NCBI GenBank assembly: GCA_051313645.2
Contig: JBNRSN020000003.1
Span: forward strand, 494,078,001 to 494,142,000
DNA length: 64,000 bases
From: Centroscyllium fabricii
Taxonomy: Eukaryota
Direction: 5' to 3'
Shown: positions 1 through 64,000 of the stretch, piece after piece
How positions within the stretch are numbered: the first letter of the stretch is position 1
How the letters are laid out: every line of letters begins with the position of its first letter
The notes under the pieces: generated by a model
The model's database searches: none
What the model was told of the DNA's origin: nothing
Seen by the model: the letters and a program-made list of their open reading frames with translations, nothing else
Program-made: the position numbers and the translations under genes

Positions 1-487
1 CATTAAAAAGAAAGGAAACGATGTTTCGAGCCGTCTTTGTTCGAATCTACACTGTTACATTGGCCAAACTGTATCCTTCCCATTTTTGTATGTTTTCGAA
101 TTGAATTTCCCAACTGACAACTATGACAAAACTTAAAACTCCTGAATAATTGTATTTCTTGCTTTTTGGCAGATGGAACTCTGCTACCCTAGAAACTGCA
201 GGAACAAGTCATTTCAAATCATTGGCGCGCAGATATACCTCGAACTTGGCATAGCATTGGTCTGAAGTCGATTCAAAACTAAGCACTGTACTTCAAAAGA
301 AGTCAAGGTCTGGTTAGCTATGCACAAAACGGGCCCTTATAACATAATTTCTCTATATTGCAGACACTGGATGTTAAAGAGCGTGAATCGAAACCAAAGG
401 CATGCAAGGTTTCTCAGTTTTCAGGGGTGGGGGACACAGTGCCTTAACTTAAAATCAAAATTGGTCTTTTCCATTGTTAAGATGACG

Positions 488-542
488 GGCCGTTTAGCAC
501 AGTTGGTTAGAGTGTGATGCGAGTAACGCCGAGGTCTCGGGT
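488..542 (+). pseudogene. Truncated tRNA-Ile(AAT)-derived sequence (pseudogene or SINE head)
   Basis: GGCCGTTTAGCACAGTTGGTTAGAGTGTGATGCGAGTAACGCCGAGGTCTCGGGT aligns to the 5' three-quarters of vertebrate tRNA-Ile-AAT. The anticodon arm is mutated; the T-loop and 3' acceptor strand are missing. Confidence 0.7.
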
Positions 543-953
543 GTGTGGGGGTCATTCACGAGGATGGATTTGTTGGACTCGTGGTATGATTCTGGCTTCA
601 AGGTTTTTGGGCAGCAGCAGGACGGCCGCAGGGGCTGGACTTAACATCCAATGGCTTGCCCCCTCCCCATTGTGTGACCACCTGAACTAAAGAAGATAAC
701 CTTATTAATGCTGCAGAGAATCGGCAAAAGATATTTTATGACATAGCAGCCCTTCACATAACATCTGCCGTATGAAAAAGAACGGCCACTTTCCGTAGAA
801 TGAACCAAGAATCTCCACCAGCGATTGCAAAACTTGACCATGGAATGAGAAATTCAACAAGTGTGCGCCGCAGCGCAAACCTTTGGCACTGTCCCCACAA
901 GGCCATGCCACGCATCGTGCTCCCTGGAGTGGGGACGAGTCCTCAATCTTATA

Positions 954-1179
954 CGATAACAAAATACTGCAGATGCTGGAAATCCGAAATAACATCAGAA
1001 AATGATGGAAAAACTCAGCAGGCCAGGCAGCATCCGTGAAGAGAGAAATAGGAGTCAATGTTTCGGGTCGGGACCCTTTCTCAAGACTTGATAAACGATC
1101 CCGATCCGAAACGTTGACTCCTATTTCTCTCTTATGGATGTTGCCTGAACTACTGAGATTTTCCAGCATGTTCTGTTGT
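954..1179. mobile_element. Fold-back Penelope-type insertion, family A, with degenerate hammerhead cores
   Basis: Inverted arms around 1085; 14-bp TSD TCCTCAATCTTATA at 940-953 and 1180-1193. Confidence 0.75.
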
Positions 1180-1811
1180 TCCTCAATCTTATATACTGGG
1201 CACTCCCCAACATACAAACCTTTCCAGATCATTTCTAAACCAAATCTTGGCCAATAATAATATAGCATCCGAAATAAGGGGACGGTTTATACAACCGGTA
1301 GTAAGTACAATCTGAGGCATTTTACCAACTTAAACCGTAGCGTCCACCAGCAATGTTAAAACAAACTGCGCCGAGCTCCTGGTTTCGAGAAACAGGACAG
1401 GGGGACAATTGTGTCTGGTATGGGTTTGCATTCATCGTTGAATTATTTGGTGGTATTTAATTATGAAACCGTTTCAGCTGATAGCCAGGATCTATATGCT
1501 GTTACAAGCAAATATTTGGACAACCCCAGACTGTTGGACTGAGACTGGACCGATATTAATAATGTGTACAGAGCAACGCAGGAGAAATTACCAAATGTTG
1601 TGATTAAATATGTATAACGTTTTTGCTGAATATCTTGGCATGTTGTCATTTACCAAATCACATGAGATTCAACGTGTTTTAAGACTAATAATCATGGATT
1701 CGAGGAGGAAATCAGATACATGACTCAGGATCTGCAATGCAAGTAATCTCCAGTAACCGACCAAGTGTGAGGGAACAATATGGGCCAATCAGTGCGACAG
1801 TACCTGCTAAT

Positions 1812-1965
1812 ATTTAAGGGCCAGTTGGATAAGCGCATGAGGAGGGAGAAGGGACGAGAGGATTATGCTGATAGTGTTAGATGAGGAAAGACGGGAGGAG
1901 GTTCGAGTAGAGCATAAACGCCGGCATGGACTAGTTGGGCCGAAAGGCCTGTTTCTGTGCCGGAT
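1812..1965 (+). mobile_element. CR1-type LINE 3' tail fragment
   Basis: ...GAGCATAAACGCCGGCATGGACTAGTTGGGCCGAAAGGCCTGTTTCTGTGC followed by a tail repeat. Confidence 0.65.
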
Positions 1966-2038
1966 ATCCTATGCATGTAATCCTATGCATGTAATCCTAT
2001 GTATGTAATCCTATGTATGTAATCCTATGTATGGAATC
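1966..2038 (+). repeat. 14-bp tandem repeat (ATCCTATGYATGTA) x~5, expanded LINE tail
   Basis: Directly visible units. Confidence 0.9.
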
Positions 2039-2121
2039 TTTATACTCGACAATTAGAATGCCCAACACATTGGCATTCATCCTATGGTGAACTTATCTCA
2101 TTAGGATACCAGTCCCACGGA

Positions 2122-2268
2122 TGAAGAACTTCCATTTATATCGCACCTTTCACAACCTCAGGACGTCCCAGAGCGCGTTCACAGTCAATGAAATACTTCT
2201 GAAATGTAGTCACTGTTGTAAAGTGGGAAACTCGACAGACAATTTGCGCCCAACGAGTCCCCACCAAA
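2122..2268 (-). mobile_element. SacSINE1/DeuSINE-like 3' fragment
   Basis: Reverse complement of the tail seen at 39950-40082 and 37180-37335. Confidence 0.7.
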
Positions 2269-3478
2269 CGAACTTTGGCTCAGCTGGACTATCGCACATC
2301 ATCACAGCTCTGCGCAGTTGCCGAATTTGTAAGAGAAACGGCCCTGTCACCGCTTTGAAATGTTAACTTAGATGTCCTCCCATTAATAATTGAGATAAAA
2401 TCGCCAACTTGTTGAATTGCCATGTGTGGGAGGAAGGGTGCCATGGGAGAGGAAGGGAATGTGATAGGTGCAAGCTCAAAATACTATCGTTACATTGGCT
2501 GATGGTTGCGATGTTGGTGTTTCCAGTTACAATAAATAAATGACTGACAGTGTTTTTTGAAAATGAAATGCATTCCTTCAAACCAAACCGCAGCTGACAG
2601 CTTGAAATGCAAAGACACCTCATCCAAATCTCAACTACAATCGAACGCCCTCTGTAATACACTTTCGAAAACTAACATAGGAAATATGATTCAAGCATCG
2701 AACCAAAACCATTGAGACGAAGCAGAAAAGGCTTGGTTATCTCAATCCACTTTCGATTATAAATCCGTTTATGTTATTTTCGTATTAGCGACACAAATCG
2801 GCTCCGCTTTCAAATCTACCTGAAAAAGCAAGAGTCGAATACAGCAATATTTACTTATAGTTTAGAGTGCTCGTTACAAATAAGAACTAACATTTCCAAC
2901 CTGCGCATAGTGTTGCAGCTCTTTAACTTTCCATCTTTTAATTAGAGTTTTAGAGATGAGCATTCTTCACATATACATCAATCGTGACATTGCTTCTAGA
3001 ATACAATAGCTGTAGAGTATCTGTCGTGGAAACACAGTATATCGAGTTTAAAATGTGATTCGTTTATTGGGCAGTGGTCAACAAATCCCAGGCCTCATCA
3101 ACTTGAAAAGGCATCCACACAAGTCGGTAAACGGCCACAAACTCATCAAAGTCTTACGCACAATGCCAAAAAGAACTTATTCCACTCAAAACCACCACCC
3201 GATTGAAAGCGCATCTCATAAGGTTTACTTGTGGTTTATCGTGAAGTTGGAATCTGAAGAATGTAATGCAACGAAACAAATTACGTCGAAATGAATTTAA
3301 AAGGGAAGTAGGCCAGTTTCACTGTAACTTTTTAAGTGTATGTTAGCTATTTAAAACGTTTCCGCTTCGGCCTGTTAGCCATGTCTGATGTAATGTGAAG
3401 GTGCCGGTGTTGGACTGGGGTGGACAAATGCAAGAAGTCACACAACACCAGATTATAGTCCAACAGTTTTATTTTAAA

Positions 3479-3516
3479 TCACAAGCTTTCGGAGCTTCTA
3501 CCCCTTCGTCAGGTGA
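3479..3516 (-). ncRNA. Minimal type I hammerhead ribozyme motif (mirror copy)
   Basis: Reverse complement reads TCAC-CTGACGA-A-GGGGT(AGAA)GCTCC-GAAA-GC-TT-GTGA. Confidence 0.68.
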
Positions 3517-3544
3517 AAGAGACTGACTTAAAAGTCAGTCTCTT

Positions 3545-3582
3545 TCACCTGACGAAGGGGCAGAAGCTCCGAAAGCTTGTGA
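3545..3582 (+). ncRNA. Minimal type I hammerhead ribozyme motif
   Basis: TCAC-CTGACGA-A-GGGGC(AGAA)GCTCC-GAAA-GC-TT-GTGA: core boxes, stem II, palindromic AAGCTT stem III and stem I TCAC/GTGA. Confidence 0.7.
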
Positions 3583-3769
3583 TTTAAAATAAAACTGTTG
3601 GACTACAATCTGGTGTTGCATGTCTGATGTAGGCAGGTATGCGTGCTTGCATCAGTATTTCTGGACGCCAAGAACACACTGAAAGTGAGACACGTCAGAG
3701 AAGAAGCTGTACCTGTATAACTACACTGCACACCGCTTTCTCCGAGGGCCTTGGTAGTAATTTGGGGGA

Positions 3770-3915
3770 AATAACAACATAAAATGCTGGAAACACAGCA
3801 GTTCAGGCAGCATCCGTGAAGAGAGAGATAAGAGTCAACGTTCACTGATGTTGCCTGAACCGTTGAGTTTTTCCAGCATTTGCAGTTGTTATTTCGGATT
3901 TCCAGCATCTGCAGT
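3770..3915. mobile_element. Fold-back Penelope-type insertion, family A
   Basis: Inverted arms; direct repeat ATTTGGGGGA at 3760-3769 and 3916-3925. Confidence 0.7.
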
Positions 3916-6900
3916 ATTTGGGGGAGCGTGTCCCACCCCCCTTTCCAAAATGGGTGTATTTTCTCCGAGTGCTGCGGATTATCCGAGTTTTCTGAGAATC
4001 AGTAGTGCGAACACGTGCTAGTAAGAAAACATTTAAACAACCCACTTGCTTCACAAGCGAATCCGCTAACTTCTTACGCCGACAGGAAACATTTCTACCT
4101 TGCTTTGTTTGATCATTAAAGTTGCATTTTCATCATTGTGCAAAAGGAAGATTAAACTGATCCTGATGGGGGCAGGGGATATATTGAAAACATACCTCTC
4201 ACCAACTGCAATTGGACGTCAAACATGCACGTTGCATCTGATCAAATTAGTACTAAACTGAAATAATACTAGGCTGTGAGGTTTAACAGGTTAACTCGTC
4301 GAAAACATCCTTTCGAAGATTCCCCATAGGATATGTTAGTACATTTGAGGCCTCTTTTGCTTTTACAACTGAAAGTGTGTGATATATTTCTCTTCCGCGG
4401 GAACAGATTAACCTTCCCGGAGAGAACCTGCATCTTTGAACCAATATAATCACTTCGTCATTGTAAGCCACAGGCTCACAACTGCATGGTTATTAGAACG
4501 ACCTCTGACTTGAGCGACTGGCTAGCGTTAAGATGCATAACTGGACAGAACGGATAAAATATGTGTTTGCTTAACCATCTTAACTCGGCGGTGAAGAATT
4601 GTAGCGACATAGCCTTTACGTAAAATGGAGCTAAAAGTCATGATTAATAACACACCACTTGGCGCCAACAACAGGCCGCGTTAAAGATACATGCCTTTAA
4701 TCCTCCATTGAGAGAGAACAGAGATCGCACTGGCTAAGCGACATGCTCCTTCGGCTGATGTCTCCAACAGTTTTGCAGTACTTTTCATCTTTTGCAGCAT
4801 TTCCTGTTAACTCGTAAACTTTTGATTGATAGGAAACTGATTAACCTGCCCGGGGTTACACATGTATACTTGCTGTACAAGTGATCTATAAAAACAAAAT
4901 AAGATTTTTTAGCAGGATGCTTGTTCGGCTCCATTAGTTGCTTTCTGTCAAAAGAACACGAATGCGTTTTTTTTTAAACCCAGCGATACATTTACAGAAA
5001 CTCAAATGTACTGGCTGTTCCTCAGAGCTTAAGGGACTAATAACCTGAGACCATTCCTAATTTGAAAAGTTAGATAATTTGTCGGAAGTAAATAAATTTC
5101 TAGACGTTATTCTGCAGTCGACAATATTAAACAGGGTTTCCTTTTGCATCGGGTGCACAGCCTTCTCCACACAAACCACATAACTGGATAGGCCCTCTGT
5201 TATGTAGAAATGCGGCTTATTTGTTTCTCTATTAAGTTATGTTAATTGTATACTAATATTTATTTTCTTTAAATTACCCCAGTCTGGCAATGGAATCTGC
5301 TGGAGACTGGTTACTATAAACTTAGCTCTGAAGTATGAGTGTTACGATTGAACAGTCGCCTCTAAATAAATGGCGTTGTATACTAAAATATTTTCCAATT
5401 GACTGACCTTAATATTGTACTGAGAATTGTGAGAAATTGTGTAGAAATTCACTTAAACGTTAGACATAAGTACACCATTTTGGAAGTTCTGGGACTAATT
5501 TGTTGCAATGATTATATTTTCCTTCTTCAGCTTGTTATTCACTGTGTGTCACAGTAATGACATATTTTATTTGGAGTGCTACATTATTTTATTTCTAAAT
5601 TTCATTTTATTGCTGCTCGCGAACAACTTTTGAAATGTTCACTTTAACGCGGATTAATTTAAGTTCGTCATGTGAATAACTTTGAGTTTCTTGCAATGAA
5701 TGGACTACAGCAACAGAAATGTTTTCTTTTAAATGTGCATCGCCGTTAATTACATAACCTTTGCTTATATTCCATTGCAAACTTTTCCATTTGACTTGAA
5801 TTAACCCCAGTTGCGGCGTCCCTATATGATATTCTACATTTAAACATTTAATAACACCGCAAGGTATGGGTTGCCGTACAGTTTATTGAAAACTCGGTAT
5901 AATAAGTAAATAACGGTTTGATATATGTTAACATATGACTTTCGAAAGACACAGCAAATCCATTAAACACAGTTACATTGAAATATAATCGAAATTGCTT
6001 TAGGATACCATTTCGCATCATCATTAGTAATACACCACGCAATGTACATTATAGACTTGGTATAACGGCATGGAATTAACCATTTATTACATAGATGTAT
6101 TCATCTCAATTTAATATAAACAGAGTTTCAGATTTACATTTGTATTTACACGTTAGGCCTTTAAAGTAATAAAGCATTTCGAAAGTAAATATAGTGCTCA
6201 GTTCGATATGTGTATGTGGAGATTCTGATTAAGGATGTCCATAGCAAGACTGGGTTAACACAAAACTTGTTGAATCTCTAACAGCCGCTATTATGTGACT
6301 CAAATCTGTTAACATTCTCCGATTACTAACTACAGGGAGTGGTAAAATAGAAATGGTTGCCTTTACAGCTTCCTGGTGAAAGACTCTTAAATAACACTTT
6401 ATTTAGAAATATATCAGCTTAAAAGTTAGAGAGGTTCTGTATGTAAAGTAAAATTAACCCAAATGAAATGCGACACCCGCTGAATTCAGTGTTATTTCTT
6501 ACTTGTGCTATTGTGAATTGGGATGATTGGATAACTAGAAAATTTACGAAACGCCCAAAATCCCGAAAGATAATCATTCCTTGTTCTGCTGCTATTTAAA
6601 TCATGTGAATAATTGCTTTTAGATCTTAACTCCACCTCACATTGACCTGTTATAACCCGTATTACAGTGACAAGTGTTCTGAGAGACAATGATGCAAAAA
6701 ATGCAAGTGGTAGTTTTGCATTATTCATCATGTGATGCTCTTAAAGAATACATCCACAGAAACATATAATAATGTAACAGTATCTTGAGTTTATTGCACT
6801 TCATGGAATCCATGATCAAGCTGCATGGGCCGGTATATATGAGCCGGAAGGCTTTTCTAATTCAACCTATTTTGTCCTTAGGCTTCGGGGTTTTATTTCT

Positions 6901-8249
6901 ATCGCAGAAGTTGTGTCAGAGAAAAGTAATTTCATCAAACAATAATTTTAAAGGAGAAGAACAGCTCAGTTAAAGACCCCCGGGGAACGTACAAAATTAT
7001 CCAACAATAAATACTGGCGCACCCCCATTTCCACATGAGCTTTCTCTGCCTCTAAGACTTATACGAGCCTGCACACATATTGGATTGAATTGGGTGCCTG
7101 CCCGTTGTTGTGCCGGATAACCGGACCGGCTTCCCATGGTGCTGTTTGCAGCCAAAACACCTTCTGTAGTAAAGTAGGACTCCGCCTGTTTCTGAAAAAA
7201 TTAATTGCATATGGTGAAAATATAGCTGTAATCACGCGATTTTGCACAGTCTTGTAAATGTAGATTTGATTTAGTTCCCACCTTTAGAATTTAAAGGACC
7301 ATTGCGTTTATCTGACGCCTGCGTGAGTTTAAATGGACAATATTATGCAGCACGCATTATTTAGCCACATCATCGCAAATGCAATTATTACGAGCGATCA
7401 AATATATTATTCTACCACAGCACTATTTGGAGGCCTATTTACATTTGTCATATTTATTGGGCGCGATCATTGCTTTATATACCTTTCTCGCACTCTTTAA
7501 GCCTCTGTGACTTTTAAATTGCCCCTAACTAGATGTAGTACGATGCCAAAAACAAGTTATTTCAAAAAGCTATCCCCATCACGAGGTTTATGTCAACAAG
7601 AAGGAACTATAAAAGTTTTAGAGCACATAAACGAGCACACTTTATAAATAGCTACTAATAAGCGTTACAAATCAGGCCGGCTTCACTCACCGCAAGTACT
7701 TGCCAATCGAGACTGCCAATATCCTAAATACAAAACCTTTAGGTCATTGATGCTCTTTGCAACCCCAACCCCCTTTTCACTCAATGTAATCTTAACACTT
7801 TTTTTAATTGGCATTACACATGTATTATTAAATGTGCCAGGCGCACGACGTCACAATAAAACATTCTTAGCATTTTTAACAATTCGGCGCTGGAGGAACC
7901 GAACGATTTAACCTTAGTTTCTGTTGGCCGTGTTAGAGAATTAGATTTTTTTTAAACCACTGGCAATAATTGGTTCCCAGCCTCTATCTTTTGATACTGG
8001 GAACCAACAGGTTATCAATTACTATATATAGCAAAGTACTTGTCACCGAAGTGTCTGTACGTTCATTTGACAAGGTTTGAGCCAATACCACAAATCGAGC
8101 AGGCGAGGGCCTCGTTAAATTCAAAATATAAATTTGTGTCACCCGAGTCCAAACTCTACATATTGCAAATCCTAAGAAAAGTCTGCAGTGTTAGCATTAC
8201 AGGATTTGAAATCCTGCTGTAAAATTCACCGATTGAACATTACCCGTTT

Positions 8250-8627
8250 GATACAAATGTCATTCCCATTGGCAGGAGTGCTCTTGATTCAGGTTAACCC
8301 TCCGCTGTCGTTGCAGTCAACCGGCACAAAGTCGAGTTGCGTGATGGTGACGTTGGCGAGTTCTATAGGTGACTGGCTGATGCTACCGCCGATATTCCCG
8401 CGGCATTCTTTATCTATTGGCGTGTGACTAGTAATACACTATTATTAAATTCGTTCAAGAGGCTGAACCGGTTTAATACCGAAGTTACTTGGCGTTGTCG
8501 ATGTAGCTGGGCCGAGGAATCCTTGGGACTGAACCAGACATTCTAAAAAAAATCTACAAGTCTGAACCCAACATAAATGAAAGCTGGTGTTTTATTTCAC
8601 AGATTACAGGAATATTACACCACGTCG
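8250..8627 (+). promoter_or_regulatory. tbx5: Candidate tbx5 promoter / non-coding exon 1
   Basis: Block GTTGCGTGATGGTGACGT..AGTTCTATAGGTG..CTTTATCTATTGGCGTGTGACTAGTAATA resembles the human TBX5 5' UTR as I recall it; ATTGG boxes; donor CG|GTAGGT at 8627/8628. Confidence 0.55.
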
Positions 8628-10059
8628 GTAGGTCATATATCTCAATTACAATAATTCTGATGTAATGTATTTTGGGGACGGGTAAAATGTATTTTTGTTT
8701 AATGTATTTTAACGTGAATCTTTCCACTTTTTATACTCCAGGATTTTCAGATTTACTATCACATCTTTAAAATCCGTATGTTGTAATGATCTATCCGTTT
8801 TATTTGTAAAAGCACGATGTCCAGTTGGAGAATTTGAAATCAGATTTTATATCTATCCTTTACCAAATATCCCAGAAATAGGTTTGAACCGTAGCCTCTC
8901 CTAAACAATACAAAAATATGTGATGGATGGACGGAATTTCTGCCTTCGGCTAAAATGTTATTTTTATCGCCCTAGTATTAAACGAGCCAGTCAGGTAAAT
9001 GCTTGGGGTCGGCGAATCAGCTGAACTAGCACTGTCAAAATATTAGGAAAGATAATGGAAATCGTTCTTCGTTATTTGCCCGGTAGGTCTACTTATGCGA
9101 GGTTTCTCTGGCCTGTACAGAGGGCAAATTACAATGATTTGGGTCAGAGTTGTTCTTCTGTTTACATGTGACGAGTTCTTTATTATGGTATTTCCAGGAA
9201 TATTCTGCATCTTCATCTATGGTCAGCTGCTGTGAGCGTCACAGTAATGGCTACACGACATTACTGACTGTGAGCATACAACAGTGACCCTGACCTGAAA
9301 CTGCTGTGCGTCGCTAGCTATTATATATGATTTTCCACCGAAGAAAGTTTAGATTTAGAAAAAAAGGTATTTTTGTCCTTACATTTTACGAAGGGATACA
9401 CCGTGCATTAGCAGAGACTTTATTAATATGTCGTGTATGCCCCAAACCGCCGAGGAACGCGTACGACATTCAACTGTAAAATATATTTGATGATACATAC
9501 AGAATTATGAAGAATCATGGACCCGTTTCCTTATCAAAAATACAGTTCGCAATCTGGTTCTTTTCAGAGTGTAGAATGCGACAGCACGCCGTTCAGCAGA
9601 CTCTGAGCTATTCAATGACACTCTACAATCAAGGTGAAAACAATCCTGCAGACTCAAATGGCGTTTGCTTGTTTCAATCAAAGCGAAAGTTGTTTATATT
9701 TAAACTGGAGTGCCCCAGCAATAATGTATACAACACGGTAACATCGTGCTTAATTTCCTCCGTTTCTAGTTGCAAAACATAAACTACACACACAATCTCC
9801 CCCCGCCCCACTCCACCTCTGACAAATACAAAAAAACACGAAAGTACTCGGTTCTGTATCGCAATACTTGCTTCTTCAGACAGGCTTGTTACTTTCTTGA
9901 TTTCTGTTTCTCCCATCTGGATAACGTCATGGTGAACTGCGAAGTTATCTACAACCTAAAAGGGGAATCGGATTTGCATTTCACGGCGCTCAGTGAAGTT
10001 TTTTTTCAGAGTGATCGTTAGGTCCAGTCCAGTGTGAAAGGATTCTTGGTTTTTTTTGA

Positions 10060-10642
10060 GGGGTGAAGGGGGTGGGTGAAGGCGGGAGGGGGGGGGGCGG
10101 GGAGCGGTGGTGGGGGGACACGAGTTGGCTTTTGGTTCAAAAAAAAAGGACCAAGATGGATGGTGGGGTGCTGTTGAGTTTCAGAGTGTCTTTGTGCTGT
10201 GCTTGTGCTGCCAGGATGCTGGGGGGTCTGGGATGAGTCGCTCTGTGTGGATCAGCGCTGGTTGGACAGGCGCTCAGCACTTTGAGAGCACGAAAGGCTC
10301 CCCACGTCACTCCAGTCAGCGCGCTTCCCTGGATGTGCACGCATTTCCTATATTACACACACTCAGCACCCACCAAATCTACCTTATGGGGGAACTCCTT
10401 TCCCACTTGCACGCTGAACGGCGAGTTTTTTGCGGCTAGATGCCCCAAACAGTCCGATAAGGCCTTATCTTTTTCTCAGGATCCCCCTTGCGCGTCTGGC
10501 AACCTGGAAGTGTTTGGAGAAGTGCAGTACCTCTGGAGATCTATGGATTGTTCAGCCCGGGATGTGTACTGTGCCTAACCGGGGGAAGACAACGATTGAG
10601 AAGGATTGTATATATACCCTTTCACTGTGGAGAGATCGGAAG
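10060..10642 (+). promoter_or_regulatory. Candidate alternative promoter / non-coding exon (G-rich tract, CRE-like CACGTCA, donor AG|GTAAAT)
   Basis: GC/CpG-rich segment with G-runs at 10070-10118 and GGGGCGGGG; TATA-like CCTATATTA near 10347; donor at 10642/10643. Confidence 0.4.
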
Positions 10643-13129
10643 GTAAATCGCTATTCCTTCTTCGGGGTTGACCTTCATGCTTTGTGTTGTGCTTCTTTTT
10701 TTTTTTGCTTACGTGCGTGTTGTGTGTGTAAATGTGTCAGAGATCCCTATTTATTTAAGTGTTCCTCAGCGAATAACGGGGCCTACGCGGAAAATAAAAC
10801 AAAAGGCAGCATTTCGCGTTGTTGAAAATGACAGTAGGCGAGTCTTTTCGAAATGTGAAGAGCTGGTCATCCACTGATCGGTATCGAGAAAGCTCAGCGT
10901 GTACAAAAATATAACCAGAACGCTAATGATGGGCACTGACCGCTGGGCAGTATTATTCACGCACACAGTGTCGCGGCCTATCTGTACAGTAGGATGTCGT
11001 TTCACCCTGATCGTCCAGTGCGCTTCGATTAAACTCAAAACTTCAATGTCAATAATGCAATTAAAATTGGGAGAATTTAGCACGAAGTAGCGACTAAGTT
11101 GAGTAGACCGCTAGTCAATGTTGAGGATTTCTAATTTCTATTACTTTAAAAAAAAAGTCCTAATATTGTCAGAAGTACTTTCCTTTCGCCTTCCACCCGA
11201 CTGAGAAACTTTGCAAACAATTCAGTTCCTGGATTCAGTAACTCGTTCTACTGGAGTTTGAACTGAGACATATAATAGTTACGTGTTCACATTAGATACA
11301 GGACAATTTACAAAAGCTTCCAAAACAAGTATCCATTTTTTAAGTTAGCAAAACTGCAGTATGGCAGTCCAGTGCTACCCTTACAGAACAACGTTGGTTA
11401 TCGGCATTGCGTCAACAGCTAAGGTGCTTTGGAGTAAATAACCTGCTAAAAAATGATAACTAAATATATATTTAAAATACTGGAGGATTTCCTCTTAAAT
11501 ATCCATTGCATTCTTTTTCAAACATGTGATGCATTTAATAACACCCCGAAATAAAATACCTTACTCCCAGTATGATTATCGTTTGCAAGCGAATGCTGTC
11601 GATTACAGATACACACGCTGTGTTTCAGGAGTGGTGTGAATTATTTATAACAGTATTCCAATGCTTAAAACGCATGGCCAATTAAGTGCACAGTTTGAAG
11701 ACCCGTGAGCATTATGGCCTCCTAAATTAAAACAAAACACAAATACAAAATTAAGGGAAATTTATAATCTAGCATCTAAGCAATACAATTGCGTAAAAAA
11801 TTCTAAGTTTAACGTGGTTCAGATACAATTATGTAAACAATTAATCATTTAAATATTGGACCGCGCTACGAATCGACGACATATAATTTTAATTTATAAG
11901 AAATATCATGAACGCATTAATAGTCGCATGTCTAGGTTCATTCTGACCCATATACTTTCAGGTTATGAACCTCATCACTGAACGTTTGTGTGTTATCAAC
12001 AGAGGCCTACTTTAATTGGAGTTGATGCGTTAAACCTGCATTAAATGCTATTGTGTCTTTCAATTGTTTTTGTTTATAGGGTATATTGGCAAGCCTTTAG
12101 ACAATCTAGCGAGAACATCTGTGAATTACATTGTACGTGTTTTGTGTTTCAGTTGTGCTGTAGACCCCAGTTATTGTTTTTATACCTTGTAGTGGTGAAA
12201 ATAATTTTTGAGCATGGAAAATAAGGCATCACTAGAGTGTGAGAAATAGGAAAATCTCAAACAGTGTTTAAGTAATGCAACGATTGACTCAACATTTTAC
12301 ACCATAGCAGAGATAAAATAGCAGGATAAAATAGTTAATCGAAGATGTGGTTGCTATCATAACATTTGGGTTTTTTTGGGGGTGAAAAACAATAAACTGG
12401 ATAGTTTTGCATTTCGGATGCCATTTTTCGAAAATATAGTATAACCTGCAGTATTTTGATTTTCTGTAGGCCACACACTTTTGAAAACTACACGTATTAT
12501 TACCACGATCACGTGCCCAGTCGTTTCCTAACTCTGAGTGTACCGTGAGTGATTAAAAGTGCTCACAAGAGCCCAGGAAACAATAGTCATTGTAATAACA
12601 TGGGCGCAACCTCGGGCTCATGTCGAGAGCTACCGACACTTTAACAGGGCAATGAAATCAATGGAAGAAGTTGGGTACAACGCACACACACGGGTCTATA
12701 AAGCCGAGGAAATGTAATTGGTGCTCATACTCCAATCAAACGGTTGCTCAAAAGTAGCCTGGAATTTTATCTTTATTACTCTTTGCAGAAGTCCAGACGA
12801 ATTTCGTGAATACCTCATTTATCTTTTGGAGTCAGCTAAGATTGGCATTATCTTTCTTTCGCCCCTCAATTTTCCATAACTTAATATAAAAGGCCTGCAT
12901 TCTGTAATACCTAGTTTAGTACCTCGGATTTGAAAATTGTTATTGTTGCCGCTGTTTTACCCATCCCTCCCTCCCTCTTTTTTTTTCTTTTGGAATCTTC
13001 TAAGTTTTTTTTTGTTGTAAATTTGTCAGGAGGGAACTGTGCTGTGTGATGGTCGTTACAAGTTGATAACATTTAACTCACCGTGCTTGGGTTTTTGGTG
13101 CCTCTTTTGCAAGAATTGTGCGGCGAAAT

Positions 13130-13279
13130 ATGGCGGAGACCGAGGAAGGCTTCGGGCTGCCAGGAACAACACACGGCGAGCCGGAGCCCAAGGAGCGCTC
13201 ATCTGAAAATAAGCAGGACAGCCAGCTCGGAGCCGTCAGCAAACCCCCCTCCCCACAACAAGCTACATATACTCAACAG
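13130..13279 (+). CDS. tbx5: T-box transcription factor TBX5, coding exon 1 (MAETEEGFGL...ATYTQQ)
   Basis: ATG at 13130. The 50 codons resemble the human TBX5 N-terminus (MADADEGFGL...AAFTQQ). Donor CAG|GTTGGT; upstream acceptor ctcttttgcaAG ends at 13113. Confidence 0.96.
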
Positions 13280-13599
13280 GTTGGTCTCAGGCACCCCTAC
13301 ACAGACAAACCCATGTGCAGTACAACATAAGTGCATGCTGTTGCAACACGAGTAACAACTTAGGTGTTCCATGTAAATGTCTATAAATGTATCTCTGACA
13401 CCTTTATTGGTGCTGGTGTACGCAGAGGCCTGATTGGTTAATCCCGTTACTTGTTCCACACTTTTGGACTGTTCGAATATCTCTGATCAGTAATCAGACC
13501 CAATTATGATTAGAAATCATTGCATTAGGGCGTATTTATTTTGCTGATACATATAAGTCCAAGAGTAGTGATATTAATTACAATCTTCACTTGTTATAG

Positions 13600-13695
<96 letters not shown>

Positions 13696-15157
13696 TAAGA
13701 GAGTATCAATGTACCGAACCGCAATGCTGCAATAATAACCGTTACTGTTCCCAATTACAACCCATTGTGATCGTCCTCACAACACGACCATCATCTAAAA
13801 TGGGCTTGCAAATATTCTTTTGATTAAACTTCGCAGTGATCGAACTCTCTTTGTCTATAAAAAATCTGTTCGGTCCCAAAGGGACATCCTTAAGTGTTTC
13901 TAAAGAGGGGAATATAATAGATAGATAGTAACTCCAATGCTCAACATTAAACAGGCTCAGATTAATCAATTTTTAATATGAAGTATTTAAAGTGACTGCA
14001 CAGAGCAGAGCCTGTCAGCCATGATGTAACAGCCAAGAAAAATACATTTAATAGAATGTAAATAAAAGCTTCCAATAATAGCCCCGAAAACGCATATTTT
14101 GACCTAACATTGGCTGTCCTTAGACTGTTTGTGGAAACTATAGCACAAAGGGCCATCATAAATTGCTCGAGCGTTTACAAAATGACACGGAAAAGTAGTT
14201 TAAGGAGCATGCAGGCTCTAATTAATAAAATATATGAATTACATGACATCGTCTGCTCCTCGCTATTATTTATTGTATTCAATTCATTTTAACGTTTAGA
14301 TGTGACACATTTTCCCATTTATTTCTTGAATATATTATTTTAAAATACATTTACACAGTAATATTCCAAATAAGTCACAAATTTGCAGGTTGAGACAGGA
14401 AGGCCGGGCATCCTAACTGGCGGCAATGTGAGCTACATTAGCAGGCGTGTGTAGAACAGTATTTAATAGTTTTTAAGAGTTAAAGTAATGCCTACTTTAC
14501 CACTCTGCCTTTACAAGATTTCCTTTTGCAAGCAGACAACATGTTTCCTCCTGGGCTTTCATTTTCATCCCACTTACGCTGAACGAGTGATAAATATTTA
14601 TAAAGATCTACATTTATTCAAGCTGTTCCTCGATAATTCGGCGAGACAACAAATACAGCTATCCCATTTAAAAGCTCTTTAGTTCGCTCCTAGTGCGACT
14701 TTTTTTGCTGACTAAAATCAGATTCAGATTATTTTTTTTCTCGAGTATTTTGTAAACACGGTTAGCATTTACAAAACAACAGCCACTTCCAGATGCAAAG
14801 AGACGAAACAACAGGCTTTGATTGCATGTTACAAATCAGGCCATGATCGAAGCCATGTCTGGATGTGTAACTTGGTGCATTAACGCTGCCTGTTTAACCG
14901 CGGCTGGTACAATCCGTGTTTACTGTGTGCATGAGTTACAGATCCTGTTATGTCTTCTTCAGATTGAACAATAGCTTTTCTATTCATTTGTCTTCCTAAT
15001 GTAACCTGGTCTACTCAAAATAAAATTATTTGTCAGCAAATATTAAGCATTGAGACAGACTTTTTTTGGCACGTACATCTTTGCAAGTGCTCGATATTAA
15101 TATTTTCCAGAATCAGCATTTTGTACCCTTTATTATTCATGTACAAGAAAGGTTTAA

Positions 15158-15391
<234 letters not shown>

Positions 15392-15856
15392 TAACAGAGT
15401 TTATTAATTGCTGAGCTGTGAATGATTAATCTTTTAAAAGCGTTACTCGGTGTGGTATGGAGCGGATAGCACCACCCTCCTGTACACGGTGTGCGTTGAT
15501 AAATGAGTGGCCTCTGCTTAACGGCACGTGTTGATTGTACTCTTTAATACTGACCATATTGCATAAAAGTTTGTTAATTCATGCAAAGAGATATGAGAGC
15601 AGAGTAGTTACAATACGCCACGGGTCTTTTTCGCAGTTAATTGAAGCAGTTAGTCCTAAGTTTCTGGAACATCTAACTTCCTAGCGCCCATTGTGCAATA
15701 TAGATTCAGAGTGTGGGTTCAACGTGTATAAAATATGCATCGAGAATGGCACCTGTTTTATTAAAGGCAATGCATTTTTGTAACATCGTGTGTGCGCCAA
15801 GTCTAAATCCGTTGCCTGGACTGATGGCAAACTGTTGGGAGTTTAGCTTCGAGTAA

Positions 15857-16090
<234 letters not shown>

Positions 16091-17954
16091 TGAACTCCAA
16101 TTGTCTGAAAAATTTACAACATTTTAATCGCGCAGTCTTGGAGAATTAATGCCAAGTGTTATGGAAACGGATGGCCCTAAAACCAAATACAGTCAAACTG
16201 GCTGATACTTAAAATAAAACAGAACATTTGCGTTTTGCAGTGAATGAGTTAACTGCCGCGGGTCTACTCAGGGTTAATCAGAAAGTTGCGAGGTGAGCTG
16301 GTCGTCACGTTGGGCACCAGTCGAACATTTAGTGCAACGTGATTATTTGCTGTAGGTTTGCACATGTTGCTTCTTGGAAGTGGACATTGACAAGGTTGCT
16401 ATTTCAACTGCGGTGCAGGGTCAATGAGTGTTTTTAGCGACGCATCAGGAATGCAATGGTTTGCAAACACGAGCTGAGAATTGAACCCTTCTCTCCACCT
16501 GGAATCGATGGCCCCGACTGCAGATTGCCGGATTGTGATGCACTGCATTCTGGGAGGTGGGGAGGTCTGCCATGACATAAACAATAAGGGCATTATGGGA
16601 GAAGGCACACGTGTTCATTTCACTGCCTTTGCCGACCCAGGCTGTGTAATGTACGATAGAAGTATCGCTGCAGTATAAAGGTCCAATCATTTTTTTTCCA
16701 ATTTTAAGCTCAGCGGCCCTATTGAAATGCTCTGATAGCATTGTGATTTTGTTGTTGTTGTTGTAAATTGCGCTCAATTCCTCCATTTAATGTAAAAATA
16801 CTTTAAAATAACACACCGTGGCCAGCATTGAGAGCAGGATCTGTATTATCTGCGAGGTTTATCTCGAGATAGGGTTAGCAAATAGAAGCAGCGCATGAGT
16901 AGAATCATCATCGACTTCCACAGGGTTTTTTTTGCTAAGGTTTGGGATGGTTTGTGTCGCAGAATAGGGGGCTGTGTTTGTCAGACATTACGCCCTTCGT
17001 TGGGTAACGGTAGCCTTGGAAACTGCCTTGCGATGGATGGAAGCCCCGCGAAGGGCAGCCTTCCCTACTGTGAAAAGGCGGCGAATGTAAAAATCTCTCT
17101 AAACAAACGAATGGAGAGGCAACAATGAGAAATTCATTTAACAAATTGCTAGATGAAACCAGTACTGGTAGCCTCTCAATTAAGCGGGATGTAATGAAAT
17201 TAAAAACCATTAGATCGTTCACCACTGATGTCTAGGGCTTACGGGACTGTCAAAGCAATTTACCTAAGCCTGGGGGATGAGAGGGACTCCGAGTAGAGAT
17301 GACTTGCAGGGTCTGCGATGGCGGGACAAGCAGCGTCTTTCTGTCGCCAGGTTCCCTGCCAACCCTGCCCCCCGCTCCTCACCAACAATCTTTACGATCT
17401 TGGAATAATTGGAGAAAAAAAGACTTCAGCGAGCCACGTCGATATCACCAGACACTTGCAACTCAAATGTTGGTTTTTTTCTTAAAAAATAAAATAAAAT
17501 ACAATGAAACATGTCCCCATGAGGGATTAGCACTGCTAATGGCGGGAGATTAGGAAGGTGAACGCGTTGCCAAAAGAAATCTCACCCCCACACGGCGGAA
17601 ATCCGCACGGATCCTCCACAATCTGTTCGTGTTGACTGCAATTTGTTACAATTGGGATTAGGAAGGCTGCGGAGGCGGGGAGGGAGACAACGAGGAGGTG
17701 TGTGTGTTAAACACCTTTCTTGGCTTTGAAATATAGGCCCAGATGAGTCATCTTAAAAATACATCCATTTCCACTCTTCTGCACCGGTTAATGTCCCCTT
17801 TTCACGTTCCGTGTTGCTGATGAGACCCCAAACACTCGCGTCCCCTTGAAGCACATTCCCCGCGGTCAAGTTGCCCCCCCCCCCCAAATGCGAACGTGGA
17901 TCTGAAACAGTGTTCATGGAAGGGGGGGAAAAATAACTGCATTTTTTTTTGTAG

Positions 17955-18125
<171 letters not shown>

Positions 18126-18310
18126 TGAACCTTGCAGCAACCAATTCACTCACTTACACCCCTGTACTTTCAAATGTTTGTTCCAACGCACTGTTTCAGA
18201 ATAGATGCAACATCCAGGCTGATGTCTTCAGTGATAACAGGGCCATCGGGGACCTGGGCAACAAACCGGCAGGTTGCATGTTATAAGCAACCTACAAGTT
18301 TCTCTTGTTA

Positions 18311-18503
18311 ATAACAACAGAACCTGCTGGAAAAACTCAGGAGGCCAGGCAACATCCGTGGAGAGAAATATAGAGTCGACGTTTCGGAAACCCGAAACGT
18401 CGACTCTATATTTCTCTCCCCGGATGTTGCCTGGCCTGCTGAGTTTTTCCAGCAGGTTCTGTTGTTATTTCGGATTTCCAGCATCTGCAGTATTTTGCTA
18501 TCG
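18311..18503. mobile_element. Fold-back Penelope-type insertion, family A (tbx5 intron)
   Basis: Arms symmetric about ...GTCGACGTTTCGG AAA CCCGAAACGTCGAC...; degenerate 18-bp TSD at 18293-18310 and 18504-18521. Confidence 0.75.
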
Positions 18504-20745
18504 TACAGGCTTCCCTTGTTACTGGGTCACATTGTAAACAGATGAGTCCAGCTTTAACTGTTAATTTTATGAACGATCACCCGCCTATTCGAAGATTTAA
18601 AGATCGCGACTGTGTTGGTGTATGGAACAGCATATTAACAGTCCGCCAGCACCTCAAACAATAAAATTCAGACTAATAATTAACTCGCTCCAGAACCATA
18701 AACTGTCTTTTCTCTTTGCAGAAGCCAATGGACATGCAGCATATTTTGAATATTTTCTGCTTTTATTTCAGACTTCCAGCATTTGCGGTTAATTTTCATT
18801 GTATATATATTTATTTCCCGTCTCTTATGTTTTCTGGGGTGGGAGCGCTTTAAGGGGATACTTTAATAATTGGCCACATATGGAAAGTCTCGTCTAATTT
18901 TTAATTTCCCTCTCTATTGAAATGACGCCAGTTGTAGAATTAGTTGGAGATTACAGTTTCATAGATCAATAATCACTTCTGGTCTATGGCGTTTAAGGAT
19001 CCCAGGGACCCGGACTGTTTATGTTCGAGCTCCGTTCAATAGCCGTCAGCCACCCGTTTGAACAACTGACGGTTAAAGACCTGGAGCATTTACTCCGGTA
19101 AAAGGTCGGCGAGAGGATCGAAGTCGGGATCCGTTTAACTTTACAACCAAAAAAATCAAAGCAGAACCCTAACCTGCAGTTCACGAAACGCGAAACGGAA
19201 CTAACATTTATCATTTTTAATGAACCAACGTTTGTGTGATCCGCAAGTCCCGCCAAAGTTGTGTAACATCAGACTTGGTTGTTTTGGACTGAAGCGATCA
19301 ATATTTGTTCCCTGTAAGTGTTCCAAGGAGCCATACATTTTATTTTGAGTGAAGATTTTTGAAAATATTTAACTTTATAAAGTGGTACCAAGAAGTGGTC
19401 TTTCGGGGTTTGAAGACTTTAATTGCTTTTTAGGTGTATACGTTTCATTGCTGGTTAACGGCTGCTTCTTAAAAGCATACAGATTTCCAATTATCTGAAA
19501 ACGGGGCATAAACGCCAGCATGTTGAAAAAATGATAGTATAATAGTGGAGGGGGGGGGGGGGGTGATAATTAATATAGACTTCATTAAAGAAGGCACTCA
19601 ACTGCAGAGGTATAATGATTTAGCCGTCTTTTAACTCTTTAGGACCCACCATTTGAATGCACAGTTCCCCCAGGAAATCCGTCTACCTGAAGCCACCTAA
19701 CGTCTAAAACTTGGACTTTAGTGTGACATCTTTCTCCCAAATATTCAGCACGTAGCAGGACCATTACACCCCACACACACTAGAATTGTTTCTCAAATGA
19801 TCACACTACATTTGAAAGCTTTGTGCTTATTACATTTGTAATGTGTTAACCATCTTATTAAACATGAGCGTGTAAAGATGCATAACGTCAAGTTTTCGTT
19901 TCATTTGTGTTTCTTTAATACTTTGAAAAGTGACTTGTATTTTAATACAAAATTAACAAAATGATCAGAGCGACAGACTGCATGTTTGTAATGCGCGTTT
20001 AAAATGATATTTAAATCTTCAGCGAAAATAACACGAAAGACAATCCATTATAACATTTCTATGTAATGACGTGTTATTAGATACATGGCGTGTCGTTTTC
20101 TCATATACAATTTTCTGAAATTGCTTGAGGCAATCCAAACTGATTATTCACTATCAACCAATCAGATTGGAATGTAAAGTATTTTATAAAATGGAAGTTG
20201 TCTTTTTGCCTCACGTTGCATAATATAATATCCGCACCAATTTCCTTCCATTGACCAGAGTATGTTGATACCCTGATATGGCGTGTCCCCGAGGTCTATC
20301 TCCCTGCATTTCTGTACATGCACCGAGGCGATTATTTCACGTCCACACTACTCAATTTAAGCAGAAAGTCCTGAGATTTTGAGATAAACTGAGGAGGAAT
20401 ATTGCCAGCGTTGCACATAATGAACCCGTTCATGGGATCCGCCCGGGAAATGTCAGTTAACGTTCGATGCAGCTGCCCAACCGAGTTTCAAACGCTCAAC
20501 TTTCCAGAAACCTCAATACAAATTGCAGATGGCGTCAGCGTCATATAAGGGACGTTTTTGTTGGAAGTGAACATGCCTTTCTTCATAAGACGTGTCGCAG
20601 ATTTGGTCAATACATTGCAAGTGGTTCATTCGCGTGAAATACTGGCTTTACATTTACCTAGCAGTTTGTCAAATAATGATTATTCGCGAGGATAGCGTCT
20701 TTAGTTTGGGTCTTAATCATTTGTCCCAGATATGCTAATTATAAA

Positions 20746-20910
20746 TAACAACAGAAAATGCTTGAAAACCTCAGCAGATCAGGCAACATCCGTGGAGAGA
20801 AATATAGAGTCGACGTTTGGGGTTCGAACCCATTGTCAGGACAATAATTCTCCCCACGGATGTTGCCTGACCCGCTGAGTTTTTCCAGCATCTGCAGTAT
20901 TTTTGCTATC
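20746..20910. mobile_element. Fold-back Penelope-type insertion, family A (tbx5 intron)
   Basis: TSD ATG(C/A)TAATTATAAA at 20732-20745 and 20911-20924; degenerate hammerhead on the minus strand. Confidence 0.75.
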
Positions 20911-21416
20911 ATGATAATTATAAAGACTGTTAAACGCCAGGCTCTATACACCTTAAGTTTCAATCTGAAATGAGTAAATCATTCGGAAGCTGACCAGGGC
21001 TACAGTAACACGAGCAATACTAGACTCAGACCGGTATGTGGAGTCTGCTACCATCAGCTGGCGGACCTGAGCTATACTGCCAACCAAACCCATCCTCCAG
21101 CCAATTCAGCCAAAGGAGATTCGAGCACGCGTGCTTGGGGTGGGTGCGCAAGGAATGTACCAGTAAATGATTGCTTAGGTCCCCAGGAAGCCGCTTGGAC
21201 AGTTTTATAACCGGCCTTACAATTAGACTGCAACATTGTCGAACTCCAAAGTTTGAGACTCTCAACTGGAGGTGTGCTTTCTGTGCCCACAGGAGTCAGA
21301 GCCGATTCCCAAGTTATACTGCCATTTTCTCATCAATGCACACCCCAAAACACTTCCCATGCACACACAATACTTATGAGGCTGATATTTCCTCCCCCGT
21401 CTTGCATATTTCGGTA

Positions 21417-21640
21417 GAACAACAGAAAATGCTGGAACAACTCAGCATGCCTGGCAACATCCGTGGAGAGGTCGACGTTTCGGGTTAGGACCCTTTGTCA
21501 AGCCTGAAGCATCCTTGCTTTAGGGTCCTAACCGGAAACGTCGACTCTATTTCTCTCCACCGATGCTGCCTGGCCTGCTGAGTTTTTCCAGCGTTTTCTG
21601 TTGTTACTTCGGATTTCCAGCATCCGCAGTATTTTGCTAT
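21417..21640. mobile_element. Fold-back Penelope-type insertion, family A (tbx5 intron)
   Basis: Inverted arms with GTCGACGTTTCGGGTTAGGACCCT / AGGGTCCTAACCGGAAACGTCGAC. Confidence 0.72.
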
Positions 21641-22024
21641 TGCATACCTAGGCGACCGACTGAAGTTATACTGCTGACAGCATTGCTACGCGTTGCACTA
21701 AAGTTGCAGCTCTATGCAATCCTGCTTCAGGCTGGCGTTTTTTAAAAAATATTGGGAACGTATGGGTGAAACACACACTTTCTCCGAAAACGAACAACAT
21801 TGCAAAGTAAAGCGAGTGAAGTTTATTAAGTGTGCAAAAAGAGAATGGATCAGGTGGTCAATTTTAAAATGCATTCCGAAATTCGCAGGCTAGTTTGTAC
21901 TGCGGTTAGCTTCATAGGGGGAGCAGGGGGATGTTCAAGGGGTGGGGGGGGGGGGGGGGCGTTTTGCAATATTTTATTTTAATGTGATATAGAAGATTTA
22001 ACGCTGTTTTAATTTCTCATTTAG

Positions 22025-22192
<168 letters not shown>

Positions 22193-22729
22193 TGAATTGG
22201 CATCCATCTAGCTGTTTCGCTTTCAGTCATATCCCATCACGTTTAGTAAAATGCTCCATATGTTTGTGATTTTTAGTTCTGTGGGGAATTGTTGTTTTGA
22301 ACACACACACAACTGCTGGCTTAGTTACGGTCGGGACAAAGTTCATTCTGATTTTGCGACGTGTAAATGTAATTAGATTGCCAAAATCCTCGTAAAGAAT
22401 GAAAAAGGACGTGCATTTATATAGCGCCTTTCACGACCCAAGCACGTCCCGAATCGCCTTCCAGCCAATGACGCACTTTTGAAGTTTTAATCTGGAAATT
22501 CAAATATAGATTAAGACACGTGTTTCTCTTTAAGCTGCAAGCCCGACTTTAACTGTTTTCTACTGTGTGCGTAATTAACAGTTCAGACTGAATTTTGGAA
22601 AGTCAAATCCCCTTTCCAGTTAAATTGTACCAATATCGTATTTTTATATAATATATAATTTCGTACCTTTATACACGGACTCTGTGGATTATGAGCCTGA
22701 CTGTTACATGAAAGTTCATCGACCTGAAG

Positions 22730-22820
22730 TTTCTCTCGCCACAGATGCTGCCTGACCTGCTGAGTATCTTCAGCAATTTCTGAGATTTCCAGCATCTGCA
22801 GTATTATCTTTTTGTATTTA
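22730..22820 (+). mobile_element. Family A single-arm fragment
   Basis: CACAGATGCTGCCTGACCTGCTGAGT...TTTCCAGCATCTGCAGTA. Confidence 0.6.
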
Positions 22821-23430
22821 TGCTACATGAAACTGCTATTATAGACATCGCAAATGCGGCCAATCTTGGCCTTCAGTCAGCATTATGTGACCCACAATTT
22901 CTAAGCACACTTCCGATCCAAGTATCCTTTTATTCATAGATACAAATCGGACGTCCGATATCAGTGTATGCGAGTCCGTGTCCAAATATAGCCCTGATGC
23001 AAACACTCGTTCGCCAGCTGTCATTCGTTGTATTGGCCAAAAACAACAAGACTTTTCCCGAGGCAGTTGGAATCAGACAGCAGGGAAGGAGGCCATTCAG
23101 CCCATCGTGCATGTGGCGTCTCTTTGAAAGAGTTCGCCCCACTCCCCCACACTTTCCCCGTCGCCCCTGCAAATTAGAATTGGGAGAGGAACAGACACAA
23201 GAACAGGCAGAACCACTTAGACTTGTTAAAATGGTTTAATTCTGACGTTCAGAGAATGTGAACATCCTTTAACATTACAGATGCAATTTAAATCTTTCGA
23301 CCACATAGATTTATTACTGAATATAACAACGCGCTGGGTCTGTACCCTCCGGAAGCACCGGTGGAAGTGTTGCGTTTTTTTTTGCCCTTTTTGAATTTCA
23401 AGGAATTTACCTTTTGTAATATGGTTACAG

Positions 23431-23654
23431 TAAAGAATACCCTGTGGTTCCCAGGAGCACGGTCAGACAACGTGTGGGGTCTACTGCGAATCAGTTCAGT
23501 GGAGAGGTGCGAGTGTTGCCGGTGTCAAACAACCTGAGCTCCCAGTATCAGTGCGAGAATGGGGTTTCCAGTTCGACTCAAGAGCTGCTGCCTCCCAACC
23601 CATACTCACTCTCTCAGGAGCAGAGTCCGCTCTACCACTGTACCAAGAGGAAAG
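23431..23654 (+). CDS. tbx5: TBX5 coding exon 7 ([15 protein letters not shown]...LYHCTKRK)
   Basis: Acceptor ggttacAG, donor AAG|GTGAGA; 224 nt; overlaps ORF 23444..23716. Confidence 0.96.
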
Positions 23655-24260
23655 GTGAGAAATCCCTCAGCCACTGCTTCAACGCTTTCTGGGGCTACCA
23701 CGCATTTTCAATGTGAATCGCCGGTCAGTGTCATGTCAGTGTCAGCTACACATTTTATCTGGCGAAAAAGATACATTTTTAGTAGATATTAGAATCAGAA
23801 ATGAGCTATTTTCCGGTTCTAGTCACCATGGCAAGCGCAGCAGCCCGCAGTATCCTATTATAAAGGAAGCAACAGATTAAAAAAAAAGAATTGACAAGTG
23901 GTCATCTGCCTCAAGAGTTCCCACCGAGAGATCTAAACTGTCTCTTCTGTGGGTGGCTTCTCTAAATAACCGGTTATCTGCTCCTCTTGAGTGTCAAAAA
24001 ATAAACAACTCTCGGGACTACAGTGGCAAGATGGAATGCTGTGATGTGAAAGGAGCACGTGACCTTCCAATCCGTGCTCCACCTCACACAGGCTGGGCTT
24101 GTCAACATTTTTTCCTCTTAAGTGCATTTTAGTAATACTTCATTGCATGGACGCTGAAGGCAATATATATCTTCTGTGGTGATGTATCTTATGAAAATAG
24201 GTCTTTAGCAAAATGTTGCTGGAGAGCTTGAGTAACAGAACCCCTGACTGAGAAAGATGC

Positions 24261-24444
24261 CATGATGTGGAGGTGGACAAATGCAAGAAGTCACACAACA
24301 CCAGATTATAGTCCAACAGTTTTATTTTAAATCACAAGCTTTCGGAGCTTCTCTTTCACCTGACGAAGGAGCAGCGCTCCGAAAGCTTGTGATTTAAAAT
24401 AAAACTGTTGGACTATAACCTGGTGTTGTGTGACTTCTTGCATA
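24261..24444. mobile_element. Fold-back Penelope-type insertion, family B, in the last tbx5 intron
   Basis: Arms nearly identical to 3443-3618; 10-bp TSD AGAAAGATGC at 24251-24260 and 24445-24454. Confidence 0.85.
24356..24392 (+). ncRNA. Minimal type I hammerhead ribozyme motif, sense to tbx5
   Basis: TCAC-CTGACGA-A-GGAGC(AGC)GCTCC-GAAA-GC-TT-GTGA, with a perfect 5-bp stem II. Confidence 0.72.
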
Positions 24445-24679
24445 AGAAAGATGCAAAGGAGTTATGTTTATCAGGAATATCCGTGTTGCCTGTATAATAA
24501 AGTTTGAATGCTTAGTGAAACAAAAACACCTTAAAGTGCAAAAGCATTTTTTTGGGAGAGGGAGGGGAGTTTGTTATTCAGTGCTGATGAAATAATGAAA
24601 TACCTGTGTGTGTGTGTTGGTGGTGGGGGAGGGGGGACGCGTGTGGAGGCAATGGGCTCAGACCTGCACCATGAAATAA

Positions 24680-25052
24680 ACACTTGCCTTTATATTGCAC
24701 CTTCCACACCCACAGCAAGGTCCCACAGCAAGGTCCCACAAACAGCAATGTGCAAGTGTCCCAAAAACAGCAATGTGCTAGTGACCAGATAATCTAATTT
24801 TTAGTGATATTGGTTGAGGGATAAATATTGGGTGGGAAGCCCAGGAGAACTAGCCTGCTCTTCTTCAAGTAGTGACATTGGATCTTTAACATCCATCTGA
24901 GGGGCAGATGGGCATCGGTTTAACGTCTCATCCAAAAGATGCCACCTCTGACAGTGCAGCACTCCTTCAATACTGCACTAGATTGTCAGCCTAGACTTTG
25001 TGCTCAGGTCTCTGGTGTGGAACTTGAATCCACAACCTTCTGACTCAGAGGC
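24680..25052 (-). mobile_element. SacSINE1/DeuSINE-like SINE (tbx5 intron)
   Basis: tRNA-like head (reverse complement of CTCTGAGTCAGAAGGTTGTGGATTCAAGT) and Deu-like core (CTGTCAGAGGTGGCATCTTTTGGATGAGACGTTAAACCG). Confidence 0.75.
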
Positions 25053-25258
25053 AACCATAGAGAGATGGGTCACTAAGACCCATGTGGCCTTGAGGTATGC
25101 ACCTATAACATTACTTGTAAACTGTTTATAAGGACATTTTCAGTACATTTGTTGACTAAAAAAGCAATGTTTCTAATAACGAAATAATATCTCTTGCTGT
25201 TTCACGCATTGTTCATTAATTTAAATTTTATTCTGCTCTGATTTATTTATGTAAGCAG

Positions 25259-25845
25259 TAGAAGAAGACTGCAACTCGACAGAACATCCATACAAGAAGT
25301 CATATATAGAAAGCTCCCCTCCGGAAGATGACCCATTCTACAGGTCCTCAAGTTACTCCCAGCAACAAAGTCTTACTCCCACTTATAGGACTGACTCAGC
25401 ACAACGACAAGCATGCATGTATGCTGGCTCAACACCAGGCACGGACCCCAGCTCCAGCCTCGATGACATTAATTGTAACACTTGGGCCACCGTTCCCTCA
25501 TACAGCAGCTGCACAGTGACTGCAATGCAACCCATGGACAGACTGCCCTACCAACACTTCTCAGCACATTTCACATCAGGCCCGTTAATGCCCCGCATCT
25601 CTGGAGTTGCCAACCACACGTCTCCACAGATAGGAGACACCCACAACATGTTTCAGCATCAGCCCTCCGTTTCTCACCAGCCCATAGTCCGGCCGGGCGC
25701 TCCTCAAGCTGGGATCCAGTCTGCAAACAATCTTCAACCTGCTGACTACTTGTATCCACATGGCATGTCAAGAACCCTCTCACCACATCAATACCACTCA
25801 GTACATGGAGTGGGCAGAGTGCCCGAATGGACTGAAAACAGCTAA
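25259..25845 (+). CDS. tbx5: TBX5 last coding exon ((V)[13 protein letters not shown]...[12 protein letters not shown])
   Basis: In frame with ORF 25417..25845, with TBX5-type C-terminus ([33 protein letters not shown]). The acceptor is ambiguous (exon start 25259 or 25262). The joined CDS is 1569 nt with the CAG acceptor. Confidence 0.95.
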
Positions 25846-27550
25846 TTCAAAGAACTTTCTGTTGATCTGACATACATGAATGTTTGCATTTGTTGAAGCT
25901 GGACATTAGTTCAAGCAATATTTAAAAATATATCACAACTGGCTGTAATTTTCAAGTAACAAAACTTTATAAAAGCAAATATAGTTGAAATATTCTTCCC
26001 CTCCCTCCCTCCCTCCCTCCCCCCTACTCTATTTATTTGAATGATATTGAAATAGGTCATTCGCAGAAAACAAGAGTGAAGGGTTCCATCTGGTGGATGT
26101 TTCTCTGCATTGTATAGTTAATGTTTCTGAGGTGTTTCATTTGTAAAGTGGGTCGAAAGCTGCAAGATAATTATCATGCAAACAGAAGGATCATCAGCGG
26201 AATGTGTACAGTTCCCCTTGTTGAACCAGTCTTGCTTTAATTTTGTGTTGCCGCCGTAAACTCACGTGGCATAGGTGAAGAGGCATGATGCGGAGTGATG
26301 AGCAAAGGAGGATTTCTTTGTGCTAGCACCTGCATGCCTACACATATCACTTAAAGGAGGAAATAGTTACCACCATTTCTCTGGGCAGTTACCATTACAT
26401 TTCCTTTATAATTATTTCAAAGTGTTACCAGCAGGGTTTATAGTGGACTATATCAAGCAAAACGTTTATGAAGCCGACTGATTAGTAAAGTACACTTTTT
26501 AATGTAAAAAATGTAGCATTTTACTACATTTATAGCTTTAATATTTCCAAAGTAAGTCTAAACAAACCTGAAGAGCTATTGCGTGCATAGCAGTGATGGG
26601 GAGGGAAGGGAATCAACCTTCCTACACTGTAAAGGAATAATTAGCAATACCAAGTGATTAAAAGCTTATGTAGGAATATCACATGGCTAACACCTGTTTA
26701 AATACATTATTATAAATCGGTAATATCAAGGACATAAGCAAGAATGCAATTTATCTATAAATAAGCATTGGATTTCAGTAACATTGTAATAGTTCCACCA
26801 TTTAACTTAACCCCTCCCACCCCATTAGCGAGACTATGGCCGAGAATACAAATAAATTCCAGAGTACAATAAGATATTCATTGGAGTCCCTAAAACTTGA
26901 ACAATGTTGTGGAGACGCTATATGCTTAAGTATTCTGACATATGTCTTGTGCTTCAGAAATAATTTAGGATGATGTTACTTGCTTTGTTCATAGAAAAGA
27001 TTGGAAAACGTAGGGGAAAGTGCACTATGTTAACTGGGAGGCCTATTTCCAAATGCATAACAATGGGACAACTCAACGTATGTACATGCAAAAATTAGTG
27101 GATGTAAATAATGGAGAGCACATAGACATTCTTTGTTTCACATACAGTAAATGTTTTATACAGATTCCCATTTACAGCTATATATGTATGATATTTTGAT
27201 CATGTGATTCTTAGCATCAAGGTTTTAATTGTCTCCACTTTTGAGCAATACAAGTGTTTACATCATAAGACAAAGGATAATATTCTTAAATTATGTATCA
27301 AGCAATAAGTAACTGTTTATTCAACATGAACAAAGTGCAGAAATTGCTTGTATTAATTATTACTATCTTTCTGGTCAATAGTATTTATTGTTGGACAATC
27401 CTAAAAGTGCTTGTTTTTGGAGTATTAAGAATGATTTATTGTTAGAGAAAAGTTGTTATAGAAGTGTGGTTGGAAGTTATTTGGTGTATAAAAGAGATGA
27501 ATCAATTATGCTTCATTGTAAATAAAACACATCTGTATATACTGAAATGA
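25846..27550 (+). other. tbx5: tbx5 3' UTR with likely polyadenylation signal AATAAA at 27521-27526
   Basis: AT-rich, repeat-free sequence after the stop; AATAAA at 27521 and another at 26851. The end is inferred. Confidence 0.55.
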
Positions 27551-29254
27551 AATAACTTCACATACTATCTTTGAGTGACTTACCTTTTCTCTGGCACTTT
27601 GTTCTGAATCTCTATCCATACAAATAGGGATTTGCCATTGAATGGGTTAACTAAGTCAAATACTCATGCCTGTAAAATATTGTAAAGATTGAAGCTCATG
27701 ACCGCAAACATGTATAGAAAATATAGTGAAATCACTTTCATTACATTAAAGGCAGTTAACACACATATATGAACATCTGCCTTTGTGTTTGTTGATTCAG
27801 ATTGGATCACACTTTATAATAACTAGTTGTGACTTTTGAAGATAAAAGGACCCCAATTACATATTTAGAAAATATCTCTATCAGCATAGACTCATAAATG
27901 ATGTACTTATATTAACGCATTAATTGTGTGCTATTGGCTAGTGTGGCCACTTGTGTGATGCAATTGTTCTCAGTGAAGGGCACTTATATAGATTTTAGTT
28001 TTTAGACTGCACTCGGTTTTTGAACTGTATATTTGCAATGCAAAACACAGCCATGGGAAATATCATACAGTAAATAAATAAGCCTTGTTAAAAAGAACTA
28101 GTGATTTATAACAGTGGTCCCTTTAAAATAATCAGTGACCAAAATACAATTAATGTACTACATAAGATCCCTGGCATCAACTATTATACAGTCATCATAA
28201 GAGCACATCGAAAGTGGAAATTGCATTTTCATATTGATGTATCATGATATGAAATATTATTAATATGCTTGACCAAACTTAACAATTAACTGATGTGATC
28301 AAATCAGTGAAGAACTGGTTATTTTATATGATGATTAACGAATAGTTATTGCACTATTAGTTTTCCTTTCCATTTCCACTAACTTTGAATACTCTACCTG
28401 TATTATATAAATAACAGTTAGGTGATGATTTCATTTCTAATTGCTGGCAGTGTTTAAATCCACAAGCGAAACTGTAGTTCACATTACATTAATGTAATTT
28501 TGCTAAAGCACTCCAGATCTGTACGAAAGTAACAGTTTAATCTTTTTAATTACGCCAACCACAGTCCTCTGCCACAAGGGTGCAAGTTGTGTCCAATAAA
28601 GTAGGTTTTGATTTTCCACAGTTCGAAACTTTAAGACCATTAAAAAAAACTTAGGATTGATTTTGAAAATGTAATAACAGCACAAAACCAAAGACAAAAT
28701 GCATGTAAAATGTGATTCACTGTTTCTATAATCAGCAGTTATCGGTATTAAAAATAGCAGATGTGGCCAGTCCCACTCAATACCACCGCCGCCCGTCCCT
28801 CCAAACCCCCCGCCACCTGTGTGACCCCACTACTTTACCAAAATTGGCAACACCTAAGCATAGGCATCCATTTACTATAATACGACACTGGCAAATAAAT
28901 GACTACTCATGCATTTCACACAAGTATTGAACGATTATGAGAGACAAGGCTTCTCTTGTTTATTCCTTGCTAACAGCCAGCAACAATTCTCTGCTGCGTA
29001 TGAAACATTTGAACACAGAGGTTCAAACAAAACATTGACCTATCTCCAGCTGTGAAAATCTACAATTTTGAAGTGGTCCACATCATTCATAAAGAATTGG
29101 TAGAAATGCAAAAACTGAAAAGAGGAAATTTCTTTCTAAATGGCAGATTAAATAAAAAATTTGGACTGATCTTTCCAAATGAAAATGGTCTTCATTTCTT
29201 CTATGATGTTCTGAGGGGTACTCTGCTATTTTAATTTTATTCCTGTCTTGCTAG

Positions 29255-29582
29255 AGTTCACGGGTGGCCTCCAGTTAGTTCCTCACCCAAGTGACCATTA
29301 TTTATATGTGATATTTAGCAACAAATGCGGTCAGGTTATTCAGCTGCTGAGGCAGTGCAGTCAAGCCAGATCCTGTGTCTATACTCAATGTCTACTCCTA
29401 GCAGATGTCATGGGATAGTGATCAAAAGGAGAAATCTGTGGACCATTTTCAAGCGACCGAGGCAAATTGTCAACATCTCCACCATTGAGACCAGCTAACT
29501 CGGCAACGATCAGAGATCGAACTTGGGCTCTTCCTGATCTGTGTGGCTCAGGTGGATACATTTCCTCAGACCATCAGGGGTG
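29255..29582 (-). mobile_element. Old tRNA-derived SINE-like repeat
   Basis: The minus strand has a B-box-like AAGTTCGATC followed by GCCGAGTTAGCTG; degenerate. Confidence 0.4.
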
Positions 29583-30282
29583 CCATTTAAACACCGTTGA
29601 TTAATTTTTGTTGGATAAGAATTGCTATCAGAAACTTGATGCTTATTAAAAGTAGCAGCACTGTTCATCACTGTCTCGTAGCAACTGGCACAAATATAAA
29701 GATGCTTTATCATGATTATTAGGATGAGACCAGTGTTTAAATGATGACCTTTAAAATGTTTGAAATATTCTGTGAGCTTTAGTTGTTTTAGGTCAATATA
29801 TTCTTTGATAGTGACCTGATCTAAACATTTACTCCTTTATAATTTTGATGAATATGCATAAAATATAATTTTCAAAGCATTTTTATGATATTGAATAACA
29901 TTACCCCCAACAGTGTAAATCAAGCCATACTTAGCATGTAACACTTCCTACCAAACAACACATTCTCCGCAATTTAATCTTTTACAATATATTAAACATG
30001 CAGAAATTGACATACAACATAGTTCCATCCTTTTATCTCACCCCCATCTTACGTTATACTCTCTCCATCATAAGCAATGGAGCATCTCCCAACACAGGGG
30101 CTGAGGCTTGTACCAGATTTCTGCCAATGCTGGTTTCAGCTGACTCCTAGGAGATGTACAAAAGCAGCATGGAGCAACTAAGGCTGCATTTACCCTGCAA
30201 GCACAGTGTTGGTGCATTGCGATTTTTGCATCACAGATAAGTTAAACTGGCAGTGTAAACCTGAAGCCTGGGCCCAGCCTAC

Positions 30283-30408
30283 ATTTCCTACATTGCAACA
30301 GTGACTACACTTCAAAAAAAGTACCTAATCGGCTGTAAAGCACTTTGGGACATGCTGTGGTTGTGAAAGGCACGATAAAATGCAAGGCTCTATTTTTTTC
30401 TTTCTTTC
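30283..30408 (+). mobile_element. SacSINE1-like 3' tail
   Basis: TTTCCTACATTGCAACAGTGACTACACTTCAAAA...GGCTGTAAAGCACTTTGGGAC. Confidence 0.7.
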
Positions 30409-31279
30409 AACTTGACCCTGGAGTGAAGTAGAGTGAGAATCTTTGGAGGAGGGAGTTTCATACTGCTTTGGACTGATACCTCATGAAGGGTAGATCTAGC
30501 ACAATGCCACATTTGGTTTGCTGTACTGTGTTTGTAAGCTCAGCTAATTTCACTTACTCCCCTCGCTGCATTCTAACCATTTGACTTTGTAACTGTTGGA
30601 AGAAGGATTTGCCCACCCCTGTATCCAGGCATGCACACAGCTTTCTCCTGGGTAAGCCTGTTACAGTTCCAGCCAAGCAGGAGCCATTCAATCTAATCAC
30701 AGTTCTGACTGGCTGGAACCCGAACTGCAGGTCAATGTTGAGTGCACCCTAATTCTGTCTTTCTTCTTTCAGGGGTGAGAGCTCTCCAGCAATGGTTGGG
30801 AAATCATTAAATCATGAGGATAGAGCTAGCATTTTACTACTGGATAACAAATTCACTTAGGAAACAGGCAGTCTCTGAAACAGCACATTTTGCAAAGCAT
30901 CTGGAGAATACTGTGTATATCACAGTATTAACATCCACTGAGTAATATTTATTGAACATTAAAAAACAACACATTTTTTTGCATTACTGACAGTTTCTGA
31001 CAACAGCGAAGAAGATTATCTGGTCATAGAATTATGGAATGATACAGCACAGAAGGAGTCTATTTGGCCCTTCATGCCTGTGCTGGCTCTTTGAAAGAGC
31101 GATCCAATTAGTTCCAACCCCCTGCACTTTCCCCATAGCCCAGTAAATTGTCCCTTCTCAAATATGTATCCAATTAGTTTTGGAAAGTTATTATTGAATC
31201 TGGTTCCACCACCCTTTCAGGCAGTGCATTCCAGATCACAAATACTTGCTGCTTAAACAAATGTTTCCTCATGTCGCCT

Positions 31280-32710
31280 TGTGATGGAATAAACCTTATT
31301 TCAAGAGATACACCATAATACAAATAGATTTCTGACATTATTAATATATGATATACTGGGTTTAAAAATCTAAAGCCTCGGAGACACAGGCTGCAAACAG
31401 AAAACAGGCTTCTGAGATGGGATGGTTTGATAACAAAGTTGTAAACACCACAAGCTTTGAAATGGGAATTGATTGTTAGTGTTAATACAAAGGCCCTATT
31501 GAAATAGCAGTTTGGTGCTTCAGAAAGGTCTGTGGTTTGGAACCAACATAATGAAATGACTCAAGTAAAGTGTTAGACACTGACACTTCGAACAGGAACA
31601 GAATATTAAAAAACCATGTGCCTTTGTAAAATTAACATCAATAAGATAGGAAACATGATTAAATATGCAACCAATTGAAGTAAATAAGAAAACAAGTAAA
31701 CACTCTAGTTAAAGTGGTTTTGATTTACATATAGTAAATATGATACCTGCAGAACACTTTGAAGATATAACTTCAATAGATACACCAAGCAATTACCTTG
31801 TTTTTAAATTGAACTTGGAACACCACAGAGTCACAACGTCAGCTAAAACCAGTTAAGCCAATATTAGGAATTGAATGAAAGATCTTCAATAAAAATGACA
31901 GCAAATAAATACTACTGTCATAGTATTTTATGATAACTCTTGAACACCTAAAGGTAGAGACATAATTATGCATGCAGCAGCTAACTTGACAATAAGATAG
32001 AAAGCATTCAACAGAGAAAATGAATAAGACAACTAGCTTACATCAGCAGGAAACTTCAAAGAATAAACCACAAAAAAAAATGAAAGATAAAGCTTTTCAG
32101 ATGAAAAGTCAGAAGTCACTGAACAGGCAAGCATTTCTCAACTTCACAGGCATGCTCTGTAAGTTTTTAACTTTGAGTCTCGGGTAATCAAGGTATTTGA
32201 TTTTGGTGGATGTTCTGGATTTAGAAATAAGTAAGAAATGTAGAAATGTAACAAAATAAAGATTTGAAAATAAGGATCTCTGAGAAATAAGAAATGTAAA
32301 CTAATTGTTTTTGAACTGTTAATGTTGTGACTGACTCAGCAGCAAATGAATGGCAGCCCTTAAATAAATCTATATATTTTTATAATTGTCTCAAAGAATA
32401 TTTCTGTATAAACTCATGAACCCAATTTCTGCACTCTTTTGAAAGGAGTTGCAGAATTGTGGGGGTATTCTGGAGCCTCATAATATCCGGAAGGTTACAG
32501 TCTAGTTAAAATGATTAAAAATGCTATCTGAAGGACAGTAACATCTTCAGCCATTCCTTTCCTTTAGGGAGAGATAGCCTGAACCTTTAGACCCATTTAA
32601 ACATCTTATAGAATTTGGCTATCTCTAACTTTAGTTGAAGGTGAACTTCTGGGGAATACACCTGATCTGGGGTCGCCCGAAAAGGGCTACGACTTGTAAT
32701 TATCCCTTCA
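31280..32710. mobile_element. Probable solo LTR (1431 bp) inserted in the CR1
   Basis: TG...CA termini and a 4-bp TSD GCCT (31276-31279, 32711-32714). The CR1 sequence rejoins across it; no ORF. Confidence 0.75.
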
Positions 32711-35628
32711 GCCTCTGCTTCTTTTACCAATCACCTTAAATCTGTGTCCTCTGGTTACCGACCCTTCTGCCACTGGAACAGTTTCTCCTTATTTACTCTA
32801 TCAAAGTCCTTCAAGGTTTTGAGTACCTATATTAAATCACCCCTTAACCTTTGCTGCTCTAAGGAGAACAACCCCAGTTTCTCTAACCTCTCCCTATAAC
32901 TGAAGTATTTCATTCCTGGTTCCATTCTAGGAAATCTCCTCTATACCCTCTCTAAGGCTTTGATATTCTTCCTAAAGTATGGTGCCTAGAATTGGCCACA
33001 GTACTCCAGCTGGGACCTAACCCATGTTTTATAGGTTTAGCTGGGTCTAACTAGAGATTTATAAAGGTTTAGCATAACTTCCTTGCTTTTGTACTCTATG
33101 CCCCTATTTATAAAGGCAAGGACCCCGTATGCCTTTTTCATAGCTTCTCAACTTTCCTGCTACCTTCAAAGACTTGTATAAGTGCCCCCCAGGTCTCTGT
33201 GCCCTGCAGCCCCTTTAAAATCATACCATTTACCTCTCCTCATTCTTCCCATCAAAATGAACCACTTCACACATACCTGTGTTAAATTTCATCTGCTGTG
33301 TGTCTGCCCATTTCACCAGTCTATCTATGTCCTCCTGAAGTCTGTCCTATCCTCCTCACTGTTTACTACATTTCAGAGTTTTGTGTCATCTGTAAACTTT
33401 GAAATTATGCCCTGCATACCCAAGTTCAGGGCATTAATATATATCAAAACGAGCAGTGGTCCCAGCATTGACCCTGGAAGGTAGTGCTGCTCATTTTCCT
33501 CCAGTCTGAAAAACAACAGTTCACCACTACTCTCTGCTTTCTGCCCCTGAGCCAATGTTGTATCCATGCTACCACTGACCCTTTAATTTCATGGGCTTCT
33601 TTGCTAAAAAGTCTGATATAGTATTTTATCAAACAACTTTTGAAAGTCTATATATACATCAACTGCACTACCCTCATCATCCCTGTCCGTTACTTCATCA
33701 AGGAACTCAATCAAGTTCGTCTAATATAATTTGTCTTTGATAAATCCATGCTGGCTTTCATTTATTAACCCATACTTTTCCAAGTGTCTGTTCATTTTGT
33801 CCTGGATTAACATCCCCAAAAGTTTCCTCACCACTGATGTTAGGCTGATTGGCCTGTAGTTGCCGGGTTTATTCCTTTCCCCTTTTTTGAGCAGGGGTGT
33901 ACCATTTGCAATCCTTGAGTCCTCTGGCACCATTCCCAGATCTGAGGTTAGAGCTGCTGCAATTTTCACCCTTACTTCCCTCAGCAACTTAGGATGCATC
34001 CCATCCAGACTGGGTGACTTTTCTACTTTGAGGACTGCCAACCTTTTAAATACCTCCTCTTTATCGCTTTTTATCCTATCCAATTACTCTACTACCTCCT
34101 CCTTTACTGTGGCATTGGCAGCATCCTCTTCTTTTGTGAAGACAGATGCAAAGTACCTCAGCAATGCCCTCTGCCTCCATCAGAAGATTTCTTTTTTGAT
34201 CCCTAATCAGGCCCACCCTTCCTTTGACTATCCTTTTACTATTTACATCTTTATAAAGACTTTGGAGTTCCCCTTTATGTTACCCACTAATCTATTATCA
34301 TACACTCTCTTTGCCCTTCTTATTTCCTTTTCCAGTTCTCCCCTGAACTTTTTATTTTGAGCTTGGTTCTCTACTGAATTATGAAGCCAGCATTTATTTT
34401 AAGCCTCCTCCTTCCGCTTCATTTTAACCTCTTTATCTTCATGCATCCAGGGAGCTCTCACTTTGGATGACCTTCCTTTAGCCTTCGTGGGAACATGTCC
34501 ACTCTGTACCTGAATCATCTCTTCTTTGAAGGCTTCCCATTGCTTACTTACTGTTTCACTTGCCAATCTTTGATTCCAATCCACCTTGGCCAGATCCCTT
34601 TTCAACTCACTGAAATGAGTCCTCCTCCAGTTGAATATTTTCCCATTTATATTTCCTTGTCCTTTTCCTACTTCTCTTAAACTAATGATATTCTGATCAC
34701 TGTTTCCCAAATGCTCGTCCACTGAAACATGTTACACTTGCCGCAATTCATTCTCAGAACTAGATCCAGCACTGCTTCCTTCCTCATTGGGAAGGAAACA
34801 TACTGACCAGGAAAGTTCTCTTGTACACATTTCAGGAAACCCACCCCTCCCTTTGCCCTTAACACTCTTAGTTGTCCAGTCTAAATTAGAATAATTGAAT
34901 TCCCCCATTATCACTGCTCTAATGTTTTTGCATCTTTTTCAATGGGCCTGCCAATTTTCCCCTCTATCTTCTTCCCACTGTTTGGTGGCCTATAGTACAC
35001 ATCCAGCAGTAAATAGCTCCTGTGTTGTTCCTTAATTCTAACCAAATAGATTCTGTCCTTGAACCCTCAAGTACATCATCGCTTTCTAGTGCTGTAACAA
35101 TATCATTAATCAATATTTCCACCCCCTCCTTTTTCTTTTTCCCTATCTTTCCTAAGTACATTGTAGTCAGGAATATTAAGTGCCCATTCCACCCCTTGTT
35201 TGAGCCAGATCTCCATTATTGCACTATATCATAATCCCATGTGGCTACTTGTGCCTGCAGCTCACCAACCTGATTTCCCACACTCCATGCATTTACACCA
35301 TGCTATCTGAACCCATCTTAGTCTACCTCACATATCCCCCCATCTGATCCCTCCTATTTCTGAACTACTCTTTATTCTAATGCTGTTTATCTCACCCAGT
35401 TCTCTGTGCACCTTGTATCTCCTCTTTAATGCCTCATCCTGGTGCTCCTCACCCTGCCAAATTAGTTTAAACCCTCCCCCACAGAACTAGTTAACCTTTC
35501 TGTGAGGACATTGGTTCCAGCCCTGTTGAGGTGCAACCCATCCATTTTGTACAGGTTCCTCCTGCCCCAGAACAGGTCCCAATGCCCCAGGAGTCTGAAG
35601 CCTTCCTGCCTGCACTATTTCTCCAGCC

Positions 35629-36100
35629 TTGAAGCTTTGACCATGCTCAATCAGCTCCGATGGACGGGTCACATTGTCCGCATGCCCGATACGAGACTCC
35701 CAAAACAAGTGCTCTACTCGGAGCTCTGGCACGGCAAGAGAGCCCCAGGTGGGCAGAGGAAATGCTTCAAGGACACCCTCAAAGCCTCCTTGAAAAATTG
35801 TAACATCCCCATTGACACCTGGGAATTGCTGGCCCAAAGCCGCACAAAATGGAGGAGAAGCATCCGGGAAGGCGCCGAACACATTGAGTCTCTTCGCCAG
35901 GAGCAAGTGAAAGCCAAGCGCAGGCAGCGCAAGGGGTGCACATCAACCCAAGCAACTTACCCACCTGTCCCTTCAACCACCGTCTGCCCCACCTGTGACA
36001 GAGACTGTAGGTGCCGCATTGGACTCATCAGTCACCTGAGAACTCATTGTTAGTGTGGAAGCAAGTCATCCTCGGTTCCGAAGGACTGCCTAAGAAGAAG
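35629..36100 (+). mobile_element. 5'-truncated RTE-clade LINE
   Basis: LRWTGHIVRMPDTRLPKQVLYSEL..GGQRKCFKDTLK..CPTC..LISHLRTH; (AAG)3 tail; 12-bp TSD ATTTCTCCAGCC. Confidence 0.9.
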
Positions 36101-37175
36101 ATTTCTCCAGCCATACATTAACCTGTCTTATTTTACTGCTCCTATACTCACTAGCATGTGGCATTGGGAGTAATCCAGAGATTACTACCTTAAAGGTCCT
36201 ATTCTTTAACTTTCCCTCTAGCTCCTGAAACTCTGTCTGTAGTACCTCAACCCTTTCCCTAACTATGTCATTGGTTCCAATGTGGACCACAACTTCTGGT
36301 TGTTCCCCTTCCTTCCACAAAATGTACAGTTTAATGATGTCCTTTACCCTGGCACCAGGGAGGCAATGCACCATGCAAGACTCACATCGATGGTTGCAGA
36401 AACACCTGCCTATCCCCCTGACTATCGAATCCCCTATTACCACTTGGCTGTGCCCGCCCTGTGCAGTCATTTGTCCCATGGTGCCATGGATGTTCTCTGG
36501 ACTTCACTCCCTTAATGTGTCATCATCCTGAAAACCAGTTGGAGAGTGGTACACTCCTGGAGGATTGCTGCGCTGTCTGACTCTTCCTAACCTGCCGGAT
36601 GGCCACCCACTTACTATCCATTTGAACACTCTGTAGCTGTGGGGTGTCCACCTCCTGAAATGTGTGCTCCAGGATATTCTCAGCCTCCCGTCGGCCCTGC
36701 AGTGACTCCAGCTGCTCCTCAAGCAACTGGAGGCACACATGGTTACCCAGGATACATGAAGTGTCCTGGAGTTCCCACATGGCAAAGGAATTGTAGGCAA
36801 TGGGTCGCAACTGTCCCATCATTTTGCTTAAAATTCTATTTACATTTGTATGTATATATGTGTGTGTGTGTTTTAGTTTAGTATCTCCTTACTTGTATTT
36901 ATTTTTAAATTATTTATGTATACCAGATTTTTATTTAATGCAATTTGGATCCCTTTAATGTTGATATGCTCTACTTAGTTAATTTTAATTGTATCTCCTT
37001 AGAGCTAATTAATTACTCTGATTATTTATATATTTATTGTTGCTGCTTGGTTTAAGTTACTTAGCACCTCCTTTCCCCTCTGCACCGATTGCCCACTCTC
37101 ACCAAATTCCCGCCCCCACTCTGTTTAGCAGATTCACCCAACTCTCTTTCTTCAAGCTCTGTGCATACAGCTCTG

Positions 37176-37342
37176 ATCACAGTGCTGTTTGTGGGAGCTT
37201 GCTGTGCGCTAATTGGCTGCCTCTTTCCTACATTACAACAGTGACTGTGCTTCAAAAGTACTTAATTGGCTGTAAAGCACTTTGGGATGTCCTGAGGTCA
37301 TGAGAGGTGCTATAGAAATGCAAGTCTTTCTTTTTCTTTCTT
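37176..37342 (+). mobile_element. SacSINE1-like 3' part
   Basis: GCTGTTTGTGGGAGCTTGCTGTGCGC..TTTCCTACATTACAACAGTGACT..CTTTC tail. Confidence 0.75.
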
Positions 37343-37517
37343 TCCTTGAGTAAATACATTTAAAACAAATGTCCTACATTTAAGTTTATAAATTTTAACT
37401 ATAACTACACCGAAAAGCCAATGATATATAAAAATATTGCCTGGAAGAATGTTTTGTTACATATAACAACTGGCTCAAAAATGCTTCAATTATGTAAAGA
37501 TGGCTACTAAAACACAT

Positions 37518-38639
37518 GGGGGGAAAAATTGGGTGGCTTGCGCCAGCCGTTAGTGCCCTAAGATGGCTGCTAATGGGGTGCAAGACACCTAGCGCCTGAG
37601 CTGATGTCTCCCGTTATATTCAGTGGGGCTCTGGCGGTGGCGGCAGCCGATAGCGCCCCGTAGTGCTGCGCCGCCGGTGATGACATCATTGCCATGCTCA
37701 GTGCTTCGCTCGTGCCCCAGCCTCAAACTTCACTCGCACCCCCTGACTTAGAAACATAGAAACATAGAAACTAGGAGCAGGAGTAGGCCATTCGGCCCTT
37801 CGAGCCTGCTCCGCCATTCAATGAGATCATGGCTGATCATCCAAACCCAGTACCCCGCCCCTGCCCTCTCCCTATATCCCTCTCGAGCCTGCATCAACAC
37901 ATATCCCACCCTATCCCCGTAACCCCACATATTTAATCCCCCTAACACTAAGGGTCAACTTATCCTGGCCAATCAACCTAACCCGCACATCTTTGGACTG
38001 TGGGAGGAAACCGGAGCACCCGGAGGAAACCCACGCAGACACGGGGAGAATGTGCAAACTCCACACAGATAGTACCCGAGGCTGGATTTGAACCCGGGTC
38101 TCCAGTGCTGTGAGACAACAGTGCTAACCACTGTGCCACCTTGCCGCCCTTAGTGCCAGACGCTGTCACCGATAGGGTCAGGGGGACGCAGTTGCAACCA
38201 GGCCAGCGCTACTTAAAGGGGGGGTGGGGGTGGCGGGCGGCCATTTTTCATGCTGGCCACCTGCCAGCACCTGCCCCCACTGCCGTCCCCGGTCTTCCCC
38301 GATGACCCCCCGCGGGGTGCTGGCTGTGCTCCGTGAGCCCGGTACTTCCCTTGAATGCTGGGCGCCTTTGGCGGCACTCTGATCCCTGGCGGCCCAGCGG
38401 GGCTCCGGGCCATGCCACGCTAGGCCACTGCTCTTTAAGAAGGGGAGGTAGACCTGCACTACCGCGGCGCAGCGTGCTGCAGAGCGTGGCGCAGCAACAG
38501 ACAGTGGCCCGAACCTCAGCTGTTGCGCCCAAGGAACGAGGTGGGGCACCTGCTTGGGGTGCTAAAACCTAATTTAAGGCGCAATGGCGCTAACGTTTTC
38601 GGGGCGCTAATTTCTGAGGCGCAACCCAATTTTCCCCCC
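37518..38639. mobile_element. GC-rich non-autonomous TIR element (PIF/Harbinger-like MITE), interrupted by a SINE
   Basis: TIR GGGGGGAAAAATTGGGT / ACCCAATTTTCCCCCC; homologous to 40854-41611, 51055-51532 and 62643-63380. Confidence 0.8.
37749..38149 (-). mobile_element. HE1/V-SINE-like SINE with CR1-derived tail
   Basis: V-domain GTGTGGAGTTTGCACATTCTCCCCGTGTCTGCGTGGGTTTCCTCCGGGTGCTCCGG; near-identical to 42058-42447. Confidence 0.88.
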
Positions 38640-38890
38640 ATTAGATTAAAGGTAGGGTGAAAATCGTGGAACAAAAGGAATTTGTATACTGTTACTGCAT
38701 GTCACTGCACTATGGCAAACAGTCAGAAAAACTTATTAAGAATGATGAAGCCATTAACAAAGAAAACACATTAGTTTCAGAATGTGTTGAGTTAGAACTA
38801 TTCATCAACCCCAGGCTAAACCAATATAAAGAAATAATATGTACATGATCACATAACAAAATGAGATGGAAGAACTTATGATACTGTTAG

Positions 38891-40082
38891 GTGTCAGCCT
38901 TGGCTCAGTTGCTGCTTTCATGCCTCTGAGTCAGAAGATTATGGGTTCAAGTCCCACTGGCACACATAATCTAGCTGGTACTCCTGTGCAGTACTGAGGA
39001 GTGCTACACTGTCAGAGGTGCTGTCTTTCGAATGAGACATTGGCCCAGAAATTCGGGTTGGAGGCTTCCTGCGAGTGCAAGCCTCCAACCCACACTTACC
39101 TACCGCGCCGGCCATTGAGCAGTGCACTCGTATGGACTTCCTGAAGTGCTGGCGCGCCACGCTCCCGGATCCCAGCAGCGAAGATAGTGCGAGGCTTTGC
39201 AGGATCACGTGGTCCGCGGAGAGCCAATCGGAGCACAGAATGCTCCATTCATAAGTTTGACAGGAAGACCTGTCAAACTTATGAATGCTACAACCCCAAA
39301 ACCTCAGTAAATCTTAAATAAATTTTTAAAAATCACATTTTTAAAAATAACTATCAATTACATAAATTAGCTATTTTAAACAAAAATAAAAATTTTTGAA
39401 AAAAGTAATTAAAGTATTTAACGGGGCTAAAAATAAACTTACCTTTCTTTAAGGTATTTAAAAATGAAAAGCCTGTGGAATTTTTTTTTAATTGAATTAA
39501 TTCACCACTTACCTGCTGAAAGGGGTCTTTGCGCTTGAAAATAGAAGACGTATCTCTTTCCAATACTTACCCGGAAAAAAAGCTGTGAAAGAAATCGCAA
39601 GTGCATTGCGCACCCGCTGCCGCTGCCGCGCACATATTCTGATACCTGACACCTGACCCCTTCTTTCAGGGGATCGGAAGTGCCGGTTTCGCACGCATGC
39701 ACCGTGCATGCAAAAAACCGGCACTTCTGATGGGCCGACGCGTGAGTACCCAGCGCGTACTCACGCGTTGGGGTCCTAATTTCCACCTCATTATGCCGAG
39801 GCCCTCTGAAGTGGACATAAAAGATCCCGTGGCGCTATTGGAAGAGCAAAAGGTTTCTCTTGGTGTCCTGCCCAAACATTTACCTCTCAACCAATTCCTA
39901 AAATAGATGATTTTGTCATTTAGTTAATTGCTGTTTTGTGGAATCTTGCAGGATGCAAATTGGCTGCCGCGTTTCCTACATTACAACAGTGACTGCATTT
40001 TAAAAGTACTTTATTGGCTGTAATGCACTTTGGAATGTCCTGAGGTGATGAAAGGTGCGATGTAAATGACAATCTTTCTTTC
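38891..40082 (+). mobile_element. Full-length SacSINE1/DeuSINE-like SINE split by a MITE
   Basis: Head TTGGCTCAGTTG..GGGTTCAAGTCCC; the core resumes after 39792; tail ends CTTTCTTTC. Confidence 0.8.
39042..39789. mobile_element. Harbinger-like MITE with GC-rich ends and AT-rich centre
   Basis: Ends GGCCCAGAAATT / AATTTCCACCTC, 3-bp TSD ATT; inverted homolog at 60930-61682. Confidence 0.8.
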
Positions 40083-40853
40083 GATGGAATCAAAATGTTG
40101 AACAGAAAATTTCCATTAATAATGCAATTAGAAATCTAACACCAAAGGATAATGTACATTTTTTTAGTTATTATTCACATAAATGCAGCTAGTCATTAAT
40201 TAACACTTAAATTCTTGTCAATAAAACCCTTTCCCAAACCTTGAACATCTGACAGGCCCGAGGACATTCCATTCACCCTGGCTTGCCATATTTTTCATAT
40301 TTACTGCTCATACACTGTAAAACTGAAACAAACTCTTATTGCTGTAATATCAGGTGTAAATTTATTACTGTAGTATTTACCCTACACGACTAAACTAAAT
40401 ATTTGAAATAATTTTTAATTAAAACAAATAAAAATTAAACTTTGCTTCTATTCATTTTGTCTTCCTATTTTACTCCACTGCCTGTCCAATACTTTCAGTT
40501 TAATTTAAAAATAAATCAAATATGTTATGATAATTTCCCTCTCTATTTTGTTCTATTTTTTGGTTCCACCATCCAAAATCGTGTTTTATTTTCTGCATCA
40601 GCTCTGAGGGCCGTCTTGCCAGTCACATGAGATTCAATATCTTAAAATGTTGACACAGTTAAAATTAATTTTCAGAAGCTAACAGGCCTGTTCCAAAATT
40701 TGGCAATCTTCAGGCAATCCCAGACTAATATCATCATAACTCTCCTGCAGGAATCAGATCTCCAAGTAAGACCACTGTAATGGGAGCCCCCTTCTGTGGA
40801 CTGGATATCAATGGGTTATTTACACTGGATTATTTTTAAAACTTGCCCTTTAT

Positions 40854-41611
40854 GGGCTAGAAATTCAGTAGTTTGCACCTGCCGTTAGCGGCCAAAAAGG
40901 GCGCTAATGGGGCGCAAGACACTTAGCGCCTGCGCTGCCGCCTGCCGCGGTATTCAGTGGGGTTCTAAGGTGGGCGGTAACCGGCAGCGCCCCACTGAAT
41001 TTACACGCTGCTTGCTGCCGGGGATGACATCATCAGCGCGCAGCGCCACGCGGGTGCCTGCGACTGAAATTGAGCAGCGCGCTGAGTTTTCAGCAGGCGC
41101 TGCCCGCGACAGCTCATCCCTGCCGTAACTGCAGCGGGGGAGCGCTGTTTATAGGGCAGGGTGCCGGGTAGCCATTTTTATTACTGCCAGCACCTTCCCC
41201 CTCTGCCGCCCCCCAGCCTCCCCCGTTGACCCCCCTGCGGTGTGATGCCTCCAATCACTGAGCCCGGCATTTCCCTCGAGTGCCGGGCTCCTTCTACTGC
41301 AGGTCATTTCACGGCAGCCCCGCGGGGCTCCGGCTGCAGCCGCGCTAGGCCCCTCCCCTTTAGTCGGGGAGGGAGGCCTGCAGTACTGCGGGGCGCCACT
41401 CAGTGCTGCATGGCGCAGCGACCCCCAGCGCCCGGAACTTCGGCCATAGCACCTGAAAAACGAGGTTGGGCACCTGTTTTAGCGCCCGACCTCCTACTAT
41501 AGGTGCTACAACCGAATTTCAGTGCTAACGGCACCAGCGGTCGGCAGGCGCTAAAAGTAGCATTGCGCCGAGGTTACCGCGTGAAAATGTGCGCGACCCA
41601 ATTTATCCCCC
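40854..41611. mobile_element. GC-rich Harbinger-like MITE
   Basis: Ends GGGCTAGAAATT / AATTTATCCCCC; TAT flanks on both sides. Confidence 0.8.
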
Positions 41612-41712
41612 TATGATTCCAAGAATTATTCGAAGCAGTGATTGACAAATTTACGTCAAACAATAGCAGCATTTTAAATTGTCCTCTCTTGTAATAACTT
41701 TTTCCACCAATA

Positions 41713-42652
41713 AAAGAAAAGAAAGGCTTTCATTTGTATAGCGCCTTTCATGACCTCAGGACATCCCAAAATGCTTCACAGCCAATGAAGTATATTTTTG
41801 AAGTGTAGTCACTGTTGTAATGTAGGACCGTGGCAGCCAATTTGCGCACAGCAAGCTCCCACAAACAGCGATGATATAATGGCCAGATCATCCCTTTTAC
41901 TGATGTTGGTTGAGGGATCAATATTGGCCCAGGGGAGGCAGTGGTGTAGTGGTTATGTCACTAGACTAGTAAGCCAGAGGCTCAGTCAAATGCTCTGAGG
42001 ATATGGGTTCAAATCCCACCACGGCAGCTGGTGGAATTTAAATTTAATTCAATTTGAGGGCGGCACGGTAGCACTGTTGTCTCACAGCACTGGAGACCCG
42101 GGATCAAATCCAGCCTCGGGTACTATCTGTGTGGAGTTTGCACATTCTCCCCGTGTCTGCGTGGGTTTCCTCCGGGTGCTCCGGTTTCCTCCCACAGTCC
42201 AAAGATGTGCGGGTTAGGTTGATTGGCCATGATAAATTGACCCTTAGTGTTAGGGGGATTAATATGTGGGGTTACGGGGATAGGGTGGGATATGTGTCAG
42301 TGCAGGCTCGATAGGGATCGCGGGAAATGGGGAGAGGGCAGGGGTGGGGTACTGGGTTTGGATGATCAGCCATGATCTCATTGAATGGCGGAGCAGGCTC
42401 GAAGGGCCGAATGGCCTACTCCTGCTCCTTGTTTCTATGTTTCTATGATACAGTGGATAACTCCCCTGCAAAATAGTTCCATGGGCAGATGGGGCCTCGA
42501 TTTAACGTCTCATCCAAAAGACAGCACCTCCCTCAGGACTGCACTCGAGTGTCAACCTAGATTTTTGTTCTCAAGTCTCTGGAGTGGGACTTGAACCCAC
42601 AACCTTCTGTGTCAGAGGCGAGAGTGCTACCCACTGAGCCATGGCTGACACT
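41713..42652. mobile_element. Nested SINE cluster: minus-strand SacSINE1-like element split by a tRNA-SINE head (41932-42055) and a V-SINE (42058-42447, +)
   Basis: Tail at 41713-41930 and head at 42455-42652 of the same family; the intervening elements have A/B boxes and a V-domain. Confidence 0.78.
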
Positions 42653-43036
42653 ATTATGAATATTTAGTCTTTACTACAAAATCCATTTTTTGATGATTGC
42701 CTTTACAATACAAATTAAGACTTTTTACCTCTCCATAATGCATGCATTAGCTAGTTGTGCTCAATACGAAACTTAACCATTATTATACAGCTCCATCATA
42801 GTGCAACAATTCTGTGCTATGGAATTGTCTTCAATTAAGATAAAATCATTTTGTTGTTTCAGACCATTAAAAATAACTCAAAATAAACTTGTAAAACTAG
42901 TCAACATGTGGGTTAAGGAAGAAGCACAATTTACAAAATTCAGTGGTTTACAGAGCACACAAAGCCACTGAAATGCCAGCCCTGCACGCTCACTTACTAT
43001 TTTGGGATTCTGTAACATCAGAATAGAATCTCTTTT

Positions 43037-43457
43037 CATTCATTCACCTTCAACATTCATTCCCTCCACCACCGGCGTACCGTGGCTGCAGTGTGTACCA
43101 TCTACAAGATGCACTGCAGCAACTCGCCAAGTCTTCTTCGGCAGCACCTCCCAAACCTGTGACCTCTTCCACCTAGAGGGACAAGGGCAACAGGTGCATG
43201 GGAACACCACCACCTCCAAGTTCCCCTCCAAGTCACACACCATCCTGACTTAGAAATGTATCACCAATCCTTCATCGTCGCTGGGTCAAAATCCTGGAAC
43301 TTCCTACCTAACAGTACTCTGGGAGTACCTTCACCACACAGACTGCAGCGGTTCAAGAAGGCGGCTCACCACCACCTTCTCAAGGGTAATTCGGGATGGG
43401 CAATAAATACTGGCCTTGCCAACGATGCCCACATCCCATAAAAACAAATAAAAAAAC
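43037..43457 (+). mobile_element. CR1/L2-group LINE 3' end
   Basis: Translates IHSLHHRRTVAAVCTIYKMHC..KSWNFLP..LQRFKKAAHHHLLK; A-rich tail; decayed minus-strand copy at 45590-45990. Confidence 0.7.
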
Positions 43458-44872
43458 TGAGTTCCATGTAAAGGAGGCCTGGTACCAAACACAAAATTAC
43501 TGTGGCCTTGGGAATAGTAAGGCATGTCTATTTCTAGCCAATTAATATCGCTATATTGTGCAATAGATCTGATGATATTAACCGTCAAGAATCAATATGC
43601 AGACTAAATTCCATTTATCCTCAATCGTTCTCTAAAACTAGTTTAAAACTGGAATTGCATTCTATTGCCCAAAAGGAATGAAACAGGAAAGGTCACAGTT
43701 GTAAAGACATGCAAGTTAGGTGAATTGGAGATACTAAAAAAAAATGCCCATGAGTATGTGTGTGAGATATAGTTCTTAGAGTTGGGGGTGTCAGGGATAT
43801 GGGGAAGGGTAGGAGGGGGGTGCTGGGTTTGTATGATCAGCCATGATCTCATCAAAAATGGTGGAGCAGGCTCGAAGGGCCGAATTGTCTACGCCTGCTC
43901 CTATCTTCTGTGTTTCTGTGTAAAAGCTTGATTTCTTTATCCACTCACAAGCCAGGCTAGTCATTTAAGGAATGAATTATGCACAGCATTCCTCCTCTGT
44001 GTATGCCTGCCCAGAGTACTAATACTGACTCTTTCCGTTCTATCCAGTTAACTGGACAATTCCCCTGATTAACATGGGCATTTTGTGAAATGTGAATTTG
44101 AGTGTGAATATTCTGTATCCAGTAGGATTTGCATCTCATTGAATATACATCTGGCAGTTGTCAGAATTTGTTGGCTTAAGTCTTTGGGTACGTTTGCTTC
44201 TTCTGTAACAAAAACCTAGCTTATCATTTCCCATCTACTGATATTCAATATCTAGCCAAATTAGAAGCTATACATTTCTGTGCAATGATGTGGCCCCATT
44301 TGAAAAGCAATAAAATATTAGTTGTACCTACTAAGAAACAGCTTTTGTCTGTTTTTAATCAACCAAATGCATATTAGGCCCAGAGTTCATTTATGTTATT
44401 TTTAACAGCATTAACATTCTTTCCATGATTCATGAAGATATAGCTCCACTGTAGTCAAAACACCTTTTTATTTCTGTTAAATTTCTTTTTCCTAATTTTG
44501 AAGTTTTTTTTTCATAATATACAATACACTCTAATAGGGTGGGTACAGGAAGCTCCTTGTTAATATAACCCTAAAGTGCCTACAAGAGGTATTATAAGTG
44601 GCACAGCTTGTCTCACCTTAGAACTTTGTCTCCCATGGACAAATGTCTCTCCTCTACTTGGCATCTCTGTAATTGGCCCTGGTTCAGACCAGGCATGTGG
44701 AGTATTCGGGGGAAAACCCATATTTCTGCTACTGTACAGTGGATTCATGCACAAACCCACTGTATCAACAAGGCAGCTGAGGGCTATGATTTTTTGATAT
44801 AGTGCAAATAAAAGACAGTTTTTGACCAAAGTGGCAAGGCTAAGTAACATTGAACTAGCACATGCAATCAAT

Positions 44873-45505
44873 GGCCTGGATTTCCCGGGGCCTATGACTG
44901 CAGGAAATGGACATTCGGTGGCGCAGAATTGGCACACCTACTGCCCAGAGAATGCCCACAAAACCCTTACACCTGGTAAAAGCAGGCGTAAGGCCTTTTA
45001 CCAGCGTAAGGGTTTAAATAAATATTAAAATACATTAAAATAAATGATTTAACTACACAAAAACCTTTAAAATTACTTTGTTATTTTTGATCCCTTGAAA
45101 AATGTTTACATTTATTTTTCAAAAAATTTAATTTTTACTTTAAATGTTTAATTAAATTCTATTTAAATTAATTTTGAACCTGTGATGCATTATTTTTATT
45201 TCAGTGTTGTGAAAGTGTGTTTGTTGGGGATTCCTATTCTGCTTATAGTGATTCTGTATGTCAATGGAATCCCCATAAGCATAATGGGAATCCCCCTTTG
45301 TGATTTGTTGGGCCGGCCCACGTGATCCCAGGGATGCTTGTGAACCTCCTGAACTCCTGGGATACTTGGGCCTTTAAACAGGCCTACGCCTGCAGGCCCA
45401 GGAGCGCGAGTCTTCAAAGGTACGGAGGCACCAGGTAGGTGCAGAGTTTACTCGTGGTTCAGAAGCATTCACCCGCGGGAAGCCTCCGATCACAATTTGC
45501 AGCCC
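44873..45505. mobile_element. Harbinger-like MITE
   Basis: Ends GGCCTGGATTT / AATTTGCAGCCC, TSD AAT; shares CGCGGGAAGCCTCCGA with 60930-61682. Confidence 0.7.
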
Positions 45506-46203
45506 AATGTCTAATCTTCAGTTATATACAAATTATATAGTAGAGTTTTGAAATGATGGGGCTGACAGTCTTTTTCTTTATCTGTTCTCAGGATTTTTGT
45601 GATTTTGGTAAAGGTGCATTTATTATCCATCCTTCGTTGGCCTCAGAAGATGACGGTGGGCCTTTTCCTTGAAGCACTGCAGTCCTTAAACTTAAGGTGT
45701 TAGGTAGGGAATTCCAGGACATTGACCCAGTGATGATGAAGGAACGTTGATACATGTGGATACCTTGGAGTGGAACCTGGAAGTGATGGTGAGCCCATGA
45801 CATTGCTGTGCTTGTCCTTTTTGGTGGAATAGGTCAAAGGGGAGGAAGGGCTTGTCGATGTATTTTTGGTGAGTTGTCACAGTGCTTCCCGTAGGTCATA
45901 CATATTGCAACCACAGTGGAAGGAGGGATATTAAGTTCAGCGACTGGGGTGCCAATCAAATGAACTGCTCTGCCCTGATCTTCATTGAGTTACAGGAGAA
46001 TTGCTTAACTACAGTTGCACTAAAAAGATAATCTAGCTTACTAATGCCCCTAACAACCACCCCTTACCCTCCAAAATAAACTTGGCATTTTAGTTTAAAA
46101 TTTAACTTGTCTCCTAAATTTAACCTTGCCAGGCCTTAATCTGTTATATCGCTAGCATTTTCCAGTTCTGAGGAAAGGTCATTGACCTGACACATTAACT
46201 CTG

Positions 46204-47039
46204 AGGGGGGGATTTTCATGTCCCCGTGAGGCGGGGTTTTCGGCGGCCCGGCCGGCAAAATAGCGCAACCGGAAGGTCCCGCCCCTCCCCGCCGTATCCC
46301 CACCACTTTCTCATTTTCGCCCGCCCAGATTTCCCGCCCCGAAACCTTCCCACCGCCGACCGGCGGAGATGGGTTGTCACCTCGTTAAGGGCCCTTAATT
46401 GGCATCGTTAATGCCATTTTAAGGACCCTCAGCCATTCTGCCCTGTTTTCCACCCTAACCCCTCCACCTTAAACCCCACTGGGTGAAAACCAGCGGGAGC
46501 ACAGCGCTGGTTATTACTTTTGGACTATAACCTGGTGTTGTGTGACTTCTTGAATTTATGACTTTCTCCTTTAAGGTGTGAAGGACATGCTGCCAAATGC
46601 TTGGCATGCCTCCAGCACCTTAGAGGAGTAAGTAACTCCATTCTGGCATAAGCAGCAGCTGTTAGCAGAAACTGAAAAATCTCAGTTCTGCACAGCTCCT
46701 GAGCCGCTGTGAGCTGTGAGGGATTCTGAGCCCGCCCACGCATCTGTCAGTCACCAGCACATGGCCTTTCCCATTGGCTCCACTCCACTGTGATGTCACA
46801 GTGGAGTGTTTCCATGGGAACTGACAACAACCAGTGCTGGAACTGTCAATCAAAGTGCTCGCAGCTCCGCTGCAGCCTGACCCGATTGACTTAATTACCT
46901 CCCGCTGCTGCCGACGGTGATTTAACAACCTAATTAAACTAAAATTGCATGGCCTTCCCAGCTGTTTGGGCAGGCAGGGCCGGAAGCCGTCCAGACCAAT
47001 CCCCGCCAGGTTCCCGCCCTTCCGGATAAATCCCCCCCT
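46204..47039. mobile_element. Harbinger-like MITE inserted in a family A Penelope-type arm (46160-47105)
   Basis: TIR AGGGGGGGATTT / AAATCCCCCCCT, TSD CTG; the host sequence TTAACTCTG|TTT rejoins across it. Confidence 0.8.
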
Positions 47040-47711
47040 CTGTTTGTCTCTTCACAGATGCTGCCCGACTTGCTGAGTATTTCCAGCATTTTCTGGTTTT
47101 ATTTCTTTTAAAGCAATGTTACACTGATGTGTATACTTCGCCATGTATACAGACCATTTTACAATGTTCAACACAAGCTCGAGGAACAGCAACTCATCTT
47201 TCGATGAGGCACTTTACAAACTCTCAGATGCTACCTGACCTGCTGAGTGTTTCCAGCATTTTCTGTTTTTATTTCAGTTTTCCTGCATCCTTGGTGTGTT
47301 GCTTTTGTATATTGACCAGTGTTGTCTCATAGAAAGCGCTGACTAGGCACAGGTGTGGCTACAGTGATACCATTTTGGTCGCATGCACTAATTTTAGTTT
47401 CAAACTCCTTACACAAGCTCACACAATACAGGTAAATATACTTCACATATGTAGAGTTACATAATAGACATCAGTAACCATGGAAGTAAAGCATTCACGG
47501 CAATCAATAACACTTGCACGCTCTGCTTTTCTCTCACCCTTTTAGGAACATTGGAACAGGAGGAGGCCATTCAGCCCCTCAAGCTTGTTCTGCAATTCAA
47601 TGAGATCATGACTGATCTGTGACCTAACGCCATATTAGCGGGGATTGGTCTGGGCGGCTTGGGAAGGCCTATATTGGTCTGGGCAGCTGGGAAGGCCTAT
47701 ATCGCTTAATA

Positions 47712-48030
47712 CAGCGGTCCCCAACCTTTTTTGCACCACGGACCAGTTTCATGCAGGACAATTTTTCCACGGACCAGGGGGGGGGGGGGAAGAATTAGCT
47801 TGTGGGCTTAATTTATCGGTGCATGGAAAAAAACTGCGACTGAGACAAGTGCGGAAAAGAGGCACAGACGGAAGTGGTCATTTTTCAAAATAAAACACCC
47901 TGCAGACTGCGATAGTCAATAAAATGGAAATAAAATAAAAATTAAAACGTTTTTATTCTTTCTGTGTGGCCCGGTACCAAATGATCCACGGCCCGGTACC
48001 GGTCCGCGGCCCGGTAATTGGGGACCCCTG
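47712..48030. mobile_element. hAT (Charlie-like) MITE
   Basis: TIR CAGCGGTCCCCAA / TTGGGGACCCCTG and a perfect 8-bp TSD GCTTAATA. Confidence 0.9.
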
Positions 48031-49542
48031 GCTTAATAGTTTCGGTTAACAAAAAGCTATCAATCTCAGATTTAAAATTAACAATTGATCTCGCATCAAT
48101 TGCTGTTTGCGGAAGACAGTTCCAAACTTCTAGTACCCTTTGTGTGTAGAAGTGTTTCCTAATTTTACTTCTGAAAGGTCTGGCTCTAATTTTTACACTA
48201 TGCCCCCTAGTCCTAGAATCCCCAACCAGCGGAAATATTTTCTCTCTATCCACCCTATCTGTTCCCCTTAATATCCTGAAAACTTTGATCAAATCACCCT
48301 GGGGATTACATTCTAGAGAATACAATCCTAATTTGTGTAATCTCTCCTTTTAACTTAATCCTTGAAGTCCGGGTATCATTCTGGTAAACCTACGCTGCAC
48401 TCCCAATATATCCTTCCTAACGTGTGGCACCCAGAACTGTTCAAAGTACTCCAGGTGTGGTCTAACCAGGGTTTTGAATAGTTGCAGCATAACTTCTATC
48501 CCCTTGTATTCCAGACGTTTAGATATAAAGGCCAGCATTCCAGTAGCTGTTTTGATTATTTTCTGCACCTGTTCATGACATTTTAATGATCTATGTACCT
48601 GAACCCCCAAGTCTCTTTGGACCTCCACTGTTTTTAGCTTTTCACCATTTAGAAAGTACCCTGTTCTATCCTTTTCAGGTCCAAATCGATGACCTCACAT
48701 TTGCTTACATTGAAATCCATTTGCCACAGTTTTGCCCATTCACTTAATCTATCAATATCCCTTTGTAATTTTATGCTTTCATCTACACTGCCTACAATAC
48801 TGCCTATCTTTGTGTCATCGGCAAATCTGGATCTGTGACTTTCTATGCCATCATCTAAGTCATTAATAAATATTGTGAATAGTTGAGGCCCCAACACAGA
48901 TTCCTGCAGGACACCACTAGTCACACCCTGCCAATTTGAGTACCTACCCATTATCCCTACTTTCTGTCGCCTGCTGCTCAGTCAATTTCCTAACCAGGTC
49001 AATAATTTGCCCTCAATTCCATGGGTTCTACCTTAGATAACAGGCTCTTATATGGAACATTATCAACTGCCTTCTGGTAGTCCATATAAATAACATCCAT
49101 AGACATTCCCCTGTCCACTACTTCAGTCACCTCTTTAAAAAATTCAATCAGGTTTGTTAGGCATGATCTGCCTTTCACAAATCCATGCTGGCTCTCTCTG
49201 ACCAACTGATTTTTTTTGAGATGTTCAGTCATCCTATCCTTAATTATAGACTCTAGCAATTTCCCAACAACATATGTTAGGCTAACTGGTCTATAATTCC
49301 TTGATTTCCCTCTCTCGCCATTCTTAAATAGCGGAGCGACATGCGCAATTTTCCAATCTAAAGGAACGGTTGCTAAATTGAGAGAACTTTGGAAGATTAT
49401 AGTTATGGAATCTGCAATGTTCTCACCTACTTCCTTTAAACCCTGGGATGGAAACCATCTGGTCCCGGTGATTTGTCACTCTTTAGTGCCATATTTTCTT
49501 CATTACAGTTATTTTACTTATGTTAATTTGATTGAGTCCCAG

Positions 49543-50318
49543 TGGGGACTTTGCCGGAAGGGCGGGAAACTGGCGGGAATTGGTCTGGGCGGCTTTCTGT
49601 CCCGCCCGCCCAAACAGCTGGGAAGGCCATGCAATTTTAATTTAATTGAGTTGTTAAATCGACGCCGGCGGCAGCGGGTGGTAATTAAGTCAATCGAGTC
49701 GGGCTCCAGCGGGGCTGCGAGGAGTTTGATTGATAGTTCCAGCACTGGTTGTTGACAGTTCCCATGGAAACACTCCACTGTGACATCACAGCCGAGTGGA
49801 ACCAATGGGAATGGTCAAGTGCTGGTGACTGACAGGTGGGCGGGCGGGCTCAGAATCCTTGACAGCTCACACCGGCTGTGAGCAAATGTGCAGAGCTGAG
49901 ATTTCTCTGTTTTTGCTCACAGCTGGTGCAGACAGTACAGAGTAACATACTCTTCTAAGGTGCTGGAGGCATGCCAAGCATTTGGCAGCATGTCCTTCAC
50001 ACCTTGAAGGATAAAATGATAACCAGCGCTGTGCTCCCACTGGGTTTCACCCAGCGGGGTTTAAGGTGATGGGGTTAGGGTGGGAAACAGATCAAAATGG
50101 CTGAGGGCCCTTAAAATGGCATTAAACATGCCAATTAAGGGCCCTTAACGAGGTGACAACCCATCCCCGCCGGCCGGCGGCGGGAAGGTTTCGGGGCGGG
50201 GAATCAGGGCGGGGGAAAATGAAAAAGTGGTGGGGATACGGCGGGGGCGGGGGGGGGGGGTCGCAACCCACTGGTTCCGCTATTTTGCCAGCCTCACGGG
50301 GACATGAAATTGCCCCCC
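49543..50318. mobile_element. Harbinger-like MITE, inverted copy of 46204-47039
   Basis: Reverse-complement homology along its length; flanks CAG/CTG. Confidence 0.82.
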
Positions 50319-51054
50319 CTGTCTCTGATTCAATATTAGTTTCCTTGGGCGGGTTTAACAAGGTCAATCAAGGGAATATAGCGTGGGTTGGCCACAAGTC
50401 GATGGAGGCAGGACTAAAACCCAACAAGTGGGAGTCCCGCCTCCAACAGCTCCCCATTGAGAAAGTCCAGTCCTATATCCTCTCTTATTATTGAAGTGAT
50501 TTCATTCTTAATCACCAAGGCTACTCCTCCCCCTCTGCCATTTTTCCTATCTTTCCTGTAGACCTTATAACCTGGTATATTTGGTTTCCATTCCTGACCA
50601 TCTTCTAGCCATGTCTCAGTAATGGCTACCATGTCATATCCTCCAATTTGAATTTGCGCCTGCAGTTCATTCAATTTATTCCTTATACTCCATGCATTTG
50701 TATAAAGAATGTTTATTTGGGTCACACACCCTCAAATGTTTTACTCACATGTTTCTTATTTCTCTCTCCTGGTGTAATTGCTTTATAACCTTTAGTTTTC
50801 CCTTTACCTGTAGTGCCTAAAGCAAAATTTCTGACTGTTATTCTGCTTTACTTTTACCAACAAATGCACAAAAAGGTTAAACTCCACATACATAGGTCGT
50901 GTGAATACCAGTATTAAGATCACGGATCCAACAACGGTGTCAATTATTCATCTTTTATTTACTAATCTGAATTGTAATTAGTCGCATCTGGATTTCTAAT
51001 TAGCCACATGTGTCTTGTAGCCAATGTCTTGGACGGCACTGAGATAGACTGCTT

Positions 51055-51532
51055 GGGGGGAAAAATTCGGTGGCGCCCATTTTTGGGCGCTAACTTCGGC
51101 GGTGCGCTACTTTTAGCACCTGGCTAACGCTCGCGCCGTTCCTCGGGAAATTCGGTTGTAGCGCCCAAAGCAGGAGCTCGGGTGCTACTGCAGGCGCCCG
51201 ACCTCGTTCTTCAGGCGCTACAACTGAATTTCCGGCTCTGTGGGTTGATGCGCCACGCTCTACAGAGTGCTGCACCGCAGTACTGCAGGCCTTCCACCCC
51301 TGATTAAAGGGGCGTGGCCTCGCGCGGTTCCGGCCAGAGCCCCATTGGGCCACCGTGGGACGCTGCGCACTCCGATGACGTCATCCCCGGCGGCGTGGGG
51401 CCATGGGGCGCTACCGGCTTCCGCACACGCCAGCGCCCCACTGAATATTGTGGGAGGCACCAGGCCAGGCTTGCGCCCCATTAGCAGCCCTCTTAGGGTG
51501 CTAATGGCTGGCACAAGCCATCGAATTTCTCC
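51055..51532. mobile_element. GC-rich Harbinger-like MITE, internally deleted, inverted relative to 40854-41611
   Basis: Ends GGGGGGAAAAATTCG / CGAATTTCTCC; shared internal motifs. Confidence 0.75.
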
Positions 51533-52014
51533 ATAGGTTTTGTTTAGATATGGCTGAAATTGAGCATGGATGCAGAGAATGCAGATCACATGAAAATCCA
51601 CGCATCTATATTATATCATTTGAAATTAGAGGGCACTAAATTAAGCTGGTGAGGGATTTCCTGGCTCTTATTATGGAGTTGCTGTAATGGATTTTCAACT
51701 TTTTTTTATTCCATATTTCTATTTTCAGCTTTACAAATGTAGATTTTGTGAGTTGCTCATATATGTAAAAAAACAATTCCAAAATTACATAATTTTAACG
51801 AACTCCAAAGCTGTGATGTACAATGGTATCATGCGAGCTAGTGTAAATATTATGCCCGTTGAATGCTTAAGTAGATCTATCATATTACTGTAAACCCAGA
51901 GCAGCAGTAAATTACTGTCAATACTCAAACATACGGCATTTATCTTAACTGTGTACACCTAGGTGCAAAATAAAGTGTAAAAACCAGTTATACGCCCAAC
52001 AGGAGTGGATTATA

Positions 52015-52127
52015 AATAACAACAAAAAATGCTGGAAATACTCAGCAGGCCAGACAGCATCCATGGAGAGAGACCCTCCAGGGACCTTTCAGATTTCCAG
52101 CATCTGCAGTATTTTGCTATTGTTTTC
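52015..52127. mobile_element. Family A Penelope-type insertion
   Basis: TSD GGAGT(G/A)GATTATA at 52002-52014 and 52128-52140. Confidence 0.72.
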
Positions 52128-52349
52128 GGAGTAGATTATACATCTGTTAAAGCTTAGGAGCTATAAGTACAAACATAGATGCACACTCAGAAACCGCTGG
52201 GCAGGATTGACTTACATTATTTTGAAATAGAGTCTGCGCAGCAAACTAAAGAAATCCTGGCTTTTTAACCCCATACAGACCAACTTCCTTTGGGAGATTT
52301 AATTTCTGTTGAATTTCCATCCTTCCCCACAGCTGATAAATGACCATCA

Positions 52350-53597
52350 AATCTAGAAGGCCATTTTGGACTGTCGCCAAAACCCTTCAGCGATCTTCCC
52401 TCAGCCTTGAGGACCATGGCGAAATGCTTGGAAGAACTGTGACATACGCAATGGACACAGTCCAACCTGAAGGGTCAAATATTCCTCACAAACAGTGGAC
52501 CGCCATCAACCTCCTCAGAACTGGTCATGGTAGATGCTGCCACCTTCTCCATAGATGGAAGATTAAAGCATCCCCATCATACGACTGTGGAACTACTCAT
52601 CAGACCCTGGAGCCCATCACTGAGCACAGCCCTCAGAGGAAATTTGCAGGCAGCCGGCAAGATATCCATGCTGTTACACCAGAGGCTTTGGGCTGGATGT
52701 CTGACTTAGATATTGGCCCAGAAATTGCAGTCTGCCGTTTCGTGCGGGTGCAGGGCCATGTGGACCCCTAACGCAGCGCACCAGAATCTTACCTTTTTAG
52801 CGCTGAAAAATTGCCGTATTTTTTTTTAGCGTTCCTGGGCTGCGTATCAGTGCAGCCACGCTAGGTGCGCTAAATATGCGTTGCCGTGGTGCGTGTGCTA
52901 GTCTGATGCCCCGCCCATGAAGGTCTCATTTAAATGGACACGCCCCCTGATGTGAACACAGAATCGGCAGGGAGCAAGGGAAGGCAGCATTACATTGGCA
53001 ACGAAGGTAAGGATCTTTGATTTGCAGCGATTTTTTTGCTAACTTTTTAAAACATTTAAAGAGTTTTAACGTTCCTTTAACAGCATGCAGGTCATTTTTA
53101 ATTTAGGATGAAAGACTTTAGAACCAAACAATTTTGTACAAAAAATCGGGTGAAAAACACTTGAAAAGCCGATTTTTAAAATTTTTCAAAAACATTCCAA
53201 ATCCACAAAAAATAGTAGTTAACTGCCCACAAAGTCAATTAAAATTGCTAAAACTTTAAATTCAACGCTAAAAAAGTCCTTTACCGTCTTCAATAACGCA
53301 CTGTTCTCACTAACGCACGGTTAACGACTCCTTTTTTCCCATGCAACTGCAAACCCAGTTGCCCACAGATTAGCACACAGAATCACACCCATTTACATCG
53401 GGATTTTTGGGTGTAATTCTTTTGTGCGTGTGATGCTGAAGCCTCTTCTGCTCAGCATCGGAAAGCCCGGATTCCTGCGCATGCCCCGTGCGATAGCTAG
53501 CACGGGGAATTAGGCACCACTCCTGCGGGTGCTAAGCGTGCGATGGACTGGAATTTCTGGCCCGATTCGCTTTGCTACTACTGTACAAAAGAAGAAG
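52350..53597 (+). mobile_element. 5'-truncated Vingi/Ingi- or RTEX-like LINE split by a MITE at 52715-53563
   Basis: WTAINLLRTGHGRCCHLLHRW..SPSYDCG..QTLE; (AAG)n tail; 11-bp TSD AATGACCATCA. The inner element has TIR GGCCCAGAAATT / AATTTCTGGCCC. Confidence 0.8.
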
Positions 53598-54390
53598 AAT
53601 GACCATCACACAAGATCCCAAAGCGATGGGCACAGGCAGCATCTTGTTGTCACACAGGTTTTACTGTCTAACATTTGATAATCAAAGATGAAGCAATTTT
53701 AACATTACATCATGGTAAAACATAAATTGAACATTTATCACCATGAATTCAATTTGGGAAATATTTAGTTACTTGAAGTGTGCGCCATATCGACTGCAAT
53801 ACAAGCCGAAATAGCATTTATGGTAAAATCAACAAATATGACAAGACTTCTTCATCACCCTCCAAGAATGCATACTTTTATTGTAAAGGTATTTAAAAGG
53901 TATGAGCGAATTAGTATATTTGTAAGGTGGAACAATCTTGTCTTGCAACAAGTGCATGCGATTAAAACATTTTAATGTTTTTAAAAAGGTAACAAGTGAA
54001 CTTCTCTTCAGCTGTTAAAGACTCATTAAGAATGCTTCCTGCATTTTATTTATAATTCACATGGTTTCATATCTGCAGTTTGCAGAGCAATTATCCTGCA
54101 AAAGGTCTTGTCTCACTGCGTATCAGGCATGCAGCTGTTCTCAATGAGTGCCTCCAGCCAGCCTCTGACTGTACTTCCTGTAACTCTCATCCAGGCCTGA
54201 GAGCTCCGAAATGTGCAGCAAATTTTCTGCTCCAAAAAAAAAATCACATTTCAATTCATATTGCATTAAATTTAAGTGGTATTTATCATCGTAGTCATGC
54301 ACAGAGTTAGTCTAAACTTCGAAATACTTCACGTGAATATCGAACCAATATAATCTAAACTGGTTGATGCGCTAATCAATTACGCCAGTC

Positions 54391-54612
54391 TTTGGTGAAT
54401 CGTAATCAAAGGCTTTTATTCGCTAAGAACAAGACCTGGTCCGCGATGAGTCCTGCCCGGAATGAGAGTCAGGTGGGTGGAGCATCCTCCTTTATACTCA
54501 TACCCGGAGGCGGGGTCAGCTGGTCCAGGTCCTTACAGAAAGGAACAACTTTATTAGCACAAACTATATACAATAATAACACAGTGTGAACTACACTAAA
54601 TGGTTCACCACA
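54391..54612 (-). mobile_element. Short solo LTR-like element
   Basis: Inverted ends TTTGGTGAA / TTCACCACA. The minus strand has TATA (GTATAAAG) followed by AATAAA. No clean TSD. Confidence 0.6.
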
Positions 54613-56654
54613 CTGGTGAGATTTAAAGTTCAGTAGGGGGTAAATTTGACTTGGGGCAATAGTGCAAAATGGGCGATATCGGATCAGCCACCCGTTAAAC
54701 ACCTCTCCTGGTTTTCATTTCGATTGACCTCAATGGGCTGAATCGATAGGATGCCTTTTACACTAAATTACCCCCAGAGTGCCAGAACTGTGCTATGGTA
54801 AGTGGGCAGAGTTGGTGTCGGAATTTTAGTAGGTGGGTTGAAAGAAAGCAGGTGGAAAAATAATTGCAGTGCAGCGATATTATTGGCTGCCTGGTATTGT
54901 TGGTTCAAGCCCTTTCCTTCTTTACTTCAGAAGACTGAAGCAGTGCTCTTGTGCACTGATTGTTTAATCAGATTTTAAAAGCAGATGGATTCTAACACAA
55001 ATAAGTAAACAAAAATAAAAAGGAGAAATGTTCCCCTTATAGCTGGAGTCTCCCAAGAATTCGTCTTCCCCAAGTTTACTATTGCGCAAGGCGTTTCCTT
55101 GGTAATAGTGAGATCCCACAATTCACATCCTTTCCTTGAATTCTGAACACAAGGAAACAATTCTTCTGCCATAGAGTGTACATGTTTTGGAATGTTACTC
55201 ATTAGAGCATTTTAGTTGCTAACAGTGTTTTGGTAAGTGGGCACTTATTCTGATTCTCTGCTGCATCATAAATCTCTCATGTGGTTCAATGTACCCTGAA
55301 TGCATTTTGATAGGCATTTTAAATTATGTTTCCCTAATGTCCAAACGGGAGTGCTTACTTACAAAACATTGATACAGTAACTATTGTATTGTGCTGAGTG
55401 GATATTATATAAGGCAGGTTCACGTGCACAAAATGACTGTGTGTTTATTTGACAGCCCTGGTATGCTGAACACTGCTAAGCTTTACTTATGTACAATTTT
55501 GTACGTTTAACCCCCAGCAGGTTAAAGGTCAATTGTGCACGTGACAGATTGGCAGACATTGTTCACAGTGATTTGGAGGGTGCAGGCTGTTTGGTAAACA
55601 AGCAAAGCTAGTGGGCAAATTGCAGGCCTTTAGATCGTGGCTAAAACCCTGCAGATGCTTTCTGTTTGTGCTATCGGTATTATGATCAGCTTCCTTAAAG
55701 TTGAGTATCTGCCTCAAATGCACACAGCTTCTCACGGGTCTTCTCAAGAAGAGTGTTGCTTTGATCTCCGACAGAAGCCTTTAAGAAGTCTGGCAGATTG
55801 AGCTTTCATAGTGAAAGTTCCTAGTAAAACAGAAACTGCCAGAGTAGTTTCTTCCACCAGTGGGCTGACAACATACCTCACACACGAGACACTGAAATCA
55901 AAATTAGATTAGCTGCATTAACATTTAACCTCTTAAGTGTACCACTTGGGCTTCCAGAATTATTGAAGGAAGCATTACAAGTACATTCCGTGCAAAATTA
56001 TTATTTTCAGTTTGAATTAAACATATTTTTCTTGCCCTTGATTAAACGAGTCTAGTATAGCCTGCCAATTAGGCTATATCCAAGTCTCAGAGCTCTTAAA
56101 AGTGGTTAGCGTGCCAGCCTAAAAAGCAGATTGAGGAGTTTTATGCCAACATGTTAAGCATTTGCACAAAATGATCATAAAATCTAATTTCCAGACACAT
56201 TTTTTTACTACTCTATAACAACACTGATCCAAGGCAGCATTAGGACTTTATGAATAACGTGTGAAAGTCAAACAGCGCAAACAGCTTGAAATCCAGAAAC
56301 ATGAAGCTCAAGTTTAATTCCCAACATTCAATTGCAGCGATTTCCATTTTCCCAAACACAACCTATATAATAACAATAAATAAGTCAACATATACGCACG
56401 GCTTCAAAGCGCTGCTGCAGACTAACAGTGTTTCGCCATGAGAACTGAGGGGCATTAGAACTGTACCACTCACTCACGGAAGGGTACTGCAGCCTGTGCA
56501 ATGTAATCACCTCAGTAATCATTGAAGAGTTACAGCATTGTGTGACTCACGGAAGGATATTACAAAGCTATTCTTTGGAGCAGATAAGTTGGTCATTCAC
56601 TGTTCACTGTCTGCGTACAAAGCAACAGACGATCAGGGTGAATTACATTCAAAG

Positions 56655-56886
56655 AGGGGCAGGAATTCTTCCTGGTGTCCTGGCCAACACTCTTCCATCA
56701 ACCAACACTACCAAAAATAGATTCTCTGATAATTCATTCATTTACCGTTTGTGCAAATTGGCTGTCCTGTTTGCCTACAGTAACAACAGTGACTGCACTT
56801 CAAAAGTCATCTATTGGCTGTAAAGCATTTTGGGATGTTCTGAGGATGTGATTGAGTGTAAATAAGTGCAAATTCATTCTTTCTTC
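56655..56886 (+). mobile_element. SacSINE1-like 3' half
   Basis: CCTGGTGTCCTGGCCAAC..CAAATTGGCTG..AACAGTGACTGCACTTCAAAAG. Confidence 0.7.
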
Positions 56887-57184
56887 CTTACATAAGTGCC
56901 AGCAGGTTTGCATACATACAACTCCAACATATATTTATTGCCCAGCTACTTTTCATGTATACAAGGTGGTTTTTATTGCTTATTTCTGTTGAGAACAAAA
57001 AGTAAGAGTCAAAAAGATAAGCTGACTGTACAGACAAGGGAACTATAGTAATAAAGGATGTACAACATAGCAAGTGCAAAGAAGAACTGACAAATATTGC
57101 TGAAAAATAATTTTTAGATACTGCTATACAAATATAGAACACATTTCAGATAGCACATGGAATCAATTACCTTGTGTATATATT

Positions 57185-58909
57185 GGCCTGGATTTTGCGG
57201 TCAGCGGCAAAAAGATGGCACTCGCTGCTGACTTCAAAGAAAGCTGCCCATAAACTTTTAGCAGACTCTGTGGCATCGATTTCACTTTTTCTGAAGTTAA
57301 TTTTATTCTGGCGCCATCTATAGGGGATCACTGGCATCCAGCGACAGTGGTGTCATCAAGCAGGCTAAGCAGCTAATCACATTGATGAATTCTCTTATAA
57401 AGTGCAATATATCCAAGTTTGCCGACGATACAAAGATGGGAGGGAAAGCAGTGAGTGAGGAGGACATAAACAACCTGCAAAAGGACATAGACAGGCTAAG
57501 TGAGTGGGCAAATATTTGGCAGATGGAATATAATGTTGGAAAGTGTGAGGTTATGCACTTTGGCAGAAAAAATCAAAGAGCAAGTTATTATCTAAATGGA
57601 GAGAAACTGCAAAGTGCTACAGTACAAAGGGATCTGGGGGTCCTGGTGCATGAAACACAGAAGGTTAGTATGCAGGTACAGCAGGTGATCAGGAAGGCCA
57701 ACGGAATCTTGGCTTTTATATCAAGGGGGACGGAATATAAAAGCAGGGAAGTCTTTCTGCAGTTATACAGGGTACTGGTGAGGCCACACCCGGAATACTG
57801 CATACAGTTTTGGTTTCCATATTTAAGAAAAGATATATTTGCTCTCGAGGCAGTTCAGAGAAGGTTCACTCGGTTGATTCCGGAGATGAAGGGGTTGACT
57901 TATGAGGAAAGGTTGAGTAAGTTGGGCCTCTACTCTTTGGAATTCAGAAGAATGAGAGGTAATCTTATCGAAACATATAAGATTGTGAGGGGGCTTGATC
58001 AGGTGGATGCAGGGAGGATGTTTCCACTGATGGTTGAGACTAGAACTAGGGGGTATAATCTTAGAATAGGGGACTGCCCTTTCAAAACTGAGATGAGGAG
58101 AAACTTCTTCACTCAGAGGGTACTAAATCTATGGAATCAGAGAAATCAGAGAGCTGTGGAAGCTGTGACATTAAATAAATTTAAAACGGAGATAGACAGT
58201 TTCCTAGCTGATAAGGGAATAAGGGGTTACGGGGAACGGGCAGGGACGTGGACGTGAGTCTAATTTCAGAACAGCCATGATCCTATTGAATGGCGGAGCA
58301 GGCCTGAGAGGCCGTATGGCTTACTCCTGCTCCTACTTCTTATATTCTTATGTTCCTAAAGCAAACCAGGAAGTAAAAAGCAGTTTTTATTATTCATTTT
58401 TATAATTTCATAGAAATCAAAATAAAGATTGGGACAAACATATGGGATTAATATAGAAGCTGAAATATCATAAACAAACTTTTGAAAGAAATTACATTAA
58501 TTTTTATTATTTTAAAAATCTATGGATTTTTTAAATCATGGAATGGAGAAAATTACAATCCACAAATATAAAATTAGTTTTTCAGAGCCAGAGAGGTTGT
58601 TCAGTAGTAATTATGACTTTGTATGCCGTTAAAATCTCAGTTATACCTCATTCAACATGGCTTAACTTTTTCAAGGGTTTTTACAGCGAGAATAGCGTGT
58701 AAAAAGTCAATTCAGTAATTTCTAATTGATTCCACCTGTAATGACTGCAACAGCACACCCTGTGGAGGAGCAGGGAATCACTGACAGAATCTTATGGATT
58801 TCTGCGTTTTACTGCGCATGTGCAAACTCCAGATGTTGCTGTCAGTTTTACAGAGTAATGACGGCGAACACTGACAATTTTGCTGTCATTGCAACCACAA
58901 ATTCCAGGC
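57185..58909. mobile_element. Harbinger-like MITE interrupted by a CR1
   Basis: Ends GGCCTGGATTTT / AAATTCCAGGC, TSD ATT. Confidence 0.7.
57399..58336 (+). mobile_element. 5'-truncated, relatively young CR1 LINE (open RT C-terminal frame)
   Basis: ORF 57382..58257: ISKFADDTKMGG..LQKDIDRL..RPHPEYC..LEAVQRRFTR..NFFTQRV, followed by the CR1 tail shared with the V-SINEs. Confidence 0.92.
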
Positions 58910-59867
58910 ATTATATATAGAATATTATACAGATGGAAAAATGTCTGTAATGTAAATTGAGAGGCTCAGTGATGTCAAGGGTGTGTTCGGAGATAATATA
59001 CATTGGGAGCCAGGCAATATGTATGGTAAAGCCCATCAGGAGACTTTCTGTAATTTCCTTTATTTTCTGCTGCTTCAGGCCCCTCGCCATAAGGATTATT
59101 TACAGCAGAATTATTTCTCTCTGAGGCTTCTCTGTTTAGTGAAGTTATTGGCCTGCTGCTTTAGGCTGCTAAATTGAGTGTACTGCTTCAGCATTGTATT
59201 TCCTCCTCCACCCATTTTAATTCCACATCCTACGTCTTTTAGCCCAGATAGTTTCCCCACCCAGAAATCAGCCTGATTGTCACGCTTGGCTTCTAGTCAG
59301 GCAGGGAGCATACCGGGGTAGGCCTCAGGAGCAGATAGGTCCGATCACCATCCCAGAGGTGGGGGGGGGGACGTCCGATCACTGACACTGGGGGGTCTGA
59401 TCCACAAATCCGGGGGAGGGGGCTGGCCAATCCTGTGGGCTTTTGTATGAAGGGGTGGGGGATGTGATGGTGGGGTTGGACATTGGAGAGCTGGCAGGAA
59501 GCACTCCTGCTTTTCCTGGCCCACAAGCAGTACTGTGAAGGCACTTAACCTCTCCCCAAAGCTATTGGATTTCTTGGAAAACCTGGCCGCATGCTGTAAA
59601 ACCTGAATAGCAGATTAAATCAGAGGCTGCCAGTCTCATTAAAATAGTTAAATTGCCAAACCGCCTCCTGGGAGTATGTTGGCTGTCTGCCCCTTCTCCC
59701 ACCTCCATTAAAACCCGAAGTGGACGGGTTGGAAGTGGGTTCCCGACGCGCTCAGAACGTTGCCAGATTTAACACCTCCAAACGCACCCAATCCCACACG
59801 CTCACATTAAAAATCACCCCAGTGTCTCTGTGAAATTGTGGGGAATTGGGTGGGGTACAGTGCCTTG

Positions 59868-60100
59868 GTGAACTGGGTCAGGAGGTAACAGAGCTCGTCT
59901 GCCTACTGGGTCAGGGCAGAACACCTGTGTGAAATAGGTCAGGGGCACAGAGCCCATTTGTGGACCGAATCAGGGTGACCGAGCCCATCAGTGAACTGGG
60001 TCAGGGGGGACAGAGGCCTTCTGTGAACTGGGTCAGGAAAAATAAAGCACGTTTGTGAATTTTGTCAAGGGGGATAGAGCACATCTGTGAACTGGGTTGG
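59868..60100 (+). repeat. Degenerate ~30-bp minisatellite (GTGAACTGGGTCAGGGG..CAGAGCCCATCT) x~8
   Basis: Recurrent GTGAACTGGGTCAGG and variants at ~30-bp spacing. Confidence 0.75.
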
Positions 60101-60929
60101 AGAGTGGTTGAATGTGGGAGAGTGACTCTTGAGGTAACTTTGGGATAAATGAAGGTCTATTTAGTGAAGTAAAAAGTGCTTAAAATTAAGCAGACTGCAT
60201 AATTTATAATGTAAAAATTAAACTTTTTTAGGAAGCATACTCCTGGACTCACCTTAGAAATGCACCACAAATTTCGTGCCTTCAACATTTGAGCTTCTCC
60301 TTCAGAATTTCACATGATTCAATTTTTCTTTCCTCCAATACAACTTAGGAATGTGCATACCTACAGCATAAGTTATTCAACCCATGTGACTACTGGTTTT
60401 TTAAACATCATAGGCTCATAATAAGGGTTGTTTTTAAGTTGTCAGCTTTATGGGGCCTGTGTCAGCTTTTTTGAAGCTGTGGGCCAGCCTTGGCTAGTTT
60501 CCTAGGTTGGTATGAACGTAACATATGTTGGGATGTTAACCCTGTCATATCAATTAGCCTGGAACCCAGAGCAGCGCATCACTGAAAGATGGTAGCAAAA
60601 TCTCTTCACACAGTAATTCATAGTACAGCTTTGCAGTGTCTCAGAGATCACCCTTTCCAAGGGATCAGAATATTGGAACTCCTTACCTCCTTTAGTCCAC
60701 TCTTCCTGAAAAAATTCGACAGGTTTTTAGTACCTATGTATTAGCCTCACCTCCTAGTTTACTAAATTGTATTTTTTTCCAATCTTGATGGTGTCATGCA
60801 CTGTGAGCCTTGGCTATTCATGTAAGTTACTCAGTATAGCGTTGGTGCCCTGATGAGATTTTTGTTGCATCAAATGCAAAAGTACAGTGTAAGCTACTGG
60901 TGTGAGCTGGGATGAGTGAAAATGGCATT

Positions 60930-61682
60930 GGCCCAGAAAGTCGGGTCCCCACGGGTGAGTACGCGCTGGGGACTCACGTGTAGGCCCATCCAAAGTGCCG
61001 GTTTCGTGCATGCACAGCGCATGCGCGCGAAACCAGCACTTCTGATCCCCTGACAGAAGGGTTCAAAGGTCGGAGCGCGTGCGCGGGAGCGGCAGCGCGT
61101 GCGCAATGCACTTCCAATTTTTAAAATAAGATTCTGTGTCCGGGTAAGTATGAAAACGTTACGGCTGATATTTTAATGTGCAAAGCCTGGTTTTAGCAAG
61201 GTAAGTGGTGAATTAATTCAAATTAAAACATTTTTTTCCACATGTTTATTATTTTTAAATACTTTAAAGAAAGGTAAGTTTATTTTTAGCCTTGTCAGAA
61301 AAAATAATTAATTTTTTCAAAAATTTAAATTATTGTTTAAAATAGCTATTTAATGCAATTGATAGTTTTAAAAATGTGTTGTTTAAAAAAAATGTATTTG
61401 AAGGTTTAGTGATGTTTTGGAGCTTGTAGCTTTTATACTTTTGACAGCTCTTCCTGTCAAACTTATGAATGGAGCATTCTGTGCTCCGATTGGCTCTCGG
61501 TGGCCCACGTGATCCATCGCACTAACTGCGGCGCTGGGATACGTGAGCACAGCGCGCCGGCAGTTGGAGGAGGCCCCACATCATAATTCCACGCGGGCCC
61601 ACAGCTCAACGGCCGGCGCGCTAGGTAAGTGCAGGTTGGAGGCTTGCACACGCGGGAAGCCTCCGACCCGAATTTCTGGCTC
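60930..61682. mobile_element. Harbinger-like MITE, inverted homolog of 39042-39789
   Basis: TIR GGCCCAGAAAGTCGGG / CCCGAATTTCTGGCTC, TSD ATT. Confidence 0.82.
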
Positions 61683-62642
61683 ATTGTCTTGAGGCACTCA
61701 TGCCACATTCTTTGACTTCCCCCAGCAGCAATATAAATGCCACCACTGTGAATCCCTCCCAGTTTACTAAACTTTAAAAAAAATTGCAACTAAGGTGGTG
61801 TCATAATTATACTAACGAAGAGCTGACTGCTTTGTCATCTCTTCCAATTCTAAAAATTCTCGAGTGATTCGGAGCCAGCAAGCAACGCCATGTGCGTGCG
61901 TTTGACTGTGGTTCCAAAGTCAGGTTGCACAGAGCTTTCACAAGGCTGCAAATCACAACCTCCTGTTTACATCATTTCTGATATACCGTCAGTCCAACAC
62001 TGGTAGCTGCAGGATACAGAGAGCGAAAATACAGCTGAAGGGAGAAAATAGCCATTCCAATTATCTCTACTTTCAATTTAGTAGTGTTGTAATATTGCCA
62101 TGTACTTATTAGGAATTCTTTAGCCATACCTAGGTGGGTACTGGAATTGTTAGCGATACACAAGTGCACTTCAGCAGGAGTAGCTCCTTTAGCTAACTCT
62201 CACCCACTGGAGGGGGTGGTTTGACCCTGCTTGTGCTTTACATGCACTTCTGCATAACGTTCTAAGCATAGCACGCATAGCTATGCCATAGTGTATTGCA
62301 AAGGCACACATTCCAGACTCTCCAGGATGAAGCTGTACTGAATGCTACCAGGTCAAAGTATTTGAAATAATGACTAAGCAGTTGCAGAATTACAAAGGAA
62401 ACATGGCGGTAATATGCTTTCCTGCGTGAACTGTAAAAGGGAGACTGTCTCTCTAATATACCAGGTTGATTAGTGGGCAAGCTACTGTGGTTAACCTATT
62501 CTCTGGTATAATCCTGTTTAAAAAATAAAGACAGTCTGATCGATGTTCACAATCGTGCAGTACTGTGAAATTTGTACTATTCTGAGAGCACCGTGATCAG
62601 ATCAGATTAACACAAAGCTCACACTGGTGAATTGCAGATTAT

Positions 62643-63380
62643 GGGGGAAAGGTTTGGTTGTTTGTGCCTCCCGTTAGCGCCCTAAGAGGGCTGCTGATGG
62701 GGTGCAAGGCACTTAGCGCCTGGGCTGGCGCCTCCCGCGATATTCAGTGGGGCGCTGGCAGGGGCGGTAACCGGTAGGGCTGCGCTGCCTGCGATGACAT
62801 CATCGCACTGCGCAGCACCCGGCTCGCGCCCCAGCCGCGAACTTCAGTCGCGCCCACTGCTGTACCGCCGGACGCTGTCACTGGCAGGGTCAGGGGGGGT
62901 GTGCTTGCAGCAGGGAGATCGATATTTAAAGGGAGGGATGCCAGGCGGCCATTTTTCTTGCTGGCCAACTGCCAACACCTGCCCCCTCTGCCGTCCCCGG
63001 CCTTCCCCAATGCCCCCTCCCCTCCGCGGAGTGCTGGCTGTGCTCCATGAGCCCGACACCTCCCTCGAGTGCCGGGCTCCTTTGACGGCATCGCGATCCC
63101 CAGCGGTCCAACGGGGCTCCGGCCCGAGCCGCGCTAGGCCACTCCCCTTTAATCAGCGGAGGAAGGCCTGCAGTACCGCGGCGCGGCACCCTGCAGAGCG
63201 TGGCGCAGCGACCCACAGCACCCGAAATTGAGTGGGAGCGCCTAAAGAACGAGGTGGGGCGCCTGCAGTAGCGCCCAACCTCCTACTTGGGGCACTAAAA
63301 CCCAATTTCAGGAGGAACGGCGCCAACTTTTTCTGGGCGCTAAAAGTAGCGCAAAGCTGAGGACTACTGAATTTTTCCCC
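62643..63380. mobile_element. GC-rich Harbinger-like MITE
   Basis: Ends GGGGGAAA / TTTTTCCCC; colinear with 37518-38639 once the SINE is removed. Confidence 0.8.
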
Positions 63381-63744
63381 TTTAATATTTTAAATTAGCT
63401 TTTAATTTATTGTACAGTTACTGCAATTTACAGTCACTGAAGATTTGGTGTCATTACACATTTACATATTCGAAGGCAATTACTAATATAATTCTGCTGA
63501 TTAAACTTTTCTGTTTCTATTTCAGATTTCCAACATCTGCAGTATTTTGCTTTTGTATTAAAGTTTTGGGTTGTTTAATTTTATGTATTTTTTTGTCTAA
63601 CCATGTTTTGTTAAAATTTCTGTTCTAATAACTAATCTAATATCTTTAGGATTATAAATCCCTTGAACTAATAAGAAACATTGAGAGACATATTCTGCGT
63701 TTATGTATCTTTGACTTTCACTGCTTGAAAACCGTGATCGATTT

Positions 63745-63865
63745 CGACATTACGGGAATCAAGGGATAAGGGGCTAGGCCGGGAAGGTTGAGTTGAGGTA
63801 GAAGATCAGCCATGATCTTATTGAATGGCAAAACAGGCTCGAGGGCCTATTTCCTATTTCTTATA
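63745..63865 (+). mobile_element. CR1 3' tail fragment
   Basis: GATCAGCCATGATCTTATTGAATGGC..CAGGCTCGAGGGCC; similar fragment at 43790-43920. Confidence 0.7.
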
Positions 63866-64000
63866 AACGTAGCGAACAAGCATAAGAGACATATTCGCCA
63901 GTTTCAAACAAATTGCATTAGGATTGGGCTTTGGAAATTCAAATCAGCCTTTTATCTCTGAATCTACCTTAGTTTACTCTGCATAAGGTATAGAAGTCGA

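Follow-up and report, generated by a model that had tools for sequence, protein, structure and literature searches.

A palindrome with a hammerhead motif on each strand in Centroscyllium fabricii as the probable doubled end of a Neptune-like Penelope-like element

The stretch of 64,000 nucleotides analysed here, referred to throughout as the window, comes from the 7.2 Gb genome of Centroscyllium fabricii and contains a 226-bp palindromic unit with a hammerhead ribozyme core on each strand. The question raised by this locus is what kind of mobile unit left it. A sequence-only reading had attributed the unit to Penelope-like elements (PLEs) and offered two alternatives, an extreme product of truncation plus inversion or a self-standing, retrozyme-like unit consisting of a ribozyme only. 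Based on the present analysis, it is highly probable that the unit consists of two head-to-head copies of the end of a Neptune-like PLE, both heavily 5'-truncated; it was likely built at insertion and has likely been dead since.

The architecture that had been read from the letters was reproduced in all its parts (Table 1). The inverted repeat of 176 bp (3443-3618) is 96.6% identical over 176 nt, with two mismatched pairs (3455/3606 and 3500/3561), and its arms meet at a 2-nt loop, AA; the 13-bp TSD is present on both sides, and each strand carries one hammerhead core. The unit is asymmetric, as 3393-3442 has no mirror partner. The plus-strand hammerhead consists of stem I TCAC/GTGA, CTGACGA, an extra A, stem II GGGGC/GCTCC, GAAA and the palindromic AAGCTT. 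The long hairpin expected of a transcript of either strand was also recovered (-165.9 kcal/mol, z -25; 0 of 200 shuffles). Contigs of two public runs, possibly of the source sample, cover 3200-3418 with 0 differences, running from the left flank into the element; the right junction is not clearly spanned by them.

Table 1. Parts of the palindromic unit and related pieces of the same PLE family in the window
Feature	Position	Strand	Remark
Left TSD copy, CATGTCTGATGTA	3380..3392		Last 2 nt also fit the element's continuation into the ORF start
Unpaired PLE tail	3393..3442	-	50 nt; stops just before the parent's ORF start codon
Tail-bearing pLTR arm	3443..3529	-	Sense on the minus strand
Minimal type I hammerhead	3479..3516	-	Predicted cut between 3483 and 3482
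Inversion centre	3530..3531		Falls on TTTAAGTC of the parent, where junctions recur
Tail-less pLTR arm	3532..3618	+	Plus-strand sense; the usual second end lies ~12 nt further on
Minimal type I hammerhead	3545..3582	+	Predicted cut after 3578
Right TSD copy	3619..3631		First 3 nt (CAT) fit the usual second end site TTGCAT
Second palindromic stump	24261..24443		Different centre; in the last tbx5 intron
Fragment of the same pLTR end	46516..46557	+	42 nt

The parent called for by a PLE origin, carrying a Penelope RT and a GIY-YIG nuclease, was found in the same genome as a pLTR-ORF-pLTR copy (L206), which supports that origin. The direct repeats of this copy, 562 bp long, are 97.5% identical to each other, and both pLTRs were also found in two further copies (L208 and L209). 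The 138-nt minus-strand arm of the window matches the two pLTRs of L206 at 95.7% and 94.3%; the hammerhead sits inside the pLTR of the parent, and in some copies the pLTR leads directly into the ORF start codon. The parent ORF encodes an RT, a Cys linker and a GIY-YIG-type nuclease. The RT was recognized in the frames of L036 (PF00078, E 4.6e-10, above the Pfam cut-off), and the DKG motif IKPADKGG is present in copies L064, L067 and L068. Walking upstream from close copies led to L030, an insertion of 1,253 bp that is flanked by a TSD of its own and codes for the Cys linker and a GIY-YIG-like motif. The nuclease motif, VVYLIRCRKGCPGAWYIG, is followed by conserved H residues, and two cysteines lie between GIY and YIG (CCHH). 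Scanned directly, alone or within the query ORF, the nuclease region gave no Pfam match; it aligns at 47% overall with a turtle homologue (P0023), in which residues 484-533, within the stretch aligned with the parent nuclease, score above the GIY-YIG cut-off (PF01541). The proteins closest to the parent ORF are uncharacterised shark proteins (80-90%). No fully intact ORF was present among the five long copies read, and that of L206 is frameshifted. The linker between RT and nuclease, PCHSNLCKTC, has the form CX4CX2C. It was reported that a CX2-5CxxC linker at this place defines the Neptune/Nematis clades (PMC8557442), and the parent is grouped with these clades because its linker fits the definition given in the accessible text of that paper; the parent is an EN+ PLE, Neptune-like as judged by its linker sequence.

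The ends of the family's insertions were compared in a set of 77 loci, from which 13 without an exact 13-mer pair were dropped, leaving 64. A TSD of at least 9 nt was found near both ends in 54 of the 64 palindromic loci. These TSDs are 9-17 nt long (median 12), comprise 54 different sequences and are 70% AT, and in many of them a few bases are shared with the end of the element, as is expected of priming by microhomology. The tailed arm ends at reference positions 122-132, which is the ORF start codon, and the tail-less arm at 80-93, near TTGCAT, in 53 of the 54 loci; the two ends lie ~38 nt apart, so that the tail measures ~38 nt in most copies as against 50 nt in the window. The window palindrome is the outlier, with its second end at reference position 75. 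At its right end CTGGTGTTG is followed by CAT, and the long tail is likely the result of pairing at CAT and then slipping by 12 nt from one TTG repeat to another, which would fit exactly. Inverted truncated copy, one-sided tail and variable TSD are the traits of EN+ PLE insertions, and all of them are seen in this family. A MITE or DNA transposon was rejected as a candidate: the tail makes the two ends differ, equal TIRs are absent, and the fixed short TSD that had been named as a sign of such behaviour was not seen at lengths of 9-17 bp.

The number and variety of copies bear on the choice between the two alternatives. A 13-mer of the pLTR end has 183,866 exact matches in the genome (control 78) and a 13-mer of the hammerhead 62,764 (control 1,199), and head-to-head pairs within 30 nt number 2,210 genome-wide (control 0). 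Among the first 100 listed matches by position, 15 head-to-head pairs (spacing 21-2,709 nt), 3 same-strand pairs and no tail-to-tail pairs were counted. The unpaired arms examined (n = 65) reach from 0 to >700 nt upstream, an approximate range since some run through the inversion. Palindrome lengths are continuous, the shortest being tens of bases and the longest 2.9 kb long; 1,135 loci are palindromes free of the hammerhead, and in a raw count 394 palindromes turn further upstream. As for whether copies share one inversion point, the centres are mostly unique, 44 being distinct among 50 listed palindromic loci. This variation of centres and lengths supports extreme truncation plus inversion.

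The second alternative holds that the palindromes are a self-propagating, non-autonomous family, retrozyme-like or MITE-like, whose units are transcribed, cleaved by the hammerhead and re-inserted whole. It would account for thousands of units of 215-260 bp, for a centre like that of the window palindrome at 77 loci, and for the enrichment of junctions just 5' of the hammerhead. Yet among the 16 of these 77 same-centre loci that were compared, subfamily states and outer ends vary, and the two arms of a locus vary together; the centre is therefore a recurrent site and not the mark of a clade, and each palindrome was likely made at insertion. The tandem head-to-tail unit is also absent, variable TSDs and unequal ends give no DNA-transposon signature, the hammerhead is predicted to be buried in the hairpin, and palindromes without a hammerhead are made as well. 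Together with the existence of a parent and the continuum of lengths, these findings largely refute the self-propagating family, and we consider it very improbable.

The enrichment itself was estimated per arm: junctions just 5' of the hammerhead amount to 7.0% (2 x 2,210 of 62,764) and those 50 nt further 3' to 1.2% (2 x 1,135 of 183,866), an excess of about six times between two samples of unlike age and CpG content. This excess is not accounted for by simple random truncation, and the 5' end of the transcript may lie where the centres are in excess, just 5' of the hammerhead.

Several groups of loci were observed in which copies are clustered or compound. Eleven near-identical loci with common flanks at C745 57.7-62.1 Mb and on C737 (L009-L012 and L017-L023) look like one PLE insertion carried within a large repeated segment. 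Eleven clustered matches with an identical palindromic centre at C711 279.33-279.58 Mb are likely a tandem segmental array. The complex insertions L055 (1401-1557), L027, L015 and L054, with at least three pLTR ends or an internal ORF-derived palindrome, point to repeated template switches or insertion into the element's own pLTRs.

The status of the ribozyme was assessed separately. The bare core pattern has 6 matches in the window against 4.3 expected, which is not above chance. A hammerhead descriptor with stems I and II plus the palindromic helix III returned 4 matches in 264 kb, all of this PLE family, and 0 in each of 30 shuffles. The corresponding check with the Rfam hammerhead models gave no match; the Rfam scan returned miRNA-precursor matches only, far below gathering scores, which reflect the hairpin alone. 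The core boxes CUGANGA, GAAA and UH, stems I and II, and the palindromic 15.2-16.2 are all present, which supports a minimal type I hammerhead of the dimer type, and the sequence agrees with the predicted cut after GCUU. At hammerhead residue 17, U is slower than C.

The claim that stem II pairing is kept in three variants stood in part. The variants exist; they count as weak evidence because the changes are one-sided and because GGGGT differs from its own sister arm. The apparent recurrence of T in GGGGT is a selection effect, since the search query itself carried T. Covariation across copies proved real against a second PLE-like family, and only there. This family has 12,965 genome matches to a related core (control 7). 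In 36 sequences of both families, 97% of stem cells are paired (slid controls 20-44%), and both-sided changes occur at 8 of 11 pairs, that is 4/4 in stem I, 3/5 in stem II and the GC/CG palindrome; because the second-family core was fixed by the search pattern and two families make essentially one contrast, these figures support the fold and are not a statistic on many events. The second family, an older PLE-like end that likewise forms head-to-head palindromes, was also observed in the window itself, at 950-1181, 3768-3919, 18310-18505, 20738-20891, 21418-21646, 22729-22817, 47038-47289, 52009-52126 and 63507-63558. The stems of its hammerhead are compensatory and its palindrome is AACGTT or ACGT; its window copies mostly lack the first core box.

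Folding predictions place the ribozyme in an unfavourable setting. Taken alone, the 38-nt cores do form stems I and II, but their folds are no more stable than those of shuffled sequences (z -0.6 to -1.2). In the palindromic transcript of either strand the predicted probability of stems I and II is ~0, and in a single 138-nt arm the predicted stem probabilities are low, 0.013 and 0.001. Folding of two copies together did not favour the double-hammerhead dimer, a different structure being best (-24.9 vs -19.9 kcal/mol). Since the antisense arm comes first on either strand, the ribozyme would be locked into duplex, and a transcript of either strand is predicted to hide its hammerhead in the hairpin.

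How the mirror arm is made was approached through comparison of the two arms of each insertion. Over 59 sites, two arms of the same insertion show 1.63 differences and arms of separate insertions 5.14 (62 loci; 0 of 10,000 permutations). Arms of the same insertion also share rare private variants, which indicates one template or one source locus. One template is not an exceptionless rule, since arms with different stem II subfamily states occur at 3 of the 62 loci and also in L120. Arm lengths were sized against the copy library; L169, W24 and L185 were left unresolved by the script, and L185 was read by eye. In L033, L051, L166, L171, L176 and L185 the tail-less arm far exceeds the tailed one, by up to 1.1 kb, and these insertions keep TSDs of 9-14 bp. 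Among 11 longer pairs sampled by position, the tail-less arm was longer in 3, the tailed arm in 3, the two were about even in 4, and 1 was unresolved. At 61 loci an arm consisting of the tail only is joined to a whole hammerhead arm; in the 20 of them examined, none had the tail on the hammerhead arm, and the TSD was kept in 13.

Since either arm can be the longer, tail-only arms occur and the ends are fixed, the two arms are read as two priming events, one per nick. Twin priming on two nicks is accordingly the route to which we lean, with modest confidence. The endonuclease would nick both target strands ~12 bp apart. The element RNA would offer two internal sites; each free 3' end would anneal to one of them over 1-5 nt and start a cDNA of its own. 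Both cDNAs would stop early, and their ends would be joined at a microhomology or mini-palindrome and then filled in. The tail would then equal the distance between the two priming sites, and the hammerhead would be carried along passively in the palindrome. Against this, a later deletion across the palindrome centre could mimic asymmetric arms, and later gene conversion could mimic arm identity.

The PLE origin is common to the rival explanation, which competes with the twin-priming step only. In this fold-back model, one target-primed cDNA folds at a mini-palindrome and copies itself, asymmetric copies being later central deletions. Self-priming was indeed proposed for such junctions in the accessible text of PMC3846280, private variants are usually common to both arms, and the centres often lie on the mini-palindromes TTAA, AAGCTT and ACATATGT. 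Such hot spots fit both models, however, because two identical cDNA ends can pair only through palindromes. A self-copy cannot exceed its template, yet tail-less arms exceed the tailed ones with their TSDs intact; tail-only arms speak against folding back too, and the fixed second end and the arms of different subfamilies are left unexplained by it. Fold-back is thus considered rather unlikely, and the two fixed end sites, the shared private variants and the occurrence of either arm as the longer one favour twin priming over it. We further propose, as a suggestion with even prospects, that the inverted repeats and the tail of PLEs are one phenomenon, which would follow from a dimeric RT-nuclease, two nicks, two RNA sites ~38 nt apart and usually one template. 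No twin-priming proposal for PLEs was found among the papers listed in searches of the accessible literature.

The genomic setting of the palindrome was considered as well. Eight coding exons of tbx5 lie at 13130-25842 (+), with 80-100% identity to shark TBX5. Co-option by the host, with the palindrome as a source of hairpin RNA or a regulatory element near tbx5, is suggested by its location ~9.7 kb ahead of the first coding exon of tbx5 and by the sister palindrome within the last tbx5 intron, which has one whole hammerhead (24356-24392 +), a tail deletion and a degenerate 14-bp TSD. However, copies of this kind recur at intervals of a few tens of kb and nothing about the locus points to a function; we regard co-option as exceedingly improbable. 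Public RNA runs gave contigs only, with shares of 0.04-0.20, which speak neither for nor against expression or cleavage. Elsewhere in the window, the frames at 35466-36053, 48999-49475 and 57301-58257 are presumably LINE reverse-transcriptase fragments, and small imperfect palindromes lie inside other repeats at 39246-39287 and 51146-51233.

The window palindrome is therefore likely an ordinary dead by-product of insertion, one of thousands of stumps of a known retrotransposon class. PLEs were already known from the literature to have inverted truncated copies, a tail and hammerhead pairs on opposite strands, and the value added here concerns mechanism, that is, how the mirror arms and the tail of PLEs arise, on which the copy statistics bear. 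In shark-like genomes, palindromes with a ribozyme on each strand would be PLE debris and not viroid-like or retrozyme units. If twin priming is true, the thousands of events in this genome, including tail-only and mixed-subfamily arms, would decide between it and the published self-priming.

Comparison with known systems places these features in context. In LINE-1 twin priming, two target nicks each prime cDNA and the 5' inversion is joined at microhomology; the L1 arms represent non-overlapping parts of the RNA, primed at the poly(A) and at a random site. Two-nick priming as proposed here would be common to LINE-1 and the window PLE family; the latter differs in its two fixed sites 38 nt apart and its overlapping, mirror-identical arms.

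The insertion units of EN+ PLEs were described, in the accessible text of two papers, as an inverted 5'-truncated copy plus a tail of 30-40 bp (PMC8557442, PMC3846280). The window unit resembles them in the pLTR, the adjacent inverted truncated copy, the head-to-head junction, the one-sided tail and a TSD of ~8-13 bp. It differs in that both arms are only ~90-140 nt long, because of which no ORF is left in it, and in its 50-nt tail with the likely 12-nt slip at the second end.

Minimal metazoan PLE hammerheads were reported to have low activity and to need dimers, and opposite-strand pairs of them 100-700 bp apart in PLEs are mentioned in the same accessible text (PMC4209133). They and the window hammerheads are alike in the extra base between 9 and 10.1, the G10.1-C11.1 pair, the short helix I, the palindromic 15.2-16.2 and the location in the pLTR. 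The predicted window hammerhead differs from those described there in its 5-bp stem II and in having U as residue 17. Non-LTR retrozymes are described in the available portions of two reports as head-to-tail tandems with same-strand ribozymes from which circular RNA is released (PMC7229834; bioRxiv 10.64898/2026.07.22.740005). The window unit is likewise small, non-coding, PLE-derived and equipped with a type I hammerhead, but it is inverted, with one ribozyme per strand. A non-LTR retrozyme was rejected as a candidate, since at least two same-strand, head-to-tail hammerhead units are needed for it.

The closest mechanistic parallel is with PAc, a Poseidon element of the anole. According to the accessible part of the report, two internal start sites of reverse transcription delimit its tail, both target strands are cut and extended in vitro, its protein is predicted to be a dimer, and its hammerhead cleavage requires the protein and is dispensable for insertion (PMC11167929). 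PAc and the window family are alike in the two start sites bounding the tail, the hammerhead near the ORF start and the AT-rich targets. PAc differs in belonging to the Poseidon clade, in being without the Cys linker, and in its start sites, which lie 111-118 nt into the ORF, whereas those proposed for the window family lie at and before the start codon. The two-priming reading, by analogy, agrees with the behaviour of PAc; in the accessible text of PMC11167929 the two start sites are not linked to two inverted arms, and with the copy statistics presented here, each of the start sites seen in vitro would find its counterpart in one end of an insertion.
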